A DNA stretch of 64,000 bases from a virus (Duplodnaviria; Caudoviricetes): IMG/VR virus record IMGVR_UViG_3300020079_000007, positions 96,001-160,000 of that record. The stretch is one strand, 5' to 3'. Positions within the stretch are counted from its first letter, which is position 1; each line of letters opens with the position of its first letter. Of the stretch, positions 1 to 64,000 are shown piece after piece. The notes beneath the pieces are model-generated. The model was given only the letters and a program-made list of their open reading frames with translations. It was not told the DNA's origin and did not search any database. The position numbers were made by a program, and so were the translations under genes.

Positions 1-1302
1 TGGGACGGTCTTAAGGGATATTTCATTCCTTGGAAATATGTTGATGTAAAATTGTTTGAAGAAAATGTTATGTCTTGTCAGCATCGCACAGGTGCCAACC
101 CTAAGTTCGATATTAAGTTCTTTTGGAAACACGGTGTATCAAGACGCGTAAATGTTACAGATGCAACAGATAGGCTTGCGCACTGTATTACATCTGAAGT
201 TAGGTCAGGTTTGAAGCCACTTGCGTATCGTTATTCACCTTTCGGCGGTTATGATATTAAGCTTGACAAATGGAAGAAACAAACAAAGTGTGATGACTAT
301 ACAAAAATTCCTAATGACATCCTTGCTCCTTACGCAACAATGGACGCTTTGGTTACTTGGAGAATTCAGTGTGAGTTGTGGACACTTGTTGATGAAATCG
401 ATAGAAACTTCCCTAACGAAAAATATCCTGAGTGGACAATTCGCCGTTGGTATGAAACACAGATGATGGAAATTTACAAAGAAATTTGTAATGTTGAATA
501 TCGCGGTATTTATGTTAACTGGGAATTGATGGAAAAGTACCGTTGTGAAATGGTTGAAGATTTGCGAAAGAAAGATGAAGAGCTTCGTAAAATATGGGGT
601 GTTGATAACAACTTCAACATTTCATCAACAACTGAAGTAGGTAAGTTGTTTGAAAAACTTGGATGGACTTGCTGCGGTCGTAATGAGGCAGGTGTTTATC
701 TTACAGGTGATGAAGCTATGGGTACTTGGTCAAGAGAGAAACGCCCAGGAGTTGATTTGCTTGCTGAATACCGAACTGAAAAAACTTCGCTTGGTTCTTT
801 CGTAGGACTCGATCCTGCTATGTGGCAAACACATAAAGATTGGCCTGAATGGTTGAAACCTAAAGAAACTACAGGTTGGCTTCAATACATTTATCACGAT
901 GAAAACGATGGTAATCCTGAAGAAGGTGGCTCATATCGAGTTCAGCAGTCTTATCTTGTAATGGGAACAGAAACTTATCGTTTCATCGGTAAAGATCCAA
1001 ACTTCCAAAACATCCCTACACGCAACAAGTATGCAGGATTTGTAAAGAAGTGTATTGATACTCCGCCTGCTGATTTGTACACAATCGTAGGCAGTGATGG
1101 CAAGGAATATAATCTTGCGGAGTTTGAGCTTGTTTACACAAATGAAGGCTATAAAACTGCAAAAGAATGTTTCTCAAAAATGAGAAGTTTGCAATTTATT
1201 GATAAAGACCCAGAACATCCTGCAGTTATAAGATGTGGATTTGATAAACAAGAAGACGGATCTTTCAAAAAGCCAGACCCAAAAATTTGGTTTGAAGCAT
1301 AA
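1..1302 (+). CDS. polA: Family A DNA polymerase, N-terminal fragment (3'-5' exonuclease + thumb); 5'-truncated by the window edge, ends before polymerase motif A
   Basis: Frame is open from base 1. ExoII-like NPKFDIKF, ExoIII-like YATMDA and ETYRFIGKDPNFQNIP (PolA TGRLSS..PNLQNIP) are present; no DYSQIELR motif before the stop. Confidence 0.85.
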   Translation, partial: WDGLKGYFIPWKYVDVKLFEENVMSCQHRTGANPKFDIKFFWKHGVSRRVNVTDATDRLAHCITSEVRSGLKPLAYRYSPFGGYDIKLDKWKKQTKCDDYTKIPNDILAPYATMDALVTWRIQCELWTLVDEIDRNFPNEKYPEWTIRRWYETQMMEIYKEICNVEYRGIYVNWELMEKYRCEMVEDLRKKDEELRKIWGVDNNFNISSTTEVGKLFEKLGWTCCGRNEAGVYLTGDEAMGTWSREKRPGVDLLAEYRTEKTSLGSFVGLDPAMWQTHKDWPEWLKPKETTGWLQYIYHDENDGNPEEGGSYRVQQSYLVMGTETYRFIGKDPNFQNIPTRNKYAGFVKKCIDTPPADLYTIVGSDGKEYNLAEFELVYTNEGYKTAKECFSKMRSLQFIDKDPEHPAVIRCGFDKQEDGSFKKPDPKIWFEA

Positions 1303-1307
1303 AAAAT

Positions 1308-1403
1308 GGGCAATATCCATCAGAGAAGATATTAAAATATCTAAGGAGATATTCTGAGGATTACCCCTCCTCAAGGGTTTCTTTCTGACTGGTTTAATTG
1401 CCC
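1308..1403. ncRNA. Putative ~96-nt multibranched structured RNA
   Basis: Closing stem GGGCAAT/ATTGCCC, inner stem CCA-TCAGAG/TTCTGA-C-TGG, hairpins AGATAT-taaa-ATATCT and TGAGGA-ttacccc-TCCTCA. Confidence 0.4.
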
Positions 1404-1437
1404 GATTATTTAGTAAAGATTATTTGATAAAGTTTAA

Positions 1438-1470
1438 TAAAAAAGGAGCCTTTCGGCTCCTTTACTTTTT
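1438..1470. terminator. Bidirectional intrinsic terminator between convergent genes
   Basis: A-run, GGAGCC-tttc-GGCTCC, T-rich tail. Confidence 0.8.
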
Positions 1471-1484
1471 TAACTTACTTATTA

Positions 1485-2795
1485 TTAAATTACTTTGTAA
1501 GTTGCAATGATGCTCAGAAGAACCTCTGGGTCAAGGCCACTGCTGTAAGAACTGAACATTTCAAGGAATGGCCACTTTTCAGCGCTAATCTCGATTGTCT
1601 CTTCTGCAGCTGTGTTAATCTGGAAGCCTGCAACGCGAGCAATATATTCAATCTTACGAAGATTGTCTCTTGCAGTCCAAGAATTGTTGTACTTTTCTGC
1701 AGACTCAACAACTTTCATAAATTCTTTGATTCTTTCCATTTCATCAGGTGTTGCTGCAAGGTTGAGACGGCTTGCATTTGCATCCCAATACTTTGTAATC
1801 TTTTCACGAACAGGGCTTAAAGAAAGAATACCGATACGTCCTTCAATGTTTGTAATCTTGTTCTTTGAAGCAAGATTTTCGTAATACTTCAGACCCTGCT
1901 TTTTAGCAAACTCAATGAAAGTGTTCAACTTCTTGTAAGCTTCACCTTTCTGAAGGCGCTTCCAATCACCGTAGTTGATTTTCAAAGCCTTTCTTTTAGG
2001 GAAGACAACGTTCAGGTAATCTTCAATACCGTGAAGATACTTTGAAGGAGTAGTCTTGCAAACATTCAAATCAGCAGAGTAGTAATCACTACGATTGCGG
2101 GCGATGAAGATGATTGCATCTTTAAGGTTTGCATCAGCCAAGATTTCGTTTGCACTGTAAACTTTATCAGCATCATATTTTCCAATTCCGCCGAAAAGCT
2201 TTTCATCATCAACGCGGTCTGCAAGTCGGGCAACAGCTTTCTTTTCTGTTTTACCGTTTACATCAACTTCAACATAATCGTCGAAGTTGAAAACTCTTGG
2301 GCTTGCATATCCAACTTTCTTTACAAGATCTTCGATATTAGGACCCATAATTGTGATTGGGTAATCATCTGTAAGTTTGTTTTTTGCAAGGATGTCGTCA
2401 AGAACCATTGCAGAACCGTTAGGGAACCAACGGAAGTCAGCAGAGTCCATAAACTTGTCATACTTTTTCTGAGAAATGTTTACAAAGATTATTGACTTTT
2501 CTTTGTTTTCAGAGAAGAAGTATCCGATCTTCTGTTCGATTGTGTTGAATTTTGCAATGTAAGAAGGTCCTGCATACTTGTGAACCTGACGATTGTTGTT
2601 GTTTCTGTAAGTTGATACTTCGATAAAAGGAAGACTGAAAATACCATCAATTTTCTTTTCAATCTTTGACTGCTTTTCAGCCTGAATTTTGACGATGTCA
2701 GAAATATCATCTTCAAGCAAGTCCTGATACTTTTCAACGATTTTTGTAAGCTTTCCGATACGCTTGCAAGTGTTGTAAGACTGTTTGATATTCAT
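1485..2795 (-). CDS. Hypothetical protein, possibly the C-terminal half of a split rIIA
   Basis: 436-aa ORF with strong SD (AAGGAG) and its own early-type promoter, directly downstream of a short rIIA-like gene. Confidence 0.5.
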   Translation of the reverse strand: MNIKQSYNTCKRIGKLTKIVEKYQDLLEDDISDIVKIQAEKQSKIEKKIDGIFSLPFIEVSTYRNNNNRQVHKYAGPSYIAKFNTIEQKIGYFFSENKEKSIIFVNISQKKYDKFMDSADFRWFPNGSAMVLDDILAKNKLTDDYPITIMGPNIEDLVKKVGYASPRVFNFDDYVEVDVNGKTEKKAVARLADRVDDEKLFGGIGKYDADKVYSANEILADANLKDAIIFIARNRSDYYSADLNVCKTTPSKYLHGIEDYLNVVFPKRKALKINYGDWKRLQKGEAYKKLNTFIEFAKKQGLKYYENLASKNKITNIEGRIGILSLSPVREKITKYWDANASRLNLAATPDEMERIKEFMKVVESAEKYNNSWTARDNLRKIEYIARVAGFQINTAAEETIEISAEKWPFLEMFSSYSSGLDPEVLLSIIATYKVI

Positions 2796-2829
2796 ATAAG
2801 TTACTCCTTTCGATTGATTTTACAAATAT

Positions 2830-2858
2830 AATATAAAGAAGTTGCCGGAAAAGTTCAG
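2830..2858 (-). promoter_or_regulatory. Early-type promoter CTGAAC-N17-TATATT, overlapping a hairpin (2843-2868)
   Basis: Matches the motif repeated at 3952, 17798, 27705 and 42558. Confidence 0.65.
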
Positions 2859-2876
2859 TTTTCCGGCATTTTTTCT

Positions 2877-3917
2877 TTATGCTGTTGCGAGTTCTTCGTA
2901 AGCTTTTCTTGAGTAGAAGTTTACGATTGATCTTTTCAAAGCATTTTTTGTTGCTTCTGTGTAATTCAACTTTTCACGAGAAGCCTGAAAGTTCAAAGAA
3001 CCGATTGGGAAGTGAAGAACCAAAGTATGGTTGTGTGAGTCTTCTTTGAAGAAAGAAATTGCATCGTAATCTCCATCGAAAACCTGTGCAATATCAACAT
3101 CGTAAGGAACTCCACCCATATCAACGATTGTTCCTGAGAAACGGCCCGCAATCTTTGAGATAAACTTGTTTGCTGCCATCATATCAGCGTCAGTTGCATC
3201 GTAAGCGTCTGAATACTTGTCTGTCCTTACAATAAGGCGGTTTTCTCCCTTCAAAAGCTTGCGGATGTTGTTGAACTGCTCAAGGCTTTCAACTTCAGCC
3301 TGCTGCAGGAACTTGTCAGCTCCGTTGAGAAGTTCAGGCATCTGCTGTGCAAAAGCAAGTACCGGAATTGCTTCGTAAATGTAGTTGAAATGCTTGTCAG
3401 AAGGAACTGCGAAGTAAACCTTTGTTCCTGTTTCGTTTGAAGGCTCTTCACCGATAAACTTAAAACGTGGCTTTCTGTCAGGACCGCGGTAACAAAGAGC
3501 TGTTCTCTTTACGCCGTCTTTTGAACTTTCAACTGTCCAAGTATCAGCAACAGAGAACGGAGATTTTGCTCCAACTCCAAGGCCACCGATCTGGTCGTTT
3601 GTATCACGCTTGTCAGAACCACCGTAAGTGAAAACATTACGCATTTTTGCGGCATCCATTCCTATACCGTAATCACGAACCCAGAAAGTTGGGTCAATTT
3701 CGTTAGGAAAGTGTATCTGCACAGGATTTTCAACTCCTGCGGCGATATTTGCGTCAATTGCGTTTGAAAGAACTTCACGAATTACTGACTGAATTGGGTT
3801 TGAATAGAGCTTTGTCGAAAGAATGTCGAACAAGCCTGCATCGTTTGAATTGAGTGAAAATACTTCACCGTCGTCGATATTTGACTGAATGTCGGCTGCA
3901 TTTGAATTGATTACCAT
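2877..3917 (-). CDS. rIIA: rIIA-like protein (GHKL/HSP90-like ATPase domain)
   Basis: ILSTKLYSNPIQSVIREVLSNAIDAN, RDYGIGM, GGLGVGAKSPF, GTKVYF and SREKL motifs. Confidence 0.8.
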   Translation of the reverse strand: MVINSNAADIQSNIDDGEVFSLNSNDAGLFDILSTKLYSNPIQSVIREVLSNAIDANIAAGVENPVQIHFPNEIDPTFWVRDYGIGMDAAKMRNVFTYGGSDKRDTNDQIGGLGVGAKSPFSVADTWTVESSKDGVKRTALCYRGPDRKPRFKFIGEEPSNETGTKVYFAVPSDKHFNYIYEAIPVLAFAQQMPELLNGADKFLQQAEVESLEQFNNIRKLLKGENRLIVRTDKYSDAYDATDADMMAANKFISKIAGRFSGTIVDMGGVPYDVDIAQVFDGDYDAISFFKEDSHNHTLVLHFPIGSLNFQASREKLNYTEATKNALKRSIVNFYSRKAYEELATA

Positions 3918-3951
3918 AGATTTTACTCCTTTTGTTCCAAATTACAATAAT

Positions 3952-3980
3952 AATATAAAAGAAGTAAAGTAAAAGTTTAA
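3952..3980 (-). promoter_or_regulatory. Early-type promoter TTAAAC-N17-TATATT
   Basis: Exact 17-nt spacer, followed by ATTATTGTAA and SD AAGGAG. Confidence 0.7.
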
Positions 3981-3984
3981 AAAA

Positions 3985-4440
3985 TTATGTAGGAATTTGC
4001 ACAGAAGCGTCTTTTCCGTAAATATAGTCATCTGCGGCAAATAAACCTGTGATTTTGTCCCTAACTGCGACTTTGACATACCAATAAGGTTTTGGTGCCA
4101 TACATTTGACTTCACATTGAATAATCTCAGCTTGAGGAAATTCTGCTGCTGCTTGTTTGATAAGTTCTGACTTTATAAGAGGTTCTGAGTCAGCATTAAA
4201 AGGATATTCGTGGATAGTCTCTGTTAAGAATCCGCCGTAATCTGCATTACGAATATAAGAGGTACTTCTTGATTGCAACCACATCTTTAAGGCATTAAGT
4301 ACAGGTGAACCCTTTCTTAATTCAATGTTATCAGGGCTGCTTGCATCAACGCCCTCATAATTTAAGTCTTGATAATCAATATTCTTTTGTAAAGATTTTT
4401 CAAGTTGTTTTAAGTTTCTTAAAATTACTGAACTTGCCAT
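3985..4440 (-). CDS. Baseplate wedge protein, T4 gp25/GPW-like
   Basis: LKMWLQSRSTSYIRNADYGGFL...IKSELIKQAAAEFPQAEIIQCEV fits the gp25 pattern; tail context. Confidence 0.6.
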   Translation of the reverse strand: MASSVILRNLKQLEKSLQKNIDYQDLNYEGVDASSPDNIELRKGSPVLNALKMWLQSRSTSYIRNADYGGFLTETIHEYPFNADSEPLIKSELIKQAAAEFPQAEIIQCEVKCMAPKPYWYVKVAVRDKITGLFAADDYIYGKDASVQIPT

Positions 4441-4450
4441 TTGTTACCTC

Positions 4451-5095
4451 TTAGAATAAACGAAGCTTTTTAGCAGAACCCCAGAAATCGTCTTCGCTAA
4501 TCTCTGTGATTGCTGACGTTACGTTTTGATAATCAATACGAACCACTTTATATGTTACTGTAACTGTTTTAATGTCTCCGCCGCCTGCAGAATCGTATTT
4601 AATTTCACCTATGCTTATAGGCTGCAAGCCTTTCATAAAACAGTAGCCTGTTTGCTTTGGGACTGGGAGAGAGTCAAAAGGCGACTCTAAATTTTCATTA
4701 CCTTCAACAAAAGCATATTTCACAACATTCATATCAATCATAGGCGGGTGTCCTACTGCCCAAATGCCTGTACCAAAGTCAACGGCGCGGCTCATTAAAG
4801 CAAGATGATACTTTTGAATTGAGTCGAAAGCGTCTTCATACCAGTTGATTGTGACCGTATCATTGATAGTTACCTTCTTTGGAAATGAAGCTCTTAATTG
4901 GTCGTCATATTCATACTCAAGTGTAGGCGGAGTTATTGTAATATCTTTAATACGAAATCTTGCGTTCTTAACTCCTGCTGTTCCCACTAAGTCTGCAATA
5001 AATAAAGAGTCATTGGCTACAGGCATAACACCATAAAGGTAGTCTAATGATTGAGATTGAAAATCTAAAAATTCATTCTGAGTTGTGTCTGCCAT
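4451..5095 (-). CDS. Tail tube-like protein (T4 gp19/gp54 fold)
   Basis: ITITPP...PKKVTINDTVTINWYED and GLQPISIGEIKYDS...KTVTVTYKV fit the tube-fold pattern. Confidence 0.55.
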   Translation of the reverse strand: MADTTQNEFLDFQSQSLDYLYGVMPVANDSLFIADLVGTAGVKNARFRIKDITITPPTLEYEYDDQLRASFPKKVTINDTVTINWYEDAFDSIQKYHLALMSRAVDFGTGIWAVGHPPMIDMNVVKYAFVEGNENLESPFDSLPVPKQTGYCFMKGLQPISIGEIKYDSAGGGDIKTVTVTYKVVRIDYQNVTSAITEISEDDFWGSAKKLRLF

Positions 5096-5105
5096 AAAAA
5101 ATTAG

Positions 5106-6152
5106 TTAATATTTACCATCAGCGGTAATGTGAGCAAGTTTTCGATATACGAATGGGAATGTTGCAGAAAGTGGGTCTGCGCTGTCATTCTTAAACTGTA
5201 TGCTTGAACTTCTTCCTAAGAAACGGCAATCGTGGAAAATATATCTTTGAACTCTGTCGGTCTTAAATGATTCCGTAGGTGACTTTACAATCTGTACATC
5301 TGTTTCACCGAACCCAACTGTTCCCATAAGGTCGTGATAACGAGAGAATGTAAAGTAGTCGGCATCATATTCAACTACAATATCCAAAAGTTTACCTTTG
5401 CCATTTACTTTACGCATTGCAATGCCTAAAAAGTTGTAGAAGTTTTTTCCTTCAAGTGGGTGCAATGGAGAATTTTCTATGAAGTCTTTTCTTTTTCTTT
5501 CTGCTGCCCAGCAATCCGCATTAAGAGCGTGAAAAGCATCAAGAACATACATATTTTGGTCAAGTCTTATTGTAAGATCCAACTTTGTGTTTCTTTCATA
5601 ACGGCCCACAACTTTATTTATTGTGTGGCCTGCATATTGAATTGTGCCTGTGCTTTGTTTCTTTTGAGGAAACTCTATCCCATCAATTCTTGTGCCTATC
5701 AAAGACCATCTTTGTTCAAAAGGCGTTGAAAGAATGTTGCGTCCTGAGTCGTATGTTACTCTTTCAATGTTTTTTGATACATCAACATCAGTAATGTCTT
5801 TTCCGTTATCAACTAATATGAAATAAACATTGTACATATTAGGCATAAAGTCAGGCTCTTGAGACATTAAAACTTCAATAGGTGTTATAGCATCTTCAAT
5901 CTTTGTAACATCTTTTAAGTTCTTAATCCAATTTATTTCGTATTGTTCCTGTCCTTCGATAGGAGAAAGTGTTGGCTGAAAATTATCAATCTCTTTTATG
6001 TCGGTATAATCGACTTCGTTATTAAGCTTATGTGCGTCAAGGTCATCATTGTCAATACGAGTTGTCTTTTTTGTATTTGTTACATCTTCCAATGTATATT
6101 CTTGTGAGACATCATCAAGATGAACTTCATTGATTTGAGTGTAGTCAACCAT
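5106..6152 (-). CDS. Tail tube-like/baseplate-tube junction protein with acidic N-terminal extension
   Basis: IEFPQ...TIQYAGHTINKVVG...LDLTIRLD and YIFHDCRFLG..IQF..ATFPFVY. Confidence 0.45.
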   Translation of the reverse strand: MVDYTQINEVHLDDVSQEYTLEDVTNTKKTTRIDNDDLDAHKLNNEVDYTDIKEIDNFQPTLSPIEGQEQYEINWIKNLKDVTKIEDAITPIEVLMSQEPDFMPNMYNVYFILVDNGKDITDVDVSKNIERVTYDSGRNILSTPFEQRWSLIGTRIDGIEFPQKKQSTGTIQYAGHTINKVVGRYERNTKLDLTIRLDQNMYVLDAFHALNADCWAAERKRKDFIENSPLHPLEGKNFYNFLGIAMRKVNGKGKLLDIVVEYDADYFTFSRYHDLMGTVGFGETDVQIVKSPTESFKTDRVQRYIFHDCRFLGRSSSIQFKNDSADPLSATFPFVYRKLAHITADGKY

Positions 6153-6167
6153 AATCTAATTAGTCAT

Positions 6168-6191
6168 AAAAAAGGAGGCCGAAGCCTCCTT
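6168..6191 (-). terminator. Intrinsic terminator (originally directly downstream of recA)
   Basis: Minus strand AAGGAGGC-TTCG-GCCTCCTTTTTTT. Confidence 0.85.
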
Positions 6192-6346
6192 GGAGTTTAT
6201 AAAAAGCGAGCGTAGAAAAATGTTTGGTCTTTAGCCAAACATATGAATACGCTCAATCTTTTCAAACTATATTAACTAAATATTATATATTTTAGAAACA
6301 CTAACTAAATATATAAAAGGTACTAACTAATATAAGGAGAAACAAA

Positions 6347-6775
6347 ATGAGAGAACTACAAACAAACTCACATTGCAAAAACTTGATTTTGTATCATCTC
6401 ATCTTCGTATGCAAATACAGAAGAAAATGTTTCTCTAATACTGATTTTGCAGAAAATCTAAAACTTCAGTTTTTTGAAATAGCAAAGAAATATGATTTTG
6501 AAATAGACACAATAGACTTAGATTACTCAAAGCCAGACCATATTCATATTCTTGTAAGAAGTGTTCCTAAACTAAGTCCATTGCAGATTGTAAGAGTTTT
6601 GAAACAGCAAGCAAACTATTGGGCTTGGCAAAACTATGAAACTTACCTAAAACAGTTCTATTGGAGAGCACATCATCTTTGGACAAGAGGATATTTCTGC
6701 TCAACAGTTGGTAATGTATCTGCTGATACATTTCACGAATACTTAGAAAGACAAGGGAGGAATGAACAATGCTAA
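6347..6775 (+). CDS. tnpA: Y1 HUH transposase
   Basis: YHLIFVCKYRR, PDHIHILV (HUH), LWTRGYFCSTVG, catalytic Y in EYLERQ. Confidence 0.95.
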   Translation: MRELQTNSHCKNLILYHLIFVCKYRRKCFSNTDFAENLKLQFFEIAKKYDFEIDTIDLDYSKPDHIHILVRSVPKLSPLQIVRVLKQQANYWAWQNYETYLKQFYWRAHHLWTRGYFCSTVGNVSADTFHEYLERQGRNEQC

Positions 6776-7986
6776 AAGCCTATGAGTTCAGAATCTTCCC
6801 AACAAAAGAACAAGAACAGTTTCTTCTCAAAACTAATGGTCTTTGCAGGTTGTATTGGAATACAGCTTTGGCAAGAAAACAAGAAGCTTATGACAATAAT
6901 GAAAAGTGGAATATTGGAACAGCTAAAAAGGTATTTGAAGAATGTAAACCTGAAGCTATTGAATGGTGTAATGAGGTAGATAGTTCTGCTTTAGCAGCAG
7001 AATGGAATGATATAACTTCAGCTTTCAACAACTTCTTCAAATCTTGTAAAGGACAAAGAAAACTTAGAGTGAATGCTCCAAAGTTCAAGTCAAGAAAATA
7101 CTCTCAAGTTGCTATTACTTGGACTTCAATGGCAAAGCCTAAAATCCTAAAGAACGGATATTTGTTCTTGACAAGAAAACTTGGTCCAGTGAAAGGAACT
7201 TTTCACAGATGGGCAGAAGGTGATTTCAAACACGCAACAATCAAACAAACCCCTACAGGAAAATGGTTTGTAAAGATTTGTGTTGATAAAAAAGACAAAC
7301 CTAAAAATAAAAATGGAAAATCAGTTGGTATAGACTGGAACTGTAGAGATGAAGACTTCATAGTAATGTCGAATGGCACGAAAGTCAAGTGTCCTAGATT
7401 CTTACAAAGGTCTTCTAAACAGCTTAGTCACCAACAGAAGATAATGAGCAAAAGATTTGTAAAAGGTCTTGAAACTCAAAGTTCCAACTATTACAGACAA
7501 AAACAAAAAGTTGCACTTTTGCACGAAAAAGTAACTAATCAAAGAAAAGATTGGTTACATAAACTTTCAAGACAAATCTGTAATGAGTATGAAACTGTAG
7601 TAGTTGAAGACATCAACTTACAGACAATGAGTAAAATGAATCACGGTAAAGTTGTGGGAGACCAAGGATTTGGAATGCTTAGGCAGATGATTTCTTACAA
7701 AGGTAATCTTGTAAAAGTAAATCCAAAAAACACTTCTAAAACTTGCCATAGTTGTGGATTTGTAAATCCAAAAGTAAAAGTTGGTGTAAACTATTGGGAA
7801 TGTCCAAGTTGTGGAGCAACCCACGACCGTGACATAAATGCAGCTCTAAATATACTTTTCAAGTATAATGCTAGCCAGAGCATAGTAGGCAGGGAACGAG
7901 CCGAAATTACAAATGCCTGTGGAGCACCAAGCAGTGCTGTGAAGCAGGAAGTTTCTAATCCATCAAGTCGAGTACTCGGCTCGTAA
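6769..7986 (+). CDS. tnpB: RNA-guided endonuclease TnpB
   Basis: RuvC GIDWN / VVEDIN / HDRDINAALNI intact; zinc finger CHSCG..CPSCG. Confidence 0.95.
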   Translation: MLKAYEFRIFPTKEQEQFLLKTNGLCRLYWNTALARKQEAYDNNEKWNIGTAKKVFEECKPEAIEWCNEVDSSALAAEWNDITSAFNNFFKSCKGQRKLRVNAPKFKSRKYSQVAITWTSMAKPKILKNGYLFLTRKLGPVKGTFHRWAEGDFKHATIKQTPTGKWFVKICVDKKDKPKNKNGKSVGIDWNCRDEDFIVMSNGTKVKCPRFLQRSSKQLSHQQKIMSKRFVKGLETQSSNYYRQKQKVALLHEKVTNQRKDWLHKLSRQICNEYETVVVEDINLQTMSKMNHGKVVGDQGFGMLRQMISYKGNLVKVNPKNTSKTCHSCGFVNPKVKVGVNYWECPSCGATHDRDINAALNILFKYNASQSIVGRERAEITNACGAPSSAVKQEVSNPSSRVLGS

Positions 7987-8047
7987 GATTAGGAAGATAT
8001 TCGGTCTTTAGCCGAATATCCGTTCACTATGTCTACATTATGAATGT
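7870..8047 (+). ncRNA. Predicted TnpB omega (re)RNA with guide from the 3' flank (8028-8047); 5' end approximate
   Basis: Position inferred from known IS605 architecture (tnpB 3' end through the right end). Confidence 0.5.
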
Positions 8048-8050
8048 ATT

Positions 8051-9241
8051 CTACTCTTCATCTGCTGTTTCGTTTTCCTCAGCCTGAGCGACAAGTTTCT
8101 CATATTCTTCTTTAGAGAAGTTCTGTTCTGCCCACTGTTCTTCATCAGCAGTATTTTCCATACCTTCAATCTCGTTAGAGATGATGTCCATAATAACATC
8201 CTTGATTGCTTTCCACTCTTCAGGTTTTACTTCACCCGACTGAATTGCCTTTACGAAAGCATCTTTTCCGTGGAAGTTCCAACCAAAGTTTGTCTTTGAA
8301 TTGTAGTAACCCTTTGAACGGCAGTCAACAAGTTTAAGCAATCTTGGGTCTTCTGCAAAGTCATACAAGAAGTCAACAAATTCTCCATCTGAATTGAAGC
8401 CACCTTTGTAGTAAAGGTCCATTTCACATTCACGGAATGGAATACCTGTCTTGTTCTTCATATTGCGGACCTGCATATGAATACCTACAACTTTTGAGCC
8501 TTCTGTAAGGTTTTCAATCTTACGAACACGGTTAAGAGTTGAAGCAACATATTTCAAAGCGTATCCACCAGTTGTTGCGATTGCGTGAGACATTGTATTC
8601 ATCTGAGCACGCTCTTGTGAAATGACAAACATTGTTGTGTGATAGTTGGCACAAAGAATGTTGAAACGGTTACAGAAGTCCTTCAAAGCTTTTGCGTTAT
8701 TACCAAAGTTGGCTTTATTGAACTCATCATCAAGAACTGTTTTTGTTACTGACATTGACTCAGAGTCGAAGATAACACAAGCAACTGTGTTTGACTTAAT
8801 CATCTGCTCGAGAGCAAAAGCGCCTTCTTCAAGGTTGTCAGGTTGCAACAATGTAAAGTGAGCATCTTTGTTGATTGAGCCATCTGGGTTTACCAAAGAT
8901 GTTACATCAAGACCATTCTCTTTTGCGTGATCTGGGTCGAAAGAACGCTCAAAGTCCATATAAACAACCATATCGTGGTCAGCAAGTTCTGGGAACTGTT
9001 CTCCCAAGTGTTTCTGAAACTGACCTGCAATATAAGTACAAATTGTAGACTTACCACCCGACTCAGGTCCAATGTAACGGTGAACTGCTCCGATCTTAAT
9101 ACCGCCACCGTACATAAAAGAAAGACGAGGAGAGTCAAGTCTCAACATCTTTTTAAGAGTATTTGAGTCTGCGGGCTTAATTGCGTTTGCGCATTTCTTT
9201 TGAACTGCAGCAACCGCCTTCAAAAAATCTGGACTAGCCAT
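8051..9241 (-). CDS. recA: RecA/UvsX-like recombinase
   Basis: Walker A GPESGGKST, DFERSFDP, VIFDS, ISQER, TTGGYALKYVAST, KNK. Confidence 0.92.
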   Translation of the reverse strand: MASPDFLKAVAAVQKKCANAIKPADSNTLKKMLRLDSPRLSFMYGGGIKIGAVHRYIGPESGGKSTICTYIAGQFQKHLGEQFPELADHDMVVYMDFERSFDPDHAKENGLDVTSLVNPDGSINKDAHFTLLQPDNLEEGAFALEQMIKSNTVACVIFDSESMSVTKTVLDDEFNKANFGNNAKALKDFCNRFNILCANYHTTMFVISQERAQMNTMSHAIATTGGYALKYVASTLNRVRKIENLTEGSKVVGIHMQVRNMKNKTGIPFRECEMDLYYKGGFNSDGEFVDFLYDFAEDPRLLKLVDCRSKGYYNSKTNFGWNFHGKDAFVKAIQSGEVKPEEWKAIKDVIMDIISNEIEGMENTADEEQWAEQNFSKEEYEKLVAQAEENETADEE

Positions 9242-9328
9242 TTTTCCTCCATAAATATAAAGGTCATATCAAAAGTTGATTGCTCTATTTATAGAGGACA
9301 CCTTGTAATAAAAATATATTAACAGTTA

Positions 9329-10030
9329 TTAGAAACTATCAAGAAGTGCACTGATTGGGTCGATTTCATTCTTCAACCCAATTCCTTTCATAGTACGATA
9401 ATACCTCGTTAAATTCATATGAGGCTGTGTTCTTGGTTGAGGCACATAAGTCCCATTTGCTTTCTGTTCTTCAATCTTTTTCTGCCACTCAGGTTTCTCA
9501 GACTTACGGCCGTTATTTGCTTCATAAGGTGACAACTTTAAACCGTCTTCACGAAGCTTTTGTCCTACAGGTTTAACTACCGCGCCTGCTTCTTCAAACT
9601 TCTTTATAAAGTCCGGCTTCCCAGGCTGATGTGGGTCTGTAACTTCAAAGTTGTGGTCTCCAAAAAGACCAATCTTTGCATCGTATTTATTCAAGAAAGC
9701 AAGTGTCTTGTAATTGCCACGAATAATCATACCTTCATTTTTTGGGTTATGACACTCACCGTAAATAAACTTTATGTAACCTTCTTCAGGTGTGTTGCCC
9801 ATTCCTTGAAAGTACTGCATATCATCAATGTCAACATCAATGTAGTTGCCTCTGTTTTTTGCAACTGTGATATGCGGCATTATTGCGCCGTCTTTTGTAA
9901 CAGCTTCTCTTTCTGTATCTGGGTTATCTTCAACAGGCTTTGCCTCTTCTTCAACTAAGTCTTTATCAATAAGACCTAATGCTTTGAGTGCTTCAAGCTC
10001 TGTTTCTGAATACCCTTCAATGTCAACCAT
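9329..10030 (-). CDS. Hypothetical protein (start re-called at ATG 10030)
   Basis: ATG overlaps the upstream stop and is preceded by GGAG. Confidence 0.6.
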   Translation of the reverse strand: MVDIEGYSETELEALKALGLIDKDLVEEEAKPVEDNPDTEREAVTKDGAIMPHITVAKNRGNYIDVDIDDMQYFQGMGNTPEEGYIKFIYGECHNPKNEGMIIRGNYKTLAFLNKYDAKIGLFGDHNFEVTDPHQPGKPDFIKKFEEAGAVVKPVGQKLREDGLKLSPYEANNGRKSEKPEWQKKIEEQKANGTYVPQPRTQPHMNLTRYYRTMKGIGLKNEIDPISALLDSF

Positions 10031-10589
10031 TACATATCTCCAAAAATAAACGGATAAACATCCTGTTTCCAAATCTCTTCAGGTGTTCTTCCGTTCAAAT
10101 GAATAAGCTTCTTATCCAAAGAAGACATTTCATATGCTCTTTCGAAAGCAGCAAGTTCTTGCTTCTTCTTATCAACGTCAAGTGAGAACGACAAGCCATC
10201 GCCTCTTTTCTTGTCTCTTTCAATAACTGCTTCAGGCGTATCAGTAAACACAATCAACTTTGTTACTGGGTTGTTGTGATTTACATAATCTCTTTCATAA
10301 TCGAAAACAAAGTCACCTGAATAATTACGATAGATTGGTGAGTAAACGGTTTCACCAAGATGTGCACGGTCAAATATCAAAACATTTTCATTTGGCACAA
10401 CTGACATCAAGTGGAACATTTCACGATAACGAATCTGTGAAGCAACTTTAATTGCATCATTTGTTTCAAGTTTAATGTTTGAATAATGAACAATGTGAAC
10501 AGCTTTGTTTCTTTTTTCACATTCTTTTTCAATAAGAGCAATTTGGGTACCTTTACCCATTGCATCTACCCCTCAACGATGATGTTCAT
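10030..10589 (-). pseudogene. Thymidylate/dNMP kinase-like gene with a 1-nt frameshift in a G4 run (10569-10572)
   Basis: ATG AAC ATC ATC GTT GAG GGG TAG; adding one G gives MNIIVEGVDAMGKGT (P-loop) joined to the 176-aa ORF containing FDRAHLGETVY. Confidence 0.75.
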
Positions 10590-10705
10590 CGTAACCCCCT
10601 TCGGTACTTTTCTTCATACCTATCAATAAATTTTATTTCATTATTATCGTGAAGCATTTTAATTTCTTCATCTGATAATTTTTGAGTGCTGTTTTCTGTT
10701 TCTAT
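10586..10705 (-). CDS. Small 39-aa ORF starting at ATA, coupled (ATGA) to the kinase
   Basis: IETENSTQKLSDEEIKMLHDNNEIKFIDRYEEKYRRGLR begins 5 nt after a GTTAATAT motif. Confidence 0.35.
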   Translation of the reverse strand: METENSTQKLSDEEIKMLHDNNEIKFIDRYEEKYRRGLR

Positions 10706-10719
10706 AATAAATATTAACC

Positions 10720-12054
10720 TCAGTCTTTAATAATTCTTCTTCCTGCAGGAGCCGCAGTTCCATTCAGCTCTCTTTCACGAGCATCAATTACTGGGCCAAA
10801 TGTATCACAAATGAAATCGCCGTTGAAGTATTTATCTTCAAGAATATCATAAAATTGTTTCAACAACTTTGCGTATTCATCGCGGTGTTCATACAAATAA
10901 TCAATCTTTTCCCACATTTCTTTAGGAGAAGAAACTTTTACATAATCTGGGAACTCTTTGAAGTAACCATCAGTGTCATAAGAGTTCTTGTCATAAAATG
11001 GAATAATTCCATAGTAAACCATTTTCCAAGGCTTCTGTGTTACAAAGTTTGGAAGACGGTGGTCAAATGCAGGAACATAAGTAAACATTGTTTCCCACAT
11101 TTCAGGCTGCATCTGCACAATACCTTTTTCGATAAAAGTATTAGGATGCTTCTGCTTTGCTTCATCACCCCATTTTCCGTAAACCTTTTCCTCAGGATGA
11201 ATATCAAGAACCCACTTTTCAAGATAAGACAAACGGTCAGTACCGTCATTCAAAGTAAGAACAAACTTTCTCTTTTTCTGATAAACATTTCCGTTTACTT
11301 CAATGTGGTCAGGATTGCTGAAATCAATCTTTGGCATATTTGCCATAAACATTCTTTCAAGTCCTGCATATTTGAAATGTAACTTGTGTTCAACATACTC
11401 TCCCGAGTTGTATCTTACAAGACGCTTTACTGAATACTTATCGCTCTCAATCTGAGAGAATGTAAAGATTTCGTGATTGATAATGTCTTTATGATTTGAT
11501 GGCACATATCTTGGGTCTTCATTGATATTATACCAAGGGAAGCCTTGCTTGTTCAAAAGATGTATCATTGGTCCACAATAATTTGCTGCCATCTGCATTG
11601 GGATTGCCTCAGTTGGCTTTGTTGCACAAATAATACCTTCGCCGCCGACTGATACTGATGCATCAGGTCCTTGCATAAAGAGACCCATATCAAACTTCAA
11701 ACCAAGATGGTCAACATATTCATCAAGTGTACGCCAAGCTTCACAGCCTTTCTTGTGTGTATCAGTTCTTTCCTTGCATTTTTCTTTTCCTGCAAACTCT
11801 CTTGCCTGAGCGTGCAAGTCGATAATGTTGCTTGGGATGTCAACTTTCTTAAAAACGTTTCCAAATCCGATTGCACTGTTCTTCTTTTTGAAATCAGCAA
11901 AATCAGAAGCGCCTATAATGTAGAACTTGTGTTGAGGATAACGGCGAGCAAGAGTAAAATAAAATATCTTCGGACTATCGTCGCCTGCATAAATCGACCA
12001 AGACTTTTCATCAAAGTACATTGAACGACCAAACTTTCCAATCGCAATATTCAT
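10720..12054 (-). CDS. DNA glycosyltransferase, T4 beta-glucosyltransferase-like (GT-B)
   Basis: MNIAIGK start; PNFVTQKPWKMV..IPFYDKNSYDT..VSSPKEMWEKIDYL..FYDIL resembles the BGT C-terminal region as recalled (NFITLRVWE..DEEFDT..). Confidence 0.65.
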   Translation of the reverse strand: MNIAIGKFGRSMYFDEKSWSIYAGDDSPKIFYFTLARRYPQHKFYIIGASDFADFKKKNSAIGFGNVFKKVDIPSNIIDLHAQAREFAGKEKCKERTDTHKKGCEAWRTLDEYVDHLGLKFDMGLFMQGPDASVSVGGEGIICATKPTEAIPMQMAANYCGPMIHLLNKQGFPWYNINEDPRYVPSNHKDIINHEIFTFSQIESDKYSVKRLVRYNSGEYVEHKLHFKYAGLERMFMANMPKIDFSNPDHIEVNGNVYQKKRKFVLTLNDGTDRLSYLEKWVLDIHPEEKVYGKWGDEAKQKHPNTFIEKGIVQMQPEMWETMFTYVPAFDHRLPNFVTQKPWKMVYYGIIPFYDKNSYDTDGYFKEFPDYVKVSSPKEMWEKIDYLYEHRDEYAKLLKQFYDILEDKYFNGDFICDTFGPVIDARERELNGTAAPAGRRIIKD

Positions 12055-12626
12055 TAGTTATAACCTCTTACGATATAATAATTTATTCCTGCAGCAACTG
12101 CCGCATCTATTCCAGTTTTTGAATCTTCGAACACAATACAAGTTGAAGGTATCTCATCGAAGTGTTGCATAGTTTTGATATAACATTCAGGAGACGGCTT
12201 TGTTTCAACAACATCTTCCTGTCCTACGATAATATCAAACACATCTTGGATTTTGAAATACTCCAAGATATTATTTATATTAACTTTCGAAGCTGCAGAC
12301 ACCAGAGCGATTTTCCATTTTCTTGACTTAAGGCCTTTAAGCATTTCAATCAACGGAGTATTAAGAGCGCCATTCTTGATATATTTTTTGTAAAGCTCTT
12401 TCTTGTCATCGTGTATTTGCTGCATAACTTCTGCAGTCATATTAGGGTCAAGCTGTTTCAAAAAGATTTTGTAATTAAGCCCGTTCCATTCTTTACAGTA
12501 TTGTTCATAACCTACATCATACCCGTGTTTTTCACAAGCTTCTTTATAAGCAAAATAGTTTATGTTGTTTGTATTGACGAGTGTACCGTCTAAGTCTACC
12601 ATTGCTAACATTATTTTTTCTCCCAA
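12054..12626 (-). CDS. HAD-superfamily phosphatase (beta-PGM-like)
   Basis: DLDGTLVNT, LVSAA, KPSP and VFEDSKTG motifs. Confidence 0.9.
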   Translation of the reverse strand: MGEKIMLAMVDLDGTLVNTNNINYFAYKEACEKHGYDVGYEQYCKEWNGLNYKIFLKQLDPNMTAEVMQQIHDDKKELYKKYIKNGALNTPLIEMLKGLKSRKWKIALVSAASKVNINNILEYFKIQDVFDIIVGQEDVVETKPSPECYIKTMQHFDEIPSTCIVFEDSKTGIDAAVAAGINYYIVRGYN

Positions 12627-13528
12627 AGATCCCAGATATTAAAGTAGCCTGACTCTTTATTAGACGAAGATACTCTACTAATAAGGTCTTTTACATATCT
12701 TATGTTATCACTGCACCAACGCTTTGTGACATCATCTTTTGCATAAGGTACAATACGATAGATTTTGAAAAGTAAGAAACCCAAAATCAATTTCATATTT
12801 GCTCTGGCGCATCCGTTAACATTTATCAAAAACTCGTGTGTAAAGTTTTTCAAATGTCTTTCCTGCTCTTCATCAAGTTCTTTATAACGATAAGACCAAT
12901 GACACAAGCTATCCTGAAGAACAGTTGCAATGTCAACATAAGGTGTATCAATGAATGAGTCAAGAAAATCAATAAGATGCAAAATTCTTGCTGATGATTT
13001 GATATACTTGTCGGGTTTATGTCCTACGATAATATTTTCAAGTGTAAGGTCTCCGTGACAATATCCCGCTCTTAATTCTTTAAGCTGTGGGCTGAACTCT
13101 CTCATAAACTCATCAAGTTCATTTTTAAGTTCAGGAGTCTTTTTAACCATATCATCACATTTACGCTGAAAGATTGATAAAGATTCATAAACTTTATTGA
13201 AAGCAAAATTGTACATTATGAATGCAGCAAGGTCAGTCGCTGTTGAAATACCTTTACATTTAAGCAACTCTTCTGCAACAGTATCGCCTTCGATAAAAGG
13301 CATCGTAACAGAAATGAATGGCTCACCACTAACAGTGCACTCATTGATGTCTAAAACCTTTGTGCCTACAATTTGATTGCGCTGACCACCTGCCCAAGTA
13401 GTTGCACACATTTGTTTGATTGCTTGTTCACGAAGTCTTGGCACATAAGAACCACTTGCAGACTTGATAACTTTATCACCCTGCTGTTCGACACTACAAC
13501 CCGAGTTTCCCTTTAAGCTCATCTTCAC
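12611..13528 (-). CDS. APH/choline-kinase-like phosphotransferase (putative sugar kinase)
   Basis: GNSG loop, CHGDLTLENII, LIDFL. Confidence 0.8.
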   Translation of the reverse strand: MKMSLKGNSGCSVEQQGDKVIKSASGSYVPRLREQAIKQMCATTWAGGQRNQIVGTKVLDINECTVSGEPFISVTMPFIEGDTVAEELLKCKGISTATDLAAFIMYNFAFNKVYESLSIFQRKCDDMVKKTPELKNELDEFMREFSPQLKELRAGYCHGDLTLENIIVGHKPDKYIKSSARILHLIDFLDSFIDTPYVDIATVLQDSLCHWSYRYKELDEEQERHLKNFTHEFLINVNGCARANMKLILGFLLFKIYRIVPYAKDDVTKRWCSDNIRYVKDLISRVSSSNKESGYFNIWDLWEKK

Positions 13529-14225
13529 TTACCTCTGATTTTAATTCTTTAAGTTCATCAGGTGTTCCAAACTCAAAGTGATCTTTTACATCAATTCTTT
13601 TTACATTGAGCAAGTAATTGTATAAACCTGACATATAAAATTCTTTTTGTGTTCCGTCATTAAAATAAAGAACTGCTGCTTTTGCAAATACTTCAGCATT
13701 CTTAAAATAATAGCAACCAAAAATTGCGTGATTAGAAACAGGATTCTTTTCAACAGTTCCTGCGTACTGTGTATCTTTTCCACCGATGTATTTGATATAA
13801 CCGAAGTGTGGTTCTCTTGATTTGAAAGACATAATTGCGCCTTCACAATCGTCTGGGATTTCAAATTCATTACAAGACATTGCGTGGTCACAGTCTTGAA
13901 ATACAATTGGGTCGCCATCAGCAAACTGTGAAATACCTGAAATAGCTGTGAACACAGGACCATTAAGTTGATAAGGTAAAACTGAAATCTTTGCTTCTGG
14001 GAAATACTTTTTGATTTCGGCATCAATCTTATATTCTTCGATATGTTCTTCAAGAACAATGAATGTCAAGTCTTTCATTGGGAAAGCTCTGATTGCCGAC
14101 TGTGCAGCCCACCAAAAGAATGGCTTGCCGTATAAATCTATAAGTGGCTTTGGAATTGATACATCATTTTGTTTGAATCTTGAGCCCGCGCCACCGCAGG
14201 GTATAACAATATGCACTTTGTTCAT
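13494..14225 (-). CDS. Sugar-phosphate nucleotidyltransferase (NTP_transferase)
   Basis: IPCGGAGSRF..PKPLI, DCD, VEKNPVS, EFYMSGLYN, FGTPDEL. Confidence 0.88.
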   Translation of the reverse strand: MNKVHIVIPCGGAGSRFKQNDVSIPKPLIDLYGKPFFWWAAQSAIRAFPMKDLTFIVLEEHIEEYKIDAEIKKYFPEAKISVLPYQLNGPVFTAISGISQFADGDPIVFQDCDHAMSCNEFEIPDDCEGAIMSFKSREPHFGYIKYIGGKDTQYAGTVEKNPVSNHAIFGCYYFKNAEVFAKAAVLYFNDGTQKEFYMSGLYNYLLNVKRIDVKDHFEFGTPDELKELKSEVSEDELKGKLGL

Positions 14226-14256
14226 AAAATGATATTAACATCCTATATAAAAATTA

Positions 14257-14281
14257 AGAGGAACTTGCGTTCCTCTTTTTT
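14257..14281 (-). terminator. Intrinsic terminator
   Basis: AAGAGGAAC-GCAA-GTTCCTCTT stem with GNRA loop on the minus strand; T-runs on both sides. Confidence 0.7.
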
Positions 14282-14295
14282 GATAAAGTTCTTAA

Positions 14296-14817
14296 TTAAA
14301 GCTCAGGAGCATTCAAGATGTCATTATCAAGTTTCTCGAAAACCTTCTTACGGAATTCGATAATATCTTTATAATGCTCTTTATACTTTCTGATAGCAGC
14401 GTTAGTTGCGGCAACCTGAATGTTGTAGTACTGGTCGTCGAGCTCTTTCTGCTTTGCTTCGATTTCAGTCTTTTCTTTTACTTCTTTCTGTGCGCCTTCA
14501 CAGTCGCAAGAGAACGTAATTGAATCCTTACCTACAAGAACAGCTTCGCCTTCAACCTTCGCTTTCTTTCCGCAGTAAGGACAATAAACAGCATCTTCGT
14601 AAATAGTTTTGATTTCTTTTGCGAAGTCTGTAAGTTCCTTTTCCTGTTCAGGAGCAGGCTGTCTTCCATTAAGCTGCTTCTTTACATTACGCCAGTTTCT
14701 CAACTTGGCTTCCTGATCTTCGTTAATACAAAGTGCAAATGTTGAAGCACCTGACTTTGCAATAACCTTTCCCAAAAGTTCTTTCTGGGCATCTGTCAAA
14801 ATAGTATCTTTTGCCAT
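14296..14817 (-). CDS. Hypothetical protein with Zn ribbon and coiled coil
   Basis: CPYCG and CDC motifs. Confidence 0.6.
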   Translation of the reverse strand: MAKDTILTDAQKELLGKVIAKSGASTFALCINEDQEAKLRNWRNVKKQLNGRQPAPEQEKELTDFAKEIKTIYEDAVYCPYCGKKAKVEGEAVLVGKDSITFSCDCEGAQKEVKEKTEIEAKQKELDDQYYNIQVAATNAAIRKYKEHYKDIIEFRKKVFEKLDNDILNAPEL

Positions 14818-14820
14818 TTG

Positions 14821-15138
14821 TTAAACTCCCATTAAAGTTGCCTGTTCAGACTCAGCGTCTTCAGGAAGAACAAAACCAAATGAGTTTTCGATTGTCTTCC
14901 AACCTGTCTTTTCTGTAACAACTGCGATAACTTCTTCTTTAGCTTTCTTGCCAATTGAAGGGGCATCAATAAGAATGAACTTATCATTGATAGCTTTCAT
15001 TCCTCTTTTCTTGTTCTGAAATGTTTCTCCACTTTCAATAGGAGCATTCAAAACGTCACGAATTACTTCATTTGCAGAAGGTGTATTCTCATATCTGAGA
15101 AAAAGTTCACCTTTGCAAAAATCTTCATACATTACCAT
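14821..15138 (-). CDS. Hypothetical protein
   Basis: 105-aa ORF with GAGG SD, in operon. Confidence 0.6.
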   Translation of the reverse strand: MVMYEDFCKGELFLRYENTPSANEVIRDVLNAPIESGETFQNKKRGMKAINDKFILIDAPSIGKKAKEEVIAVVTEKTGWKTIENSFGFVLPEDAESEQATLMGV

Positions 15139-15207
15139 TAAGATAACCTCTGAATTATTGTTTAGACAACAATCAACGATTGTGCCGCATATATTGCAGC
15201 AACATCT

Positions 15208-15807
15208 TTATTTTGCTTTAACACCTGTTGAGCCAGCCCAACCGCTTCCACGGTTGTTATATCTGAAGCCTTCATAGAATTCATTTTCTGAAATCTTGTT
15301 ATCAGCTTCAACATCAACTTTCTCTTCAGTGTAAATGCAGGCTTCCTCAGTGCAGTAAACACGAGGCGCAAGCTGTGTTATTTTGTCATCTTCATAGATG
15401 TAAAGATAATCATCAGAAGTGTTTGTCAAAGAAAGATGAATCTCTCCCTGATAGTTTGGGTCAATTTCACAAGCACCTACATCAAGACCTTTCTTTGTTG
15501 CAATGCCTGACTTGTTTTCAACATACAAGTCCATCTGTAAACCATAAGAGATAAGTGGTATTGAAAGTTCAAGATATGATTTAATTCCTGATGGAATACA
15601 AACTCTTTCGTGTGGACCAACCATAATGCATTCTTTGCCTGCATCATCTTTTGTAATGTTTACTGCTGCTTTTGGATTCTTTTCAGCTTCCTCAGCACAA
15701 GTCTTTTTGAATGCATCATTGAACTTAGGAACAAAAAAGTCAAATCCTACATTACCGTCTTCACGATAAGGATCTGCAACATCCCTAATTTTAAGAAACT
15801 TTATCAT
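15208..15807 (-). CDS. dut: Trimeric dUTPase
   Basis: GFDF, NKSG, IDPNYQGEI, ITQL and RGSGWAGSTG motifs. Confidence 0.9.
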   Translation of the reverse strand: MIKFLKIRDVADPYREDGNVGFDFFVPKFNDAFKKTCAEEAEKNPKAAVNITKDDAGKECIMVGPHERVCIPSGIKSYLELSIPLISYGLQMDLYVENKSGIATKKGLDVGACEIDPNYQGEIHLSLTNTSDDYLYIYEDDKITQLAPRVYCTEEACIYTEEKVDVEADNKISENEFYEGFRYNNRGSGWAGSTGVKAK

Positions 15808-15838
15808 TATTCCATAACCTCCAAGTTATAGAATAATA

Positions 15839-16231
15839 TTAACACTGTTGTTGATTAGGGCCCTCTTCATAATTAAGCCACTGCCAATCAGAAGAAATCA
15901 TTTCAAAAGTTCTATCAAGGTCCGACTCCAACGGAGAAAGTCGGCCAATCAAGTTAATTCTGTATTTCATCCAAAGATTGTAGTATTCAATTGCAATATC
16001 AAAAAAGGCGACTGGGTTTTCACCCCAAGTGTTTACAACATATTTGTCTTCAGTCAACTTGAGAAAATCTTTAAGTTCTTTATAAAAGTTGTGAACATCA
16101 GCCGCGGCAAGTTCCCAGTCGAAATCTTGCTTTTTGTATATTATTCTTGTTGCAGCTTCCTTAAATCGTTGTAAGTGTCTTTTGACTCTTAATCTTAAAT
16201 CTTGTATTTCATTGTCTTTAAGCTGTCTCAT
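15839..16231 (-). CDS. Tandem paralog family, member 4
   Basis: WGENPVAFFDIAIEYYNLW; start re-called after GGAG. Confidence 0.6.
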   Translation of the reverse strand: MRQLKDNEIQDLRLRVKRHLQRFKEAATRIIYKKQDFDWELAAADVHNFYKELKDFLKLTEDKYVVNTWGENPVAFFDIAIEYYNLWMKYRINLIGRLSPLESDLDRTFEMISSDWQWLNYEEGPNQQQC

Positions 16232-16601
16232 TCTCTTCTCCACTTTCAAAAGGGTTTTCTGAAAAATACTTAAAAAAGACATCCCTTACTTCTTGTGTTT
16301 GTTGATAACCACTCCAAAGTGTTGCATCAACAGGCTGCCCAACCTGAGAAAGGTGTTCTCTGTATAAATCATTTATTTTTTCAAACCAAGCTTCAGAAAA
16401 AGCAATCACAACATCATAATAAGATCTTGGGTTTTTAAGAAATTGAAAAAAGTTGTATGTGTCGCTAATCGTTTCATAAAGAGGAACAAGGATTTCTTGA
16501 GCAAACGTATAAAATGGCTCATCGATGTTTTGAGAAAAATAAGAATAGAGTTTTGTCTTCAAGATTTCATTGATACCTGTAATCTTATTTCGTATATCCA
16601 T
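16218..16601 (-). CDS. Tandem paralog family, member 3
   Basis: FLKNPRSYYDVVIAFSEAW; start re-called after AGGAG. Confidence 0.6.
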   Translation of the reverse strand: MDIRNKITGINEILKTKLYSYFSQNIDEPFYTFAQEILVPLYETISDTYNFFQFLKNPRSYYDVVIAFSEAWFEKINDLYREHLSQVGQPVDATLWSGYQQTQEVRDVFFKYFSENPFESGEENETA

Positions 16602-16977
16602 AAGTACTCCTATAAGTATCATCTTTATGATGCACATCAATAATTGTATAATGAAATTGCGCAATTTCATTATAATGAAATTGCAATTCATCATCAGTCA
16701 AGCCATTGATATACTCCTTATAAAAAGGCAACCAAACTTGTTCGTAATAAGCATCACAAACATCATAAAAAGAAACAACATTGTGCTTCCATTCATTTAT
16801 CTCTCTTGGGCTCTGAAGCAGTTCAAGGAACTCTTTCAAAGCTTCATATGTTTCTTTTATAAAATCTTCAGCATCACAAGCATCATAAAATCTAACGCAA
16901 GGACGGAGTGTTTTTATGAGGTCATTACGAAGCTTGTTTTCTACTGAAAAAATCGGTGTGTTTTTGAGCAATTGCAT
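16585..16977 (-). CDS. Tandem paralog family, member 2
   Basis: WKHNVVSFYDVCDAYYEQVWLPFY. Confidence 0.6.
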   Translation of the reverse strand: MQLLKNTPIFSVENKLRNDLIKTLRPCVRFYDACDAEDFIKETYEALKEFLELLQSPREINEWKHNVVSFYDVCDAYYEQVWLPFYKEYINGLTDDELQFHYNEIAQFHYTIIDVHHKDDTYRSTYGYTK

Positions 16978-17341
16978 CTTTCTCAATCTCCTCAATTTTA
17001 TCAAGCTTTGTATCAAGCACATAATTGTAATGTACTTTCTTAAAAGTTTCTGTGAGCCAAATTTCCTCACGAGCTAAGTTGTGTTCATTTTTATATGGGA
17101 TCCAAACCTGTTCCCAATAAGCATTGCAAATGTCAAGAAAAGCTATCGGGTTTTTCCGCCATTCATCTAAGCAGTCCATATTATTAAAAAGATTAACAAG
17201 TTCTTGCAAATTGTCAAGTACTTCAACAACATCTTTATCAAGAACGTCTCTTTTATCACGATAGTTGAATACGCGGAACACACTTGAGATATGAACTTGA
17301 AGTTCGTAAAGTAAATGATATACTTCTTTCCATTCAATCAT
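16925..17341 (-). CDS. Tandem paralog family, member 1
   Basis: WRKNPIAFLDICNAYWEQVWIPY; SD GAGG. Confidence 0.6.
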   Translation of the reverse strand: MIEWKEVYHLLYELQVHISSVFRVFNYRDKRDVLDKDVVEVLDNLQELVNLFNNMDCLDEWRKNPIAFLDICNAYWEQVWIPYKNEHNLAREEIWLTETFKKVHYNYVLDTKLDKIEEIEKDAIAQKHTDFFSRKQAS

Positions 17342-17357
17342 ATTCAACCTCAATGCA

Positions 17358-17384
17358 AAGGCCCGCACTCGAAGCACGGGCCTT
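17358..17384 (-). terminator. Hairpin / weak terminator
   Basis: AAGGCCCG...CGGGCCTT with a short U tail. Confidence 0.55.
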
Positions 17385-17402
17385 CGTTACTACTTATGGA
17401 GA

Positions 17403-17762
17403 TTAAGCAGTTTCTACTGCTGCATCTTTCTTTGCTTTGTTGCGCTTTGTAGCAACTTTCTTTGCCTTAGGTTCTTTAGGCAGGTCGGAGAAGATGTCGA
17501 AAGTATCAACATTTACATCTCCAACGCGGCGGCGAACTGTGCGGGCGATTCCTTCAGCGTAAGTACCCATATCAGCATATTCTGACTTGCGGAAGCCTTT
17601 TACATAAGTTCCGTCAGCAGACCAAACAAAAGTCAGAATGTCGTCGTTGTCCTGTTTGTGAACTTCGATTTTTCCGCCATTTGGAAGATTTACAACTGCA
17701 TCAACATCTACGCGAGCAATCATCTTGCGTACCTTAGAAAATGTAAAATTGTGTTTTGCCAT
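17403..17762 (-). CDS. Early hypothetical protein with Lys/Ala-rich basic tail
   Basis: Strong SD AGGAGG, early promoter, tail PKEPKAKKVATKRNKAKK. Confidence 0.7.
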   Translation of the reverse strand: MAKHNFTFSKVRKMIARVDVDAVVNLPNGGKIEVHKQDNDDILTFVWSADGTYVKGFRKSEYADMGTYAEGIARTVRRRVGDVNVDTFDIFSDLPKEPKAKKVATKRNKAKKDAAVETA

Positions 17763-17797
17763 ATTTCTGCCTCCTGTTCTGTTTGAATTACAATAAT

Positions 17798-17826
17798 AAT
17801 ATAAAAAGTTGACTGTAAAAGTTTAA
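17798..17826 (-). promoter_or_regulatory. Early-type promoter TTAAAC-N17-TATATT
   Basis: Repeated motif with exact spacing. Confidence 0.7.
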
Positions 17827-17864
17827 ATTTTTATATAAATTTATTCTTTTTTTCTCATATTTAT

Positions 17865-17920
17865 TCCCTCCATTATAGTTCAAATTTTATTTTGACAGAA
17901 TTCAAGAAAATGTCAAAATA
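17865..17920 (-). repeat. Dispersed repeat copy 1: 33-bp arm plus TTGACA-N13-TGTCAA palindrome
   Basis: 17865-17897 is the exact reverse complement of 27775-27807. Confidence 0.85.
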
Positions 17921-17953
17921 TGCAGATTTAAGTGGTTTTTTGACTAAATACAA

Positions 17954-18526
17954 ATGATATACCAAAATACGGAGGATTATATAAAAAGACATATTGAAAG
18001 AGTCCGTAAACACCTTTTGACATTTATTCTACTCTTGCAAGTTCGTGCTCAACGCCACGACTATTCAAAGCTGCAAGAGCCTGAATTAAGTTGGTGGAAA
18101 AATATGGACAAGGAACCTCGTTATCCTTATGGGTCACCTCAATATGTCGAAAAAATGAGAAGATGGAAATATGTGTTTGACCATCACTATAAATACAATC
18201 GTCACCACCCAGAACACTTCGAGTTTGGTATTCAAGGAATGAACTTAGTCGACATTATTGAGATGCTTTGTGATTGGATTGGTTATAAAGATTACATATC
18301 AATTACTGAAGCAATCTCAACTGTTGAGCAACAAATGAAAAGATATGGCTTTTCAGATGACTTAAGTTACATTATCAAAAATACTTTAATTGATTACTTC
18401 TCAATTATGGGCGGCTTTCATAAAGGTGAAGTGGACCTCCCAGGCGGCTTAGTTGAAGAATTAGGTTATCATAGAGAAAAAGTTAAAGAGGTTGAAGATA
18501 TACATCATATCGACATCTTGGCTTAA
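17954..18526 (+). CDS. DUF5662-like HD-type protein
   Basis: HDYSKL, HHYKYNRHHPEH, MNLVDIIEMLCDW. Confidence 0.75.
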   Translation: MIYQNTEDYIKRHIERVRKHLLTFILLLQVRAQRHDYSKLQEPELSWWKNMDKEPRYPYGSPQYVEKMRRWKYVFDHHYKYNRHHPEHFEFGIQGMNLVDIIEMLCDWIGYKDYISITEAISTVEQQMKRYGFSDDLSYIIKNTLIDYFSIMGGFHKGEVDLPGGLVEELGYHREKVKEVEDIHHIDILA

Positions 18527-18550
18527 AACTAATTATAAAAGGAACCGACT

Positions 18551-18758
18551 ATGGAAAAGAAGATGCTGACGATGAAGAAGATGCTGCAGTTGAAGTTCTT
18601 GAAGACGATTCTATAAACTTGGCAGAGATTATTAAAATTAAATTGACCCTGAGTTTAAGTCTTATATGGAAAAGTTTGCTGAAGCAGTAGATAAGACATC
18701 AGACTACTGGGAATCAGAAGAATTCAACGATGAACAATATAAGGTTGACTTCAACTAA
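18551..18758 (+). pseudogene. Frameshifted remnant of an acidic protein gene
   Basis: Promoter motif, SD and ATG are followed by coding-like fragments in different frames (EDADDEEDAAVEVLEDD; IDPEFKSYMEKFAEAVDKTSDYWESEEFNDEQYKVDFN*). Confidence 0.5.
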
Positions 18759-18855
18759 ATAACTTTCTCGAAAACAGCATTATATACGCAAGGGATTTCG
18801 TAAGAGGTCCCTTGTATGGTTTTAAACAGACTAACTAATAATACGAGGTATTTTA

Positions 18856-21800
18856 ATGGGCGCTATAGGTGTTGTAGGCGGACAAGGCGGCTTATCTCCA
18901 GAAGATTCAAATAGTTTAGAAAATCTCTCAACAAACAGCAAAGGCTTTCTTGATGGTATCAATGAGTCAAAATCAATTGCTCAGAAACAACTTAATTATG
19001 TTTCTGACATTGCAGTTGATGTAGGTACTAAAGGTTGGTTTGCTGAAACATTAGGAAAACTCGTAGACAACTTTGAAGAAAATACTGTAAAAGAAGATGA
19101 AGGCAGAACACTCTCTGAAGAGATTAAAGACATATTATCTGATATGAAAATCTTTGAAGAGACAACAAACATAGATAATAAAGAAAAGAAAAAGAAAAGA
19201 GGTAAAGTTTCAGATAGGACAAAGCTTGATGATTTGAAATCTTTGCCATACGAATTCGCAACACTCGGTGCTGTATTGGTAAATGCTCTTACAAATAAAG
19301 ATGAAAAGAAAGACAAGAAAGGCGGCATCTCAGGATTCTTCAAAGGTCTTCTTGAAGGTGTCGGTGGAATTGCTGCTCTCGGTGTTGCTTTGTTTGCATT
19401 TGCAGGTGCAACTTTAATATTCAATTTCGTTGACTGGGGTAAAGCAGTTATTGGTATGCTTGCCTTCACAGTATTTACAATCGGTATGGTTGCATTAGCT
19501 AAAAACTTAAGTGAAGAACAAAAAGATTTAACGAAGTTCGTAGAGTCATCTCTTATAATGTCAGCTGCATTAGGAGCATTTGCTATTTCACTTTACATTG
19601 CAAGTTTCTTAATGTCAGGTAAGCCTGTTTATATTGGTGATATTGAATTACCTGCATTCAGCATCGGTGGTGCGATTGCCGCATTGGTTTCTTTTGGTTT
19701 ATTTGAACTTGGAATGGTTGGCCTTGCAAAACTTATGGGCGGCAGTGAAGCTGACTTTATGAAGTTTGCAGCAGGCTCTATGATAATGACAGCTGCATTG
19801 GTTACATTCAGCATAGGTTTAGTTATTGCATCAAACATTTTCGCAAATGGTATCAACTTAGGTGGATTTGCAAAATATATAAATGGCGGAGCAGACAACA
19901 CTGTATTAAAGGTTGACCCAATAGGAGCTATAGCTGCAATCGGAACATTTATTGCATTTGAGGCAGGTCTTGGTCTTGTTGCAAGAATTATGGGAAGCTC
20001 AACTGGCGACTTTAGAAAGTTTGCAGCAGGTTCAATCATTATGTCTGGTGCATTAGTTGCATTTGCCATTTCATTAGTTGTTGTTTCACATCTCTTTACT
20101 AATGGTGTAAACATCGACAGTTTGAACATACATCTTGACCCAGTTGACCCTAAGATGGCTCTTCTTGGCGTAGGTACATTTATCGCATTTATGATTGCAA
20201 TGGCTGTCTTAGGGGCGGCATCTCAGTCAATACTTCAGTATATGGCAATTCTTGGTGCAGTATCAATGCTTATGTCTGTTTCATTGATACTATTTGCAGG
20301 TGCTATGGCAGTTGTTGCTTCTGTTGTATCAGGTGAATCACTTGAAGTAGCAGGCATTAAGTTCCAGCCTCCTCAGGGCGTTGTAAAGAATGCATTTATT
20401 GGTTTGGCAGCTATGGCAGGATTTATGGTTGCATTTGCAGGCTTAGGAGCATTGTTCTTAGTTCCGTTTGCTGGAGCTGCTTTGGCTGCAGGTATTGCAA
20501 TCGCTTCTGGTATTTTAATTTCTATTGCAGCTGCAACTGTTTTAATGTCAAAAGCAATGATGTTGGCAGGCTTGGCAATTACTGGTGGTACTGCTGAAAT
20601 TGCTGGTGAAAAATATAATCTTGCTCCTTATAATGAAGCAAATGTTGATAAGTTCTTTAGTGCAATGGAGCACTTCATTGACAGATTTAAAGATATGGGT
20701 GACGGACTTAGCAAAAAGTCGGTAAAAGCAATCAAAATGGTTAATGATGCTGTTATGCCTATTATCAAGTCAATGGACAAAATGGTTGATGTTGTTATTA
20801 AAGCGGGTGAAAATTACGATAACATTATAAAGATTGTAAATGGTGACTCAAACGCTCTTGACCACTTAATGGACCCAGTTATGTATGTAATCTTGGGCCA
20901 TAAGCTTGATGGTGAAGGCGGTTTAATGTATGTTGCAAACAATATGAGCAAGTACAGTGCAAAGGTTCTTAAACTTGTTGGTGAAGCACTTGTGCCTATC
21001 ACTGATGCTATGCTCAATATGATTGATGTTGTTATCAAAGCTGCTGACAATAAGCAAAAGATTGAAGATATAATGTCATCTCAGGGCGGAATGGATATGC
21101 TTGACCATTTGATGGACCCTGTTCTTTGGATGATTCTTGGTCATAATATGGACGGCTTAGGCGGCTTGATGTATGTTGCAACTTATATGAGTTCTTGGAG
21201 TGCAAAAACATTAAAGCTCGTAATTGAGTCTATGGTTCCTCTTACTGAGGCAATGAGCAATATGATTGACATTGTCTTAAAGGCTGCAACACTTTCAGCA
21301 GAAGGTATGACAACAGAGGAACTTGTTGCTCTTGCAATGGACAACCTTAATTTGATTATGGTAGGAAACGGCACAATTGCAGGTTTCCTTCCAATGTTTG
21401 TTGCTACTGCAAGTAAATTAGACGATACATCAAAAGATGCGATAGAAGCAATCAACTCAATGCCACCTATGGTACAAGCTCTTGGTGATATAATTGGTGT
21501 TGTTGCAAAAGCAGGTGAACTTGACCCAGCAAAAATTGATGCAGGTATTTATGGTTTGACTGCAGCATCAAACTTCTTGAAAACATTCATTAAAACAATC
21601 GCTGATATTATCCCAGGCGGAGTCGGTGGCTTCTTTACAAGTATGTTTGAAGGCGACCCTCTTGAAAAAGTTAAAGATGCTCACAAGTATTTACAGCCGG
21701 GCGGTATCTTCTATAACATCTTTGAAGATTTGGCAAATATCGCAAAAAACTTTGATGGAAAAGGTTTTGAAAATCTTGGTAAAGTATCAATCGTAGGTTC

Positions 21801-22281
21801 ATTTACAACTGATATGCTTAAAGGTTCTGATAACTTCAAGGACATAATGAAGAATATCCAAAAAGGTATTGATAATCTTTCAAAGCCTCAGTCTATGACA
21901 ACTGTTGCAAATGCTCTTGAGACTATTTCAAACGCAGGTGACATCAGCCATAAGTTTGACCCAATCTATGAACTTATTGAAAAGTCGGTAAGTATTCACT
22001 CAACCGCTCAAGATCTTGAAAGTATTGCTAATTCATATAACAAGATCGCCGCTGCAGAAAAGATTGGCGATATGAGTTCAAGATTTAAAGGTGTATTTGG
22101 CATTAAGAGTTCAACACCTACAACAGCAGCTGCTCCTGCTGCTGCAGCCGATAATATGAACAGAGGAATGTCTGTTGAAGAGATACTTAACGATTGGTAT
22201 AAGAACGGCGTTAAGATTAAACAGAATCTTGAAAATGTAAAAGAAGAACCTAAACCTGTTAATCTTTTAAGCATCGACTAA
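18856..22281 (+). CDS. Tape measure-like protein
   Basis: 1141 aa, Ala/Gly-rich hydrophobic helical repeats (duplicated LDHLMDPV..ILGH..DG.GGLMYVA); heads the baseplate operon. Confidence 0.7.
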   Translation: MGAIGVVGGQGGLSPEDSNSLENLSTNSKGFLDGINESKSIAQKQLNYVSDIAVDVGTKGWFAETLGKLVDNFEENTVKEDEGRTLSEEIKDILSDMKIFEETTNIDNKEKKKKRGKVSDRTKLDDLKSLPYEFATLGAVLVNALTNKDEKKDKKGGISGFFKGLLEGVGGIAALGVALFAFAGATLIFNFVDWGKAVIGMLAFTVFTIGMVALAKNLSEEQKDLTKFVESSLIMSAALGAFAISLYIASFLMSGKPVYIGDIELPAFSIGGAIAALVSFGLFELGMVGLAKLMGGSEADFMKFAAGSMIMTAALVTFSIGLVIASNIFANGINLGGFAKYINGGADNTVLKVDPIGAIAAIGTFIAFEAGLGLVARIMGSSTGDFRKFAAGSIIMSGALVAFAISLVVVSHLFTNGVNIDSLNIHLDPVDPKMALLGVGTFIAFMIAMAVLGAASQSILQYMAILGAVSMLMSVSLILFAGAMAVVASVVSGESLEVAGIKFQPPQGVVKNAFIGLAAMAGFMVAFAGLGALFLVPFAGAALAAGIAIASGILISIAAATVLMSKAMMLAGLAITGGTAEIAGEKYNLAPYNEANVDKFFSAMEHFIDRFKDMGDGLSKKSVKAIKMVNDAVMPIIKSMDKMVDVVIKAGENYDNIIKIVNGDSNALDHLMDPVMYVILGHKLDGEGGLMYVANNMSKYSAKVLKLVGEALVPITDAMLNMIDVVIKAADNKQKIEDIMSSQGGMDMLDHLMDPVLWMILGHNMDGLGGLMYVATYMSSWSAKTLKLVIESMVPLTEAMSNMIDIVLKAATLSAEGMTTEELVALAMDNLNLIMVGNGTIAGFLPMFVATASKLDDTSKDAIEAINSMPPMVQALGDIIGVVAKAGELDPAKIDAGIYGLTAASNFLKTFIKTIADIIPGGVGGFFTSMFEGDPLEKVKDAHKYLQPGGIFYNIFEDLANIAKNFDGKGFENLGKVSIVGSFTTDMLKGSDNFKDIMKNIQKGIDNLSKPQSMTTVANALETISNAGDISHKFDPIYELIEKSVSIHSTAQDLESIANSYNKIAAAEKIGDMSSRFKGVFGIKSSTPTTAAAPAAAADNMNRGMSVEEILNDWYKNGVKIKQNLENVKEEPKPVNLLSID

Positions 22282-22293
22282 TAAGAGGATATA

Positions 22294-23265
22294 ATGGCAA
22301 ACGATAAATTTGATAGAAGACAAACAAGCAGTGAAACATTCTTAGAGAATAAAGAAAATCCTGTTCCTCTTAGACTCGTAGGTCCTTATGGAAAAGTTCC
22401 TAATTGGAAATGTATCGACTTTTGGATGGGAGGATTTGAAGGCAAAAATCCAGTAGGAACTGATGCTCTTGCTAAAAGACAGAATTGGCGCAATAACAAG
22501 TATGGCAATATTGATTTCTCAAATCACCCTGTAAATGATAATATATTACTTATACCTGAAAGAATGACGCTTGAGGTTTCAGGTGGACAAAGTCTTACTG
22601 ATGTAAACGAATCATTAGGTAAAAGTGATGACTTCTTGGCAATCTTGTCTGAAGCTACTGCAATTATTACAGGTTCAATGTCTGTTCCTCAATGGAAGCC
22701 TAAAGTTCTTGAAGGCCTTAATCCTCTTAAACTTGCACAGGGATTTAAATTTAATTTTCACTATGGCGCAGGCGGACTTTATGATGCTTTTGAAGAAGTA
22801 GTTAAACCTATATATGCTCTTGTAGGTTTCTTTGGTGTTAAAACGAAAAACGGAGCAGCAAGCCCCATTATATCAACAAGTGATCTTCCATACCCTACAA
22901 AAGGCTTGTTTATGTTTAATAAATTGAAGGGAGCAGTATCGGGTGTTTCTGATTTATTGAAAAATGGGTTGGAAGGAAAGTCTGGAGCAGAGAAGCTTGC
23001 AGACGCAAATGCAAAACTTCAAGCTGCTTTGGCAAGTGGCGCTCTTGGAATCGCATCAAGCTCAAGATACCACAACTTATGGATTTCTTGGGGTCGTTTT
23101 ACACTTGGTCCCTTTCAATATTCAGAGATTAAGTATTCTTTTGATATGAGTATGTTCGACTCAAATGGTTGGCCAATGAACGGCACTTTTGAAATAAACG
23201 GTTTGGAATCTATGCGTGTATCTTCTTCAAGCGCAATGGTTTCACCTGTTATTGTAGGAGCTTAA
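22294..23265 (+). CDS. Baseplate/tail tube initiator-like protein
   Basis: Follows the tape measure gene; C-terminal IKYSFD..FDSNGWPMNGTFEI. Confidence 0.45.
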   Translation: MANDKFDRRQTSSETFLENKENPVPLRLVGPYGKVPNWKCIDFWMGGFEGKNPVGTDALAKRQNWRNNKYGNIDFSNHPVNDNILLIPERMTLEVSGGQSLTDVNESLGKSDDFLAILSEATAIITGSMSVPQWKPKVLEGLNPLKLAQGFKFNFHYGAGGLYDAFEEVVKPIYALVGFFGVKTKNGAASPIISTSDLPYPTKGLFMFNKLKGAVSGVSDLLKNGLEGKSGAEKLADANAKLQAALASGALGIASSSRYHNLWISWGRFTLGPFQYSEIKYSFDMSMFDSNGWPMNGTFEINGLESMRVSSSSAMVSPVIVGA

Positions 23266-23267
23266 AA

Positions 23268-23594
23268 ATGAAAAGTAGATACGACTATTATGAAAGTTCT
23301 CAACAAACTGATGTTGATGGTGAACAGTGGCCTGATCCACTTTCAGTATCTTTCAATGATGTTCAAATGACAAAAGCACCTACGCTCGTTCAAATCACAG
23401 ATGCTGATATTACAAAATTTTGGCTTTTTATGAAAGATCATTATGGTTTACAAGAGATGGACGACATCTTACTAAATTTAAACGCCATTCCGTTTTTAGG
23501 AATGGAACGCCCAGGTGATAAGATATATCTTGTTGACATCAATGATATGGACAAATTCAATACACAGAAGTTGGGCGAGTCGGAGGATTACTAA
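23268..23594 (+). CDS. LysM-like baseplate wedge protein (gp53/tail X-like)
   Basis: KDHYG..DDILLNLNAI...PGDKIYL. Confidence 0.6.
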   Translation: MKSRYDYYESSQQTDVDGEQWPDPLSVSFNDVQMTKAPTLVQITDADITKFWLFMKDHYGLQEMDDILLNLNAIPFLGMERPGDKIYLVDINDMDKFNTQKLGESEDY

Positions 23595-24925
23595 TGGCTA
23601 AGAAAGCCCCAAACATTGAACTCCCAGAACTTAATGTTCGCTTAGGAGAATTTAATATATTAGGTTCAGACGCATATCGTTCTTTTGACTTTATTGCAGA
23701 TGAAAATGCGTTTTTACCAAGATGTGTTATCCGTTTGAGTGATAAAGGCGGAGATGTATTCCGTTCATTTTTGAACTTAAGTATTGGAACAAAAGTTGAA
23801 GTAACAATAACAGAAGGCTCAGACACAAAGGAAAGAAAAAGTGGCTCAAAAGATAATTACAGTATGAACTTGACCAATCTTGCCATAGGAGCAGTATATT
23901 CAAACAGTAAAGTTCTTGGCTTCGGTGATGGCGGACTTGAAATTCTTTGTGAACATCCTTGGTCTATTGCTCAAGATTTTAGTCCTCACGCATACGCAGG
24001 TAAATCAAATTCAGAAATCATTAAGTCTTTAGTTCAAAACACTTCATCAAGAGGTTTTGGTTTTGAAAAAATTGATAGGGAAATCTTTCAATCAACAGAT
24101 GAAGACGGCACAACACCAAGATACAACTGCGGTGAAGGTGACCTCAACTTTATTGTAAACAAATTACTTCCTTACACAACAGTAAACAACAACCCAGCTG
24201 TGTTCTTTGTTGATGATAAAAATAATGTTCACCTTGAGTCATTTCAGTCAATGTTTTCAAGAGACGCAAAGTTGTTAGTTATCGGTGGTAATGAAGAAGA
24301 CGTTGATGATGAAATAAGAGCAAAAGCAAAGTCTTTGGGTGGTCTTGCTATAAGTTCTAATCTTCTTGCAAAAATTGGCGATAAAAGACCTGATAAGTTT
24401 ACAAAAATACTTAAAAGAGAAATCGCAATGGATGATTGTTCCGCTTTATTGACGTACACAGGTAAATTACTTCCTAAAGTTGCAATCGCAAAACATTCAC
24501 AAGGTAAATCATCAAAAGGCTACATCCCTGTAAACTTTGGAAGAATGATAACATCTGATGCTACTGATAAAGTTTATTATACAAATCATATGTATAATGA
24601 CCTTAAAGCTGCGGCGCTTAATGAACAAAAAGATTTTAATTCTTTATTCAAAATTGATATTGATGTTTCATTCTGTGGTCATTTGGTTTCAGTAGGTGAC
24701 AATGTTGAAATAAAAATCCCAGTATCAAAAGATGAAGATAATGAAACAGTAAATCACTGGATGGATGGTAAGTGGCACATTAAAGCAATCAAATATAAAT
24801 GGGACCCATCATCAGGAGTCCCAGGAATGACGCTTACATTAACGAGACCTTCATTCGTATTCAACTCGACTACAACAATCGCAAATCGTGATGAGTTTTA
24901 CGGTGTAGGTATGACAATAATTTAA
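23594..24925 (+). CDS. Baseplate hub protein (gp27/gpD-like)
   Basis: GEGDLNFIVNKL, VGDNVEI, DGKWHIKAIKYKW; synteny. Confidence 0.6.
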   Translation: MAKKAPNIELPELNVRLGEFNILGSDAYRSFDFIADENAFLPRCVIRLSDKGGDVFRSFLNLSIGTKVEVTITEGSDTKERKSGSKDNYSMNLTNLAIGAVYSNSKVLGFGDGGLEILCEHPWSIAQDFSPHAYAGKSNSEIIKSLVQNTSSRGFGFEKIDREIFQSTDEDGTTPRYNCGEGDLNFIVNKLLPYTTVNNNPAVFFVDDKNNVHLESFQSMFSRDAKLLVIGGNEEDVDDEIRAKAKSLGGLAISSNLLAKIGDKRPDKFTKILKREIAMDDCSALLTYTGKLLPKVAIAKHSQGKSSKGYIPVNFGRMITSDATDKVYYTNHMYNDLKAAALNEQKDFNSLFKIDIDVSFCGHLVSVGDNVEIKIPVSKDEDNETVNHWMDGKWHIKAIKYKWDPSSGVPGMTLTLTRPSFVFNSTTTIANRDEFYGVGMTII

Positions 24926-24934
24926 GAGGTTGAT

Positions 24935-25669
24935 ATGATTGAAGCACATAAGTTTGATGGGAGCTTAAAACTTTACAGAGCAAATATCTACGCAAATGTT
25001 AAAAAAGGTGATGACCGTTTACAAGTAAGAATTATGCCTTATATGGCAGGCATCACAGGAGAAGACGAAGCAAACTTACCTAAATATCCGCCTCTTTACA
25101 AAGGCCACGTAATTCGTGGGTATGCTGAAACAGACTCACAATCAAATGGTGGCAAAGTTACTTCAATCTTTGTGCTTGCTAACGATGACTTTACCGTAGG
25201 ATATTGTCTTGACCCAATAAATGAATTCAATGGAGCTCTTAAAGGTGCACTTAAAACATCTTGGAACTATCAAGAGACGAAATCAGTTTTGCAAAGATGT
25301 GGCTTTATGCCTCAAGAGTTTACTTATGAAAACATTACTTGTGATATGAATGAAAATGGTTCACTTATTGAACTTGGAGCTTATAATCAACCATTCAAAA
25401 TTATTATGACTTCAACAGGTGATGTTATTGGAGTGATGGCCCATCGTTGTTTCTTGATGGCTCGTTCAGGTCCAAAGTCAGGTACTGACTCTTCATATAT
25501 TGATATAAGACCAACGAGAGTTGAAATCAAATCAAAGGTTGTAGACTTGTCAAAATCAGATGCAGTTATTTTGGGTCATCGTGGTATGAATCTTGTTGGA
25601 ACATTTGCTGAAAGTGCAGTTCCTTGTGAGGGTGTTAATCTTGCGCCGTGTAAAACAATCAAAGTCTAA
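24935..25669 (+). CDS. Baseplate central spike-like protein (OB fold + beta-rich)
   Basis: DRLQVRIMPY near the N-terminus; follows the hub gene. Confidence 0.5.
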   Translation: MIEAHKFDGSLKLYRANIYANVKKGDDRLQVRIMPYMAGITGEDEANLPKYPPLYKGHVIRGYAETDSQSNGGKVTSIFVLANDDFTVGYCLDPINEFNGALKGALKTSWNYQETKSVLQRCGFMPQEFTYENITCDMNENGSLIELGAYNQPFKIIMTSTGDVIGVMAHRCFLMARSGPKSGTDSSYIDIRPTRVEIKSKVVDLSKSDAVILGHRGMNLVGTFAESAVPCEGVNLAPCKTIKV

Positions 25670-25694
25670 AAAGAAACAAACTGCTACAGCAAAA

Positions 25695-25991
25695 ATGAAA
25701 GAAGAGTTTCGTATGACACCTGAGTGGTGGGCAATGCGAAAAGAATTGATTGCTGAGCAAAAGAAAGACCCAGTTACAAATGCTAAACTTTCTCCTAAGG
25801 CAAACTGCCATCATCTTGACCAAAGAGATGAGAACTACACAAGCACCGATAAAAGACGGTACATTATGTTGCAACCTCTCACCCACAAGATGACTCATTT
25901 CCTTTACCGCTTGTATAAAAAACAAGGAGAGCATCTTTTCGACACTCTCCGTAACATTTTCAAATTGATGGATAAATATTCAAATGATTAG
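25695..25991 (+). CDS. HNH endonuclease-like protein (degenerate Zn finger)
   Basis: EWWAMRKELI..DPVT...CHHLD...LQPLTHKMTH. Confidence 0.5.
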   Translation: MKEEFRMTPEWWAMRKELIAEQKKDPVTNAKLSPKANCHHLDQRDENYTSTDKRRYIMLQPLTHKMTHFLYRLYKKQGEHLFDTLRNIFKLMDKYSND

Positions 25992-27682
25992 TTTGGGTAC
26001 TTTTTCCAGAATGAAGCAGGTGTATTTGCTGCCCAAGCAAACTTTTTCTGCTGTGCTGCATTGTAAATTATTCCGATGTCAACTCCCAAGTCTTTACAGA
26101 AGCTGTAAGCAACTTTTGGGCTTGAGTAATTCAACTTTGCAGTACCAAGAGCAATGTTCTTTGTTGCCTTTTTAAGGTCCTTGTTTGCTTCAAGCTTCTG
26201 AACTCTCAAATCAGCTTTTTCAACCTGTGCTTTGATTTTGTTTTCTCTTTCAGCAATTACATCCAAGAGACCCTTAAGTTCATCACCTGAGAACTTCTTT
26301 TTGCAAGCTGCCTTCTGCTTCCTGAGTTTAGCAAGTTGAACTTTTGCTTTTGCAGCGCGGGCTTTTTCTGCTTCTTTTGCCTTCTTAATTGTTTCGTCAG
26401 TCTTATCCATCTGAGTTGCGAAGTTTTTTGCAACATTTTTCTGATGGTTAAGTTTTGTTGATACAACCAAGCAAGCATTGTCGTAAATTGAACGGATTTT
26501 CCATTCAGGCATTCCCTTTTTGACATCTGCTTTCTGAAGTTCCTCAGCAAGAAGCTTTGTTCCGTAAGTTGTTCGGAAAAGCTTTCCTGTTACATAAGGC
26601 AGGCAATCTGAAAGGAACTTGTTTACTGTTCCTGCAGAAGCTTTATCGAAAACTCTGTCAGAAGGTTTCTTATTTGCAATAAAAGTCTTCAGAGCTTTTT
26701 CAACATTTGCTGGGATTTCAACTGTGTTGTGGTATCTTACAGTATCTTTTCCGAGGAAGTCAAGTTCCAAAGTACCGTTTCCAACCTTGATATTCTTTAC
26801 AAGAAGCTGGGAAGCACCAACTGTTCCATTTTCAAACTTATCAAGCTTTTCAGTTCCGATACGAATACTTGTGCGGAGAATAAGCCAAGAAACTACTGCT
26901 TCCTGCTTGTTTGCGTTTACTCCGTCTTCGATATACTTTTCCATTATTGGCCAATCTTTTGCAAGCTGCTGTGCTTTTTCGTACTTGTGTTTGTCAGCGT
27001 CCTGTTTTACAGTTGATGTTGCGCCAAAACCATACTTCTTTTTGAGAGTTGCATAACCTTCACCGATGTGAACATCAAAATAAGTTGCAACATAAGCTTC
27101 GCGATTTTCAACAACTGCCTTCCACTTATGTCCTGCAGGAGGCTGTGGGATTTTTGATTTATCACCGATGTAATTGATTGTAACATCTTCAGGCTGAATT
27201 GCCCACTTCCACATTCCGTTCATTGGGCATTTGCCGCGGCCGACATACACTCCTTCAGGTTCGAGAACATATCCACCGATCTGCTGCTCAACTCCGTCAA
27301 GGAAGATTACGCCGTATTCTTTTTTGATTTTTTCGTTTTCAAGTTTCTTTGCTTCACGGGCTTCTTTTGTGTTTGCAAGCTTCTTTGCTTCTTTAATCAA
27401 TTCATTTTCTGCCCGCATTGCTTCGATTGTTTTTTCGTATCCTTCTGGGAAAGTTTGAGGCATTCCTACAGGAACATTTTTAAGGAATGTTTTTGCAAAG
27501 TTTTTCTGAAAGTCGGTACGATTTCGATAGTCATCGCCAAGAACTGCCCAGTGCCAAAGCATATCCTCAGAAAGATAATCAAGCTTTATTCCATTGACAA
27601 AAAACTTGCCTTTATATTCATAAGGTTTTGGGAAAAGTGGTCCCTTGTGTTCGATTGTCTTAAATTTTGCTTTTTTAGCCAT
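25988..27682 (-). CDS. DNA topoisomerase IB, long eukaryote-type
   Basis: EHKGPLFPKPYE, EPEGVYVGRG, PEDVTIN, PPAGHKWK, RIGTEK, DFLGKD, KLFRT, NHQK and IALGTAKLNY; all five catalytic residues present. Confidence 0.95.
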   Translation of the reverse strand: MAKKAKFKTIEHKGPLFPKPYEYKGKFFVNGIKLDYLSEDMLWHWAVLGDDYRNRTDFQKNFAKTFLKNVPVGMPQTFPEGYEKTIEAMRAENELIKEAKKLANTKEAREAKKLENEKIKKEYGVIFLDGVEQQIGGYVLEPEGVYVGRGKCPMNGMWKWAIQPEDVTINYIGDKSKIPQPPAGHKWKAVVENREAYVATYFDVHIGEGYATLKKKYGFGATSTVKQDADKHKYEKAQQLAKDWPIMEKYIEDGVNANKQEAVVSWLILRTSIRIGTEKLDKFENGTVGASQLLVKNIKVGNGTLELDFLGKDTVRYHNTVEIPANVEKALKTFIANKKPSDRVFDKASAGTVNKFLSDCLPYVTGKLFRTTYGTKLLAEELQKADVKKGMPEWKIRSIYDNACLVVSTKLNHQKNVAKNFATQMDKTDETIKKAKEAEKARAAKAKVQLAKLRKQKAACKKKFSGDELKGLLDVIAERENKIKAQVEKADLRVQKLEANKDLKKATKNIALGTAKLNYSSPKVAYSFCKDLGVDIGIIYNAAQQKKFAWAANTPASFWKKYPN

Positions 27683-27704
27683 ATTTTCGACTCCTTACAA
27701 TAAT

Positions 27705-27733
27705 AATATAAAGAATTATTGGTAAAAGTTTAA
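27705..27733 (-). promoter_or_regulatory. Early-type promoter driving topoisomerase IB
   Basis: TTAAAC-N17-TATATT followed by SD AAGGAG. Confidence 0.7.
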
Positions 27734-27754
27734 AATAAATTAACTAAAATTTAC

Positions 27755-27807
27755 TTTGACAGAATGACAAAAAATGTCAAAATAAAATTTGAACTATAAT
27801 GGAGGGA
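27755..27807 (+). repeat. Dispersed repeat copy 2: palindrome plus 33-bp arm
   Basis: TTGACA-N13-TGTCAAAATAAAATTTGAACTATAATGGAGGGA. Confidence 0.85.
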
Positions 27808-27915
27808 TAGAATATTAAGAATTGAAGGTAAATTTATTATAAAGTTAATATATCTTTGTAAAACTAATTATTTTGAAATACACTTAAACGGTAAATTTAC
27901 CTGTGGAGAAAAATA

Positions 27916-29685
27916 ATGAAATCAAAAAAGAAAACATTCCCATTTAAGATTAAATGGAATACACGCAAAGATGAAAGTTCGTTTGAACGCCCAACAATAA
28001 AAACAACTGAAGTTCTTATTAGTGGAAAGATTTTATGTTGTATCGTACTTTCAATAATCTCAGCATTTATTGATATTGTATTCTTCAGCGGATTGTCAAA
28101 GTCGGGCTACCCATTTTTTGGTGTTTATGTCCCTGCTGCAATAATTCTTTCTATTATGTCAATCGGTTTCTCAGGAAGTAAGTTCTTTGTTGCAATGCAA
28201 CTTGCTGCAATAAAAGAAATCGGCGGTCGTTTGAAAGATATGCTTGGTGAAGCATATAATCATCGTCTTATATGGTTAAAATTAAAATGGAATCTTATTC
28301 ATAAGTTTTTGATAACTATTTCAATCATAACTTCTATTTCATTGTCAGTTATTACAATCGGAAACGGTGTTCGTCAGATGGAGCAGAACATCAAAAATCA
28401 AACAATCGATGCACAGTATTTGATTGACTTGAAAACATCAATGAGAACAAATACAACTGACAAACGAGAAGCTGCTAAAGCAAACATTGAAGGCGCAAAG
28501 TCAGCACAATCTTCAGCGAAAGAAGCAGTAGATAAGTATTGGACTTTGCTTGATGATTACCAAACTAAAATAAGAGCAGTTAGAATAAATGACTCATTGA
28601 CAGACGAAGAGAAAGATGTTCAAATTGTAAAGATTAAAAAAGAAGCAGTAAACTCTTTACCTGTAGTTACAAGCAAGAATGTTGAGTATATTTCAAAGCC
28701 TGAATTTGAAAGAGAGTTTGCAAAAATTACAAAAGCAAATGAAACGATAGACACATCTTCTTTATATGAAGAAGCAATTGCATACGATGAAGCTGAACTT
28801 AATTCTTATATCATAGCTTTACAGGATAAAGAGTATCGTACTCCTGATGGACAACTTATTCAGTTTATCAATGAAGACGGTACGCCTGTAAACAGAGAAC
28901 TTGCCATTGCTCGTTTGCAAAACTCAATTATGGCTTGGCAGTCAGATACAGGAGATGCAGGTCCTTCTTCAAAAGTATTTACTTTAGTTGCAACATATCT
29001 TAAGACTGATGAAAAAGCAGGCGGTATGGGAACATCAGAAGTTATTATGATGGTTCTTATTATGGTCTTCGGTATTGTTCAAGAATTTATTATTGCAGCA
29101 TTTACTCCAAGAGCAACAATAAGTCGTAAGATGCTTTCTCAGTTTAGCGAATACCTTTACGGTGTTGACATCAACAGATTTATGCTTAAGACTTATAAAG
29201 ATTATTATGATTTAGGCTTGTTAAAGTCTGATGAATATGAAAGAAAATGTAAGAAAGCAGTAGGACTTCTTGATAATAATGTTGATGCAATTATCGCAAA
29301 ATACAAAGGTGAAGACGTTGAGAATCCTGAAGTCGTAAGACTTGAAGCAGAAGTTGATAAATATAAGCAGCAAGCAGAAGGCTATTTGGCAACATCTGCT
29401 GATTTTCACGACAAGCTTATGAAAGAGACTGAGAAGAACGAACAGTTGACAAATGATATGTTAGCAAAAGATGATCTTGTTCAGGACTTGAAGTATAAGC
29501 TTGCTCAAAAAGAAAATGAAATTGCAAACCTTAAAGTTGTCGAAGCGCCTGCAGTTGTTGAGGCAAAGGTTGAGCCAGTAAAAGTTGAAAGAAAGATTGA
29601 AAGAAAAATTGTAAAAGAGCCAAAAGAACAGGAGTTCTCATCAGCAGTCGATGAGAAGGCAAAAGAAGTAGAGGCATTATTGTAA
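27916..29685 (+). CDS. Multi-pass membrane protein with long coiled coils
   Basis: Three or four hydrophobic segments N-terminally, one more after a ~230-aa soluble region, and a coiled-coil C-terminus. Confidence 0.65.
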   Translation: MKSKKKTFPFKIKWNTRKDESSFERPTIKTTEVLISGKILCCIVLSIISAFIDIVFFSGLSKSGYPFFGVYVPAAIILSIMSIGFSGSKFFVAMQLAAIKEIGGRLKDMLGEAYNHRLIWLKLKWNLIHKFLITISIITSISLSVITIGNGVRQMEQNIKNQTIDAQYLIDLKTSMRTNTTDKREAAKANIEGAKSAQSSAKEAVDKYWTLLDDYQTKIRAVRINDSLTDEEKDVQIVKIKKEAVNSLPVVTSKNVEYISKPEFEREFAKITKANETIDTSSLYEEAIAYDEAELNSYIIALQDKEYRTPDGQLIQFINEDGTPVNRELAIARLQNSIMAWQSDTGDAGPSSKVFTLVATYLKTDEKAGGMGTSEVIMMVLIMVFGIVQEFIIAAFTPRATISRKMLSQFSEYLYGVDINRFMLKTYKDYYDLGLLKSDEYERKCKKAVGLLDNNVDAIIAKYKGEDVENPEVVRLEAEVDKYKQQAEGYLATSADFHDKLMKETEKNEQLTNDMLAKDDLVQDLKYKLAQKENEIANLKVVEAPAVVEAKVEPVKVERKIERKIVKEPKEQEFSSAVDEKAKEVEALL

Positions 29686-30464
29686 TGAAAGAAAGTGAAG
29701 TATTAGAAAAGTTTGAGCTCTTCAAGAATGGGCTTATCAAAAAGAATACAAGAATTGGAGAGCTTGAGCAAGAAGTAAGTAACTTAAAACAGGAATGCAG
29801 CGATAAGTCTTTATCAATCAATCAACTTGTTTTGCAAAATGAAGAAAAGGCGAACGCAATTGAGCAGTTGCGTTCAGATTATAATAACCGCGCCACTGAA
29901 CTTGAAAATAAGTATAACGACTTAAAAGAAAAGACTTATAAAACAATCAAGCATTTGGTTGAAGATGTTATTGAAGTTCAAGAGAAAAAGATTGCTGATC
30001 TTGAAGATGAAAAATTACAGAATGATATAACAATTGCAGGCTTACAAAAAGAAATTACGCAGCTTGAAAACAGAAAAGAAAAACACGACACAACTGAAGA
30101 TGTTGATGTTATGATGACAAAGATTCATACGACTGATGTTGATAAGTCGGCAGTTGATGAAACAATGGAATCTATAAAAAGAGGTGAAAAACTTTTCAAG
30201 CAGTATTCATTTGGAGTTGCAAACAAAGAGACTGTAACAATGTTTGAAACATTTATTCACAATATGTATGAACAAGCACCTTTAATCGGTAGATTTTATA
30301 TCCTTAATAACCCATTCAACTGTATGGGTGGACTTGACAAAGATGCTTGCGCCTCTTTACTTCAGCATTTAATTCAGGAAAGAATTGTTGAAACAAGAGG
30401 CGAAGAATACATAGCACAATATCTTGAAGAAGATGTTATCAAAGAAATCACAAAAGAGTGTTAA
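29685..30464 (+). CDS. Coiled-coil hypothetical protein
   Basis: Heptad-rich N-terminal half; TAATG coupling to the upstream gene. Confidence 0.65.
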   Translation: MKESEVLEKFELFKNGLIKKNTRIGELEQEVSNLKQECSDKSLSINQLVLQNEEKANAIEQLRSDYNNRATELENKYNDLKEKTYKTIKHLVEDVIEVQEKKIADLEDEKLQNDITIAGLQKEITQLENRKEKHDTTEDVDVMMTKIHTTDVDKSAVDETMESIKRGEKLFKQYSFGVANKETVTMFETFIHNMYEQAPLIGRFYILNNPFNCMGGLDKDACASLLQHLIQERIVETRGEEYIAQYLEEDVIKEITKEC

Positions 30465-30473
30465 TATCTTTAT

Positions 30474-30833
30474 ATGGAAAAATTAGCAATGGATAGAGAC
30501 ACAAAAGAACTCCTTGAAGACGTTTGTTCTTTGTTTGGTGTCAAAGCTGATATTATAAAAGACGTTTGGGAATACACAATGATTGTTTGGCTGTTAAAGC
30601 TTGCTGACTCAAACGCAAATTTGAAAAGAATAAAAATTCCTTATGTAGGCTCTGTTGGTCTTCGTTTCCTTGGAGAAAAGATGGGAGATGAAAAGATTGA
30701 TGCCGATTATGATGCATTTCTTGCATTAAATGAGAACTTTAAGGATGTTCTTAAAACAATCAAAAACAATGGTTCAGACGAGCTTACCGAACTTATTCAA
30801 CAAAAAATTAAAAAATTAGCCTCTCAAGTATAA
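30474..30833 (+). CDS. HU/IHF-like DNA-binding protein
   Basis: TKELLEDVCSLFGV...IKIPYVGSVGLR follows the HU helix-helix plus V.I.G.G.F pattern. Confidence 0.5.
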   Translation: MEKLAMDRDTKELLEDVCSLFGVKADIIKDVWEYTMIVWLLKLADSNANLKRIKIPYVGSVGLRFLGEKMGDEKIDADYDAFLALNENFKDVLKTIKNNGSDELTELIQQKIKKLASQV

Positions 30834-30838
30834 CGCAT

Positions 30839-30870
30839 TGTCTTCCTTAACTAATTATTTAAGGAAGACA
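30839..30870 (+). promoter_or_regulatory. SD-sequestering hairpin with the late promoter motif in its loop
   Basis: Perfect 12-bp TGTCTTCCTTAA/TTAAGGAAGACA stem; ACTAATT at 30850-30856. Confidence 0.75.
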
Positions 30871-30872
30871 CA

Positions 30873-33251
30873 ATGGCACAAGACAACGAAAGATACGAAA
30901 AGAAATATACATTCCAAAAGAAACCTTGGAAAGTTTGGATGTCATCTGCTCCAAACCCAACTGCTGTATTAGTATCAGCAAGACAACTTCTTGAAGGAAC
31001 TTCGCTCGGTCACAACATTCTTATTTACAACGGAAATCTCTATGCAAACGGCGTTTTCTCAGGAACGTCATTCCTTGATTTTTACAGATATTGTCTTGAT
31101 GTTGAGCCAGCACTTTTCGATAGAAGAAGTAAGTTTGGTACTTATGAATATGATTTAGGTTCAGGTCTTTATGATGTTCTTCATAGAGATAAGATTACAG
31201 TAAATTTACATAATAAAGACGCTGCATTATATCCTGAAGATATTAAAGCATTCTTCGGTGTAAACTCAATTTGGGCACCTTGGTTCCATAAGAACTCAAA
31301 TATGATACAGGACAACTTTGGTGTTTCATATAACGCCGGTGACTGTTTTACTGCTGAAGCAACAAATCAGGAAATATCTTATGCTAACCTTGAGTCAGAT
31401 ATTATCTGTTATCAGAAAGATGATATTTTCTCAAACACAATGGCGTTTGAAGATGGTAAAGTTGCTTACACAAAAATCCAACTTAATCAAAGAAAAACAA
31501 TGGTTATGAAGTTGATTGTAGGAGCAATCCTCTTCAACTCAAATGAGCCATCACTTATAACAGAAATCAATGACCAGAACGTAACTTCAGTTTTCACAAA
31601 GTTTTCAAATGATGATAAAACAAATCATTTGTTTGATTACATTTACTTCTGGGTTAAAGCTCCATTCTGTGCTGATTATATCGACCCTGATGATTTCAAT
31701 CAGAACTTAAATCAGGATGCTGATGTTGTTCACAGAAACTTATTGATTGCATCACAGTATGTTGATAAGATCAGAAACAACTTCAACCGCTTTAATGAAG
31801 CTTTTGATTATCAGAAAAGTGAAGATGAAGATACTTCTTCATTAACAGAATTCCTCGAACAGTTCTCTCGTCCATACGTCCCAACAAACTCACCTCTTAA
31901 AGACTTTGTTTCAAACAAGTTGTTAGGAGCTGAAGCAATTACTGATTATGATTATGATGAGCACTCTAATGTAGTATCAACTGCAGAAGAGTTGATAAAA
32001 AGATCATATATAATGGACGAAAAGTATGAGATTGAAGATCTTCCTAATGCAAATGTATTAGGTTCTGTTTATTCTCTCCCTGTTCGTAAAGTAAATGGTG
32101 AATTACAAAGAATCACTCCTTTCAACTTTTATGACCCAGACAGTAGAGAAGATTCTGAATACTATCGTCTTCTTGGTAGACTTCCTACCCTTATCGGTAA
32201 AGAAGGTAACATTACAACTGATGGCCGTATTATGTCGCCAACAATTGACGAACTTTGGTACATCGTTAAAAAGATTATTTCAGGTGAGCCAATTCACGGT
32301 TCAATTCCATCAAACATTGCTTTGCCTAATAATGAAATCGCAGAAGATACAACTTTGAAAGAAGCCATTATGGCTCAGTACAAGCAATCTTTCGATGGTG
32401 TTAGTAAAGCTATTGACCCAATCGACTTTGCATACGAATACGATGAAAATGGCAAAATAAACAAAGTAAGTGTTAAAGAGTTTGTTGTTCAACCTGAAAA
32501 CATTACTCACAAAATATACACATTACTTGCTGCAGTATCAACAAGACTTAATAAGTTCTATAATGAAAATGTTGCATTGAACGATGAGTTTACAACCGAT
32601 GAAGAAAGCGGCACGGTAACATACACAGGCAATTCAAGAGCTCTTAACCGCGTAGGTGATTATATTCTTGGCACAACAAAAATGGAAACAGCATCAAATG
32701 CTGACAAGGAATATGGTCCTCGTGCAAGTGCTCCATTATCTCTCCGCGAACTTGAAGCAGCAATTCTTGGTAACAAGTACAACATCGAAAACAACTTTGT
32801 GTTTGCTTCAAAGACTTATGCAGTTACAGGTAAGTTTGGTAAGAGATTAGTTGACGAAGAAAATAATATCTTGTCAGGTGGTTCATTGTATCAAATGCAC
32901 CGTGATTACAACGCTGATGTTGAAAATCCAAATACTTATTTTGAACTTGGTGGAAAAAGAGATAGCACAAGCGGTTATGATATTACTGCAGGTGACTTGA
33001 ATGGCGAGCAAGAAGTAAACACAGAAGGTTCAAGCGCTATCCCAGTTTATATCTTGGATAAAAATCTTAAGAGAACTAAAGTAACAAATATAACACAACT
33101 TCCTATAATGGCTTCAAATTACGGTAAGTCTGAATTGTTGCACGAAGAACAAGGTAAGTACACAGGTGCTGATGTTTATATGGCAGCAGACGGTACTTGG
33201 CGTTGTAAAGCAGAACATATGAGATTGCCGATATTAAGAAGCCGTTACTAA
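30873..33251 (+). CDS. Putative virion structural protein
   Basis: 792 aa, late-type promoter, upstream of the tail fibre gene. Confidence 0.55.
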   Translation: MAQDNERYEKKYTFQKKPWKVWMSSAPNPTAVLVSARQLLEGTSLGHNILIYNGNLYANGVFSGTSFLDFYRYCLDVEPALFDRRSKFGTYEYDLGSGLYDVLHRDKITVNLHNKDAALYPEDIKAFFGVNSIWAPWFHKNSNMIQDNFGVSYNAGDCFTAEATNQEISYANLESDIICYQKDDIFSNTMAFEDGKVAYTKIQLNQRKTMVMKLIVGAILFNSNEPSLITEINDQNVTSVFTKFSNDDKTNHLFDYIYFWVKAPFCADYIDPDDFNQNLNQDADVVHRNLLIASQYVDKIRNNFNRFNEAFDYQKSEDEDTSSLTEFLEQFSRPYVPTNSPLKDFVSNKLLGAEAITDYDYDEHSNVVSTAEELIKRSYIMDEKYEIEDLPNANVLGSVYSLPVRKVNGELQRITPFNFYDPDSREDSEYYRLLGRLPTLIGKEGNITTDGRIMSPTIDELWYIVKKIISGEPIHGSIPSNIALPNNEIAEDTTLKEAIMAQYKQSFDGVSKAIDPIDFAYEYDENGKINKVSVKEFVVQPENITHKIYTLLAAVSTRLNKFYNENVALNDEFTTDEESGTVTYTGNSRALNRVGDYILGTTKMETASNADKEYGPRASAPLSLRELEAAILGNKYNIENNFVFASKTYAVTGKFGKRLVDEENNILSGGSLYQMHRDYNADVENPNTYFELGGKRDSTSGYDITAGDLNGEQEVNTEGSSAIPVYILDKNLKRTKVTNITQLPIMASNYGKSELLHEEQGKYTGADVYMAADGTWRCKAEHMRLPILRSRY

Positions 33252-33269
33252 TTTTTATAACAGAGGAAA

Positions 33270-36200
33270 ATGATGAAAAAAGGTCTTACATTTATAAGTG
33301 AAAGAACAGGTCAGCTTAGATATTCTGACATTGCGACAGAAGAACAGTGGATTCAGCAAACAAGTACATACATTCCAATTCAAGCTATCAAAAGAGGACA
33401 GCCTGTTTCAATTGCAACAAAAGAAGACTTGGAAATTGTTGCAAACGGTGATGAGGTTTTGTATGAAGCACTCCTTAATTCATCAGACTCTTATGTAGTT
33501 TTAACAAACCCAACAAGACATACAAACACAATCGGTCTTGCATTGGAATATACTGACGGACATCACGAGATTGTTGATGGAGAACTTAAAACTGCCCCAA
33601 AGATTCACATTATCAACAATGGTAAATACATCGAAGATGCTAACTATTACGCACAGGCTTTTACAGAAGAAGATTCTTATACAGTTGCGGGTGATGCTGA
33701 CTCAGAATATGAGGAATATTGGCCACCATTTTTTGATGATTATGAAAACTCAATCGGTAAGAAAATTTATGTAAAAGGCTCAGCTGATGGTGAACTTACT
33801 CTTGTAAAAGAAGAAGCATATCTTGCTCACAACAATGTTATCGTTCTTGGTTTTGTAACAGACGCTAAACTTAAAAATAAAGAAAATGAAAAAGATGTTG
33901 GAGCAATCGAAGTTCAAGTACAAGGTGATGACCGCGGCCTTATTGATGCAACAATCTTTGAAGCTGTTGTAGGTGAAGACTTCGTTATTGGCGATACAAA
34001 AGTTCAAGCAAACGGCGAAACAAACTGTAAGACAAAAGTATTTGCTTTAGGTTCAGAAGATGATGAAATATTTGAGTTCTCATTCAATATCAATCAGCTT
34101 GTTAATACTCCAATGCCTAAAGGTTTTATCGCTCTTCAAAGAATTGACGGTAAAACATATATCATTCAGACAAATGGCGAAATAAGTGAAAGTCTTCTCA
34201 ATGAAGGTGAAGCTTACGATTATAATGACCGTGCTTTCTATCAAGTTGCAAAGTATTATGCTGCAAATTATAACGAGTCAATTGAAAAGGTAGACCTTGC
34301 TGTTACTGAAGCATCAGCAACAAACTTGATTTCAAAGTTGGAAGCTGAACTTAAAAATGCAATGGCTTACATCTCACAAGGTGAAAATGTTTCATTAAAA
34401 GATGGCCATACATCAAACATTACAGACCTTGACTTTGATGAGTCTGAACTTGGAACAAAGCACCGTCTTATTTGTAGAGCAAATGACATTGGTGGTTATT
34501 TTGATGTTTATGTTTCATCAAACTTAACAGGTATTTTATCTGACCTCAATATCAAGTCACACGGTTCATTCTTCAACAGAGGATACGCTGTTCTTGCAGA
34601 TATTCGTAATCCTAAGAGACAGAACATTATCGGTATTTACAACTCAGGACATACTGGACTTGTAAAGAAAGGTGAAAATGCAATCTTCTTAAAGCAGGGT
34701 CTTTTCAGAGATTACTCAAATCCTTTTGAAGTAGGCGAAAGATATTATCTTGGTTCACACGGTAACATTTTCAAAGTTCCTCAAGAATACTACAACTCAA
34801 TCATCTCAATTGGTTATGCACAATATAAAGATGCTTTAATTGTTGATTGTTGCGATGTAAGACAATATAACAACGGTGACCTTCCTGTAGGTTATATGAA
34901 GCCTTCTATCAAAGGTGAAGCTGAATTCGGTTTCTTATTGATGAACGGTGAGCCTGTAGAATATGAAGGACACGAACTTCTTTATAAGAGACTCAAGAAC
35001 TGGTATGATGAAGCTGACTTGAAGCTTGGTTCATATTACTTTGGTGAAGTAGAGAAGACAGGATTTATTATTCCAAAAGTTCAATATCAAAAACATACAG
35101 GTGAAGAAGAGTCTTATACTCCTGCGCAGATTAAATGGCTTGCAGAAGGCGTTTATAAAGAAATGCCAAGAACGCCTTTTGTTCGTCGTTTCGTTGATAT
35201 TGATTATCCAAAGCAAGTTATTGATAATAACGGAGAAGAAGAGGAAATCATCTTAGCACATCAGGCAAGAATACCTGACATTGATATTACTCCTCTTATG
35301 ATTTATGGTCCTGAAGAAGACCGTTTGCAAATCCCAGATTTGGAAAATCTTGACATCAAGTTCTTCGCTGACTTGTCAGATGGCAACGTTCCTGAATGGG
35401 TACAAATTGACCCAGGCTTCCATTCATTTGATGCACTTACATACTTTGGTTATAAGTGGACTGTAACACAAACTAATGAGCCTTCTGACTCAAATCCTTA
35501 CGGAACTTGGGTATTGAGAGCAGCTTATAACGGAACACAGGGACCTAACGAAGTTGACAATGATGATACTGCTATGGGTATTTGTTATCAAGCTGACCCA
35601 TTCTCTCCACCTGTTTCACTTGCAGGTCGTCGTGCAAGAATCTTTGTTGTAAAACACGATTACTACTCAAGACAATTTGATGTTGAAGCTCTTTTCAAAG
35701 ACTATGTAAAAGAGTCTTTGGTTGATGCAACTGACCAACCTTGGATAAGCCACGCAATCTCCGGTAATGCTGTTCGTCAGGACCTTTACAGAAGAGTTTA
35801 CACAAAAGACTTGTTGCTTGGTTCAACTGAAAGAAGAGCTGATGTAAATGGTTATATTCAGTCAATCAGATTAAACGGTGAAGCTCTTGAGAACGAAGAT
35901 GAGTTGGCTGCATATACACTCAACACAAATCTTCGTTTGAAGAATCCTGCAAATGCAAATGACCAAGCTCTTGATTATTACAATGGCTTATTAAAGTATT
36001 ACTATCAGAATGAAACAGAAGATAGCGCAATATCTCACAAGGCAAGTTTACAAACAAAAATCTTAAATGAGCCTTACGCATTGCTCCCTTCTTATATGTT
36101 CAAAGCTCATAAAGAGTTGTTGGTTAAAAATGCAACAGCAAAAGACTTTACAGATCATCCTCACGGAATTGTAAATGATGGTTATGAAGGCAACCTCAAT

Positions 36201-39200
36201 GCAAAAACTTTACAATCTGCAAACTTGGGTTACCCACAGCATATCTTGTCAAACAATGTAACAGATGATGTAAACGAAGTTTATGTTGAAAAAGAGAACG
36301 CTGCAATTGCAATCACAATTCCTTATACACAAAAGACTACTACAGGTGATTACAGAACTCGTCTCGGTAACTTGACAGAATACAGAGACGCAGACGGTAA
36401 CCTTATAAGACATACAATCAAAACTTACGGCAATACTTCTGAACTCGTAGAAGATATTGATATTCATAACGGCTTTGACTATGTTCAGAGAATACGCGGT
36501 AATGTTGGCGGCAACAGCAAGTCAATGAATATTAAGTATGGATTCTCTGACGACAAACACGATATAACTTTTGAAGATGATGACGGAAATCCATTAAGCT
36601 TGTATGGTACCTTCGTTCAGACATCTTCAATTAAAAAGAAGTATGTTCTTTCAAGATTTGAAGGTAAGAACTCTCCTGCTATCGGAAGTGAGTTCTCAGA
36701 TAAATATATCGGCAACGGCAAAGAGCAAGTATTAAATGAAGCTTTGCAGGCAATTTATGAAATGCCTCTTGCAACATTCAAATACAACAGAGAATACTTA
36801 TCTGAAGATCCTTGGTACAAGAGATACTTCGGTATTATCGTTGAAAGAATTGCCGCAACAAAAGATAACTTTGCAAGTGATGCAGAGTTGACAAATAAGA
36901 CTGCATTAGACGAAGTTGAATATACTTATACTGATGAAGAGAAAGCTTCTATTGCAGAATACCTCAAACTTGTAACTGACAACCCAGAACAGGGTATGCG
37001 TGAGTCAACTGTTATTGGTATTCTTTTGAAAGCTGCAAAAGAAACACAGGAAAGATTACTCAACCTTGAAGTATCAACATACGGTAAGGATTCTCCTACA
37101 CTCCCAGGTGAAGATGAAAAGAATCCAAACTTTACAGCAAACGACCAAAAGTCAACAATTGCAGGTCTTAACCGTTTGGTTAAAGCATTGTGTCGTGAAG
37201 TATTCCAGAATGCTGACCCAACAAATATCAATGAACTTGGCGGTTGGTCTGAAGATGGTGAAAACTACTCACGCCTTGACTTAATTGACAAAGAAGTAAA
37301 CGGTGAGGCTGCAAAGGATGATAATCAAGAAAGAATCTTCCTTGCAAAGAATATTGGTAAAACATATCCTGATGCTGCAGATATTACAGAAGAAGCCGTT
37401 CCTAATGAAGCACTTGTTCCTGATGCTGAAAATGATAACGACTTCGGAAGTGAAGATGCAGTTAAGTACCCAACAGATACAACATATACTCCAAACCCAG
37501 AAGAGATTGATGACTTCGATGGCATTAACGATGCAATCAACAGAATCGTAGCTAAACTCAATCAGCTCACAATCAACATCAACGGTGAGGACGACATCAA
37601 AAAGAATCCAAAGAAACTTGATTACATTCGTGGAACTTTGGTAACACTCCTTCGTGATGTTTACTCTGATGGTTCAGTTGATGAGGTTGAAAATGGTATA
37701 TATGTTAAGAAAGGTCTTTCAAGAATTGATAAGATTCTTCAGGACCTTTACAACTTCGATTTAACTTACGGTGCAACAAGAGCAAAAGTAAATACATATA
37801 ACGGTAAAGATTTGTATGGTGTAGAAAATAATGAGTCAGCAAGTACAGAAATGATTGACTCATTCAGTTCTCGTTCACCTGAAAAGATTGAAGATATTTT
37901 TGGCAAGGCATCAATTCTTGATGTTATAATTGAACTTCTCTCAGGTAATGAAAACAACTTGGTTAAGACAAAGTTGACACCTTGGAAAGACCTTGCAAAC
38001 AATGAAAACAATTGGAAAGTAAATGCAGACAACACAGTAGCAACAACATACGACAATACTGCAGAACTTACAAATAACAAAAACTCTCGTAATCATTATA
38101 CAGTTCTTCAGAGACTTGACGACATTGAAAAAGCATTGACTTTGATGTTCTCAAGATTTGCAAACAAAACTGACTTCACAAAAGATACTTCTCGTGTTGG
38201 TGAAGGCGCTTATGATGGTGTAACATCAGTTGATGATTATATGAAGTTCTTGAGACGCAACTCAGGACTTTGCTTCCACAGCGCAGGCTTGTATGCAGAT
38301 AAAGTTGAAAACGATGAAAGAACTACTGCAGCTAAAGCAATTACCGCTGAAGATTGGGTAAGACCTGTTCACGATACAGTAGACAACTTTGATGTTTATG
38401 ATACAATTTATGATGCAATCAAACGTATCAAGAACAGTGAAATGAACTTGGGTTACAACAATGCTAAACTCGGTACTGATTATGATACATATAAGAATGG
38501 TAACACAAGAATAACAAAGGATGCTTATGAAACTCTTGCTCCAAACGGCGAAGTTCCAACTCCTGATTATACTGTAACATCTGATATGAGAGCAGTTCTT
38601 AAATTGCTATACGGTTCTGACTTGGCAAATGCAGATGCTTCAAACAACAAGACAGGTTCAGTACACTTCAATGTTACTGATGAAGCAAGCGATAACTTCA
38701 AGAACTCTCCTAATGGTGTTTCAGTAATTGATGCATTATATAAGATGTTGTATAATGTGCCTCAAGCTTACAACTACGATGCAGGCGCAGGTACATCATC
38801 AAGATTATCTGGAACAGTTGATGCAATATTTGAAAATGCAAAAGGCTTTGACCCAGCAGTTCCAAAAGCTCATATTGCTGTAGGTGAAAGTGAATCTCCT
38901 GTAGCAGACGGACATCGTAAAGGCTTCATCTTACAAAATAAAGATGGTAATGCTTACAGAAAGAATCGTATTGATGTTCTTGAAGATTGGATAAAAGCTA
39001 TTTACAGATATGTTGGCTTCGGCAGCACAGAAGATCCTTACTACTTCATCGGCGACCTTCACCTTACTTTCGAAGATAGAGATGATGGCGATAAAGATGT
39101 ATTCGTAAATGGAAAACAATACTGCACAACAGCTTACAACAAGAAGTACATCACAGAGTCAGGTAATTACACACTTGCAGAGATTGCTTTACAATCTTAC

Positions 39201-40295
39201 TACAACACACTTAAACTTGAAAAAGTATTAGGTGATGATCCTAACAATTACCCAGTTGATTGGAACTATGTAATTCCTGAAGAAAGTGAAGACTTCAAGA
39301 TTAAGTCAAAAGTTGAAACAGACCCAGATAAGGTTAAAGCAACAGGCGTACACGCTGCTCTTAATAAGCTCTACTCTTATATCAATAAACTTGATGTTGC
39401 GGCAATTGATATTGACGAAAGACTTCAGCAATATGCAAGAGACAATGACAAAGAAGTTAAAGATATTAAAGATGAAATCGGAGCTATCAAAGATGAGATT
39501 GGCACAAAGCCTACAGAATCACCTATTGAAGCAGAAACTCTTTGGGGTGCAATTGAAGAGACAAATGTTGCAAACCGTTTAGTTGACGATGTAAATGCAA
39601 ACCTTCAAGTAGCTGATGAGGAAACAATTGTAAAGAATGATGCAACAGAACAATCTGACAGCAATGTTGTAACACCTGCTGCTATGAAAGCTTATGTTGC
39701 AGACATCGTAGAACAGTTGAGAAAAGAATACGATGAAAAGTGTCAGCAAGTAAAAGAACAGGCAATCATCCTTGCATATCTTAAATGCAGTAACATTACA
39801 GTAATCTCAGATAAGACAATTCAAATTGACCACAATGGAGAAAATGAGGACTTCATTTGGGAAGAAGGACATACTCCTAATATAGGTGCTCTTGAAGTTG
39901 TAGGTCCTGTATCAAAGAGATTTGGTAAAGAAATGCGCAAGATCCGCATCATCGATAATGAAGACAACATTACATATGAAGCTTGGTTCGACTATGTTGA
40001 AAAAGAATATAGCAGCAGCTCATCTTACAAACAAAACTTCCTTTTGGGAACAATTGATGTAGGTAACCGCTTAACTCCGGTTATTACAGAGAATAACATC
40101 CAAGGAAATAACTTGAGTCCTGTTATAGAGGAAACTGTTGAGGTTGGAAATAATTTGTCAAGTGTTATCACAGAAGATGTTGAGAACGCTAACAACTTAA
40201 ACCCAGTTATTACTGAAAACAGTCTCACAGTAAATAACTTGACTGTAGGTGATGATGGTGTGACAAATAATTCAACAGACAACTCAGGAGAATAA
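33270..40295 (+). CDS. Giant tail fibre-like protein with tail-collar domain and internal S74 chaperone-like domain
   Basis: Collar LPVGYM..GFLLMNG..LLYKRL (~34880); S74-like TSSIKKK..ALQAIYEMPLATFKYN..FGIIVE..LLKAAKETQERLLNLE (~36620-37070). Confidence 0.65.
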   Translation: MMKKGLTFISERTGQLRYSDIATEEQWIQQTSTYIPIQAIKRGQPVSIATKEDLEIVANGDEVLYEALLNSSDSYVVLTNPTRHTNTIGLALEYTDGHHEIVDGELKTAPKIHIINNGKYIEDANYYAQAFTEEDSYTVAGDADSEYEEYWPPFFDDYENSIGKKIYVKGSADGELTLVKEEAYLAHNNVIVLGFVTDAKLKNKENEKDVGAIEVQVQGDDRGLIDATIFEAVVGEDFVIGDTKVQANGETNCKTKVFALGSEDDEIFEFSFNINQLVNTPMPKGFIALQRIDGKTYIIQTNGEISESLLNEGEAYDYNDRAFYQVAKYYAANYNESIEKVDLAVTEASATNLISKLEAELKNAMAYISQGENVSLKDGHTSNITDLDFDESELGTKHRLICRANDIGGYFDVYVSSNLTGILSDLNIKSHGSFFNRGYAVLADIRNPKRQNIIGIYNSGHTGLVKKGENAIFLKQGLFRDYSNPFEVGERYYLGSHGNIFKVPQEYYNSIISIGYAQYKDALIVDCCDVRQYNNGDLPVGYMKPSIKGEAEFGFLLMNGEPVEYEGHELLYKRLKNWYDEADLKLGSYYFGEVEKTGFIIPKVQYQKHTGEEESYTPAQIKWLAEGVYKEMPRTPFVRRFVDIDYPKQVIDNNGEEEEIILAHQARIPDIDITPLMIYGPEEDRLQIPDLENLDIKFFADLSDGNVPEWVQIDPGFHSFDALTYFGYKWTVTQTNEPSDSNPYGTWVLRAAYNGTQGPNEVDNDDTAMGICYQADPFSPPVSLAGRRARIFVVKHDYYSRQFDVEALFKDYVKESLVDATDQPWISHAISGNAVRQDLYRRVYTKDLLLGSTERRADVNGYIQSIRLNGEALENEDELAAYTLNTNLRLKNPANANDQALDYYNGLLKYYYQNETEDSAISHKASLQTKILNEPYALLPSYMFKAHKELLVKNATAKDFTDHPHGIVNDGYEGNLNAKTLQSANLGYPQHILSNNVTDDVNEVYVEKENAAIAITIPYTQKTTTGDYRTRLGNLTEYRDADGNLIRHTIKTYGNTSELVEDIDIHNGFDYVQRIRGNVGGNSKSMNIKYGFSDDKHDITFEDDDGNPLSLYGTFVQTSSIKKKYVLSRFEGKNSPAIGSEFSDKYIGNGKEQVLNEALQAIYEMPLATFKYNREYLSEDPWYKRYFGIIVERIAATKDNFASDAELTNKTALDEVEYTYTDEEKASIAEYLKLVTDNPEQGMRESTVIGILLKAAKETQERLLNLEVSTYGKDSPTLPGEDEKNPNFTANDQKSTIAGLNRLVKALCREVFQNADPTNINELGGWSEDGENYSRLDLIDKEVNGEAAKDDNQERIFLAKNIGKTYPDAADITEEAVPNEALVPDAENDNDFGSEDAVKYPTDTTYTPNPEEIDDFDGINDAINRIVAKLNQLTININGEDDIKKNPKKLDYIRGTLVTLLRDVYSDGSVDEVENGIYVKKGLSRIDKILQDLYNFDLTYGATRAKVNTYNGKDLYGVENNESASTEMIDSFSSRSPEKIEDIFGKASILDVIIELLSGNENNLVKTKLTPWKDLANNENNWKVNADNTVATTYDNTAELTNNKNSRNHYTVLQRLDDIEKALTLMFSRFANKTDFTKDTSRVGEGAYDGVTSVDDYMKFLRRNSGLCFHSAGLYADKVENDERTTAAKAITAEDWVRPVHDTVDNFDVYDTIYDAIKRIKNSEMNLGYNNAKLGTDYDTYKNGNTRITKDAYETLAPNGEVPTPDYTVTSDMRAVLKLLYGSDLANADASNNKTGSVHFNVTDEASDNFKNSPNGVSVIDALYKMLYNVPQAYNYDAGAGTSSRLSGTVDAIFENAKGFDPAVPKAHIAVGESESPVADGHRKGFILQNKDGNAYRKNRIDVLEDWIKAIYRYVGFGSTEDPYYFIGDLHLTFEDRDDGDKDVFVNGKQYCTTAYNKKYITESGNYTLAEIALQSYYNTLKLEKVLGDDPNNYPVDWNYVIPEESEDFKIKSKVETDPDKVKATGVHAALNKLYSYINKLDVAAIDIDERLQQYARDNDKEVKDIKDEIGAIKDEIGTKPTESPIEAETLWGAIEETNVANRLVDDVNANLQVADEETIVKNDATEQSDSNVVTPAAMKAYVADIVEQLRKEYDEKCQQVKEQAIILAYLKCSNITVISDKTIQIDHNGENEDFIWEEGHTPNIGALEVVGPVSKRFGKEMRKIRIIDNEDNITYEAWFDYVEKEYSSSSSYKQNFLLGTIDVGNRLTPVITENNIQGNNLSPVIEETVEVGNNLSSVITEDVENANNLNPVITENSLTVNNLTVGDDGVTNNSTDNSGE
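40062..40240 (+). repeat. Coding tandem repeat, 14 aa (42 bp), ~4.3 copies
   Basis: GNRLTPVITENNIQ GNNLSPVIEETVEV GNNLSSVITEDVEN ANNLNPVITENSLT VNNL. Confidence 0.8.
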
Positions 40296-40316
40296 CTAAA
40301 TATTAGGAGATAGAAA

Positions 40317-40679
40317 ATGGCAAAAAGATATGAGGCAACACATGAGACTTTAGCAAATGCTTCTTATGAGGTAAGATTGATAAACAACAAAATTGTTGTA
40401 AGCAACATTTCAGGTATAAATGAAGGCTTGTATGCAAAGATTGGGAAAACTCCCGTTACTATTATGGGGCAAGATTATAATCTTGATGTTCCAAATGATA
40501 TAACATCTATTGAAGATGCTGCAGAAGAAATTAAGTCAATCTTGTATGTGTTGAATTTACCTACAAGCGATAATCCAGATGGTGAAGCAATCAATGACGC
40601 AAAAAATATCGCAGGTGTAGCTGACCCAGACCTTACATTCAAACAACTTACACCAATAACAATACCAGCAGCAAACTAA
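40317..40679 (+). CDS. Hypothetical late protein
   Basis: ACTAAAT motif and AGGAG SD. Confidence 0.6.
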   Translation: MAKRYEATHETLANASYEVRLINNKIVVSNISGINEGLYAKIGKTPVTIMGQDYNLDVPNDITSIEDAAEEIKSILYVLNLPTSDNPDGEAINDAKNIAGVADPDLTFKQLTPITIPAAN

Positions 40680-40687
40680 AATAAATT

Positions 40688-41701
40688 ATGTCAAACAACT
40701 TATATGGTGAACAGTATAGCTGTTCACCTGTAGCACAAACAGTATCTTTAACTCTTCAGCATCTTACGATAGATGGCAAGACTTTAGCAGGTGAACAAGC
40801 AGACTACTCAAGTTTCTTTTCAGGCGGTACAACTGAGAAGTTTTTGTTACTTATTAAAGCCCCATTAAAATACTCTTTGTGGTTTGATTATGATTACAAT
40901 AAAAAAGACGATAATGATGTAAGAGTGCCTAACGGGCTCTTTGAAGGTTTGATTTTCAACATTGATAGCTCTTCAGATGCAAACTGTGAAATACTTCCTA
41001 TGTTTGTTGATGACAATGGGAATCCTATTAGAATGTTTGCAGTATTCAAAATATATCGTAATTTGAATTATGATGCAAACTCAGGTGAAAGCTGGAGAAC
41101 AGACTTATTTAATTTCTTAAAGCAGCATTTATATCTTCTTGACAGTATAGTTGATGATAACAATAATGATTTAAAATCAGACTTGATATATTTTGAACAA
41201 TCTCGAGAGCCGCCAGCAAATTATGGTGGGTATTTTTGTTATACAATTGCTGGCCACGTTGAGCAAGCATTAAGTAGAGACATTCTTAAAAAAGATGCAT
41301 ACTTTTGTTGCGTTAATGAAAGAGAAGATGCTTCTTATAAAAGGTTTGTATCTTTGCATTATTGTATTCGTTTTGCGTGCAATGGTAGGGAAGTGTATTA
41401 TGACACAACTACTAATCAATATACTTATAAAAAACCTCAAAAATATACAACTTTTTATGAAGCTGATACAACAAAAGGAGTAAATGAAAAGGACGCTCTT
41501 GCAGGATCATATGATGATTGCACAATGATAGATCCGTTTTTTGATAATTACAAAACGCCATCTGCTTACATAATCAATTCTTTAGGAGAAACATTTTTCT
41601 CTAAATTTGAAAATGCCCGCAAAATACAAAATCTTGCAGGCCAATCAGTTGGGACTGATAAAGTACTTCGTCCTATGATGTATATTACTTCACAAAGCTA
41701 A
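40688..41701 (+). CDS. Hypothetical protein
   Basis: 337-aa ORF following the tail fibre module. Confidence 0.6.
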   Translation: MSNNLYGEQYSCSPVAQTVSLTLQHLTIDGKTLAGEQADYSSFFSGGTTEKFLLLIKAPLKYSLWFDYDYNKKDDNDVRVPNGLFEGLIFNIDSSSDANCEILPMFVDDNGNPIRMFAVFKIYRNLNYDANSGESWRTDLFNFLKQHLYLLDSIVDDNNNDLKSDLIYFEQSREPPANYGGYFCYTIAGHVEQALSRDILKKDAYFCCVNEREDASYKRFVSLHYCIRFACNGREVYYDTTTNQYTYKKPQKYTTFYEADTTKGVNEKDALAGSYDDCTMIDPFFDNYKTPSAYIINSLGETFFSKFENARKIQNLAGQSVGTDKVLRPMMYITSQS

Positions 41702-42539
41702 CGCCATCAGGAGTCATAAAGCCAGCTTTTACAGTTGCAGGACAACCTGAGAAACCTTCTTTATTTGGCTGAGACCCACAATAAGGACACCAAGAACAAG
41801 AATGGGTCATATTGCCGCGGGCTCTTGACCAGTTCATTGTATGAATTGCTTCAATGTTTCCGATGTAGTGATTGTTGATTAAGTCTTCCATTTCTTCAGC
41901 AGTGTATTTGATTTCTTTTACACCGCGAAGCATATTCTGCTCAACTGTTTTATTTTCCAAATCCTTTTGCATAGGACCAAAAATAAACAACTTTACACGA
42001 GCAGCAGTCTGTTCGATTGTCCAACCTTTTTCAAGGCCTTTCATATAAGCATACAAAACTTGCTGAGGCTTGTAAGAGTTTGCGTTGATTGAAGCGCCTG
42101 TCTTATAATCATAGATAATTATTTCATCATCTTTTTCAAGGCACAAGTCAAGATAACCGATAAAAGGTTCATTGTTGATTGTATTTTTTACTTTGCCTTC
42201 CTGAGAAACTTTCCAGCCTTCAGCTTCTTTTGGAGCAATCAATTTATTCCAAAAGGCGAAAAACTTTGCAACAGCAGGATGATAGTCATAATAAAATTCT
42301 TTTTCTGGGTCAGTTACATTTACTTTGTAATGTTCAATTCTTTCATTAAGAATTTTCCAGAAATCTTCTTCAGACATACCTGTATGATACTTTTCAGCTG
42401 TTTCGTGAAAAGCAGATCCTTTATCTGCAAGTTGTGTGTTTACAGGCGCGGTTGATTTCCAATGTTCAACGTAATTGAGTTTATATTTAAGTGGGCATTC
42501 AACGAAACAACCGACTTTTGATGCTGACCAATTTGCCAT
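41685..42539 (-). CDS. Cas4/RecB-like PD-(D/E)XK exonuclease
   Basis: WSASK..ECP, GSAFH, GYLDL..YDYKTG, Q..LY, CSWCPYCG..C. Confidence 0.85.
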   Translation of the reverse strand: MANWSASKVGCFVECPLKYKLNYVEHWKSTAPVNTQLADKGSAFHETAEKYHTGMSEEDFWKILNERIEHYKVNVTDPEKEFYYDYHPAVAKFFAFWNKLIAPKEAEGWKVSQEGKVKNTINNEPFIGYLDLCLEKDDEIIIYDYKTGASINANSYKPQQVLYAYMKGLEKGWTIEQTAARVKLFIFGPMQKDLENKTVEQNMLRGVKEIKYTAEEMEDLINNHYIGNIEAIHTMNWSRARGNMTHSCSWCPYCGSQPNKEGFSGCPATVKAGFMTPDGVSFVK

Positions 42540-42557
42540 AATTTTTCCTTCAATAAT

Positions 42558-42586
42558 AATATAAAGTGTTTTTTACTCGGGTTTAA
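42558..42586 (-). promoter_or_regulatory. Early-type promoter TTAAAC-N17-TATATT
   Basis: Repeated motif with exact spacing. Confidence 0.65.
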
Positions 42587-43406
42587 TTATTTCTTTGAAA
42601 ACTTCAAAGTTATTTGAATAAGGTCCGTCATAAATTGCAAAAACAATTGTCTTAAAAAGAGTAGCTTTGATATATGCAGCGTCTTTCCAAGCTTTTGCAA
42701 CTGTTGCTGGGTCATTCTTAAATGCGCCGCATCCAAAAGCACCTACGACAATATGATCTACCTTCTTTTTATATGCAACATCGAAAATGCGACAAGCTCT
42801 TTTGTAATGAATGTTATAAAGTTCTTCATTGTCGACTTTACGGTCTATCGCTTTATCGACATTGAACATATCGCAATTCTTTTCACGAAGGTTTGGTGCT
42901 GCACAAGTAATTACATCAATCTTTGGATATGGGCTCTTCAAAAGAGTATAATTATCAGCTTTGAAAACTGCAACTTTAGGAGTCCAAATAATGTCGTCAT
43001 TGTGAAGTGGGTCGAGATTATCACGATGTGGTTTATAAAACTCATTCCAGCATTTTTCGTTTGAGATTGTGTTATATAAAGTTGAACAACGGCAAAGGCT
43101 CTCTTCCTGAGCTGATGACCCTTTTACAACGCCTCCGCCTGCAGTTGTTGCTGAAGCAAAGTTGAGTGCTGCAACATTACCACCAAGCTTTTCAAACAAA
43201 CTTCTTGCAGCGTCAAAAGTACCCGACTTTATAACTGCAATGTTCGCTGATTTTGAATTGATTGAAGGTTCAAGCTTCAAATCTTTTCCTTCAGGAATTA
43301 CTTGCATATACTGATTTGTGTAAGTTATCACATCCTGCAATTCTTTTGTGTTTGCAATTCTTGCACAACTGTCTCTAAAAACCTCAATGTTACTTTCCCT
43401 GCTCAT
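42573..43406 (-). CDS. Bacterial-type PARG macrodomain (TIGR02452/DUF2263-like)
   Basis: LNFASA..GGG..GSSAQEESLCRCSTLY and GAFGCGAF. Confidence 0.88.
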   Translation of the reverse strand: MSRESNIEVFRDSCARIANTKELQDVITYTNQYMQVIPEGKDLKLEPSINSKSANIAVIKSGTFDAARSLFEKLGGNVAALNFASATTAGGGVVKGSSAQEESLCRCSTLYNTISNEKCWNEFYKPHRDNLDPLHNDDIIWTPKVAVFKADNYTLLKSPYPKIDVITCAAPNLREKNCDMFNVDKAIDRKVDNEELYNIHYKRACRIFDVAYKKKVDHIVVGAFGCGAFKNDPATVAKAWKDAAYIKATLFKTIVFAIYDGPYSNNFEVFKEIIKPE

Positions 43407-43764
43407 TTTCGCCTTTCCTATAAGTACCTACATATTCTGACTGAGGTTCATTAGCAATTTCCTCATCAGTAATATTAACGCCTCTATCTTTATATGCAGC
43501 AATAAGCATTTCAAGAGGTGAATGTGGGTGTTTCATAAAGAATTCATCTTCGTGTCTTGGGAAACGAATATCTGATATGTAACCGCATCCCATACAATAC
43601 ATATCAAATCTTGACTTTTTATCTTCAGTATCAATATAACTGAAAATTGGAGCAGAACATTTACAATGCCCCATCATAACAAGATTGTTGGATATGTCTT
43701 TTGTTGCTTTCAACGATTCATTTTTTAATATGTTCTTTCCAACCTTTTTTGCTTTTGAACTCAT
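43390..43764 (-). CDS. Small Zn-binding hypothetical protein
   Basis: HCKC..YCMGCG. Confidence 0.55.
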   Translation of the reverse strand: MSSKAKKVGKNILKNESLKATKDISNNLVMMGHCKCSAPIFSYIDTEDKKSRFDMYCMGCGYISDIRFPRHEDEFFMKHPHSPLEMLIAAYKDRGVNITDEEIANEPQSEYVGTYRKGENEQGK

Positions 43765-43797
43765 CTTCTACCTCTGAATTATATTAACTAATTCTAT

Positions 43798-44532
43798 ATG
43801 GACGAAGAAAACAAAAATCAGACAGAAGAACAGCAAACACAGAACAATGCAGCTGCACAACCCGCAGCCGCTGCTCCTGCTGATAATACACAGCAGGCTG
43901 CTCCTGCTGAACAACCTGAAGATAACGGTGTTGATGTAGACCCAACAGTTGACTCAGGCGACCAAGTTTCAGCAGCTGCTCAGGACCAACAGGAAACAGG
44001 TGACGCTCCAATGAAAATGCCTGCAGCCGCTCCAGTACCAGCAGGCGGAGGGTTATCATCAGAAGGACAGCCACTTGAACTTGACGATGGTACTGATGTA
44101 AATGTTGCTCAAGATACTTCTTTACAATATGACGCAATCAATCCTGAAGGTGATGCTTCAATATCTTTTGCAAGCGGAAACTTCAAGAACATATCACAGA
44201 TTCCTCAAGTAGTTAATCAAAAAATTGTTACCATCACAAAAACAGTTATGCCTCTTTGTGAAGCAGGCCTTATTGAATTATTAGGAAACAATAAAGCTTA
44301 TAAAGGCAACAGTTTTAATGCAAACTTTAATATCTTGAACGGTGAGCCTCAGTTTGAAGTCAACGCTGAATACAGTGTTGAGCCTTGGATAGGAACTGAT
44401 ATTTCACAACAAGATATTGCAGAAGATGCAAAGTATTTACTTGACAGACTTAAGGTTGTCCCAGGTGTTCAATGGAACGAGTGTTCTATCGACTGTACCT
44501 CAGGAATATTTAAGTTAGGTTTCATAATCTAA
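43798..44532 (+). CDS. Hypothetical late protein with low-complexity acidic N-terminus
   Basis: Start 4 nt after ACTAATT, no SD. Confidence 0.6.
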   Translation: MDEENKNQTEEQQTQNNAAAQPAAAAPADNTQQAAPAEQPEDNGVDVDPTVDSGDQVSAAAQDQQETGDAPMKMPAAAPVPAGGGLSSEGQPLELDDGTDVNVAQDTSLQYDAINPEGDASISFASGNFKNISQIPQVVNQKIVTITKTVMPLCEAGLIELLGNNKAYKGNSFNANFNILNGEPQFEVNAEYSVEPWIGTDISQQDIAEDAKYLLDRLKVVPGVQWNECSIDCTSGIFKLGFII

Positions 44533-44604
44533 CTAATTAAATAAACGATAGTCAATAGTTAGGTCATTCCTAAGCCTGATTATTGATAAATATAGGAGAA
44601 TAAA

Positions 44605-45312
44605 ATGGCAGTAAATCCAGACCAGCTTTGGAGTACTTTAGACAAAATCGAGCAAAAACTTCTTTCAATAGTTGATGACTTCGATGCAGTTTCACAGGCT
44701 GCAGTTGCACTTGGCGGAAATGTTGCACACGTTTTGCCAATTCAGTTAAATGCATCTGCTGACGCTGTTCTTAACTTGGTTAATGGAGCAGGACAGAACT
44801 CCATTAAAAACTTGAAGGACTATGTTGACAACATCCCTCTTGGAGATTTGAGAACAAAGTCTGCAGGCGAAGCAATCCGTAACGGTCAGCGTGAAGCTCC
44901 TACTCAGGGAAATGCACCAACTGCTCCTGCAATTGATACAACACCTCACGTAGGCGACGCTCCTAAATCTGCAATTGTAAATGAAGGCAAGGAAATCAAT
45001 CTTGACGATTACAAAAAGCAGCCAATGAAAGAAGCAAAAAAGTTGAATGAAAACGGTGAGTTCTCATTTGATGCAATTCTTGATGAAGCAGATATTGACG
45101 GTGAAGGTTATGATTCAAATGTTCCTGAAGCTGATACTGAATACCTTGAGTCTGATTTGACAGATGACTTTAACGATGATTTTGAAGATGAAGACAACTT
45201 CTCTTTTGATGACTTCGAAGCTGACAGAATTGCAAATATGGATAACCCACCAATTGACCCATCTTATGAAGATGCATTTGCTTTTGGTGAAGAGTTTTCT
45301 GAAAACAACTAA
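44605..45312 (+). CDS. Hypothetical protein with very acidic C-terminus
   Basis: AGGAG SD; D/E/F-rich tail. Confidence 0.6.
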   Translation: MAVNPDQLWSTLDKIEQKLLSIVDDFDAVSQAAVALGGNVAHVLPIQLNASADAVLNLVNGAGQNSIKNLKDYVDNIPLGDLRTKSAGEAIRNGQREAPTQGNAPTAPAIDTTPHVGDAPKSAIVNEGKEINLDDYKKQPMKEAKKLNENGEFSFDAILDEADIDGEGYDSNVPEADTEYLESDLTDDFNDDFEDEDNFSFDDFEADRIANMDNPPIDPSYEDAFAFGEEFSENN

Positions 45313-45332
45313 TGTTAAATTGAAATAAAATT

Positions 45333-45357
45333 GGCGAGGAAGTTCCTCGCCTTTTTT
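45333..45357 (+). terminator. Intrinsic terminator
   Basis: GGCGAGGA-agt-TCCTCGCC-TTTTTT. Confidence 0.8.
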
Positions 45358-45361
45358 GTTT

Positions 45362-46663
45362 TTAAATATGTTGTCCTACAAGACCCGTGATCTTCTTTTT
45401 GTTTATCTTTTCAGGCGTTGGTGCCATATCGTTCGAGTCTGCTTTTGTTGTTACTGATAAGTTGAAAGTTGTAATGTTTCCACTTGTTGAATAAGTCAAA
45501 ATAACAAGGTCATAAGTTGAGCTTGGGTTCAATCCTTCGATAGTAACTTCTTTTGATTTACAATCTGTTATGATAATAGGATCTTTTCTTCCTGGGACTA
45601 TGATACGCATCTCTTGGAAGTATTTATGGTCAGCATTCTTTATTTTGTATTTGATAACAGCAGAATGCGGTGTTGATGTCGGTTCATAATAATAAAAAGC
45701 ATCAAGGTTTACTTCTGTTGTCTCTGTAAAGTAACCCTTAATAATATCATAAGTTGTTGTATTCATCAAATGCTTTCCAAGAATCTGAACTTGCTCTTCT
45801 GTATAATCTGTATCTTCGAAAAACTTTTTTGCATACATATTAAGTTCTTCATCTTTAGGGTCTACAGGAGACTCCAAATCAATGTTATCCCATTTATCAG
45901 CAACAAATTCCAAAACAGTTTCTTCTGTAAGAAACATATTGTCGCCTTCATCAACATTGTAATTTGAAAATCTATAAGGAAGGCGAATGACACCCATCTT
46001 TGGAATAATAACTTGATATGAACGAACAGTAAACTCAACCTCAATAGGAAATATACGCTGCTGCTCAAGGAACTTAAGTTCTTCCCATTCAGGTGTTGTG
46101 TTTACACTTTCAATTGTTAAATAAGATGGGATTGCAATAGGATGTCCTTTCCAATTAAAAACAGAATACATCCACGCAGGATGTTTAGGTTCTTGTTCCC
46201 AATAAAGAAGTTGCTGTGCAGCTCTTACATCTTCACGAGAACTAAAAAATATCTGAGCCTTATAAGTTGACTTACAAGCAAGAGAACGAAGTCTTCTATA
46301 TAAAGTCATATCATAAATACCAAGAACAGCTTGTGAAGTGTTTTGAGCAAAAGGACGGTCGTCTGCTTCCCAGTCACTTGATTGATGATATGCAGCAAAA
46401 GGCAAGTTTAATGATATAGGTGAAAGCTGTGTATCTTCCATCTTTCCTCTATCCATTGTTTCAATTCTTCTACGGAAAACTGAATCTGAAGGAGAGAATA
46501 CAACACGACTCTTATCTTTCATAAACAACAAATCAGCCAAAAATTTTTCGATACAACACTTGACTGATTGGTGTATGTCAATCCATTTTGAGCCTATCTC
46601 ATCTTCATAAAAACTTTTAATGTATTCATCTCTTGCCATAATTGAATTAGTTGAATTTATCAT
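45362..46663 (-). CDS. Tail completion/sheath-stabiliser-like protein with C-terminal fibronectin type III domain
   Basis: LNLPFAAY in the N-terminal domain; VTIEGLNPSSTYDLVILTY FN3 signature. Confidence 0.5.
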   Translation of the reverse strand: MINSTNSIMARDEYIKSFYEDEIGSKWIDIHQSVKCCIEKFLADLLFMKDKSRVVFSPSDSVFRRRIETMDRGKMEDTQLSPISLNLPFAAYHQSSDWEADDRPFAQNTSQAVLGIYDMTLYRRLRSLACKSTYKAQIFFSSREDVRAAQQLLYWEQEPKHPAWMYSVFNWKGHPIAIPSYLTIESVNTTPEWEELKFLEQQRIFPIEVEFTVRSYQVIIPKMGVIRLPYRFSNYNVDEGDNMFLTEETVLEFVADKWDNIDLESPVDPKDEELNMYAKKFFEDTDYTEEQVQILGKHLMNTTTYDIIKGYFTETTEVNLDAFYYYEPTSTPHSAVIKYKIKNADHKYFQEMRIIVPGRKDPIIITDCKSKEVTIEGLNPSSTYDLVILTYSTSGNITTFNLSVTTKADSNDMAPTPEKINKKKITGLVGQHI

Positions 46664-47325
46664 TTTTTGTTTTTAGTAAATCCTATAAAGTAACCTTCTG
46701 GGCATTCTTTACAAAATTTATTATGAACGCCATCAGTGTACCAATGTTTGCCTATCTTAGCGTCTCTTAATTTTTGTTTATACCCATTTGATTGTGTTCT
46801 AATCTTTGCGGCTGCTTTCATTCTCTCAATTGTTTCTGAAGACTTTTTACGGCCTTTATTAGTTTTTGAACTTACAGCTCTTGCTTTGCGCAAGTTTTCT
46901 TTCCCTTCATCAGTCAAGGATCTGCGCTTTGCAGCATCACTCATCGACTTTCGTGCTTCATCAGAGAGCCGTTTACCTTTCTTGGCTTCACTTATTTTTC
47001 TTCTTGTTTCCTCTGACCTTTTACCACTCACACAAAATCTTAAAATAAGCCCGCCTAAAGTGTAGTTTACATTATTAGTACTATATGCTTTGTCATTCAA
47101 TATTAAAAATGTTTCAAGAAAGTTGGCTTTATCTTGAGTGTCTGTATAAATTATGATTTCACGATTTACTATAGCGTCCTCGGGATGACTTTTGCGATAT
47201 GATGACGATGTTATATATTTGTCATTTAACTTTGTTTGTTTATGTTGACCTATGTATGTAGCGCCACTTTTAAAAGTTATTTTGTAAATGTAAAAAATTG
47301 GGCTTCTTACTAATTGATTAGATAT
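46660..47325 (-). CDS. GIY-YIG (Seg-like) homing endonuclease with NUMOD3 repeats; start codon ATA
   Basis: In-frame extension upstream of the listed ORF gives FYIYKITFKSGATYIGQH..DKYITSS..FLE; RSEETRRKISEAKKG repeats; SD AAGGGG 8 nt before ATA. Confidence 0.8.
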   Translation of the reverse strand: MSNQLVRSPIFYIYKITFKSGATYIGQHKQTKLNDKYITSSSYRKSHPEDAIVNREIIIYTDTQDKANFLETFLILNDKAYSTNNVNYTLGGLILRFCVSGKRSEETRRKISEAKKGKRLSDEARKSMSDAAKRRSLTDEGKENLRKARAVSSKTNKGRKKSSETIERMKAAAKIRTQSNGYKQKLRDAKIGKHWYTDGVHNKFCKECPEGYFIGFTKNKK

Positions 47326-47422
47326 TGATAATTCCCCTTAAATTATTGATGTTTAGAGAGTTATAAAAATTGGCGTTTTTATAGCTCTCGATTTTAATTA
47401 GTATAAAATGGAGTGTTAAACT

Positions 47423-47881
47423 ATGAAAGAAAGTAAGCTTTTCCAAAAGCCAATGACTATATTTCAGAGCACAGTTAATGACATTGTTAAAGATAACCCA
47501 GTAAACGATCTTATCAAAGACTTAATAAAACTTAATATGCTAAAGAATTCCGAGAAAGACGATAAGCAACTTGTGTTAGTTGAATTATATAATCTTTTGG
47601 GAACTGAAAAGTTTATGGAAGTAATTGAACTCCTTAGTGGAAAAACAGTTAAGTTCCCAACGAAGTCCGACTTCAAAGAAACAATTCAGATAGCGTTATG
47701 TTATTATTTAAGACAGTATAGAGATTTATCGTGGGACGAAATAAAAGAGGTTATCCAAGACGACGAATTAAGTTCTGTAAAGCTTGGAGTTAGGGTTCAA
47801 CAGTTGCAAAGATTTATTGAACACTACAATGAAAATCGTATCAAAAAGGAGATTCTTGAAAATGGACGAAGAGTTGACTAA
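47423..47881 (+). CDS. Mor/C-like transcription regulator
   Basis: LYNLLGTEKFMEVIELLSGKTVKFP followed by an HTH-like C-terminus. Confidence 0.45.
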   Translation: MKESKLFQKPMTIFQSTVNDIVKDNPVNDLIKDLIKLNMLKNSEKDDKQLVLVELYNLLGTEKFMEVIELLSGKTVKFPTKSDFKETIQIALCYYLRQYRDLSWDEIKEVIQDDELSSVKLGVRVQQLQRFIEHYNENRIKKEILENGRRVD

Positions 47882-48458
47882 AGAAGAAGCAGATAAAAAC
47901 ATTGCGATTCTTCAAGAGATGAATGACCTTGCAAAGACAAACTCAAAAAATGTTCAGCAAGCTCGTATGAATGAAGCTCCTGTAAGAGATGTTGAGTCTT
48001 CACTTGCATCTTTCACAAAACATACATTTAACATTATCAGTGAAGAATACGACTTTCAAAAAGATATTGAAAAAGAGATAAGAGCTCGACTTCAATTATC
48101 AGAAAAGAATGGCGGCTTCTCATCAAAAGAGTTGATTGCATTACATACAAACAACTTTGTTAATCTTAATGACCGTGTATCAAAAGTATTGGGACCAACA
48201 TTCCAACTTATGACTTCGGAGATAAATGCTGATATTGCTGCAAGAGCACAAATGGAAAAACAGCAACAGGCTCAGGTAAACATTTCAATTGGACAGAATG
48301 CAGAAAGTGCAAAGAACTTAAATGAGAACTGTGGTTCAAAAGATGAAGCACAGGCAATTCTTCAAGGTATGTTCCAATTACAAAATCTCTTGCAAGGATT
48401 AGGTGTTAAGACACCTGCAGAGCAAAAAGCTGAAGCGCTCCAAAATCAAACTAATTAA
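47862..48458 (+). CDS. Hypothetical helical protein
   Basis: Start re-called at ATG 47862 after AGGAG. Confidence 0.6.
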   Translation: MDEELTKEEADKNIAILQEMNDLAKTNSKNVQQARMNEAPVRDVESSLASFTKHTFNIISEEYDFQKDIEKEIRARLQLSEKNGGFSSKELIALHTNNFVNLNDRVSKVLGPTFQLMTSEINADIAARAQMEKQQQAQVNISIGQNAESAKNLNENCGSKDEAQAILQGMFQLQNLLQGLGVKTPAEQKAEALQNQTN

Positions 48459-48476
48459 AAATAAATTGAGGTTAGA

Positions 48477-51400
48477 ATGTACACAAGCAACTCAGAATTT
48501 GATTTAGAAACAAGAGTTCAAATCACTAACGAAGTACCTGCTGTAAGAACTTTCCAGCAGATGCATCATTCATTACAAAATGAAACTTGGAAATGGCTTA
48601 TCGGAACAGAAGATGTAGATTACGACTTACCTGTAGGTGGTAAATACATTGAAGGCGTTGATGCTGACGGTAACCCAGAAACAAGAGAGCTTATCGCACC
48701 ACCTGTTAAAATTGTAAATGGAAAACAGGCAGCTTCTTACGGCCCAAGTAAAAGTGAAAAATGGAATCCTGATACTGAATCTTATGAAGAGTATGTTCCA
48801 AAATTTCATAGAACAGAAATCAAAGGTACACTTACCGTTGAGCAGGACTTGTTCTTACACGAAATTTATCGTTACCTCAATTGCATTTACCCAGATCATC
48901 CTGATTGGTTGAACTTGCTTACAAGAAACGAAGTTCTTGATGCTTTCAACAATGCTGCTGCAATGGTTGATTATAAACCTAATAACGAGTTCTTCAAACT
49001 TGTTGCAGACTCTATCGGCGACGTTGATGGCTCAGAAGAGTTTAAGCTCAACCTTCGTAACTTGACATCAAATGCTGCAAGAAGAAAGTTCTTTGGTTCA
49101 ACATTGGGCTATCGTATGACAGGACACGATGCATACGAAGACATTATGGTATTCCCAATTGGAAAGAACTTGACAATTGCTCCAATGATGGGTACTGACT
49201 CAGGCGAAACAAATTCAAACGGTGAAGTACTTTACAAGCCAAGTGATATTCCTGTAAAGAATTACATCATTGATACTTTTGATGAGCGCTATCAAACATT
49301 GTTCCGTCGTATTGACTTCAACGGTGATAGCCGTGATACATCATTCGTATCATCAAATTCTGTTATACTTCCTGCTTATACACTTCCTGGGTATGAGGAC
49401 TTTGTATTTGAGTTTGTTTCTTCAAAAGATGGCTACTCAACTTTACAAGACCACAAAATATATAAAGAAAATGATTTCTCATTCTTCACAAATCATAATG
49501 AAGACATCGTAGGTTCGATTGCAAACTTAAAACAATATAATGTTATTGAGCCAAAAATTACAACAGTTGATGACAAGAACTATGTTGAGTATGTTTCTTC
49601 TGATGATAAAGTTTATGGATTCCAATTGTCTGTTTTATCAAAACCTTCATACTTGAAACTTTATAAGTATAAAACAATTGATGAACTTGAACAGTTCCAA
49701 AAAGACCATAATCTCGACACAACAAACATTAAAAACTGGGATATGGCTTTCGGGGCAGACGGAAAAGCAAACCGCACAAAAGCATTCTTCTCAGAATACT
49801 TAAGACCTTTATTCCACTACTGTGCTGGATTTGATGCTCTTAAAGGATATGAATCCCTCAGAGATACAGTTGACTACGCATACAACTCATTCGTAAAAAA
49901 TACAATCGTTCTTCCTCCTGAAGAAATGATTAAACTTTATGGTGAAACAGAATTTGATGAAGGCGTTACAGTAAACAAAGTATCACCTGAATTGATTGGC
50001 ACATCACTTGAGAAAGGTGACTTCATATCTTTCGATGATGCTTCAATGAAGAGTACAACAACTTATGAAGTTGTAGGCGCTTCTTGGGGTGTTCTTGAAG
50101 CAACATTCCACCACGATAAAAACATTTCAGATTATCTCGCAATCAAAAATTATTCACCTTTCGATGAATTAAACGATACAGTTGTATCAGATGATAATTC
50201 TGCAGTCGTTGTTCAGAACAGAGATGGCGATTATATCGTATTACACGGTTCATTGAGATGTTTCTGGAAAACAATGTCTCAAGGGCCTTTCACAGCTTCA
50301 TATCTTGACTCAATCAAATTTGTAGTTAAAGCTATCCCAGAAACAAAGTCAGAACAATTGTTCCGTACTATTTATGGTGATGACAGCTTTAAGTTGATTG
50401 ATGAAATCAATGAAGAGATCTTGCAGTATGATAGAGATATGGCAAGAGCTCGTGCTTTAATAAAACAAGTTGAAAATACTCTTACTGATACACCTCTTGA
50501 AACATATGAAGAGTTGTCTGTAAAAGAAACACTCACTGCAGAAGAACAAGAAGCCCTTGATGCTGCAATTGCAAAACTTGAAGAGTTTGCATATTCTTAT
50601 TGGTCTGATTACAAAGCTGCTGAAGAAAAAGTAAAAGATGCAACTGAAGACCTTGTAAAAGCAAATACAGAACTTGCTCGTCTTAGAAAGAATAAAGAGC
50701 TTCTCTTAAAAGATGGCGTTATATCTTTTGGCTATGATAGCAAAGTTGTATTCTTGGGACAGGTTGGTGACCAAGGCATTTATGGTAAATATCAATTTTT
50801 ATTAGACTTTGGACTTGTTGAGAGCTTCAATCTTGGTAATGTTTCAGTATTGCCTATTGACCCAATGAACGGTGCAATCCCAATGGAAAGAAACTATGTA
50901 AATGGTGACTTTGAAAAAACTTACTATCTTGCACAAGTTGACCAAAGCAAGTTGATTAAAGACACATCACAGATTGGACAACTTTACAGCAACATTCTTG
51001 ATGATGATAGAGCTCTTGCATTTAAGTCAACAATAAAGTTTGAAGTATATAATGAAAAGACATACACTGTAACTGCACAGGTATTTGTTGATAAGAAAGC
51101 AAATCAGGTAACCCACGAAATGCAGTTCTTGACTGACATGCAAAGGAAAAAGTTTGAGTCTATCAGTGTAGGTTCAAAAGTTCGTGGCCCAGGTATTGGT
51201 AACGCTTATGTTGTATCTTTAGGAAACAATTCATTAACATTGAACACATCAATTCCTAAAGGCGGCTACTTGACATATCATTTTGAATGCCCAGTAACAA
51301 CAACACCTAACGAGATTAAAGATGACCCATTCAATTACAAAAGAGTAATGAATGACTTGGGTATTTATGATAAAGTTTCTTTCTTTGACCACGGTGTATA

Positions 51401-54400
51401 TGGCACAAAAGAATGGCCTAATGTTTCAGCCGTTGTATTTGATGGTGACTTAAGAGATAAACAGATTCTCAACCCTAAGACTTTCCGTCAAGTAGTTAAA
51501 TACCTTTATGGTGATAAACTTTCAGATAACCCTGCAGAGTACTTAACGCCTTCAATTGCAAAATACACAAGAGATGTATTCGTTGATATTAAGGCTGATA
51601 AGTTGATTAGTTCAAAGAACTACAACGGACATACAGAAAACTTGATGAATGTTGATTGGCTTGACTACATTCAAAATAATAATGAGCTCCCTCTTGCAAA
51701 AGAAAATGTAAATGTTGGTGCAAACGTTATCTTGAACACTGACTTGTCAGGTTATGCATCTTTGATTAAAAATGCAAATTACACAGATGAAAAGTTGAAG
51801 ACATTGTTCCAAACAAATAACTGGGATGATACAACAATTCCTGCTTATGTTCAGATTGGTACTGGCGGTAAGAATTATAAGTCTTACTTCAAGTTGATGT
51901 CGGATATTTTCTATCCTAACGTTTATGGCGCAACATTCTGGGATCATCAGATTGAGCCAATTTTAGGTGGTAACCCTGAAGACACAATTGATGATTGGAG
52001 AACAGTCGGTGAAATAAAGTTGAAGAAAAGATCAACTTATTCAAAAGTAAATACTTTGGCTGATGCTTCTTCAGTATATCACACATACGAAAACATTGAC
52101 AACCCAATATTTGAAATTCCTCTTAATGAATACAACATTCAGTTGAAGACTTTCCAAAATGGTAAGACTTATACAATCATTGATGCTTTGTTCTATGAAC
52201 AGGGATTTAAGAACATCACAAAGAAGAATGAGTTGAAGATTTCAAAAGCTTCTGAATTGTACTCAAACTTCATTGACGCATATCCTATCGTATCAGACCT
52301 TAAAGATTCTATCGCTGACGGTATTCAGTATTATTATTTTGCAGATGGTTCAAAGTACGGTGAAAAGAAAGCCGACCTTTGGTTCACAAAGAAAACTACT
52401 GCAGAAGGTACAACACAAGATAAAGTTGATAGAGAGTCAAGAGAATTCAACAGATACACAAGATACGACATTTATAACGGCGGTGTTTTTGGTTCTCAAT
52501 TGTATCACTTTAATACAATTTTCTATGACATCTTAGGTGCAGGACTTTTCTCAGATGTTAACTACCTTAAACTTTATAATGATGGCGTTCTTGCCGACGA
52601 TAAAGATACTCGTATTGCAAACTTCTTAGGTTTGTCTCATAATGAAATCTTAAGACGTCTCTTGATGCTTAAGGCTTTCTATAACAGCAACAGTTCAAAC
52701 ATTGATAAAGCACTTAAGTATAAAGCATACATCATTCGTAATGTTCAAGTATTCAATTCTGTTGAAGAAGCTAAGGCAGCTATCGACAATGAAAAACTTG
52801 GCATTAAAAGTAAAAATGTTACAGAGTATTCTATCGACGATAAGAAAAATGGTAAATATGCCATTACAGGTGATGGCACAGAATATATCGTTGATAGTAA
52901 TTGGAATGAAACATTTGAAGATAAGTTGATTTTGTTCTCTTACATAAAAGGTGCTTGGGACACAAAAGATGATAAGCCTGCATCAGAAACAGATCAGACA
53001 ACAAACAACTATGAAAGCAACAGTGAGCTTGATAAAGAGCTTCCTGATTTCTTTGGCCTTAAGTCATATGATACACTTGGTATTTTCTGGAATGGAACTT
53101 CTGCTGAACTTATCAATGTTCACAAGAACTACACAATTTGTACTACTGACGCAATCAAGCCTCTTCCTCTTATTACAAAAACAGAAGAGAACTTATATTA
53201 CGGATATTTCAATCGCCCAATCTTTACAGTATACAGCAAATTGCGTATCACTGCTAAGCAAGATAAATCTGCAAGTTCAGGTGAAGGACAGTGGCTTGCC
53301 ATAAGTCACGATTTAAGTAATTGGAATATGGACTTGGGTAATTCATTTATCAATTACTCATACATCATTTTCAACATCATTAAGTTGCCTAGAAAGTATA
53401 TCGCAAACGGTTCTTATGACATCAACTTATTTATGGACCCACAATTCATTGGTAGAGGTTATAAGTTTGATGATTATATCAACGGCAATAAGAATAATGA
53501 AATTGATTTTAACATTTCACAGTCAGCTATCAGATACGATAGAGACCATAACACATTCTATACAATCGCAGCTCCTGTTGTAAAAAATGCAGATGGTAAT
53601 GAATCATTCGCATCAGAGAATGAAAAGATTGCAATCAAGTTTGAGGAACAGAAGTATTTCAAAGATTTGAAGTTCTTGTTCGGTTCATATCAAACAAGCA
53701 ATACACAGTTTGAAGGTTCAACTGATATTACAAAAGAAGCTTATATAAAAGGCGTTGCTTTGCAGCCTTTCAGTATCTCTGACCTTTCAACATCTGATAA
53801 GTTTGTATCTATCCAAGAAGTTGACCTTCGTTCAATTTATACACCTCTTTTGAACTCAAGAGTATTTGAAGGCACAAGACAATTCTCAGGTGAAGTTTAT
53901 GGTGTTACTGATAAAGGTGAATATTTCGTATCAGGAAAAAGAACACAGCCTTTCTCAAGAATATATGACAAAGATGTTACAACAACATTGAATGATATTC
54001 TTCCTTGCCGCATTGATACTGACGGTAACATTATTAAGTTGCCTGAGTATGATAATGTAGGTGTAAACTTTGATGATCCAAACACAAATCTTGTTGCTCC
54101 TACATATGAAAATGTATCACTCAGAAAATCAATTGACCCAAGATATATTGTTTCAGATGTACCTGAGTTTAAGTATTATAAGAACCTCTTGGTATTTGAA
54201 GGTCTTATCAATCTTAAGAAGCCTAATGCAATCGAAGCTCCTGTAGAAGACCCATCAACATTCAACCTTGTTCTTCAAATGTTGAATGGCGGAGACACAG
54301 TTGAAGGTGCAGTTTGCCTTTCAGGTGGTTCTTACGCAACACATACAATTACAACAAACATTGAAGAAAAAGCATTGTTTGTTGCTGTAAACGGAAGTGA

Positions 54401-57400
54401 TGTTCAAGTTATAACTACATCAGGTGTTTGGAAGAATGATGAGCCTATCAACTTCGATGCAGTAAATAATGCAACATTCAGCAAAGTTGAAGGTATTCCT
54501 GAGCTTGAAGGAACAGTTACAAATGTTATCTGGGATGAGGACCTCAACTCATTTGTTGCAACTCTCGGAAGAAGTCCTTCAATTGGACCTAATGAAACAG
54601 ATGACTTTGGTCTTATGTATTACAAATCATCTGTGGCAGTTCAGTTAACTCCTGTACCTGCAGGTGAAAAACCTATTGAAGTTTACGCATCATTGTTTGA
54701 TACAAACATTGAGAATTGCTTCAGACAAAGAGAAGATGGTATTTATATTTGGAACGACCTTTCTCACGGTCTTCCTGTAGGAAAGATTACTGATGGCGAC
54801 AACATAATTGAGACTGAATTGGTAAATCCTAACGATGTTGCATTCCGTATTTACAGAACAAATCCTAATGCTGAAAATACTGCAGGCAAGGAAAAAGAGA
54901 TTTACGGTACAGGTGATTTAGGTAACGGAACTCACCTTGTAATGAAAGAAGGTCCTTATATCCCAAGAATACCTGAAGAAGGTGAATTGCTTCATAGATC
55001 TTTGTTCTCAACTGATGATATTGATATTGCTCTTATGGAAGAGTACATCTTTATCAAGTCAAAGAACTACCTTGTTGATAGTGAAAACAATTATACTCGT
55101 ACTCTTTCAACAAACAGACACTGGAAAGCTACAAAGTTGCCTGAGATTTTGGATAACACAGAACTTTTCTTGAAGTCACATACTCTTACAGGTTCAAATT
55201 CTGTTTACGAATATGTTAAGAAAGTTTACAATACATTTGCAAGTTGGGCTTTCCAAGATGACGCTATAATTGAAGGTGAAACTGAGGGTGAGGTAACACT
55301 TGCAGGACTTAGCCTTGATAAAGCATATAAGAGAGAAGACGTTGAATACTTCAGAAATGCAGTTAAGGATTATATGGAAAATAAGTTCCTTGACTACAAT
55401 GCATTCAAAGCAAAATGTAAATACTATGATGAGAACGGTGTAGTTGAAAGCATTGAGGCAGAAGGCGTTACAATCCCAGTTGACTCTTCAAATTATACAA
55501 GTCTTGATACTGCAATTGTTAAAGTTGAGTGTGACACAGGTCTTCCTTTGGACGAAAACTTCAGAATTGATACTGATAAGAGCTACAAGATTTCAGGCAC
55601 AACACTTGACTTTGTAATTCAGTCAAAAGTTGCTCAGAACTATGTCAACTTTGATGAAATGTATTATCAGTATGCAACGATTGTAATGAAGTATCTCATC
55701 GGTGAAGTTGAGTCTGAAAACTTTGGTACAACTTGTATCACAGATGTTAAGTCTTCAGGTAACAGATTCTTCTTTAAGACATTTAATGATGACTTCTTCT
55801 ACATTGATAAAGACAAACTTTATAAGTACAAAGACTTCAGCAATATGATAAACTGGAATGTTGCTTTAATGCCTGCAGGAACTTATTTGAGAGGCTCTTA
55901 CGCAAAGACAATAAACAACTTCCACACAGTAACAGTTAAAGGCTCGAACGGTGATGATGTTGTTATCCCAGTAAGTGCAAAGACAATGCCTATTAAGTTC
56001 TTCCGCCTTAAAACAGATATGTATGTATCTCCTGATGGAAAACATATCTTCTTCGGTGGTTGCACAGTTCCTTTCCCAGAAATCAAAAAGGCAGTTTACT
56101 TGGCAGGCGGAGATGACAGCGACTTTATAGAGAACAGATTATTACAAGCAAACCTTAAGTCTTGGATGAACGATGAAGAGAACACAGGTACTGCACCTAT
56201 GGTTTTATATTCAGACGATGCAGGAAAGACTTTCAAGATTCTTCCTATTAAGCAGTTTGTTGATAACAGCTTATTCTCAAATGACAACTTTGAAGTTGCT
56301 TCATTCAAAGAATACGATGATAAGTTGCTTGCTTTCGTTAAGAAAACAAATGGCGGCTTTGAGTCAAGTCAGATTGTAATTTCATTCAACACTGCTACAG
56401 GTGATGTTGATACAGAGTCAACTGTTTACCAAGCAATGTCAATCGCTGATAACGGTAAGTTACATACAACTCCTGCAGGAGACGGTACTCTTACTTGGTC
56501 AGACGGCGCACTCGGATTTGGTATTGACATTGATGCATCAGAAATGAATGGCTCAGGTACATTAAACTTTGACTGGACAGGTGCCAACTCATTGACAATT
56601 CCAACAGGCCTTGCAGTTAAGAGCGCAACATCAAACGCAGTTCTTTTGAATAAAGGCTTTGCTTCAGGTGATATTCCTTCAGGTAAGTTGAGAGCATTGT
56701 TCGCAATCTCAACAAAAATGGATATTCCTCAGCAAGTTCAGTTCTTGTCATCAGACCCATTAAAGTTGAATGAATATAAGAACCGCACAACAGGACTCTT
56801 TAAGGTTCCTACAACAAAGCCTGTTCAGAATGAAGCTTTGGCCGACCGTATTTATTCACCAAGATACTTGAGTGCAATTGATACTCAAGATAAGGACATC
56901 ATCGGATTCCCTAGAGTTGATGAAGATGTAAGCCATACATATTATGAATATGACATTGATGAGAACGGAAAGATTGGTGATGTTAAGCCTCTTAAGAACA
57001 CATTTGGTAATGAAATCAAATTGTGTACAGAAGACGGCAGCAAATATGTATTTGATAATGTAGATGTTTCTGAAGGAACAACTGTTACTCCTTCAATGCC
57101 TCAGTCATTGGAAGATATGATTGATGCAAACATTGATGTTATGTTTGCAAAAACAGCAGGTAAGAATAAAGTATCTGCTAAGTCTGCATTATCAAACATC
57201 TCAACAATGGACATTGATAATGAGTTAACATTCAAGAAGAACGAGAATGGTGACGCATATACAGATGAACATTATTCTTATACACTTAGAGCATTTGATA
57301 TAAACAACAATAGTGCGCTCATTAAGCCTGAGTACAATCCTCTTGAGATTGCCGACATCTTGTCTTGTAAAGTTGACTTTACAACAGATGAAGAAACAAC

Positions 57401-60212
57401 AAAAGCAAAAGCTGAAGAAATTGTGTTCGGTAAAAACAGCGATAACGAAGAAGAAGCTATTCAGCCTCTTGAAGAAGCTTCTGCTCTCAAATCATTTATT
57501 GAAAATGTTGAAGGCGTATGGGGTTCAACTGACAACAAGTTCTCTGCATTCAATGTTCGCTTTGAATTGAGAAAGATTAGTGAAACAAAAGAAACTGTAG
57601 TTGAAGAAGAACAAGAAGTTGAAAAAGTAAAAGATATTACATACGGTTTGTATGATAATAAATACGGATGCTTTGTTCTTAAGACACGCCGCTACATTGA
57701 TGGTTTGTTCATTTTGCCTTATACATTCTACAACGGCGGAACAGGCATCACAATTATAGCTGACCCAACAGTTGAATATAAAGATGACGGTAATGAGAAC
57801 ATTGCAACTATGATTGGTGACGGTCGTCATTCATCAGGTATTTACTATCACCCAATGGGGTACGGTGGTTTGAGAAACAACACATCAATCACAGACCGTA
57901 CACCTTGGGATAGAGACCCAGCTGCATTTGAAAACAGATTGCTTAAGAACTATCTCGGTAACTATGTTTACTTGACAGATGGCGTAGGAAACTTAATTGA
58001 TGTTTATAACTCTATCAAGATTGCAGACGGTACAGAACGTATCAATTATGATGACTTCTTAGATGTTGGTTACAATTATGTTAAGCACGGTAAGACTCTT
58101 GAAGAATGTTACTCTGAAGGACACGATGCAAAGTTCTTCAAACTTTACAAACTTAATGAGACAGACTTCCGCATTGTGCCATCTTTGACAAAGATTAAGT
58201 TAGGTTCAAAATTCAATATAAGAGTATTCAATAATGCTCAAGCTTGTTGGTTTGAAACACCTTATGACGGTAAGTTGTATGATGAAAACGGACAGGATGT
58301 AGGAGACATATCTGTAGATGTTAATGGGTTTGCTACAGTTGGAGAATTGAACACAGCTTCAAAAGTTCACTTCGAGATGCCTGTGTCATTCTCTTATGAA
58401 AAGGTTGAAGGAGAAGACCCAGCAACAGGTAAAGAGACTGTTACATTTGAGTTTGATGTTGAAGGCAACACAATTGATGCTTACGCTGAAATCATATCAG
58501 AAAAGCCTATTATATTCCATAAGTCAGAAAATGGATATATGACAATTACTAATGTTGGAGTAAACGGTAACATTACTGCACAATATCAATTTAGAGCTTT
58601 TGATGGTGCTAATGAAATTAAAGATACTACATTACTTAATTGTAGTGTAACAAGTGGACACTTAACTTATAATGAAGATCACTTCATTCTTGACCTTACT
58701 TTAGGTATGAGTGAGTTTAAGGACGTTTCAATAACTTATAACGGTCTCGAAATTTACAGATTGCCAATCTTTGCAATTGACGATGAAATCTTCTTGCTTG
58801 AAAAAGATGACGGCACTTTCGATTACTACATAGGTGACGCTAAGTTGGGTCCTGAGTTTGATACTTTCAGAAAGAACATTGGAAACTTTAAGTATACAAA
58901 AATTGATAAGGGAAGTCTTCCTCTTACTTATGGTATGGAAAGATCTATAGGTGTTGAGCAAGGTGAAATTATCATCGGTCTTAGAGGTAAGTCAATTTCA
59001 AAGGCACCAAAGTATAAGAACTTCAGTGACTTGATTTACTATGAAGGCGTATTCATTTACAAAGATGTTCTTTACACACAAGATAACTGCAATTGTATTA
59101 ACGCTATTAAGATTGAAAGTGTTGCATCAGACAACTCTTCATTCAAATTGCAAAGCACTTTCACAGGTAAACTTGAAAAGTATAATGATGATAAAGAACA
59201 CTACTTCTTGTTCAGAATTCTTACAATTGCTCACCAAACAACAAAGCCAGAGAATATGAACAACCCAGATCACTATTACTTATTGAGTTTGGACGAAATG
59301 ACAACATACCCTCCTGACAGAGTTTGGTTCAATCCTAAGGGTTCTCCAAAACCTCCTGTAAAAGTAGGTAATGAAATCTTCAACAGCGAAAACAACTACG
59401 CATATTATGACGAAGAATATATCAATGCAAATGATTATAAGATTCGTCTTTGTAATGAAGAAGGCCACTATGTAAACTACGACTCATACGGAAATGAATA
59501 CTGTCTCGATGATGGTGACGGTGACTGTTCTAAATATGTTTACACAGGCTTCGATGGAAGATATGTTTCTCCTAAACCTGTAAATGCAACTTGTCAGGAA
59601 TGGTACAAGAATAACATTTGGTCTAAGAACAAAGAAGTTAACCCTCTTTGGCAGATTATCAATGTTAAGTCTAACATCAAGAATAAGAGATGTGTTCAAA
59701 GCGTAACACTCAACAAGTATACAAAATCAGGTGACAATCAGATTATGACAACTGATGTTGAGTACCCATACGTTTCAGTTAAGGACATTACAAAGATTTA
59801 TGTTAAAGACGATGTAATTTACTTCCTTGACCAAGCAGAGAACTTCGATATTGAAAAAGGTGAACTTCAGTTGCTCTTGTCTGATGGTTCAAATTATTAC
59901 ATTGACAACGATGACTTCACAATGTATGGTTTGCACTTCAGTTCAAGACAATATAAGAAGAATGTTGAAAATGCAAAAACACAATCAACATTGCAGGCAT
60001 CTTACACAATCAATACTTTGAGAGACTTTGCTATCAATGTTCAGGAAAACAACACAATCGCTGAAATCACAGAGCTTGGTATCTTTGATAAGAATCATAA
60101 ATTGATTGCTTATGCAAACTTCCCACCTGTAGAATATAGAACTGATATACAACACGCTGCATTTACTTGCATTGTATATCACGGAAATATGGCAAAAACA
60201 GATGGGGACTAA
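48477..60212 (+). CDS. Giant (3911 aa) baseplate wedge/fibre-attachment protein
   Basis: N-terminal RRKFFGSTLGY (P2 gpI/T4 gp7-like), YVQIGTGG, Asp-box YSDDAGKTF, C-terminal ITELGIFD..LIAYANFPP. Confidence 0.6.
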   Translation: MYTSNSEFDLETRVQITNEVPAVRTFQQMHHSLQNETWKWLIGTEDVDYDLPVGGKYIEGVDADGNPETRELIAPPVKIVNGKQAASYGPSKSEKWNPDTESYEEYVPKFHRTEIKGTLTVEQDLFLHEIYRYLNCIYPDHPDWLNLLTRNEVLDAFNNAAAMVDYKPNNEFFKLVADSIGDVDGSEEFKLNLRNLTSNAARRKFFGSTLGYRMTGHDAYEDIMVFPIGKNLTIAPMMGTDSGETNSNGEVLYKPSDIPVKNYIIDTFDERYQTLFRRIDFNGDSRDTSFVSSNSVILPAYTLPGYEDFVFEFVSSKDGYSTLQDHKIYKENDFSFFTNHNEDIVGSIANLKQYNVIEPKITTVDDKNYVEYVSSDDKVYGFQLSVLSKPSYLKLYKYKTIDELEQFQKDHNLDTTNIKNWDMAFGADGKANRTKAFFSEYLRPLFHYCAGFDALKGYESLRDTVDYAYNSFVKNTIVLPPEEMIKLYGETEFDEGVTVNKVSPELIGTSLEKGDFISFDDASMKSTTTYEVVGASWGVLEATFHHDKNISDYLAIKNYSPFDELNDTVVSDDNSAVVVQNRDGDYIVLHGSLRCFWKTMSQGPFTASYLDSIKFVVKAIPETKSEQLFRTIYGDDSFKLIDEINEEILQYDRDMARARALIKQVENTLTDTPLETYEELSVKETLTAEEQEALDAAIAKLEEFAYSYWSDYKAAEEKVKDATEDLVKANTELARLRKNKELLLKDGVISFGYDSKVVFLGQVGDQGIYGKYQFLLDFGLVESFNLGNVSVLPIDPMNGAIPMERNYVNGDFEKTYYLAQVDQSKLIKDTSQIGQLYSNILDDDRALAFKSTIKFEVYNEKTYTVTAQVFVDKKANQVTHEMQFLTDMQRKKFESISVGSKVRGPGIGNAYVVSLGNNSLTLNTSIPKGGYLTYHFECPVTTTPNEIKDDPFNYKRVMNDLGIYDKVSFFDHGVYGTKEWPNVSAVVFDGDLRDKQILNPKTFRQVVKYLYGDKLSDNPAEYLTPSIAKYTRDVFVDIKADKLISSKNYNGHTENLMNVDWLDYIQNNNELPLAKENVNVGANVILNTDLSGYASLIKNANYTDEKLKTLFQTNNWDDTTIPAYVQIGTGGKNYKSYFKLMSDIFYPNVYGATFWDHQIEPILGGNPEDTIDDWRTVGEIKLKKRSTYSKVNTLADASSVYHTYENIDNPIFEIPLNEYNIQLKTFQNGKTYTIIDALFYEQGFKNITKKNELKISKASELYSNFIDAYPIVSDLKDSIADGIQYYYFADGSKYGEKKADLWFTKKTTAEGTTQDKVDRESREFNRYTRYDIYNGGVFGSQLYHFNTIFYDILGAGLFSDVNYLKLYNDGVLADDKDTRIANFLGLSHNEILRRLLMLKAFYNSNSSNIDKALKYKAYIIRNVQVFNSVEEAKAAIDNEKLGIKSKNVTEYSIDDKKNGKYAITGDGTEYIVDSNWNETFEDKLILFSYIKGAWDTKDDKPASETDQTTNNYESNSELDKELPDFFGLKSYDTLGIFWNGTSAELINVHKNYTICTTDAIKPLPLITKTEENLYYGYFNRPIFTVYSKLRITAKQDKSASSGEGQWLAISHDLSNWNMDLGNSFINYSYIIFNIIKLPRKYIANGSYDINLFMDPQFIGRGYKFDDYINGNKNNEIDFNISQSAIRYDRDHNTFYTIAAPVVKNADGNESFASENEKIAIKFEEQKYFKDLKFLFGSYQTSNTQFEGSTDITKEAYIKGVALQPFSISDLSTSDKFVSIQEVDLRSIYTPLLNSRVFEGTRQFSGEVYGVTDKGEYFVSGKRTQPFSRIYDKDVTTTLNDILPCRIDTDGNIIKLPEYDNVGVNFDDPNTNLVAPTYENVSLRKSIDPRYIVSDVPEFKYYKNLLVFEGLINLKKPNAIEAPVEDPSTFNLVLQMLNGGDTVEGAVCLSGGSYATHTITTNIEEKALFVAVNGSDVQVITTSGVWKNDEPINFDAVNNATFSKVEGIPELEGTVTNVIWDEDLNSFVATLGRSPSIGPNETDDFGLMYYKSSVAVQLTPVPAGEKPIEVYASLFDTNIENCFRQREDGIYIWNDLSHGLPVGKITDGDNIIETELVNPNDVAFRIYRTNPNAENTAGKEKEIYGTGDLGNGTHLVMKEGPYIPRIPEEGELLHRSLFSTDDIDIALMEEYIFIKSKNYLVDSENNYTRTLSTNRHWKATKLPEILDNTELFLKSHTLTGSNSVYEYVKKVYNTFASWAFQDDAIIEGETEGEVTLAGLSLDKAYKREDVEYFRNAVKDYMENKFLDYNAFKAKCKYYDENGVVESIEAEGVTIPVDSSNYTSLDTAIVKVECDTGLPLDENFRIDTDKSYKISGTTLDFVIQSKVAQNYVNFDEMYYQYATIVMKYLIGEVESENFGTTCITDVKSSGNRFFFKTFNDDFFYIDKDKLYKYKDFSNMINWNVALMPAGTYLRGSYAKTINNFHTVTVKGSNGDDVVIPVSAKTMPIKFFRLKTDMYVSPDGKHIFFGGCTVPFPEIKKAVYLAGGDDSDFIENRLLQANLKSWMNDEENTGTAPMVLYSDDAGKTFKILPIKQFVDNSLFSNDNFEVASFKEYDDKLLAFVKKTNGGFESSQIVISFNTATGDVDTESTVYQAMSIADNGKLHTTPAGDGTLTWSDGALGFGIDIDASEMNGSGTLNFDWTGANSLTIPTGLAVKSATSNAVLLNKGFASGDIPSGKLRALFAISTKMDIPQQVQFLSSDPLKLNEYKNRTTGLFKVPTTKPVQNEALADRIYSPRYLSAIDTQDKDIIGFPRVDEDVSHTYYEYDIDENGKIGDVKPLKNTFGNEIKLCTEDGSKYVFDNVDVSEGTTVTPSMPQSLEDMIDANIDVMFAKTAGKNKVSAKSALSNISTMDIDNELTFKKNENGDAYTDEHYSYTLRAFDINNNSALIKPEYNPLEIADILSCKVDFTTDEETTKAKAEEIVFGKNSDNEEEAIQPLEEASALKSFIENVEGVWGSTDNKFSAFNVRFELRKISETKETVVEEEQEVEKVKDITYGLYDNKYGCFVLKTRRYIDGLFILPYTFYNGGTGITIIADPTVEYKDDGNENIATMIGDGRHSSGIYYHPMGYGGLRNNTSITDRTPWDRDPAAFENRLLKNYLGNYVYLTDGVGNLIDVYNSIKIADGTERINYDDFLDVGYNYVKHGKTLEECYSEGHDAKFFKLYKLNETDFRIVPSLTKIKLGSKFNIRVFNNAQACWFETPYDGKLYDENGQDVGDISVDVNGFATVGELNTASKVHFEMPVSFSYEKVEGEDPATGKETVTFEFDVEGNTIDAYAEIISEKPIIFHKSENGYMTITNVGVNGNITAQYQFRAFDGANEIKDTTLLNCSVTSGHLTYNEDHFILDLTLGMSEFKDVSITYNGLEIYRLPIFAIDDEIFLLEKDDGTFDYYIGDAKLGPEFDTFRKNIGNFKYTKIDKGSLPLTYGMERSIGVEQGEIIIGLRGKSISKAPKYKNFSDLIYYEGVFIYKDVLYTQDNCNCINAIKIESVASDNSSFKLQSTFTGKLEKYNDDKEHYFLFRILTIAHQTTKPENMNNPDHYYLLSLDEMTTYPPDRVWFNPKGSPKPPVKVGNEIFNSENNYAYYDEEYINANDYKIRLCNEEGHYVNYDSYGNEYCLDDGDGDCSKYVYTGFDGRYVSPKPVNATCQEWYKNNIWSKNKEVNPLWQIINVKSNIKNKRCVQSVTLNKYTKSGDNQIMTTDVEYPYVSVKDITKIYVKDDVIYFLDQAENFDIEKGELQLLLSDGSNYYIDNDDFTMYGLHFSSRQYKKNVENAKTQSTLQASYTINTLRDFAINVQENNTIAEITELGIFDKNHKLIAYANFPPVEYRTDIQHAAFTCIVYHGNMAKTDGD

Positions 60213-60219
60213 TTGATAT

Positions 60220-60489
60220 ATGATGTTGGATGTTTACGGATGTTTTGACAAATGGTTGGAAAAGACGAAGGGTAAAATCGATCTTAAGAAAGATTATAAC
60301 CTTTCGGACAACCTTATGACTTTAAGACCTGCTCTTTCAGATTTTTATAACAATGTTTTGTTATGTTATTATGTGCCTAATGATGTTTGCTTTTACATAA
60401 ATAAAACGATTGACAATCTTAATGATTTTATGAAAATCAAAAATGAAAAAGCGTTCTTAAAATATCTGCAAAAATTGAATAAAGACTAA
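60220..60489 (+). CDS. Hypothetical protein
   Basis: 89-aa ORF directly after ACTAATT. Confidence 0.5.
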   Translation: MMLDVYGCFDKWLEKTKGKIDLKKDYNLSDNLMTLRPALSDFYNNVLLCYYVPNDVCFYINKTIDNLNDFMKIKNEKAFLKYLQKLNKD

Positions 60490-60509
60490 ATATATAATTG
60501 GAGGATTTA

Positions 60510-61598
60510 ATGGCTGAACAGCAGTTAAACAACGAAGATGTCGTTACAACAATTGATGAGACACGCGAAGAACAGAAAATCCCTGCAGGTTATGTAACAA
60601 TCGAACTTTCAACAAAAGGAAAGTTTGGTGCTCCTAAAAAGTTTCATATGCGTAACTTTGCAACAGAGGACTTGGTAGGTCTTTCGCTTTCTGATGACGA
60701 TAAAGTTCAAATGAAAGTTTTGGAAATGATGCAGGATCTTATTTATGAAAAAGATGTAAAGATTGCAAATTTCCACGAGAAAGAAGTTGTTGAGACATTG
60801 GTAAGACTTTATAGAAAATTTTATCAAACAAAACTTCGTGAAGTTACTTGGGAATTGACTGACGAAGATAGAGAAGTAATTGCAACAGAGATGGGCGGCA
60901 AAGATAACCCACAGTATAAAGCTCGTATTGCTGCAATCGAAAGAGGCGAAGAAAAGCCAACATTTGACATTGACTTGAATGCACTCGAATTCTACAATGT
61001 AGATGAGGCAAAAGTTACAGGCACTGCCCGCGCCACAACAGAGATTGACGGAAAGAAGTTTGTTGTTGAGTACACTTTCCCAAAATACGGTGACTCAGTT
61101 CTTCTCCGTAACTTTATGTACAACATTCCTGAGTTTAAGGAAGGTGAAAAGAAGTTCCGTGCAATCCGCGAAAATGTAAAGTTCCGTCAAAAAATGGAGC
61201 AGCAGTGGGAAGAAGGTAAAAATGTTGACCTTACAAGAATCCCAAGATTCTCAGAACAGGATATGGACGCTTTCAAAGAGTATGAGGAAAAGAAGGCACG
61301 TTTTGCAACAAAATGTGTTAAAGCTCTCCACTTGAAGTCAATTGATGGCGAAGATGTTTCAAGTTTACCTCTTGAAGAAAGATTGAAGTATGCAGATGAC
61401 CCTCGCCTTGACCATAACACCTTTGCTCAGATTAACAAAGTGTATGATGAGATGAAGATTGGTGTGAATGAAAATATCAAAGCGATAGACCCATTCACAA
61501 GGAAGGTGACAGAAATCAAGTATCCCTTTCGAGTATTTACTCTTCTTCAGACCTTACGCGATAACAAGTCTGATGGAACTTCTATTGAGTTTGTCTAA
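60510..61598 (+). CDS. Baseplate hub assembly chaperone (T4 gp26-like)
   Basis: IELSTKGKFG..HMRNFATEDL; SD GGAGG before ATG 60510. Confidence 0.5.
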   Translation: MAEQQLNNEDVVTTIDETREEQKIPAGYVTIELSTKGKFGAPKKFHMRNFATEDLVGLSLSDDDKVQMKVLEMMQDLIYEKDVKIANFHEKEVVETLVRLYRKFYQTKLREVTWELTDEDREVIATEMGGKDNPQYKARIAAIERGEEKPTFDIDLNALEFYNVDEAKVTGTARATTEIDGKKFVVEYTFPKYGDSVLLRNFMYNIPEFKEGEKKFRAIRENVKFRQKMEQQWEEGKNVDLTRIPRFSEQDMDAFKEYEEKKARFATKCVKALHLKSIDGEDVSSLPLEERLKYADDPRLDHNTFAQINKVYDEMKIGVNENIKAIDPFTRKVTEIKYPFRVFTLLQTLRDNKSDGTSIEFV

Positions 61599-61779
61599 GG
61601 AAACAAGCAATACTGTTGCGGAGATGATGAAGATGCCTTCTCACTTCGTAATCGGTATGTATAATGCTTTGCGTAAGATTCTTGAAAAAGAGGCAAAAGC
61701 AAGAGAAGAGGCAGAAAAGAAGGCAAATAAAAATATCAAAGCGCCTTCGATGCCGCACATAAATATGCCAAAGTTTTAA
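61573..61779 (+). CDS. Small tail/baseplate assembly chaperone (gp51-like)
   Basis: LSKETSNTVAEMMKMP..MY pattern; overlaps the gp26-like gene. Confidence 0.45.
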   Translation: MELLLSLSKETSNTVAEMMKMPSHFVIGMYNALRKILEKEAKAREEAEKKANKNIKAPSMPHINMPKF

Positions 61780-61786
61780 AATAAGT

Positions 61787-61814
61787 AGGACGGTTCAAAA
61801 GACCGTCCTTTTTT
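61787..61814 (+). terminator. Intrinsic terminator
   Basis: AGGACGGTT-caaaa-GACCGTCCT-TTTTT. Confidence 0.8.
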
Positions 61815-61827
61815 GTGACTAATTGAT

Positions 61828-62037
61828 ATGGGTATGGAGTGGTATTCTCAAGGTAAAAAAGAAAATAATGTTGTAGACCCTTGGGAAAATGTAACTGAAA
61901 TGTGTGATGTTTGTGGAAAAGATATACCTGTAAGAGAGACTCAAAGGGTTGTTTGGTTCTCTCTTACCGGTACTAGGTATGTTATAAGAAAACATCCTTC
62001 TTGTGATCCAATGCAAATAATTCAGTACTTAAGTTAG
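61828..62037 (+). CDS. Small Zn-finger-like protein
   Basis: CDVCG...HPSC; start directly after ACTAATT. Confidence 0.5.
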   Translation: MGMEWYSQGKKENNVVDPWENVTEMCDVCGKDIPVRETQRVVWFSLTGTRYVIRKHPSCDPMQIIQYLS

Positions 62038-62660
62038 TCTTTTATGATACGACGCGCAGGAGCTTCTGCCTTTCTTTCTTCTTCTGATATCCAATCCAAA
62101 ACAAGTTCACCTTGTTCATCGAACTTACAATCATAATAAGCTCTTGATGCCATATAATCAGCGTAATGCAAAACCCACTCGTCAAACTTTCTTGGCTGTT
62201 CGTTTTCAAACCCAGGCATCTGTCTTGATGTTATCCAGATGCCCTGATGTGCAGCAATCAAACGCCCGATTGTTTCAAAGCCGTGTTCTTTACAATAATC
62301 ACCACCAAGCTTTGGGTGGTCGAAAGCAGTGAACTCGTGGTCTCTTCCTTCAGGATACTTCCACATATCGTGCAAGATCGCAGCAGCAACCAATTCATCT
62401 TTTTCACTTTCAACTGCAGGTGTTGCACGAACTAAGTCAAGGACATTTCTTACAACAACTTTGATGTGGCGGATAAGTCCACCTTCGCCTGAAGCAGACT
62501 TAAGATGATACTTACCTGTTGAAGATGCTGGCTTAATACGATGATCTGGGTGGACATCATCAAGGGTCTTGCGAACAAAGTTGGCAATCTCGATGTTATC
62601 AATCTGAGCAACTTCATAAGCAAGCAATTCATTTAGTGTTCGATCTTTGTAGTTAACCAT
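62034..62660 (-). CDS. HD-domain phosphohydrolase
   Basis: PASSTGKYH..GGLIRH, ILHDMWK, HQG, HYADY; start re-called after GAGGG. Confidence 0.85.
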   Translation of the reverse strand: MVNYKDRTLNELLAYEVAQIDNIEIANFVRKTLDDVHPDHRIKPASSTGKYHLKSASGEGGLIRHIKVVVRNVLDLVRATPAVESEKDELVAAAILHDMWKYPEGRDHEFTAFDHPKLGGDYCKEHGFETIGRLIAAHQGIWITSRQMPGFENEQPRKFDEWVLHYADYMASRAYYDCKFDEQGELVLDWISEEERKAEAPARRIIKD

Positions 62661-62934
62661 TTGTCCCCTCGAAAAACTTAAACAAAGTTTCGTTTGCATC
62701 CATCAACAAATCTTCTTTTGTCTTTTTGCTTTTGGCTCTTCTTTTCAAGTTTGCGGCCATAACCATAACCGCGCCTTTTTCTTCTTTCAAAATTGGGTCG
62801 ATACGATTTACCAAATCATCCTGCAACTCCTGAAGAGTTGCCTTCTGATACTTCGTACCGCCCCACGCAGACATAAATGCCTCGATAGCTTTTGAAAGAG
62901 GATTGTTCCCTTGAGGAATATCTTCTTTTTTCAT
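62653..62934 (-). CDS. Hypothetical protein
   Basis: 93-aa ORF in operon. Confidence 0.55.
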   Translation of the reverse strand: MKKEDIPQGNNPLSKAIEAFMSAWGGTKYQKATLQELQDDLVNRIDPILKEEKGAVMVMAANLKRRAKSKKTKEDLLMDANETLFKFFEGTNG

Positions 62935-62938
62935 AAGC

Positions 62939-64000
62939 TTACCTCTGAATAATTCTTCTTCCTACAGGAGCTGCGGGCTGAGGAGTAGCTGCAAATGTAG
63001 GTGAAGACTCAACAATTCTCTGAGGAGTTGTTGACACTGACTCTCCACGACAAGCTGAAATGATTTTTGTCATTCCAAGAATGTATGAAGCTTTTGTGCT
63101 GTAAATGGAATTATCTTTATAAAACTCCATAAACAGGTCGCGAACTTTTGCATAATTCTTATGCGCAATCAACGGCTTAATCTGAGCAATTGTATGGTTC
63201 ATCTGCCAATCAGACATCGTCTTGGCATCAGCCTTGCTTTTTGAAACAGAGTCAAACAATGAAATGAGTTCGTCATCGACTTGGTCTTTTTTCTTTCCAT
63301 TACCGTTGTATTCGTTAAGATGTCCAAAGAGTCGATATGTTTCAGCATTTGCAATTGCAAGCACTGACAACCTTATCATTCCATCATAATCATTTACATT
63401 GAGAAGTGTTTCAAACAATTCGTCTGACTTTTCACCATCAAGTAAACGAAGAAGTGTTGCATAGAAATCTTCTATATTTGCAACACCGAAGTTGGCCTTG
63501 ATTTCTTCAAGGTCATAAGTCTCTGTCTCAACACACTGCTGTAAAGTCATTACTGCCTTTCTCAAAGATTGTTCTGAACTTTCAGCAATCATCTTAAGAC
63601 CGTAAGTTTTGAATTCAGTTGATGCCTCAATTCCCTGAGACTTTACAATTGAATACAAATATTTTATGATGTCAATTGTTGTAAGATTTGGGTATTTGAA
63701 AACCATACAGCGGTTCATCAAAGCCTTTACCGCTGCAGCAGAGCTTTCTGCTCCACCTGCCATTGAAGTCATAGCAGTGAATATGAAATGAACATTGTCC
63801 CGCTTTGTTTCAAGCATCTTCAAAAGAGACGCTTTACAAGCTGAAGAACAGTTCTGCACTTCATCGATAATTACAACTTTTTTCTTATCGCGCATAGGCG
63901 CTGTTAAAGTAAATGACTCAAGCTGCTCTTTAATCTTTGCAGAATCATCACGGGCACCATCAAGATTGATAACGTCTCTTGACCAAGTTTCGTTTATGAT
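62939..64000 (-). CDS. Clamp loader AAA+ subunit (DnaX gamma/tau-like), 5'-truncated by the window edge
   Basis: Walker B VVIIDEVQ, ASLLKMLE, HFIFTA, NRC arginine finger; frame open to 64000. Confidence 0.85.
   Translation of the reverse strand: MINETWSRDVINLDGARDDSAKIKEQLESFTLTAPMRDKKKVVIIDEVQNCSSACKASLLKMLETKRDNVHFIFTAMTSMAGGAESSAAAVKALMNRCMVFKYPNLTTIDIIKYLYSIVKSQGIEASTEFKTYGLKMIAESSEQSLRKAVMTLQQCVETETYDLEEIKANFGVANIEDFYATLLRLLDGEKSDELFETLLNVNDYDGMIRLSVLAIANAETYRLFGHLNEYNGNGKKKDQVDDELISLFDSVSKSKADAKTMSDWQMNHTIAQIKPLIAHKNYAKVRDLFMEFYKDNSIYSTKASYILGMTKIISACRGESVSTTPQRIVESSPTFAATPQPAAPVGRRIIQR

Follow-up and report, generated by a model that had tools for sequence, protein, structure and literature searches.

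Inteins are regarded as selfish elements that either splice out of their host protein or get lost. Natural split inteins occur in phage polymerases and in 'fractured genes' (PMC11923092, PMC2677866), where a break in a conserved catalytic region leaves a replicative polymerase with an N-intein at the end of its upstream piece and a short complementary segment at the start of the downstream one. The hosts of these split inteins are family B or DnaE polymerases. A gene counts as fractured in the sense of Dassa et al. 2009 (PMC2677866) when its two halves sit next to each other, separated by a free-standing homing endonuclease gene. Polymerases are also split without an intein, as gp43A/B of the T4-like phage Aeh1, cited in Dassa et al. 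2009 (PMC2677866), and jumbo phages are described with a split Pol III alpha (PMC7824862).

Among family A polymerases, the best database relatives of the N-fragment studied here are those of the T5-like phages (Demerecviridae) and an unsplit 853-aa metagenomic relative, L020, at 22–28% identity. They share the order of N-terminal domain, exonuclease and polymerase with our protein, and their motif C likewise reads HDS. Unlike our protein, each of these consists of a single chain, and neither motif A nor the O helix is preceded by an insert.

The locus described here lies at the start of a 64,000-nucleotide window, the whole stretch of DNA that was analysed, which spans G000:C1:96001-160000 of a 188,745-bp IMG/VR virus record estimated to be 65% complete. 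We propose, with a probability of roughly 0.65, that it belongs to a family A polymerase of an uncultured jumbo phage encoded by three genes, in which splicing-dead half-intein segments at the ends of two chains (tails) dock short N-terminal segments of the next chains (heads), clamping the breaks without a peptide bond.

As in the natural split inteins, the break in this replicative polymerase falls in a conserved catalytic region, with an N-intein-like segment closing each upstream piece and a short, putatively complementary one opening each downstream piece. With the PolB split inteins of phages, the second tail shares homology and the same end point, and the model of the first tail matches the same part of the fold. 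Unlike in the split inteins, however, Ser/Cys1, TxxH, the C-terminal His-Asn and the +1 nucleophile are lacking, what is left amounts to roughly half of the N-intein and no more than one C-intein strand, the pieces are out of order and spread over 57 kb, and the host is a family A polymerase. The locus also differs from the fractured genes, as its halves are not adjacent and a homing endonuclease gene between them is absent. With Aeh1 gp43A/B and the split Pol III alpha it would share the principle of an essential polymerase made of non-covalently assembled chains from separate genes. Those enzymes are described without intein-derived modules at the break, whereas here both breaks have a conserved half-Hint-like tail and a head. 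In the open-access literature, we found no paper in which splicing-dead remnants of split inteins are described as docking modules.

The polymerase N-fragment and its locus

The plus-strand frame that enters at the window start comprises the final 433 codons of a 686-aa gene (G000:C1:95242-97302) and ends at a stop codon at 1300-1302. Positions 1-1302 (+) hold the 3' two thirds of this gene, which the Pfam matches and the unsplit relative identify as a polymerase N-fragment (piece 1). Its domains are ordered as N-terminal domain, 3'-5' exonuclease, thumb with the first palm segment, and tail. The Pfam family DNA_pol_A_exo1 (PF01612) matches residues 211-383 (E=3e-9), and the D-x-E motif of ExoI is present, with D234 and E236 invariant in 26 sequences. 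The DNA_pol_A family (PF00476) matches residues 429-610, corresponding to positions 3-150 of the 381 in the profile, and the match ends just before motif A. Comparison with L020 by BLAST gives 28% identity (E=2e-40), and an ESM Atlas feature search with the phage's own protein leads to DNA_pol_A clusters.

The last canonical polymerase segment, PNFQNIP..VKKCIDTPPAD (997-1074, +), aligns with PNFQNIP..FKCPDDY of L020 and with NLQNIP..FIAPED of Klenow, and PNFQN.P is invariant across the 26 family members. By these alignments, it would represent the end of the N-extein equivalent. After CIDTPPAD, which ends at 1074, the frame reads L-YTIVGSDGKEYNLAEFELVYTNEGYKTAKEC and then runs for 43 more codons to the stop. 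These 75 residues (1075-1299, +), designated tail 1, form a candidate splicing-dead half-Hint module, as judged by the AlphaFold2 model, Foldseek, dN/dS and identity. According to the model and the column counts, the 31-mer starting from YTIVGSDGKEY (1078-1170, +) contains four short strands (YTIV, EYNL, LVYT and GYKT) and a helix.

Downstream of the stop codon, a hairpin at 1442-1463, with a 9-bp stem, five GC pairs and T-runs on both strands, is a predicted bidirectional intrinsic terminator between convergent genes; terminator-like sites numbered 3, versus 0.2 expected. The convergent gene, a 436-aa ORF of unknown function (1485-2795, −), bounds the locus and is not part of the polymerase. 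Homologues of this gene stand at the same place in the relatives L005 and L006. The frame thus reads as the first-pass annotation had described it, from PNFQNIP..VKKCIDTPP through the 31-mer to the stop 43 aa later, with the terminator and the convergent gene behind it.

Motifs A, B and C in two further genes

From the sequence of the window alone, the first-pass annotation had proposed a two-subunit polymerase whose motifs A, B and C would be found in a single gene elsewhere in the genome. Three pieces were found instead: motifs B and C are encoded immediately upstream of piece 1, and motif A stands alone in a 141-aa gene 57 kb away.

The upstream gene encodes piece 3 (350 aa; G000:C1:93365-94417, just outside the window). 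It matches PF00476 (E=8e-10), covering positions 237-355 of the profile, and carries motif B as RTVAKTENFGLLFG and motif C as NNIHDSLDF. The gene order is therefore swapped, with the C-terminal fragment preceding the N-terminal one, and ORFs of 80 aa and 201 aa lie between them. No Pfam endonuclease domain was detected in the genes between pieces 3 and 1. The N-terminus of piece 3, MLTIDKSTELTV, is a motif A look-alike, which was rejected as motif A: its Asp is unconserved, and LTVHDF aligns with ISLEDF of L020. The 80-aa and 201-aa genes were also discarded as carriers of motif A, as they have zero Pfam matches and the 80-aa gene is missing in relatives.

Piece 2 (141 aa; G000:C1:38958-39383, −) extends from motif A through the D.H..T helix, as assigned by the alignment of homologues and the PF00476 match of one of them, which covers profile positions 151-243. 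The piece reads ..GYFLLTCDFASLQARLASID..DLHSMTGFGTFV.. and is encoded on the strand opposite to piece 1. By itself, it has zero matches in Pfam or the PDB; an exhaustive HMMER search retrieved 36 relatives. The family alignment conserves D22, S-L-(Q/E)-x-R and D.H..T. Its motif A, D22-F-A-S-L-Q-A-R, shows almost no variation among 19 homologues, and the position of Klenow E710 is occupied by E or Q.

The unsplit L020 aligns with all three pieces, in order and without overlap, with boundaries near residues 567, 569-616 and 617. Piece 1 extends up to ..CPDDY, piece 2 spans YYICEADQSGFQLR..DMHSIT, and piece 3 begins at ISLEDFISKKGE.. (E=7e-26). No family B or Pol III alpha polymerase was found in the 188,745-bp record, which is about 65% complete. 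By these alignments, the family A DNA polymerase is encoded by three genes, and the break in the window falls immediately before motif A. When annotated, polymerases of this kind seem truncated or dead, as their motif A resides in a tiny, unannotated and distant gene.

The YTIVGSD segment of tail 1

A phmmer search against PDB sequences aligns YTIVGSD to YVIVSAD of Klenow, the motif A strand with the catalytic Asp, and BLAST against L020 aligns it to YYICEAD. On the strength of these two pairings, YTIVGSD could be read as a degenerate motif A, in which case the enzyme would consist of two pieces and its split would lie between motifs A and B. This reading is already contradicted, however, and we give it next to no chance. 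Across 34 homologous clusters, the variants at the GSD position are GSD, GDS, GKS, GKD, GKN, SDS and SES, and most members of the family have S, N or K in place of the Asp; in the 26-sequence alignment, the D619 column contains 17 Ser, 6 Asp and 3 Asn. The family alignment reveals no invariant acidic residue in tail 1. Furthermore, the separate gene has a conserved motif A, D-F-S-S-L-Q/E-x-R, which is fused in place in some relatives, and the AlphaFold2 model makes YTIV the first strand of the tail module. We therefore rejected YTIVGSD as motif A on account of its unconserved Asp. Since D619 is unconserved in the family, the GSD site is a hairpin turn and not the catalytic Asp, so the earlier description of a split before motif A is correct; the stop of the Pfam profile at 150 of 381 agrees with it.

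Similarity of the tails to N-inteins

AlphaFold2 modeled window:994-1299 with 28 homologues at a pLDDT of 79 overall, exceeding 90 for residues 31-80. In the model, tail 1 is composed of four short strands, a helix and further short strands. A Foldseek search of the PDB with this model gave no match at E≤0.001; the top matches come from at least seven intein families, with the Npu DnaE N-fragment in first place (probability 0.82). Inteins also make up 17 of the 18 VIA hits. Residues 26-76 of the model align to the middle and end of N-inteins (for example, 46-108 of MchDnaB-1 and 73-129 of Pho PolII, rmsd 3.1).

Sequence searches with tail 1 were negative. The last 85 aa of piece 1 match zero Pfam families, and no Hint or intein family of Pfam was detected in tail 1, piece 2 or the one-chain forms at E values up to 10. 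A PF14890 search of the phage's own record and four related records returned no bona fide intein. A five-sequence tail 1 profile matched nothing among PDB sequences, and hhalign of a 33-sequence tail 1 alignment against natural N-inteins was non-significant (P=0.27).

Piece 2 ends in a tail of its own, tail 2, which reads ..IRVHDDVDNKDYVFADSSKVRVERAG..VVKACELQPTDHILE. The best PDB sequence match of the piece 2 family profile is 9hth_A (E=0.0042), where tail 2 aligns to ..GGKEVIVTADHSVMVKRDGK... This entry is the cysteine-less Aes123 PolB1 split intein from T4-like Aeromonas phages (PMC11923092). As a set of natural N-inteins, we used those from six phage PolB genes (Aes123, CP21, VPALA, PTm1, Lak-C1 and PA5oct). 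The tail 2 family matches this set in hhalign with a probability of 94% (P=1.4e-7) over 56 columns, which are the last 56 columns of the N-inteins, and both end together. On the evidence of this alignment, tail 2 is detectably homologous to the natural N-inteins of phage PolB.

The two tails match each other in the same register (P=0.0014), and the tail 1 HMM weakly picks the tail 2 regions in several fused relatives. The last 35 residues of tail 1, with a conserved P678 and a WF end, have no counterpart in tail 2. The model suggests that tail 1 consists of the block B half of an N-intein and about 35 further residues. In one fused relative, P0155, the ESM Atlas model of the one-chain insert has mostly intein and Hint structures as its neighbours (TM 0.55-0.61); an AlphaFold2 model of this insert with its flanks reached a pLDDT of only 45 and was unusable.

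The tail might instead be an ordinary small insertion with an SH3-like β-barrel, unrelated to inteins, its likeness to Hint being convergent or an artefact of prediction. In line with this, a de novo SH3-like barrel ranks second among the PDB matches to the piece 2 profile (E=0.088), none of the Pfam Hint families matches, and tail 1 is not significantly similar to N-inteins by sequence. However, nearly all of the VIA hits and most of the top Foldseek matches are inteins of many families and not SH3 or OB folds, and tail 2 matches the natural split N-inteins at the P value given above, in register to the end. In addition, two like inserts occupy conserved catalytic sites of one gene and are variably present in relatives; insertion in conserved catalytic sites, with presence or absence among relatives, is the habit of inteins. 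We thus consider an unrelated barrel unlikely.

Loss of the splicing residues

Tail 1 starts with L-Y-(T/I)-I straight after the polymerase sequence; it has no block A, its position 1 is not Cys, Ser or Thr, and its model aligns only from about intein residue 46 onward. The T-x-x-H of block B is replaced by A626-E-F-E629, where the Ala is shared by 23 and the Glu by 24 of the 26 members. The resemblance of the 31-mer to intein block B, with AEFE in place of TxxH and block A missing, had been noticed from the letters alone; it is borne out by these counts and by the structure searches with the AlphaFold model. Tail 2 also lacks T..H, where the PolB inteins have T-x-D-H. Class 3 inteins are characterized by a conserved block F Cys and a W-C-T triplet. 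These features are missing as well, and the cysteines of tail 1 are unconserved.

On the downstream side of the breaks, the head of piece 2 (head 1) is 16 residues long and leads directly into the motif A strand (..QRG-YFLLTCD), and the head of piece 3 (head 2), of about 9 residues, leads into LTVHDF. The heads share an M-x-K-I-x-K pattern. Neither has a counterpart of blocks F and G: His-Asn and the +1 nucleophile are absent. The tails are acidic, with a mean net charge of −4.5 (−4.6 for tail 1 and −4.3 for tail 2), and the heads are neutral to slightly basic. The first-pass annotation had asked whether the partner carries a complementary Hint-like fragment at its N-terminus. A head of 9-16 residues is indeed present, but its origin from a C-intein (IntC) found no support, as hhalign of head 1 against C-inteins gave P=0.5, the heads being too short for such a test. 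From the residues lost, protein splicing appears impossible for these pieces; with every splicing residue gone, the chains would stay separate.

Proposed assembly of the three pieces

We infer the pairing of tails with heads, the resulting heterotrimer and its activity. In this assembly, each acidic tail would bind the short, neutral-to-basic head of the next piece by strand addition, and the two together would complete a small Hint-like β module that clamps the break point. At the first break, the end of ..TPPADL would be brought beside the start of YFLLTCD. The palm strand with the catalytic Asp would then be placed as in the one-chain enzyme, and the palm and fingers would be restored around the active site. 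The same docking would occur at the second break, before the O helix. The one-chain inserts of relatives show that a tail and a head can belong to a single inserted domain. As for its history, an intein may have invaded two catalytic sites, followed by splitting and then by the loss of splicing and shrinkage, which would have left the genes free to move.

Here, strong selection appears to have preserved intein leftovers for a new job, that of keeping together the chains of an essential enzyme. If true, this would explain how a replicative polymerase survives the breakage of its active site and the scattering of its pieces around the genome, and it would represent a further fate of inteins besides splicing and decay. 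Intein remnants would then provide phage replisomes with a natural and portable means of heterodimerisation, and the two small natural docking pairs, being non-covalent, could serve protein engineering as a source of orthogonal protein clasps.

Conservation and architectures in relatives

Piece 1 with its tail is represented by 34 clusters at 45-95% identity, all 660-710 aa long and all with the same tail end. Piece 3 is found in 93 clusters, and free piece 2 in about 25. In a 259-kb relative (73-76% identity), all three genes recur, likewise swapped in order and similarly separated. The dN/dS of tail 1 is 0.08-0.09, at dS >1, which indicates strong purifying selection, and the mean pairwise identity is 55% in the first 40 residues of tail 1 versus 60% in the polymerase body. 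The first-pass annotation had conceded that its proposal would fall if piece 1 were a pseudogene without a second half; it is a conserved fragment of a split polymerase, and the genes for the second half were found.

These data also bear on the view that the fragments are decaying pseudogenes, or are joined by cryptic protein or RNA splicing. With a record about 65% complete, another polymerase could exist, and jumbo phages of the gut often have genes fragmented by introns and inteins (PMC12880540). However, the tail is under strong purifying selection, and all three pieces are conserved in many lineages. RNA splicing in cis is impossible for pieces that are separated by 57 kb, encoded on opposite strands and swapped in order, and all of the residues for protein splicing are missing. 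Decay or cryptic splicing is thus very improbable.

The relatives display several other architectures. Pieces 1 and 2 are fused without an insert at the motif A joint in P0158, P0160 and P0161, and are fused with an insert of 50-95 aa at exactly the site of tail 1 in P0143, P0155 and P0156. The homology of these one-chain inserts to tail 1 rests on their position, length and end motifs; the tail 1 HMM gave non-significant scores against all three. In P0140, pieces 2 and 3 are fused, with a one-chain insert at the second joint. P0109 joins pieces 3 and 2 in swapped order and still has the piece 2 head, now internal, and P0108 and P0112 probably share this permuted architecture. Heads are found only where the chain is broken or an insert is present, and the insert-free fused relatives have neither tail nor head. 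No further tail-like modules were found elsewhere in the genome. An 80-aa neighbour that is unrelated has a similar peptide, KQEDGSW..EA, at its end.

Alternatively, the tails could be derived from Hint but reused for binding DNA, the clamp or another replisome protein, while the pieces associate via ordinary polymerase interfaces. The confident AlphaFold2 fold of tail 1 alone, without a head, would fit such a role, as would its additional 35 residues and the similar end of the unrelated neighbour. Nevertheless, the restriction of heads to breaks or inserts, with both elements absent from the insert-free fused relatives, argues against it, and in P0109 the head is retained even internally. The tail-plus-head arrangement is common to both breaks, and the end of tail 2 coincides with the natural end of N-inteins. 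Taking both sides together, we regard reuse of this kind as improbable.

We return to the docking of tails and heads as the preferred reading. It is about an even bet that both breaks are bridged by splicing-dead half-intein pairs (tail 1/head 1 and tail 2/head 2) that act as specific, non-covalent docking tags. Such tags would carry the assembly information, so that the pieces would be free to scatter, reorder, fuse and circularly permute. Scattered, reordered, fused and permuted states all occur in the relatives. A LAGLIDADG-like ORF (P0003), annotated as hypothetical and with its motif recognized by eye, interrupts the polymerase of the Proteus phage PM135 at another site, within motif B.

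Expression signals and arrangement of the split polymerase genes

The genes for the motif A piece and the motif B/C piece each carry a short hairpin in their leader. That of the motif B/C gene (L003:7325-7364, on the stretch that holds this gene) reads AAGGC-AGTTCG-GCCTT, and that of the motif A gene (L016:3384-3425, minus strand, on the stretch that holds the latter) reads GGCAC-ATTTCG-GTGC, so that the loops are alike while the stems are different. An identical AGGGAGA Shine-Dalgarno sequence adjoins each hairpin and is followed by 4 nt and then the ATG. These similar leaders suggest that the two pieces, although encoded 55 kb apart, would be under common translational control. The N-fragment gene differs from these hairpin-led genes in that it overlaps with the stop codon of the 201-aa gene before it, and the two are translationally coupled.

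The 201-aa gene (L003:8637-9242, corresponding to G000:C1:94637-95242) separates the motif B/C gene from that of the N-fragment. Its product has an N-terminal half rich in Lys and Glu and a conserved C-terminal domain, and found no match in Pfam. Its place in this interval is constant, and it is conserved in the relatives L005 and L006, where the counterpart is a 243-aa gene. The product may be a polymerase accessory protein.

The C-terminus of the motif B/C fragment (L003:8385-8417) ends in ..KPARRIING, and this end is conserved in L005 and L006, with ..ATRRVVNG or ..RRIVNG as the relatives' ends. It is to the C-terminus of this fragment that the motif A piece is joined in three homologous proteins of about 490-500 aa (P0109, and probably P0108 and P0112). 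These proteins represent a one-chain, circularly permuted arrangement, in which both heads and tail 2 are kept.

An ORF resembling the end of tail 1

Between the two polymerase fragments lies an 80-aa ORF (L003:8410-8652, corresponding to G000:C1:94410-94652), which the 73% relatives lack. Its C-terminal end, ..YKKQEDGSWEAI, is similar to ..FDKQEDGSF..WFEA, with which the tail of the N-fragment ends (window 1243-1299), and the pattern Q[ED]DG.[FWY] occurs in the genome at these two sites only. The ORF could be a mimic or a competitor of the tail end, or else the likeness could be due to chance or be a recombination relic.

The motif A residue

Motif A in the 141-aa piece (L016:2958-3383, minus strand) reads D-F-A-S-L-Q-A-R, which places Gln at the position of Klenow Glu710, the sugar-selecting residue. 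Gln also occupies this position in the unsplit relative (L020:5521-8082), and other homologues have Glu. This replacement could alter nucleotide selectivity.

Endonuclease-like ORFs and the Proteus phage PM135 polymerase

Two ORFs look HNH-endonuclease-like by eye. One (L003:57-917, minus strand) is located some 6.5 kb upstream of the gene for motifs B and C, and the other (L016:4352-5284, plus strand) is roughly 1.2 kb away from the gene for motif A. They are paralogous, having in common ..YYE.HHILPKS.FPLWK.R.SN.VLLTAREH.FCHQLL.KIYP.., and may be remnants of a mobile past of the break sites. In the T5-like Proteus phage PM135 (L014, MG030347.1:33166-39341), the annotation divides the family A polymerase into two CDS. 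What interrupts it, within motif B (..AAKAISFG / LYGSG..), is a 261-aa ORF that is LAGLIDADG-like, from a motif found by eye, and annotated in the record as a hypothetical protein. This site inside motif B differs from the break sites of the split polymerase studied here.

Follow-up and report, generated by a model that had tools for sequence, protein, structure and literature searches.

Does this uncultured giant phage make its own activated sugar and attach it to its own DNA? The question arises from four overlapping minus-strand genes (10720-14225) in the window, i.e. the whole stretch of 64,000 nt that was analysed, from a source record about 65% complete. These genes encode a nucleotidyltransferase (NT), an APH-like kinase, a HAD phosphatase and a 444-aa glycosyltransferase (GT). 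Gene content, folds, active-site signatures, synteny and co-occurrence were established directly. It is probable, at roughly 60%, that the four-gene unit turns a sugar or sugar phosphate taken from the host into an NDP-sugar, and adds the sugar to 5hmC of the phage's own DNA. All window coordinates below are on the minus strand.

Organization of the locus

A thymidylate-kinase-like (Tmk-like) gene and then UvsX follow on the 3' side of the GT, and a dUTPase-like gene lies upstream of the operon. The preliminary description had reported overlapping genes for the NT, APH-like kinase, HAD and BGT-like GT, followed by a dNMP kinase and with a dUTPase nearby, and all were found at their places. The overlaps are 35 nt (NT/kinase), 16 nt (kinase/HAD) and 1 nt (HAD/GT). 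Ahead of the NT, a terminator-like hairpin (14256..14277; a 9-bp stem, then a T-rich tail) closes the upstream unit, and a GTTAATAT promoter-like motif (14232..14239) stands just upstream of the NT start. This motif occurs 11 times in the window (3.3 expected), a count reached in 0 of 100 shuffles; the copies are mostly intergenic and 5' of genes. A second GTTAATAT (10711..10718) lies directly 3' of the GT stop codon, is kept with its surroundings in L014 and L017, and is the boundary at which the four-gene unit ends and the next unit begins. The overlaps, the upstream hairpin and motif, and the motif after the GT stop suggest that the four genes form one transcription unit; the three donor genes would be translationally coupled to the GT.

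The ten-gene order is identical in the sister contig L014 (301 kb) and in L015. The dUTPase-like protein (15208..15807, 199 aa; Pfam dUTPase PF00692 25 bits, over the cut-off; NCBIfam dut 2e-10) shows recognisable motifs 3 and 5 in its translation, and its gene also heads the locus in L004, L014, L015 and L019-L023. A conserved 105-aa protein (14821..15138) gave no family match in Pfam, PHROG or NCBIfam; its gene adjoins the dUTPase gene in sister phages irrespective of the type of donor cassette. The conserved 173-aa protein (14296..14817), also kept in sister phages, has a weak zinc-ribbon (Lar/TRASH-like) signal, its Pfam and NCBIfam matches all being sub-threshold. On the other side, a 247-aa protein (9329..10072) between the Tmk-like gene and UvsX is kept only in the closest relatives, and found no match in Pfam, PHROG, NCBIfam or Atlas. 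The UvsX/RecA recombinase (8051..9241; Pfam RecA 1.7e-28; phrog_97 1.4e-51) is a conserved neighbour downstream of the GT locus.

The Tmk-like nucleotide kinase was called as a 3' part of 176 aa (10030..10560; phrog_761 8.5e-8), with a weak Pfam match (17 bits, below the cut-off). RB69 gp45 belongs to the same PHROG at 1.6e-45. The called translation starts with MGKGTQ, halfway through the P-loop; an orphan 5' piece (10566..10589; MNIIVEG, then a stop) was recognised when the locus was aligned with L014 and L017. Compared with the intact 186-aa orthologs, which read MNVIIEGCDAMGKGTQ at this site in L014 and L017, the assembly carries a 1-nt deletion after codon 7. The dNMP kinase proposed after the GT is present as a Tmk-like gene; however, its matches are weak and its frame is broken by the deletion.

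The glycosyltransferase

The GT (10720..12054) has no Pfam, PHROG or NCBIfam match, and its assignment to the GT-B enzymes comes from the AlphaFold (AF2) model (pLDDT 91). The top Foldseek match is T4 BGT (E 5e-8); VIA also gives T4 BGT (Z 20.8, 316 residues aligned; next GT-B Z 17.8), and T4 AGT and the HY126 DNA glycosyltransferase are among the structure matches. The earlier suggestion of a BGT-like protein was therefore borne out at the structural level. Alignment by hhalign to T4 BGT reached a probability of 62%; the UDP-phosphate binders of BGT, R195 and R269, align with the invariant R274 and K341. For Asp100, the catalytic residue of BGT, this alignment shows no clear counterpart. The GT is predicted to transfer a sugar to 5hmC in DNA. 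Its disordered C-terminal tail (10723..10758; pLDDT <50 at residues 438-444) ends in RRIIKD. Tails of this type are common to the GT, the clamp loader, an HD hydrolase and a DNA polymerase A fragment, which suggests that the RRII tail probably holds the GT at the replisome.

In many viral contigs, the GT family shows tight linkage to RecA and to genes for dCMP hydroxymethylase. A thymidylate-synthase homolog is also carried by 13 of the 18 viral records with the GT family, including both records (2/2) that are at least 90% complete. All distinct thymidylate-synthase homologs located within 10 kb of the GT family in viral contigs (35/35) have the D/C/D/D signature, as does the homolog encoded by this genome. 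Most such loci also hold RecA and AfhE/AfhF-like or other NT genes. The arrangement recurs in Enterococcus phage Planchet.

The acceptor base

The preliminary description had seen no thymidylate-synthase homolog in the window, which is correct; the genome search for a dCMP hydroxy(methyl)ase that it recommended located one about 52 kb before the window (G000:C1:43526-44350), not linked to the operon. The best PDB match of this homolog is T4 dCMP hydroxymethylase, T4 gp42 (3e-38), whereas true thymidylate synthases score about 1e-5 and RB69 gp48 scores 4e-4. In E. coli ThyA numbering it has C146, L143D and N177D, and D169 is retained. RB69 gp48 is D169N, a change diagnostic of 5hodCMP synthases (PMC13326640), and the RB69 sugar sits on 5-hydroxycytosine, not on hmC (PMC13326640). 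The homolog is predicted to be a cytosine-specific dCMP hydroxymethylase of the T4 gp42 type. Since Asp169 is kept together with the T4 hydroxymethylase signature, the acceptor base should be 5hmC rather than the 5-hydroxycytosine of RB69. The idea of a hydroxylated pyrimidine acceptor thus stands insofar as a cytosine-specific base-modifying enzyme is encoded; the RB69-type parallel does not, because the signature is that of the T4 hydroxymethylase.

The donor genes

The sugar-1-phosphate nucleotidyltransferase (13494..14225, 243 aa; phrog_3980 1e-30) matches Pfam NTP_transf_3 at 22.5 bits, below the cut-off, and NTP_transferase likewise sub-threshold. It aligns with PDB 4evw (3.7e-7), has an N-terminal G-rich loop (residues 9-16), and its homologs of about 245 aa carry NTP_transferase. 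It is the predicted step that makes the NDP-sugar. The stand-alone APH/ELK-fold small-molecule (sugar) kinase (12611..13528, 305 aa; Pfam APH E 2e-6, over the cut-off) has the motifs GHSGC, K22, HGDxxxEN and IDFLD, invariant in 34 homologs; stand-alone homologs of about 300 aa also occur. Foldseek with its AF2 model (pLDDT 91) finds APH(2'') and maltokinase. The kinase gene is a divergence hot-spot, with DNA identity to the sister phage L014 of 65-77% versus 95-99% in the flanks. The third enzyme is an HAD-IA phosphatase of the beta-phosphoglucomutase family (12054..12626, 190 aa; Pfam HAD_2 E 6e-33). Among PDB structures it matches TM_1254 best, an enzyme that removes phosphate from phosphorylated carbohydrates (7e-19), and it has the full catalytic set of DxDG, S, K and ED; the beta-PGM residues K45 and R49 were looked for and are absent. 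With the invariant kinase motifs, the HAD catalytic residues and this best match, the kinase and HAD look competent.

A sugar-phosphate isomerase had also been suggested as a search target elsewhere in the genome. In the record, about 65% complete, no isomerase or epimerase was found whose product would have to be a non-host sugar, nor any SIS/arabinose-5-phosphate isomerase.

The kinase also matches choline kinase and EcKL models in Pfam, a TagF polymerase appears at rank 20 in the GT Foldseek list, and the AfhE domains were reported to have LicC/LicA-like folds (PMC13326640, Table 1). These would fit a scheme in which the NT and kinase produce a donor of the CDP-alcohol type (with phospho-choline, -ethanolamine, -glycerol or the like), and a TagF-like GT-B enzyme puts the phospho-alcohol on 5hmC. 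Such a scheme is exceedingly unlikely; TagF ranks far below BGT, AGT and the GT-B enzymes that transfer sugars, the best matches of the NT are sugar-1-phosphate enzymes, and that of the HAD is a sugar-phosphate phosphatase.

An uncharacterised bacterial operon (L110, L111) encodes a GT2, an NT, an LPG_synthase_TM-kinase fusion and HAD_2. Each of the three phage donor genes has its homolog there, and their order is kept. The NTs are 39-47% identical, the HADs 33% (E 2e-26), and the kinase profiles align over 250 columns (hhalign 97.2%, E 3e-11). In the bacterial operon, the kinase is joined to a membrane flippase-like domain and partnered with a GT2, so its target is likely a lipid-linked envelope glycan; the phage kinase, by contrast, is a soluble protein partnered with the BGT-like GT-B enzyme. 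Moreover, one bacterial kinase homolog sits in a surface-polysaccharide locus. The phage operon might accordingly use a cassette from an envelope-glycan operon and act off DNA, on an envelope polymer of the host or on a protein of either phage or host, e.g. for superinfection exclusion or receptor masking. This has little chance of being right, since the membrane domain is lost from the phage kinase, and the GT has its nearest structural relative in the DNA glucosyltransferase BGT, not among GT2 enzymes. The linkage of its family to hydroxymethylase genes and RecA, and the tail that matches polymerase and clamp-loader tails, also argue for DNA as the target.

Comparison with known systems

The Afh system makes arabinosyl-5-hydroxycytosine in E. 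coli phages RB69 and HY126 and in Acinetobacter phage DLP3 (PMC13326640). It shares with the present locus a phage-encoded donor pathway of kinase, HAD and NT, a GT-B DNA glycosyltransferase and a Tmk-like gene (PHROG 761). The transcription order beside uvsX is also shared (RB69: NT, kinase, HAD, TS, GT, Tmk-like, uvsX), and the kinase profile aligns weakly with the C-terminal domain of AfhE (hhalign 82-93%). With the order NT, kinase, HAD, GT, Tmk-like, uvsX being identical, and the Tmk-like gene in the PHROG of RB69 gp45, a true Afh-type pathway to arabinosyl (or other glycosyl) 5-hydroxycytosine might be supposed, as in RB69, DLP3 and HY126. It is nevertheless very unlikely. The predicted base is 5hmC, with Asp169 kept, whereas the Afh base is 5hoC (D169N). 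The NT and kinase are two genes here but fused in AfhE; the NT belongs to phrog_3980 rather than phrog_4098; the HAD is of the HAD-IA beta-PGM family and not of the small gp51/AfhF type; the arabinose-5-phosphate isomerase (SIS) is absent; and the thymidylate-synthase gene lies outside the cluster. BLASTP of the operon proteins against the RB69 cluster proteins found no similarity to any. Judged by this null result, the differing PHROGs and the absent isomerase, the donor trio is not orthologous, at the sequence level, to the AfhE/AfhF arabinose pathway of RB69/HY126. The RB69 parallel drawn earlier for the donor cluster holds for the gene order by uvsX but not for the donor enzymes.

The T-even glucosyl-5hmC system (T4 gp42, gp1, gp56, alpha-/beta-glucosyltransferase) shares the gp42-type hydroxymethylase with the same active-site signature. 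The closest GT structure is that of T4, and the GT occupies the beta-gt position by uvsX (T4 order 42, beta-gt, uvsX). However, T4 BGT is of 351 aa rather than 444 aa, and the sequence kinship is remote, with no Pfam match and the hhalign probability given above. T4 takes host UDP-glucose without a donor pathway of its own; whereas three donor genes are present here.

In the sister jumbo-phage loci (L004, L019-L023), the GT family is 51-55% identical and is flanked by the dUTPase, 105-aa, 173-aa, Tmk-like and RecA genes. The Enterococcus phages Planchet and 9183 (Denvervirus) carry the GT family at about 26% identity, and in Planchet, unlike here, the hydroxymethylase is inside the cluster. 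Both groups differ from the present locus in an AfhE-like fused NT-kinase (542-544 aa), which replaces the separate NT, kinase and HAD_2. The sister phages have swapped the donor cassette for this AfhE-like fusion at the same locus.

GT homologs of 56-61% identity have no donor genes nearby (L010, L011), which indicates that a donor supplied by the host can suffice for this family. The non-glucose sugar (pentose or novel) that the preliminary description proposed is therefore one candidate beside that of a common host donor. The GT may then use an ordinary host donor, e.g. UDP-glucose as T4 BGT does, while the NT/kinase/HAD trio tops up or bypasses the supply of the same donor, e.g. through a route to hexose-1-phosphate that needs no phosphoglucomutase; the end base would be the already known glucosyl-5hmC. 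This is unlikely, although the beta-phosphoglucomutase family of the HAD and the absence of an isomerase/epimerase to create an unusual sugar would suit it. The missing K45 and R49 speak against it, and the AfhE-like cassette swap and the kinase divergence fit sugar diversification better than housekeeping supply.

Proposed pathway

For the preferred reading, a phage-made donor for the glycosylation of 5hmC, we infer the substrates, the order of steps from C1 phosphate transfer to NDP-sugar, the sugar identity and the DNA acceptor. The dUTPase-like enzyme, together with host enzymes, would supply dCMP; it may give dUMP/dCMP and keep out dUTP or dCTP. The gp42-type hydroxymethylase would make 5hm-dCMP, which a nucleotide kinase would raise to the di- and triphosphate; the Tmk-like gene is the candidate for this step, provided that it is unbroken in the actual phage. 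The polymerase would then build 5hmC into DNA. In parallel, the APH-like kinase and HAD would jointly shift the phosphate to the sugar C1: either the HAD first frees the sugar for phosphorylation at C1 by the kinase, or the kinase first yields a bisphosphate, from which the HAD strips the distal phosphate. The NT would convert the product to the NDP-sugar, and the BGT-like GT-B enzyme, probably tethered to the replisome by its RRII tail, would glycosylate 5hmC in duplex DNA.

If true, a known strategy of DNA camouflage would be carried out with donor enzymes unrelated to the published ones, and its likely benefit for the phage would be protection against restriction and CRISPR nucleases.

Gene organization of the cluster

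The viral record (IMG/VR) comprises 188,745 bp, of which the window covers 96001-160000, and was rated about 65% complete (CheckV). All long ORFs between 8051 and 15807 are on the minus strand. The first gene in transcription order encodes a dUTPase-like protein (15208-15807; Pfam cut-off passed), followed by two genes for conserved proteins of 105 and 173 aa. The four central genes encode a nucleotidyltransferase (NT) of 243 aa (13494-14225; phrog_3980, 1e-30, below the Pfam threshold), an APH-like kinase of 305 aa (12611-13528; Pfam APH, 2e-6, cut-off passed, no PHROG match), a HAD phosphatase of 190 aa (12054-12626; Pfam HAD_2, 6e-33, cut-off passed), and a glycosyltransferase (GT) of 444 aa with a BGT-like fold and no profile match (10720-12054). 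A thymidylate-kinase-like (Tmk-like) protein (10030-10560; phrog_761, 8.5e-8), a 247-aa protein, and UvsX/RecA (8051-9241; RecA Pfam cut-off passed) are encoded next. The preliminary description had proposed overlapping NT, APH-like kinase, HAD and BGT-like GT genes with a dNMP-kinase-like gene after them and a dUTPase nearby, and this cluster is indeed present. The 247-aa, 173-aa and 105-aa proteins gave nothing informative in Pfam, PHROG, NCBIfam or Atlas, and a blastn search of the cluster DNA against 50,697 phage records returned zero matches. An IS605 OrfB/TnpB-type gene (OrfB_IS605, Cas12f1-like TNB, HTH) adjoins UvsX on the opposite strand (6769-7986, plus strand).

The overlaps among the four central genes are 35, 16 and 1 nt. 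Ahead of the four-gene set lie a hairpin (14256-14277) and one copy of GTTAATAT (14232-14239), and a second copy (10711-10718) follows the stop codon of the last gene, the GT. These overlaps and bounding signals make the four genes look like a single transcription unit. The window has 11 copies of GTTAATAT where 3.3 would be expected, most of them just 5' of genes, and further examples are found at 9316-9323, 15836-15843 and 6269-6276 (all the copies cited are on the minus strand). The element probably serves the phage as a promoter. The four-gene operon is read here, with a probability of about 0.6, as making an NDP-sugar and placing it on the 5hmC of the phage DNA.

Elsewhere in the record, a protein with a microbial-type poly(ADP-ribose) glycohydrolase domain (3e-34) lies beside a PD-(D/E)XK nuclease (42573-43406 and 41685-42539 of the window, both minus strand), and this pair may be directed against host defence. 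Moreover, the phage encodes a full flagellin (G000:C1:85178-86035 on the whole record, equal to L108:1179-2036 in locus coordinates, minus strand; Flagellin_N, 1.7e-42; Flagellin_C, 8.8e-26).

Structure of the 444-aa glycosyltransferase

Pfam, PHROG and NCBIfam searches of the GT gave no match, and the family includes at least 75 metagenomic homologs. A structure model built on 38 homologs reached a pLDDT of 91. In the Foldseek search with this model, ranks 1-6 were all T4 BGT (E 5e-8), followed by the T4 alpha-glucosyltransferase (AGT). The VIA-align comparison with BGT (1j39) gave Z 20.8 and rmsd 3.8, with 316/344 residues aligned; the next GT-B enzyme scored 17.8, three units below BGT, and the HY126 DNA glycosyltransferase and AGT scored 16.4 and 15.6. 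The modelled enzyme thus has a GT-B fold that is nearest to BGT across the whole chain, and the earlier naming of the protein as BGT-like is borne out at the level of fold. The profile-level agreement is weak but collinear (hhalign between the family alignment and T4 BGT: 62% probability, E 7.5e-5, 231 columns). In this same weak alignment, the two BGT residues that bind the UDP phosphate, R195 and R269, align with the family-invariant R274 and K341. The catalytic Asp100 of BGT pairs with a non-conserved Lys, and the invariant D180 is found eleven residues on, in a stretch where the alignment is uncertain.

The C-terminus of the GT is a disordered tail ending in P-x-G-RRIIKD. Three further proteins of the genome end in it too, namely an HD hydrolase, the clamp loader (phrog_5846, 5e-34) and a DNA polymerase A fragment (Pfam, 8e-10), and the consensus over all four is P-x-(G)-RRII-[KQN]-x. 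The positions are 10723-10758 for the tail of the GT, and for the other proteins 62034-62699 and 62939-64000 of the window (minus strand) and G000:C1:93365-94417 of the record (plus strand; L108:9366-10418). Some GT orthologs (P0003, P0016 and P0024) have the RRII tail as well. The tail looks like a portable docking peptide for a replisome component. A 240-aa candidate sliding clamp, encoded 5' of the clamp loader, had no match in Pfam or PHROG.

Base-modifying enzyme and predicted acceptor

No base-hydroxylating thymidylate-synthase (TS) homolog is found in the window, as the preliminary description had stated; the search of the rest of the genome recovered a gp42-type homolog at G000:C1:43526-44350 (L003:1453-2277, minus strand). 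The best PDB match of this protein is the T4 dCMP hydroxymethylase (1b49, 3.4e-38), whereas genuine thymidylate synthases match at only about 1e-5. Alignment with E. coli ThyA, T4 gp42 and RB69 gp48 showed the catalytic Cys146 together with Asp143, Asp177 and Asp169 (ThyA numbering). The whole T4 gp42-type set is therefore present, namely Cys146, N177D for cytosine specificity, L143D/E for water access, and a retained Asp169; whereas RB69 gp48 has Asn at position 169. Lee et al. reported that RB69 and DLP3 put arabinose on 5-hydroxycytosine, and that D169N is the mark of 5hodCMP synthases (PMC13326640). Judged by this rule, the TS homolog is not of the 5hodCMP-synthase type, and the retained Asp169 and the gp42-type signature predict that the phage would make 5-hydroxymethyl-dCMP, like T4. 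The gene adjoining the TS homolog (G000:C1:44436-45152; L003:2363-3079 in locus coordinates, minus strand) matches the S-adenosylmethionine lyase family weakly (1.2e-5, below the cut-off), and its product may have an anti-restriction function.

The linkage between the two enzymes was analyzed in a sample of 78 viral loci encoding GT relatives. A TS homolog was found in 13 of 18 searchable whole records with the GT family, a set that does not include the complete 280-300-kb sister contigs L004 and L014. Both records of at least 90% completeness are among the 13, and the five GT-bearing records lacking a TS homolog were rated 25-65% complete. The GT and the TS homolog are mostly within a few kb of one another. 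The signature D/C/D/D (residues 143/146/169/177) was present in all 13 homologs, and then in 35/35 distinct homologs located within 10 kb of a GT; D169N occurred in none of either set. RecA, an RB69-gp51-like phosphatase and an NT protein of about 500 aa, either AfhE-like or of another type, are usually encoded at the same GT loci. For example, the Enterococcus phage Planchet has the same arrangement, with an annotated pyrimidine hydroxymethylase. The position is also shared with known DNA glycosyltransferases, as the order is 42, beta-gt, uvsX in T4 and TS, GT, Tmk-like, uvsX in RB69. The transferase might instead act on a protein or a glycan; however, the TS-homolog linkage, its signature, the RecA/uvsX neighbourhood, the T4/RB69 position and the RRII tail make DNA the far more likely acceptor. 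More specifically, 5hmC in duplex DNA is the predicted acceptor, based on the linkage to hmC-type TS genes and the replisome-shared tail.

Donor enzymes and their bacterial relatives

The kinase carries the complete APH/ELK set, i.e. the Gly-rich loop, the ATP-binding Lys, the HxDxxxxN loop and the DFG-equivalent D; the motifs GHSGC, K22, H158-G-D160...N165 and I186-D-F-L-D190 vary little or not at all among 34 homologs. Its fold is nearest to the aminoglycoside 2''-kinases APH(2'') and maltokinase, and these matches are generic. The HAD phosphatase retains DxDG, S, K and ED at its catalytic positions, and its best match is the sugar-phosphate phosphatase TM_1254 (7e-19), which it resembles more closely than beta-phosphoglucomutase. 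A true beta-phosphoglucomutase was rejected on account of the missing distal-phosphate cap residues, since in the HMMER alignment with 1lvh the positions of K45 and R49 are occupied by Asn and Tyr. The top matches of the NT are sugar-1-phosphate nucleotidyltransferases. In MurNAc recycling, a phosphatase (MupP), an anomeric kinase (AmgK) and a uridylyltransferase (MurU) act one after another. The logic of the donor trio (NT, kinase and phosphatase) matches either this route or the Afh pathway, the arabinosyl-5-hydroxycytosine pathway of RB69, HY126 and DLP3. In the latter, A5P is converted through a bisphosphate and a sugar-1-phosphate to the UDP-sugar (PMC13326640).

The NT and kinase genes were also considered as a frameshifted fusion. 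This was rejected, as the overlapping pair recurs in the related loci L014 and L015, and kinases of about 300 aa commonly occur on their own. The 527-aa neighbour in the related locus L007 is a double NT rather than an NT-kinase, and the fusion in the sister contig L004 has no tblastn similarity to the NT/kinase region. A sugar-phosphate isomerase, which the preliminary description had proposed to look for, was not found in the 188,745-bp record (about 65% complete) with PF01380 (SIS isomerase), and an HMM from the RB69 isomerase matched nothing in any GT locus. Searches of the entire 188-kb record for the GT1 and GT2 families also found nothing.

Bacterial homologs of the NT (39-47% identity) are sited in an operon of GT2, NT, a 635-aa LPG_synthase_TM protein and HAD_2, which was recovered in two bacterial loci (L110:344-10230 and L111:6217-10183). 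The 635-aa protein matched the phage kinase profile over its C-terminal half with 97.2% probability (E 3e-11, 250 columns); whereas the C-terminal domain of AfhE, the fused NT-kinase of the Afh system, matched it less well (82-93%, 116-140 columns). The bacterial HAD is 33% identical to the phage HAD (E 2e-26). These three homologies indicate that the trio mirrors the bacterial module in the same order, and by sequence the bacterial operon is the closest relative of the phage donor trio. The phage kinase differs in having no membrane domain, and the BGT-like enzyme stands in the place of GT2. The bacterial module, which probably serves a lipid-linked envelope glycan, appears to be uncharacterized; a literature search on the TIGR00374-kinase module found no characterization.

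Comparison with the Afh system

The phage locus resembles the Afh system in its Tmk-like kinase gene (phrog_761, as RB69 gp45) and in a GT-B enzyme beside uvsX. The base-modifying enzymes are different, with Asn169 in the Afh TS homolog and Asp169 here. The Afh system has one bifunctional NT-kinase (phrog_4098, to which both RB69 gp52 and gp53 belong); whereas two separate overlapping genes are present here, and the NT belongs to phrog_3980 and the kinase to no PHROG. The Afh phosphatase AfhF (RB69 gp51) is a small HAD-like protein of phrog_1238; whereas the phage phosphatase is an HAD_2 protein of the beta-PGM family, and would be a functional analogue only of AfhF by sequence. BLASTP of all cluster proteins against RB69 gp44-gp55 gave nothing significant; UvsX was undetected too, and the TS homolog reached just 4e-4. 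Since the base-modifying enzyme and the counterparts of AfhE and AfhF all differ, the locus would work in the manner of the Afh system yet falls outside it. The analogy with RB69 drawn in the preliminary description holds for the order of the GT, the Tmk-like gene and uvsX; whereas orthology of the donor enzymes is contradicted by BLASTP and the PHROG assignments.

Variation of the locus among relatives

The 301-kb contig L014, which is identical to the IMG/VR locus L017 in this region, has the same ten genes in unchanged order. The flanks and the GT are 95-99% identical to the window DNA; whereas the identity drops to 65-77% in the kinase gene (12633-13523, minus strand) and recovers through the phosphatase; the kinase of L014 is 64% identical to that of the window. 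The kinase homologs in the databases fall into discrete identity classes of 87-95%, 64-68% and 34-37%. In the comparison with L015, the protein identity is 91% for the GT, 84% for the phosphatase and 68% for RecA, and just 35% for the kinase. The sister phages L004 and L019-L023 have the same flanks, and an AfhE-like fusion of 542 aa replaces the trio. Three other relatives have a class II aldolase/epimerase, a tandem double NT (527 aa), a PRK-like kinase and HAD_2 ahead of the same GT family (L006/L007:4119-9290, and L024). The GT occurs without donor genes in L010 and L011. An element resembling the IS605 OrfB/TnpB-type gene interrupts the corresponding region of L010.

The different donor cassettes, the kinase divergence and the donor-less loci show that the locus is modular, and the cassette and kinase variation is read from these comparisons as a putative diversification of the donor. 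In the main alternative, the donor would be a common sugar of the host type, for example glucose. L010 and L011 keep this explanation alive, since the GT family can evidently work without a phage-made donor; it is nevertheless considered unlikely for this phage.

The Tmk-like gene, as called, begins with MGKGTQ, which is in the middle of the P-loop. A short reading frame 29 bases upstream, with a good Shine-Dalgarno sequence, encodes MNIIVEG and then stops; whereas the intact 186-aa orthologs read MNVIIEGCDAMGKGTQ. A 1-nt deletion after codon 7 thus splits 10566-10589 from 10030-10560 (minus strand); it could reflect a mistake in the assembly, a genuine lesion or a site of recoding. Just upstream of the gene is a 117-nt insertion (about 10590-10706), which is absent from L014 and L017.

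Implications for phage DNA glycosylation

DNA modification of this kind is already known from T-even glucosylation and Afh arabinosylation, and the general theme is covered in the literature of 2018-2026. What is new is that the donor trio is non-orthologous and bacterially derived, that cassettes are swapped at a fixed locus, that the kinase is a hot-spot of divergence, that this BGT-like family is strictly associated with hmC-type enzymes, and that the GT has a replisome-type tail. Among phage-encoded donor pathways in the literature examined, only Afh was found, and it feeds 5-hydroxycytosine. The pairing predicted here is different, as a phage-made donor would be used on 5hmC, and the three non-orthologous enzymes have their nearest relatives in a bacterial operon that probably serves an envelope glycan.

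A more specific version can be put forward tentatively, and is rather doubtful as a whole. The sugar on 5hmC would be new to DNA, and its donor pathway would have come, by capture, from an envelope-glycosylation operon of bacteria rather than from Afh. The swapped cassettes (AfhE-like; aldolase, double NT and PRK; NT, kinase and HAD_2) and the kinase alleles would then change the sugar ahead of one conserved, replisome-tethered GT. If this is true, the locus would serve as a modular site of 'glyco-diversification' in the contest between phages and modification-dependent nucleases.

The cluster also offers candidate 5hmC-labelling enzymes, including an anomeric or bisphosphate-forming kinase, a promiscuous nucleotidyltransferase and a DNA glycosyltransferase. 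Whether a phage genome can be read by restriction enzymes, by type IV and CRISPR nucleases and by sequencing chemistries depends on cytosine glycosylation. The cassette swap and the kinase hot-spot ahead of a conserved GT point to a concrete and testable route by which phage DNA glycans might be diversified.

Follow-up and report, generated by a model that had tools for sequence, protein, structure and literature searches.

A shared terminal Arg-Arg-Ile-Ile peptide as a candidate replisome docking motif in an uncultivated jumbo phage

In phages T4 and RB69, the DNA polymerase gp43 and the proteins gp33 and gp55 bind the sliding clamp gp45 through C-terminal peptides. Archaeal polymerase PolB and the large subunit of the clamp loader RFC (RFC-L) carry C-terminal PIP boxes, and in Escherichia coli clamp-binding motifs are found at the C-termini of Pol II and Pol IV and at the N-terminus of Hda. 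Bacterial tau uses its C-terminal part to tether the polymerase as well as the helicase, the tail of T7 gp4 attracts gp5, and the dNTP-synthesis enzymes of T4 are thought to gather on gp32. Common terminal tags also serve in T4 for capsid targeting. The principle by which a clamp acts as a tool-belt for its clients is already textbook knowledge.

Here, we focus on a basic terminal peptide that is found on several unrelated proteins of an uncultivated jumbo phage, some of which are encoded in a window of 64,000 nucleotides (positions 96001–160000 of a 188,745-bp IMG/VR viral contig, termed the source contig). The arrangement resembles that of the T4 gp45 clients in that one terminal peptide, borne on a flexible linker, occurs on a polymerase and on unrelated proteins of a phage with its own clamp and clamp loader. 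The T4 motif is hydrophobic and acidic (LDFLF type), the gp45 clamp is trimeric and the T4 polymerase belongs to family B, whereas the phage described here is predicted to combine a basic motif containing Ile-Ile with a DnaN-type clamp, a DnaX-type loader and a split family-A polymerase. As with archaeal PIP boxes, polymerase and clamp loader end in the same peptide, but the archaeal peptide has a QxxLxxFF consensus and binds PCNA, and the system belongs to another domain of life. The bacterial QL[SD]LF or QLxLxL motif (found in Pol II, Pol IV, Hda, delta and MutS/MutL) offers further likenesses, namely a beta-type clamp, placement at either terminus, many clients and use of the clamp as a tool-belt; unlike the bacterial motif, however, the phage motif has neither Gln-Leu nor an aromatic residue, and shows little or no variation at its two arginines. 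It fits none of the known clamp-binding consensus sequences, whether QL[SD]LF, QxxLxxFF or the LDFLF type of T4.

One of the phage proteins that carry the peptide is a putative DNA glycosyltransferase, which invites comparison with the T4 alpha-glucosyltransferase on gp45 and with DNMT1 on PCNA; in all three cases a DNA-modifying enzyme would be placed on a clamp and new DNA modified as it is made. The T4 interaction was proposed by Sommer et al. 2004, a study cited and contested in a 2025 preprint (bioRxiv 10.64898/2025.12.06.692756), in which the interaction was reproduced neither in vitro nor in vivo. The T4 enzyme has no common tail, whereas in the phage described here the tail is common to the putative glycosyltransferase and the polymerase.

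Carriers of the terminal motif

The source contig has a G+C content of 36.5% and a completeness of 65% (CheckV), and a six-frame scan yields approximately 192 genes comprising 58,689 residues. The window also encodes giant virion-type proteins, with open reading frames (ORFs) of 2341 and 3911 aa. The tetrapeptide RRII occurs four times among the 58,689 residues, and each of the four copies lies inside the last seven residues of a protein; composition predicts 0.36 copies overall and 0.005 at C-termini. When internal 7-mers were drawn at random, a 4-mer common to four proteins never arose in 5000 draws. A sequence-only reading of the window had pointed to three such tails, on the putative glycosyltransferase, an HD-domain phosphohydrolase and a clamp loader; all three were recovered in the ORFs described below, and the count over the whole contig bears out their enrichment at C-termini. 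The fourth carrier is the C-terminal fragment of a family-A DNA polymerase (PolA).

The putative glycosyltransferase is a protein of 444 aa encoded on the reverse strand (10720–12054), the last codons of which specify the tail AAPAGRRIIKD (10723–10755, reverse strand; core GRRII at 10729–10743). The protein itself has no match in Pfam or PHROG and a PDB profile search with its family returned none; it is described as a putative enzyme of the GT-B type because the family weakly matches Glyco_transf_10 (20/43) and Glyco_trans_1_2 (15/43). The sequence-only reading had labelled the protein BGT-like, after T4 beta-glucosyltransferase; these weak matches, to GT10 and to a GT1-like C-domain, do not verify that label. 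Homologues number 75 and come from large viral contigs. Genes for a HAD hydrolase, a thymidylate-synthase-like enzyme and a dCMP deaminase lie nearby, and it is this gene context that suggests DNA as the possible substrate.

The HD-domain phosphohydrolase (Pfam HD, E = 2.4e-7) is encoded on the reverse strand at 62034–62699 and matches phrog_5889, which is an uncharacterized PHROG family. Its ORF ends EAPARRIIKD, and the tail APARRIIKD occupies 62037–62063 on the same strand. Translation probably begins at 62657, which would yield a protein of 207 aa, as judged from the orthologue in L006 and from a conserved ORF of 93–95 aa that lies upstream. In the window, this upstream ORF encodes 93 aa, is situated on the reverse strand (62653–62934) between the genes for the clamp loader and the HD protein, and is free of the tail. 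It has no match in Pfam or PHROG. Its orthologues in three related genomes, L006 (95 aa), L015 (92 aa) and G004 (93 aa), lie at the same place, and the ORF belongs to the conserved clamp-loader operon.

The clamp loader, a protein of 435 aa that resembles DnaX (gamma/tau), is encoded on the reverse strand at 62939–64000, with a further 246 nt beyond the end of the window; the full gene lies at positions 158939–160246 of the genome, also on the reverse strand. It matches Pfam DNA_pol3_delta2 and the PHROG clamp-loader families, and bacterial DnaX gamma/tau proteins are its nearest cellular homologues. Its tail, AAPVGRRIIQR, follows an Ala/Pro-rich linker and is encoded at 62942–62974 (reverse strand). 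The PolA fragment (Pfam DNA_pol_A, phrog_17) is encoded outside the window, 1.6 kb upstream, on the forward strand at genome positions 93365–94417; it is the C-terminal part of a split polymerase, has 350 aa and ends KPARRIING. The tail is not found on UvsX, the DnaB-like helicase, topoisomerase IB, SbcCD or the DNA methylase.

Across the proteins the motif is encoded by four different codon sets. The HD tail is specified by CGT CGT ATC ATA and the PolA tail by AGG AGA ATA ATC, and since both differ from the other two tails, conservation is at the level of the protein. The sequence-only reading had drawn this conclusion from the HD codons, which do differ; it does not extend to the tails of the putative glycosyltransferase and the clamp loader, where the codons are identical at 7/7 common residues (P of approximately 0.0013, given codon usage). 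This identity hints that one of the two tails was copied from the other.

Related genomes and conservation of the motif

A complete relative is represented by JAZNWZ010000130.1, a contig of 306,108 bp that was binned in a MAG and has a terminal overlap of 141 bp. It is collinear with the source contig at approximately 82–94% nucleotide identity and includes a segment of about 110 kb (180–290 kb) that is missing from the source contig. Its proteome comprises 95,131 residues, in which RRII occurs five times, with 5/5 copies terminal. Four of these are on the same C-terminal carriers, and the fifth is an N-terminal GRRII on a coiled-coil protein of 226 aa, which begins MGEGRRIIKE (motif at residues 4–9) and continues with a Pro/Glu/Lys linker. 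A second relative, of 259 kb, has 53–72% protein identity and keeps the motif in 5/5 carriers. The PolA C-terminal fragment ends TRRVVNG, the loader GRRIIRN and the HD protein GRTIKD; the glycosyltransferase, which is 53% identical, ends PQPTRRIIQN (tail TRRIIQN), and the fifth protein begins MGRTIVE. Neither the region nor the loader nor the clamp yielded a usable relative in blastn and tblastn searches of GenBank phages, and no cultivated phage of the clade is represented in the GenBank collection searched. The clade consists of uncultivated phages of roughly 300 kb.

Across the carriers, the motif has the consensus [GST]-R-[RT]-I-[IV]. The linkers that precede it are Ala/Pro-rich and hypervariable in alignments, and 0–3 residues of any kind come after it. 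Among 26 orthologues of the clamp loader at 97–37% identity, the pattern [RK]R[IVLM][IV] is present in the last eight residues of 22, and a looser pattern is kept by 26/26. The 20–40 residues ahead of the motif are of low complexity in these orthologues and vary both in length and in sequence. For the PolA C-terminal fragment (63 orthologues, 96–51% identity), the motif is found in 49, with endings that include ARRIING, TRRVVNG, GRRIVNG and RRRIISD; shorter and more distant orthologues are without the entire C-terminal extension of about 45 residues. HD orthologues end KPVGRTIKD (L006), NKPQRRIIK (L015) and APSRRIIKD (306-kb relative), and orthologues of the fifth protein, at 65–96% identity, begin M(x)EGRRII or MGRTI[IV]. 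The tail of the putative glycosyltransferase is much patchier, being present in only 6/41 closer orthologues, and has been gained or lost repeatedly. Neither the 85 bacterial DnaX proteins nor the 61 proteins of an unrelated control family have the motif, for which the internal background rate predicts 0.0006 occurrences per tail.

The motif is thus under selection and its surroundings are not, as is typical of working short linear motifs, since it is kept across 37–97% identity while the linkers diverge, and is absent from DnaX and the controls. The peptide may work at either end of a chain, because the N-terminal copy is also conserved in orthologues. The proposal of the sequence-only reading, that the tail is a protein-level docking signal on unrelated DNA-acting proteins, gains from its occurrence on the polymerase, from its persistence in the orthologues of related phages and from its absence in the control proteins.

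Proposed docking and the candidate receptor

The pattern of conservation makes it probable, in our view, that the tail docks its carriers onto one receptor that they have in common. The peptide G-R-R-I-[IV], placed at the extreme terminus on a flexible linker, would tether a small number of proteins to one receptor in the replisome. Its core clients would be the C-terminal fragment of the split family-A polymerase and the DnaX-like clamp loader. The HD phosphohydrolase, the putative DNA glycosyltransferase and the coiled-coil protein (by way of its N-terminal motif) would be accessory clients, acquired in some lineages and lost in others.

A clamp is favoured as the receptor because polymerase and loader possess a common terminal peptide, as do T4 gp43 and archaeal PolB and RFC-L, and we place the chance that the receptor is the beta-type clamp of the phage itself at about even. 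Acting as a tool-belt, the clamp would carry the polymerase and keep the loader nearby, and the HD hydrolase and the putative glycosyltransferase would be concentrated on freshly made DNA, where they could provide hypermodification of the DNA and local sanitising of the nucleotide pool at the fork. The account as a whole, in which the tail docks and the clamp is the most likely receptor, stands in even balance. More tentative is the proposal that GRRII constitutes a new class of ligand for the phage beta-type clamp and tethers the putative DNA glycosyltransferase and the HD hydrolase to the replisome, for which we would allow somewhat less than an even chance.

The candidate clamp is encoded in the 306-kb relative, within the segment that is missing from the source contig. 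It is an acidic protein of 407 aa (L032:2088-3311) that starts MKFTISKAEL, and an orthologue is present in the 259-kb relative. Its ESM-Atlas neighbours include viral clusters with PF00712, PF02767 and PF02768, and bacterial beta clamps account for all top Foldseek matches of its predicted structure (E of approximately 1e-8). When compared with domain I of DnaN, the model gives a VIA-align Z of approximately 12 and an rmsd of 2.6–3.1 Å over 105–113 residues. The mean pLDDT of the model is 48 and confidence is confined to residues 1–120 (domain I); in this low-confidence model, the secondary-structure pattern of the clamp topology repeats three times. Scans of viral and metagenome data added only orthologues at 63–66% identity, and the clamp model stayed poor for this reason. 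On these matches, the 407-aa protein is a divergent beta sliding clamp of the DnaN type. On the source contig, Pfam models for gp45, DnaN (N- and C-terminal domains), PCNA and SSB gave no match, and annotation of about 60 further proteins with PHROG and Pfam revealed no clamp.

The docking motif could instead serve another hub of the replisome, such as the hexameric DnaB-like helicase, an SSB, or one of two proteins encoded beside the clamp loader (the 93-aa protein described above and a protein of 240 aa), which we consider unlikely though well worth keeping in view. In the DnaX-like loader, the linker and peptide replace the C-terminal part that in bacterial tau tethers polymerase and helicase. 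The DnaB-like helicase ends in the acidic sequence SSDEESSES, and that of a distant relative ends EEDDELSDSTDDY; such tails could attract a basic peptide, but the invariant Ile-Ile suggests insertion into a hydrophobic pocket and not electrostatic contact between tails. A hub on the pattern of T4 gp32, with its dNTP-synthesis enzymes, would suit the HD protein as a client. In known SSB hubs, however, it is the SSB that bears the tail, an acidic tip of the DDDIPF type, whereas the tail described here is basic and is found on the clients. The gene for the 240-aa protein lies immediately upstream of the loader and is syntenic in 4/4 RRII lineages examined, and the protein has a confidently predicted fold (pLDDT 93.5) with no meaningful match in the PDB or the Atlas. 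By T4 gene order, this gene was itself a candidate for the clamp, which was rejected on the grounds that its model is a helix-rich alpha/beta structure and not a clamp fold. Neither family, that of the clamp or that of the 240-aa protein, was detected in distant records that have no tail, most of which are fragments, and co-occurrence therefore does not separate the two as receptors. A polymerase and a loader with one common terminal peptide form the classical pattern of clamp binding.

What is new in this phage is the peptide itself, with its basic residues and Ile-Ile, its pairing with a predicted beta-type clamp and a split PolA, and the presence of a glycosyltransferase and an HD hydrolase among the putative clients. 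If the clamp is the receptor, the peptide would represent a new class of motif for beta-type clamps, which would then be able to read a basic Arg-Arg-Ile-Ile sequence unlike QL[SD]LF, and the rules by which clients are predicted would widen. The phage would also provide a testable natural example in which a tag in common with the polymerase connects a DNA glycosyltransferase and a nucleotide hydrolase to the replisome, which bears on the dispute over T4 alpha-glucosyltransferase and gp45. Replication-coupled glycosylation has long been proposed and was recently disputed for T4, and this would be a natural case that is encoded in the sequence of the enzyme. The patchy tag of the glycosyltransferase would illustrate how accessory enzymes plug into a replisome, and the codon identity between its tail and that of the loader suggests that such plugging-in is possible by copying a few codons. 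Within the clade, the tag could further serve as a handle for finding other enzymes associated with the replisome.

Alternative functions and a second terminal tag

The tail could alternatively be a tag for degradation or remodelling by a host AAA+ unfoldase, which would time the removal of early replication enzymes. The sequence-only reading had named proteolysis as its alternative, and we judge it very unlikely. A basic and then hydrophobic sequence at the extreme C-terminus, following an unstructured linker, does resemble C-motif 2 of ClpX, which is reportedly of the MuA type and ends RRKKAI-COOH. Action of that motif is at a free C-terminus, however, whereas the fifth carrier and its orthologues conserve the peptide at the N-terminus, and the 0–3 arbitrary residues that trail the C-terminal copies mean that no defined context for a free carboxylate is kept. 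The most constant carriers are moreover the polymerase and the loader, the destruction of which throughout a clade would be hard to rationalize.

An address label, for import into a replication compartment or for packaging into the capsid, is marginally less credible again. The giant virion-type proteins of this jumbo phage and the terminal capsid-targeting tags of T4 lend the idea some precedent, but the tag is carried by only 4–5 proteins of 192–382, and it is missing from other DNA-handling proteins to which such a label ought equally to apply, namely UvsX, the helicase, topoisomerase IB, SbcCD and the methylase. To our knowledge, no linear import signal has been described for phage nuclei. 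Least probable is a relic without function, in the form of a short stretch of coding sequence that recombination has spread among genes, since the codon identity of the glycosyltransferase and loader tails would account for an origin by copying and not for retention, the HD and PolA tails use other codons, and the motif persists over 37–97% protein identity beside scrambled linkers.

Resemblances to other short motifs were also considered. The APIM consensus ([KR]-aromatic-hydrophobic-hydrophobic-[KR]) was rejected, the phage motif having no aromatic residue, and AT-hooks, SH3 ligands and the RVxF motif of PP1 were likewise rejected as classes to which it might belong.

A second terminal tag is present in the 306-kb relative, where the sequence xELFESIL (M-x-x-ELFESIL) lies at the N-terminus of at least nine small proteins. 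In the source contig, a QLFDKLL form is found at the C-termini of two otherwise unrelated proteins, and in the 306-kb relative the orthologue of one source-contig protein ends QLFDKLL-x-E. The xELFESIL/QLFDKLL sequences are nearer to the classical clamp motifs than GRRII is, and it could be this second tag, instead of the RRII peptide, that is the real ligand of the clamp.

Further shared terminal peptides

Besides the RRII tail, the terminal GRRII peptide found on the clamp loader and the HD protein among others, a second terminal tag is common to several proteins of the contig and of its complete, collinear 306-kb relative (JAZNWZ010000130.1). In the contig, the C-terminus SK(K/T)(Q/T)LFDKLL(N/E)E is carried by two unrelated proteins, encoded at genome positions 75295-76119 (-) (L012:15295-16119) and 173140-173562 (-) (L014:3140-3562), one of which has the N-terminus NKEQLFESLLNE. 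In the relative, M-x-x-ELFESIL or QLFENIL forms the N-terminus of at least nine small proteins of 60-230 aa, examples being L033:11286-11690 and L033:11700-11948, both (-). This second tag, LFDKLL/ELFESIL, could be the classical clamp ligand.

A third C-terminal tail, the strongly basic K(P/K)KKRGKK, is held in common by two otherwise unrelated proteins, at genome positions 83552-84019 (-) (L013:3552-4019) and 94637-95242 (+) (L001:8637-9242); the latter gene directly follows that for the C-terminal fragment of the split PolA polymerase. Clamp loaders more distant from that of the contig end in different basic tails, of the PVRPVRGVKL, TRTLPVRK and VRxVR types, and a similar RQVRGLKF lies close to the end of a PDDEXK nuclease in the 429-kb phage (the loci behind these observations are L017:7553-8434 (-) and 10001-11170 (+), on the 429-kb contig, and L148:574-1734 (+)). 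Together, the basic tails of the distant loaders and the RQVRGLKF of the nuclease may represent a sister motif system.

Neighbours of the clamp loader and of UvsX

Every lineage examined whose clamp loader carries the RRII tail also encodes, directly upstream of that loader, a conserved 240-aa protein; in the contig its gene lies just past the end of the window (genome 160296-161018 (-), L004:2796-3518). The structure model of this protein is confident (pLDDT 93.5). Pfam, PHROG and the PDB offer no match for it, nor do the named entries of the Atlas, and all known members of its family are viral hypothetical proteins. A conserved 93-aa ORF (window 62653-62934 (-)) overlaps the long HD reading frame (62034-62699 (-)), and, judging from its orthologs, the probable start of the HD gene is 62657 and not 62699.

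Between UvsX and a 176-aa ORF, which we take to be a putative dNMP kinase, lies a 247-aa protein (window 9329-10072 (-)) without a Pfam match. Its C-terminal part is long and of low complexity, and its last residues, NEIDPISALLDSF, recall the tips of SSBs.

Giant reading frames and inserted elements

The window also holds two giant ORFs, of 2341 aa (33270-40295 (+)) and 3911 aa (48477-60212 (+)), the longer of which is kept in relatives at 35-39% identity, where it adjoins the loader operon. IS200/IS605-type elements have been inserted in the phage: in the window a pair of 142-aa and 405-aa genes (6347-7986 (+)), of which the 405-aa gene, the member that was scanned, matches the phrog_506 transposase, and elsewhere in the genome a TnpB/Cas12f-like protein of 448 aa (genome 49182-50528 (+)).

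Follow-up and report, generated by a model that had tools for sequence, protein, structure and literature searches.

Position 25,988 onward of the 64,000-nucleotide stretch of DNA analyzed here (the window) raises the question of whether a virus of bacteria can own a full-length topoisomerase IB (TopIB) of the kind found in eukaryotes and, if so, where the gene came from and what it does. The answer depends on the protein itself, on its genomic setting and on its relatives, which we consider in turn.

Architecture, active site and predicted fold

The gene is an open reading frame on the minus strand, and its parts are arranged as follows.

25988..27682, minus strand: TopIB coding sequence, stop codon included, 564 aa, ATG start
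27080..27667, minus strand: cap or DNA-binding fragment (Topoisom_I_N, residues 6-201), including R149 (human R364) at 27236-27238
26363..27016, minus strand: catalytic core (Topoisom_I, residues 223-440), with R274 at 26861-26863, K312 at 26747-26749, R370 at 26573-26575 and H413 at 26444-26446
26165..26422, minus strand: two-helix coiled-coil linker, residues 421-506, from the predicted model
26009..26206, minus strand: C-terminal domain (Topo_C_assoc, residues 493-558), with the codon of catalytic Tyr519 at 26126-26128

The protein contains the full set of three Pfam domains that characterize long TopIB, and each match far exceeds the curated cut-off: Topoisom_I_N (PF02919) with E 8e-38 and 130 bits (cut-off 25), Topoisom_I (PF01028) with E 4e-48, and Topo_C_assoc (PF14370) with E 2e-18. 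In a phmmer search of the PDB, human Top1 chains matched with E ~3e-69, residues 5-553 of the query aligning to residues 41-583 of Topo70 in a single collinear stretch. By alignment, the catalytic residues R274, K312, R370, H413 and Y519 correspond to human R488, K532, R590, H632 and Y723, with the tyrosine inside LGT(A/S)KLNY. The first four are invariant across a 69-sequence alignment and Y519 is nearly so (90% or more). Residues R149, D313 and N518 are the equivalents of the camptothecin contacts R364, D533 and N722, and human F361 is replaced by Y146. An AlphaFold2 model (pLDDT 96, pTM 0.88) predicts that the Lys/Ala-rich linker forms two helices of ~40 residues each, 421-463 and 466-506, with pLDDT above 90. 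The best Foldseek matches to this model were human Top1-DNA complexes (TM 0.82-0.84, E 1e-37; TM 0.84 to 1RRJ and 1SC7).

A preliminary description, made without database searches, had proposed collinearity with human Top1, the motifs EHKGPLF, EPEG..GRG, PPAGHKWK and IALGTAKLNY, a Lys/Ala coiled-coil linker, an intact R-K-R-H-Y set and equivalents of the three camptothecin contacts. The end-to-end alignment, the predicted helices and the presence of every quoted motif agree with it on all of these points. Our results support the assignment of the gene as a full-length TopIB of the long, eukaryote/archaea type. It is not a short bacterial or poxviral TopIB, because cap, linker and C-terminal domain are present and the short enzymes match only ~240 columns of the phage model (TM ~0.3; 0.25-0.32 to the query). 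A grouping with short bacterial TopIB, which would have refuted the earlier reading, is thus not observed.

The gene and its expression signals in the phage genome

The record containing the window derives from a tailed jumbo phage of ~306 kb from animal guts. Its genome carries rIIA, UvsX, DnaB, PolA, NrdD, NAD-ligase and IS200/605 genes together with a tmRNA, and encodes a gp23-like capsid protein at genome positions 70059-71810. The Pfam Gp23 model missed this capsid protein, which was recovered by phmmer with a relative's Gp23, and the Pfam tail-sheath model matched just 1 of 20 contigs. No NCLDV capsid was found in the phage genome. A 97%-identical copy of TopIB is present on a circularly assembled contig of 306,108 bp whose ends overlap by 141 bp, and an independent ENA assembly has the same locus with the same neighbors, TopIB there being 58% identical. 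The GC content of TopIB is 0.397, compared to 0.372 +/- 0.028 for the genes of the genome. Codon differences are 83 synonymous versus 13 non-synonymous to the orthologue L005, and 100 versus 16 to L085; TopIB is under purifying selection. Three signals flank the gene.

27691..27696, minus strand: Shine-Dalgarno sequence AAGGAG, 8 nt upstream of the TopIB ATG
27695..27735, minus strand: phage promoter motif of a non-late class, AAACTT (27726-27731), a 15-nt spacer and TATATTAT (27703-27710), then tATTGTAA
25916..25950, minus strand: terminator-like hairpin, 10-bp stem with 5 G-C pairs and a T-run, 38 nt past the TopIB stop

The promoter, ~45 nt in length, is common to rIIA, ligase and exonuclease genes. 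AAACTT-N15-TATATTAT occurs three times in the window, against 0 copies expected. In the 189-kb record, 16 genes are preceded by its TATATTAT core (~14 by the full bipartite motif), among them both rIIA halves and the genes for a CCA-adding enzyme, an NAD-ligase and an exonuclease. The bipartite motif also precedes the TopIB orthologues L002, L005 and L085, and a diverged form, GAACTT...TATATTAG, precedes L006. A different motif, ACTAATTA, stands before the genes for the capsid protein and the giant structural proteins. Given the terminator-like hairpin so close to the stop codon, a one-gene transcription unit is likely. The Shine-Dalgarno sequence ascribed to the gene earlier is indeed its own, and the proposed "phage early promoter" is a repeated motif of this phage; "early", by contrast, is only inferred, from a promoter class common to rIIA and DNA-metabolism genes and unlike the motif before capsid and structural genes. 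The timing of TopIB expression accordingly remains an inference, by analogy with T4 rIIA only.

It could be argued that the locus is an assembly chimera or contaminating eukaryotic DNA. No evidence for either was found, the gene keeps its context in assemblies made independently (IMG/VR, ENA, Logan and an NCBI MAG), and the phage promoter, the Shine-Dalgarno sequence and the matching composition argue against it, so that we give this explanation virtually no credence. The preliminary description would have fallen with a chimeric assembly; synteny at 58% identity and the 97% copy on the circular contig exclude that outcome. Its view of the gene as integrated, not contaminant, stands on promoter and ribosome-binding site, conserved locus and composition, and the origin of the gene in the phage is an observation.

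The position of the gene could suggest that TopIB travels inside the virion and enters the cell along with the DNA to support a first round of transcription, as in poxviruses. TopIB is embedded between operons for structural and giant proteins, a position conserved in the relative with 58% identity, and vaccinia TopIB is encapsidated (PMC4824112, citing its ref. 52). Yet the gene lies on the strand opposite to the structural operons, has the rIIA-type promoter instead of the ACTAATTA of capsid and structural genes, and in other lineages stands beside rIIA or RecA. We therefore regard virion packaging as improbable. Because relatives place TopIB beside rIIA or RecA, its position gives no consistent functional clue. 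The neighborhood provides none either, since none of the nine neighboring genes could be assigned to a Pfam or PHROG family at 1e-3. The ORFs downstream of TopIB (132 aa on the plus strand, 91 aa on the minus strand) showed neither a Pfam family nor homology to the 122-aa gene at the equivalent position of L002.

Proposed role of the enzyme

PF00521, PF00204 and PF01131 had no match in the record of this phage (G000), in contig C130 or in two complete genomes of relatives, G003 (388 kb) and G010 (329 kb, with terminal repeats). TopIB is the only recognizable topoisomerase of the phage, no type IA or type II domain being found with the Pfam models, which a very divergent type II enzyme could escape. 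This statement leans on the near-identical 306-kb contig because the window's own record is only ~65% complete.

We consider it likely that the gene encodes a catalytically competent, phage-owned long TopIB, which would most plausibly act as the swivel while the ~306-kb genome is replicated and transcribed. A C-shaped clamp of cap and catalytic core would shut round duplex DNA, and Tyr519 would attack one strand to form a 3'-phosphotyrosyl link, the transition state being stabilized by R274, K312, R370 and H413. The coiled-coil linker would then control swivelling of the free 5'-OH end before the nick is resealed, so that positive and negative supercoils would be relaxed without ATP or Mg2+. 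TopIB would be made from its one-gene unit before or alongside replication, as judged from a promoter class that is also that of rIIA and DNA-metabolism genes, and decatenation would be left to host enzymes. Cofactor-free relaxation, the 3'-phosphotyrosine intermediate, expression timing and a role on phage DNA are all inferred; there are no biochemical data for any member of the phage branch.

An active enzyme made early might instead act mainly on the bacterial chromosome, erasing the negative supercoiling that gyrase maintains and thereby aiding host shutdown. Bacterial promoters and the initiation of replication depend on this supercoiling, and enzymes of the TopIB family remove negative supercoils without cofactors. 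The promoter class common to rIIA and other non-structural genes is in line with such a takeover. The 306-kb contig was binned into a "Ca. Fimenecus" MAG, which is weak evidence for the host; this MAG contains gyrase and topo IA and, outside the phage contig, no TopIB, and the cap domain was found in 0 of 400 other genomes of the phylum. However, no sequence feature targets TopIB to host DNA, and a function on phage DNA must be assumed in any case because TopIB is the only recognizable topoisomerase of the phage. An action mainly against the host is thus unlikely in our judgment, and the two roles are compatible. We retain the swivel on phage DNA as the preferred reading.

Distribution, lineage and comparison with known enzymes

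Long TopIB is widespread in uncultivated jumbo phages and is not a one-off: ~30 clusters with identities of 47-97%, and many others with 31-43%, are present on phage contigs of 50-430 kb. By contrast, the whole protein had no match at 1e-5 (tblastn) in 50,697 deposited phage records, and 14 kb of context had none by megablast. Weak matches among these genomes were limited to PaBG, Lu11 and BCSR5 and to the catalytic core, so that close homologs are not already common in described phages, as they would have to be to refute the preliminary description. A profile search of genome contigs with a 6-sequence alignment and narrow patterns returned the 97% copy only and is uninformative on archaeal distribution.

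The phylogeny that had been called for, with eukaryotic, archaeal and giant-virus enzymes (LG+G4), places the window TopIB in a separate jumbo-phage clan (89/77), apart from the archaeal enzymes (100/100) and from those of eukaryotes and giant viruses together (100/97). It is nested within a clade of 35 rows, all of them from phages (100/98). The archaeal label is based on the genes surrounding a single member. The best named database matches, animal mitochondrial TOP1 at 32-34% identity, could point to recent acquisition from a eukaryote, whether gut protist or animal, from a giant virus or from an archaeon, the gene being an accidental passenger and not an old phage gene. The tree placement and the distribution over phage contigs contradict such a capture, and the eukaryotic N-terminal extension is missing from the phage protein; we consider it highly improbable.

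With the distant PaBG and BCSR5 enzymes as outgroup, the root falls inside the phage clade. The jumbo-phage lineage might be no younger than those of archaea and eukaryotes, and the long type as a whole might be rooted within the diversity of the phage enzymes. A virus-borne enzyme might then be the ancestor of TOP1 in eukaryotes, giant viruses and archaea, in parallel to the viral origin proposed for eukaryotic Topo IIA. This remains a doubtful possibility. Long-branch attraction is not excluded, because the outgroup sits on a very long branch and can be aligned over the catalytic core alone.

In prokaryotes and their viruses, the long form has been described only in Thaumarchaeota and related (BAT) archaea, viruses and bacteria having the short form (PMC4824112, PMC2621148, PMC8748870), and surveys of jumbo phages mention no topoisomerases other than type II enzymes and a "phage-specific" topo I that consists of the core only (PMC7824862). 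No description of a phage-borne long TopIB branch was found in the searchable literature. The earlier statement that the long type is typical of eukaryotes and some archaea agrees with the literature but omits giant eukaryotic viruses, where it is also common. A broad branch in jumbo phages of bacteria alters the known distribution of the long form and adds a fourth major lineage to analyses of the origin of eukaryotic TOP1. If the inferred activity is correct, some very large phages handle DNA topology by a cofactor-free swivelase rather than a type II enzyme. The small, extension-free and naturally two-piece-tolerant phage enzymes, which include natural two-piece versions of the L006 and L099 type, are possible models for studies of TOP1 mechanism and inhibitors.

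Short TopIB of poxviruses and bacteria (variola 2H7G, Deinococcus 2F4Q/3M4A) shares the catalytic chemistry and the catalytic-domain fold, but comprises ~310-350 aa, lacks a linker and has a small N-terminal domain of a different kind; the small viral-type N-terminal domain (PF09266) had no Pfam match in the phage TopIB. The "phage-specific topoisomerase I" of the jumbo phages PaBG, Lu11, phiRSL1, Motura and BCSR5 (Iyer et al. 2021, PMC7824862) likewise has a tyrosine-recombinase-type TopIB core (PF01028). This class is defined by a catalytic core alone plus an unrelated N-terminal half, a definition that the window protein does not meet. In PaBG and BCSR5, the two scanned, PF01028 was the only match, without Topoisom_I_N or Topo_C_assoc, and PaBG lacks a linker, given that its catalytic His and Tyr regions are ~20 residues apart. 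The PaBG enzyme is 27% identical to the window protein over 211 residues, and the model reached TM 0.34-0.41 against the PaBG and Motura enzymes.

Giant eukaryotic viruses (NCLDV: GVMAG contigs, Dasosvirus, a metagenomic Marseillevirus) also encode a long TopIB, with a full-length structural match (TM ~0.8), which groups with eukaryotes (100/97) and not with phages. An NCLDV capsid was found on 1 of 6 non-GVMAG IMG/VR giant-virus contigs searched, and rIIA on 0 of 4 searched. Archaeal long TopIB (Caldiarchaeum subterraneum CsTOP1, 6Z01; Thaumarchaeota; PMC2621148, PMC4824112, PMC8748870) resembles the phage enzyme in lacking the eukaryotic extension and in its nearly equal length (E 5e-56 by sequence, 5e-34 by fold), but resides on cellular chromosomes and forms its own clan (100/100), across a branch supported 89/77 from the phage enzymes. 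Because the archaeal enzyme keeps the camptothecin contacts yet is resistant (PMC4824112), the camptothecin sensitivity of phage TopIB cannot be predicted from its conserved contacts.

Eukaryotic nuclear TOP1 has a long charged N-terminal extension, whereas the phage protein starts at the core and aligns to the C-terminal part of the longer named eukaryotic matches. Its residue 5 aligns to Topo70 residue 41, presumably about human residue 215 if the 591-residue chain starts at 175. Eukaryotic TOP1 forms a clan with NCLDV (100/97) that excludes the phage enzyme, which is hosted by a bacteriophage and has Tyr in place of human F361. In domain order, R-K-R-H-Y set and linker, the phage enzyme is nevertheless like the nuclear and mitochondrial Top1 of humans and other eukaryotes (1A31, 1A36, 1K4T, 1RRJ), and its model has the same closed clamp fold as human Top1 (TM 0.82-0.84 over ~570 columns, 31% identity).

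Domains, active site and predicted fold of the topoisomerase

The topoisomerase IB (TopIB) gene and its parts are as follows (window coordinates for the DNA, residue numbers for the protein).

25988-27682, minus strand: TopIB reading frame, open, ATG start, 564 aa
Residues 6-201: Pfam domain Topoisom_I_N, E 8e-38
Residues 223-440: Pfam domain Topoisom_I, E 4e-48
Residues 493-558: Pfam domain Topo_C_assoc, E 2e-18
25926-25950: terminator-like hairpin after the TopIB stop codon

All three Pfam domains, which define long TopIB, far exceed their curated cut-offs. Among all PDB chains, human Top1 provided the top matches (1NH3, 1A31, 1K4S and others, E ~3e-69), followed by Caldiarchaeum CsTOP1 (6Z01, E 5e-56) and the Leishmania large subunit. 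Residues 5-553 of the window protein align with residues 41-583 of Topo70 in a single collinear alignment. According to the PDB alignment, human R488, K532, R590, H632 and Y723 correspond to R274, K312, R370, H413 and Y519, and we verified the codon positions of these catalytic residues directly in the DNA. In an alignment of 69 sequences including eukaryotic, giant-virus, archaeal and phage members, R274, K312, R370 and H413 never vary and Y519 is almost invariant (>=90%). An AlphaFold2 model built on this alignment (mean pLDDT 96.0, pTM 0.88) positions the linker as a long antiparallel helix pair (421-463 and 466-506). In Foldseek, human Top1-DNA complexes matched the model over ~575 columns (TM 0.82-0.84, E 1e-37), whereas the short TopIB proteins of variola and Deinococcus covered only ~240 columns, with TM to query of 0.25-0.32.

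The preliminary description had recognized a long-type TopIB collinear with human Top1, with catalytic residues and linker in place. Domains, catalytic residues, camptothecin-contact equivalents (R149, D313 and N518, with Tyr146 at the position of human F361), linker and fold were all found, and therefore every element of that observation is present. Camptothecin sensitivity had been among the proposed checks; the contact residues have no predictive value for it, because CsTOP1 is camptothecin-resistant despite conserved F361, R364, D533 and N722 (PMC4824112).

Some relatives encode TopIB as two reading frames that are translated separately and are broken at the position equivalent to residue ~302, as at L006:2998-5508 (IMGVR_UViG_3300026549_000059) and L099:3284-5927. 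The model places this break at a beta-hairpin tip immediately ahead of the catalytic Lys. Between its halves, L006 has a gene for a 234-aa GIY-YIG homing endonuclease on the opposite strand, and L099 has genes for an NT5C nucleotidase and a 74-aa protein. The same break point occurs in at least six N-half and at least four C-half clusters of the exhaustive representative search.

Locus, promoter motifs and phage genome

A protein 58% identical to the window protein (P0020) is encoded on a 128-kb ENA scaffold among the same neighbours, of 1134, 311, 108, 439 and 244 aa on one flank and 561, 252, 119, 758 and 2241 aa on the other; in both places TopIB lies on the strand opposite to its neighbours. 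The GC content (0.397) and GC3 (0.342) of the window's TopIB gene are approximately within one standard deviation of the genome's genes. Relative to two near-identical copies, codon differences are synonymous to non-synonymous at 83:13 and 100:16, and this synonymous excess indicates purifying selection. The neighbours shared at 58% identity, the genome-like GC content, a phage promoter motif and an AAGGAG 8 nt upstream of the ATG bear out the earlier view that the gene is integrated and is neither a contaminant nor the product of a chimeric assembly.

That promoter motif, located further upstream, is bipartite: AAACTT, 15 nt, TATATTAT, then tATTGTAA. The window has 3 exact copies of the bipartite pattern, where 0.00 would be expected. 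The TATATTAT core precedes 16 genes in the 189-kb record, all 16 on the minus strand and ~14 within the full bipartite motif. Those identifiable are both rIIA halves, a CCA-adding enzyme, a piece of NAD-ligase and a PD-(D/E)XK exonuclease; no structural gene is among them. The same motif precedes three TopIB orthologues (L002, the P0020 locus, and the near-identical L005 and L085), and a diverged form precedes the two-piece L006. A second motif, ACTAATTA, which looks like a late promoter class, precedes by 11-57 nt the genes for the gp23-like capsid protein and for 3911-, 792- and 589-aa proteins, and others including plus-strand structural genes (for example, in the window region 27863-27870 and at 30850 and 48450, and at genome position 70023). 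A third, GTTAATAT(A), is found 14-26 nt ahead of many start codons across the record. Because of the shared motif, the distinct ACTAATTA class and the terminator-like hairpin, we regard TopIB as a monocistronic unit of the phage's non-late programme. Of the "phage early promoter" proposed previously, the phage promoter motif shared with rIIA and other non-structural genes thus stands; "early" is only inferred by analogy with T4 rIIA, as expression timing is unmeasured.

The rIIA gene here consists of two consecutive reading frames (346 and 436 aa; window 1485-3917, minus strand) with two TAA stops within the family match, and each has its own AAACTT-N15-TATATTAT copy upstream. Converging on TopIB is a small plus-strand frame without a family (window 25695-25991, ~98 aa from an internal ATG), which overlaps the TopIB stop codon by 4 nt and contains the hairpin. 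L002 does not share this frame: the gene after TopIB there encodes an unrelated protein of 122 aa.

The window corresponds to bases 96001-160000 of an IMG/VR virus record of 188,745 bp (completeness ~65%, CheckV). The record encodes rIIA, a UvsX-type recombinase, DnaB, family A polymerase pieces, NrdD, ThyX, dCMP deaminase, NAD-dependent ligase, a CCA-adding enzyme, homing endonucleases, flagellin, IS200/IS605 transposases and a tmRNA. The reading frame at genome positions 70059-71810 encodes a diverged homologue of the T4 Gp23-type capsid protein found in a related TopIB-bearing phage (phmmer 6e-12), and no NCLDV capsid protein is present in the record. By this rIIA/UvsX-type gene set, the tmRNA and the capsid proteins found and absent, the record is that of a tailed phage. 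A 97%-identical TopIB is carried by JAZNWZ010000130.1 (306,108 bp), binned in a 'Candidatus Fimenecus sp.' MAG. The first 141 bases of this contig recur as its last 141 (ends L097/L098), which marks a circular assembly at k=141. The bacterial bin therefore holds a complete, circularly assembled phage genome, and from the repeat we infer a complete genome of ~306 kb, in agreement with the CheckV estimate.

The window also contains giant plus-strand reading frames at 33270-40295 (2341 aa) and 48477-60212 (3911 aa), the former with a 2241-aa counterpart at the same position in L002. An IS605-type TnpB gene (L002:19563-20948) adjoins the conserved structural block there; in the genome of the window, TnpB is present three times and IS200 TnpA twice.

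Distribution and phylogeny of the relatives

A search of 5.8 billion proteins returned ~30 clusters 47-97% identical to the window protein, all unnamed or 'hypothetical' and on contigs of <=128 kb; the next matches were ~35% identical, followed by eukaryotic TOP1 and TOP1MT (30-34%). The exhaustive representative search gave 1959 relatives (E <=0.001), dozens of them 540-580 aa long, without an N-terminal extension and 33-43% identical. The three contexts inspected among these were all phage-like, on contigs of 429 kb (RecA, SLT and a 2351-aa protein), 174 kb (a tail-tube protein) and 62 kb (rich in ORFans). In IMG/VR, relatives occur at 160 loci, many of which are giant-virus MAGs (GVMAG; 28-33% identity). 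Fourteen others (30-38%) are on contigs of 52-388 kb, none of which has an NCLDV capsid; canonical Gp23 capsid proteins are encoded on two of the non-GVMAG contigs. A search for rIIA was positive in 12 of 16 phage-side records (the window's record, its near-copy G001 and 10 of the 14 other contigs) and negative in all four giant-virus contigs. In one lineage of IMG/VR jumbo contigs (L013, L014, L016, L020, L031) TopIB directly adjoins rIIA, which is GHKL-ATPase-like and weakly matches a topo II large subunit family (phrog_543, E 5e-6).

The whole protein had no match at 1e-5 in 50,697 deposited phage genomes, and the catalytic core alone matched only Burkholderia phage BCSR5 and Pseudomonas phages PaBG and Lu11 (E 6e-5 to 0.2). 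Close homologs being common in described phages, which the preliminary description would have accepted as refutation, is thus not what we observed. Full-length viral matches in BFVD were giant-virus Top1 only. The cap domain was not detected in any of 400 other genomes searched from the phylum of the MAG holding the 306-kb contig, nor in 14 control genomes.

Three unrooted trees (a 224-row FastTree, a 100-row quick IQ-TREE and a careful IQ-TREE under LG+G4) agree with each other. Rows were picked from hits after 75% redundancy reduction, excluding fragments <470 aa; most metagenomic rows were labelled by clade and a few inspected contexts, not one by one, and the archaeal label is based on one member among cellular archaeal-type genes. 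In the careful tree (ultrafast bootstrap/SH-aLRT), the window protein groups with phage or metagenomic sequences in a clade of 35 rows (100/98). A single branch can separate the full set of 47 phage-labelled rows (89/77; 89% of bootstrap trees) from an archaeal clan (100/100) and a eukaryote/giant-virus clan (100/97). The phylogenetic check proposed earlier therefore sets the window protein apart from both clans. With PaBG and BCSR5 as outgroup, the root falls within the phage clade, which we consider a lead and not a result because the outgroup branch is very long and the alignment limited to the core.

Possible role and relation to known enzymes

No GyrA/ParC, GyrB or type IA domain was detected in the window's record, the 306-kb contig or either of two complete relatives that carry TopIB (one of 388 kb and 98% complete, the other of 329 kb and with terminal repeats), and the MAG's matches to these domains are all on other contigs. 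TopIB is thus the sole recognizable topoisomerase of these phages. This is consistent with a swivel function when a very large genome is replicated and transcribed; the enzyme might also act on host DNA as a relaxing activity, or be packaged into the virion.

We conclude that this is a genuine, native long-type TopIB of a ~306-kb jumbo phage, probably active, with activity inferred. Several papers restrict the long form to eukaryotes and to Thaumarchaeota or BAT archaea (PMC2621148, PMC4824112, PMC8748870). We found no description of a long TopIB of a bacteriophage in the literature consulted, which did not cover most subscription journals (PMC2621148, PMC4824112, PMC8748870, PMC8185306, PMC7824862, PMC8097291, PMC13282480, PMC11662467). 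The BCSR5, PaBG and Lu11 proteins are members of the group that Iyer et al. (PMC7824862) called 'phage-specific topoisomerase I'; unlike the window protein, the PaBG and BCSR5 enzymes have PF01028 only, and that of PaBG is 27% identical to it over 211 residues. The kind of enzyme is already known and its host class is unexpected. It is of interest for topoisomerase evolution and for the DNA topology of jumbo phages.
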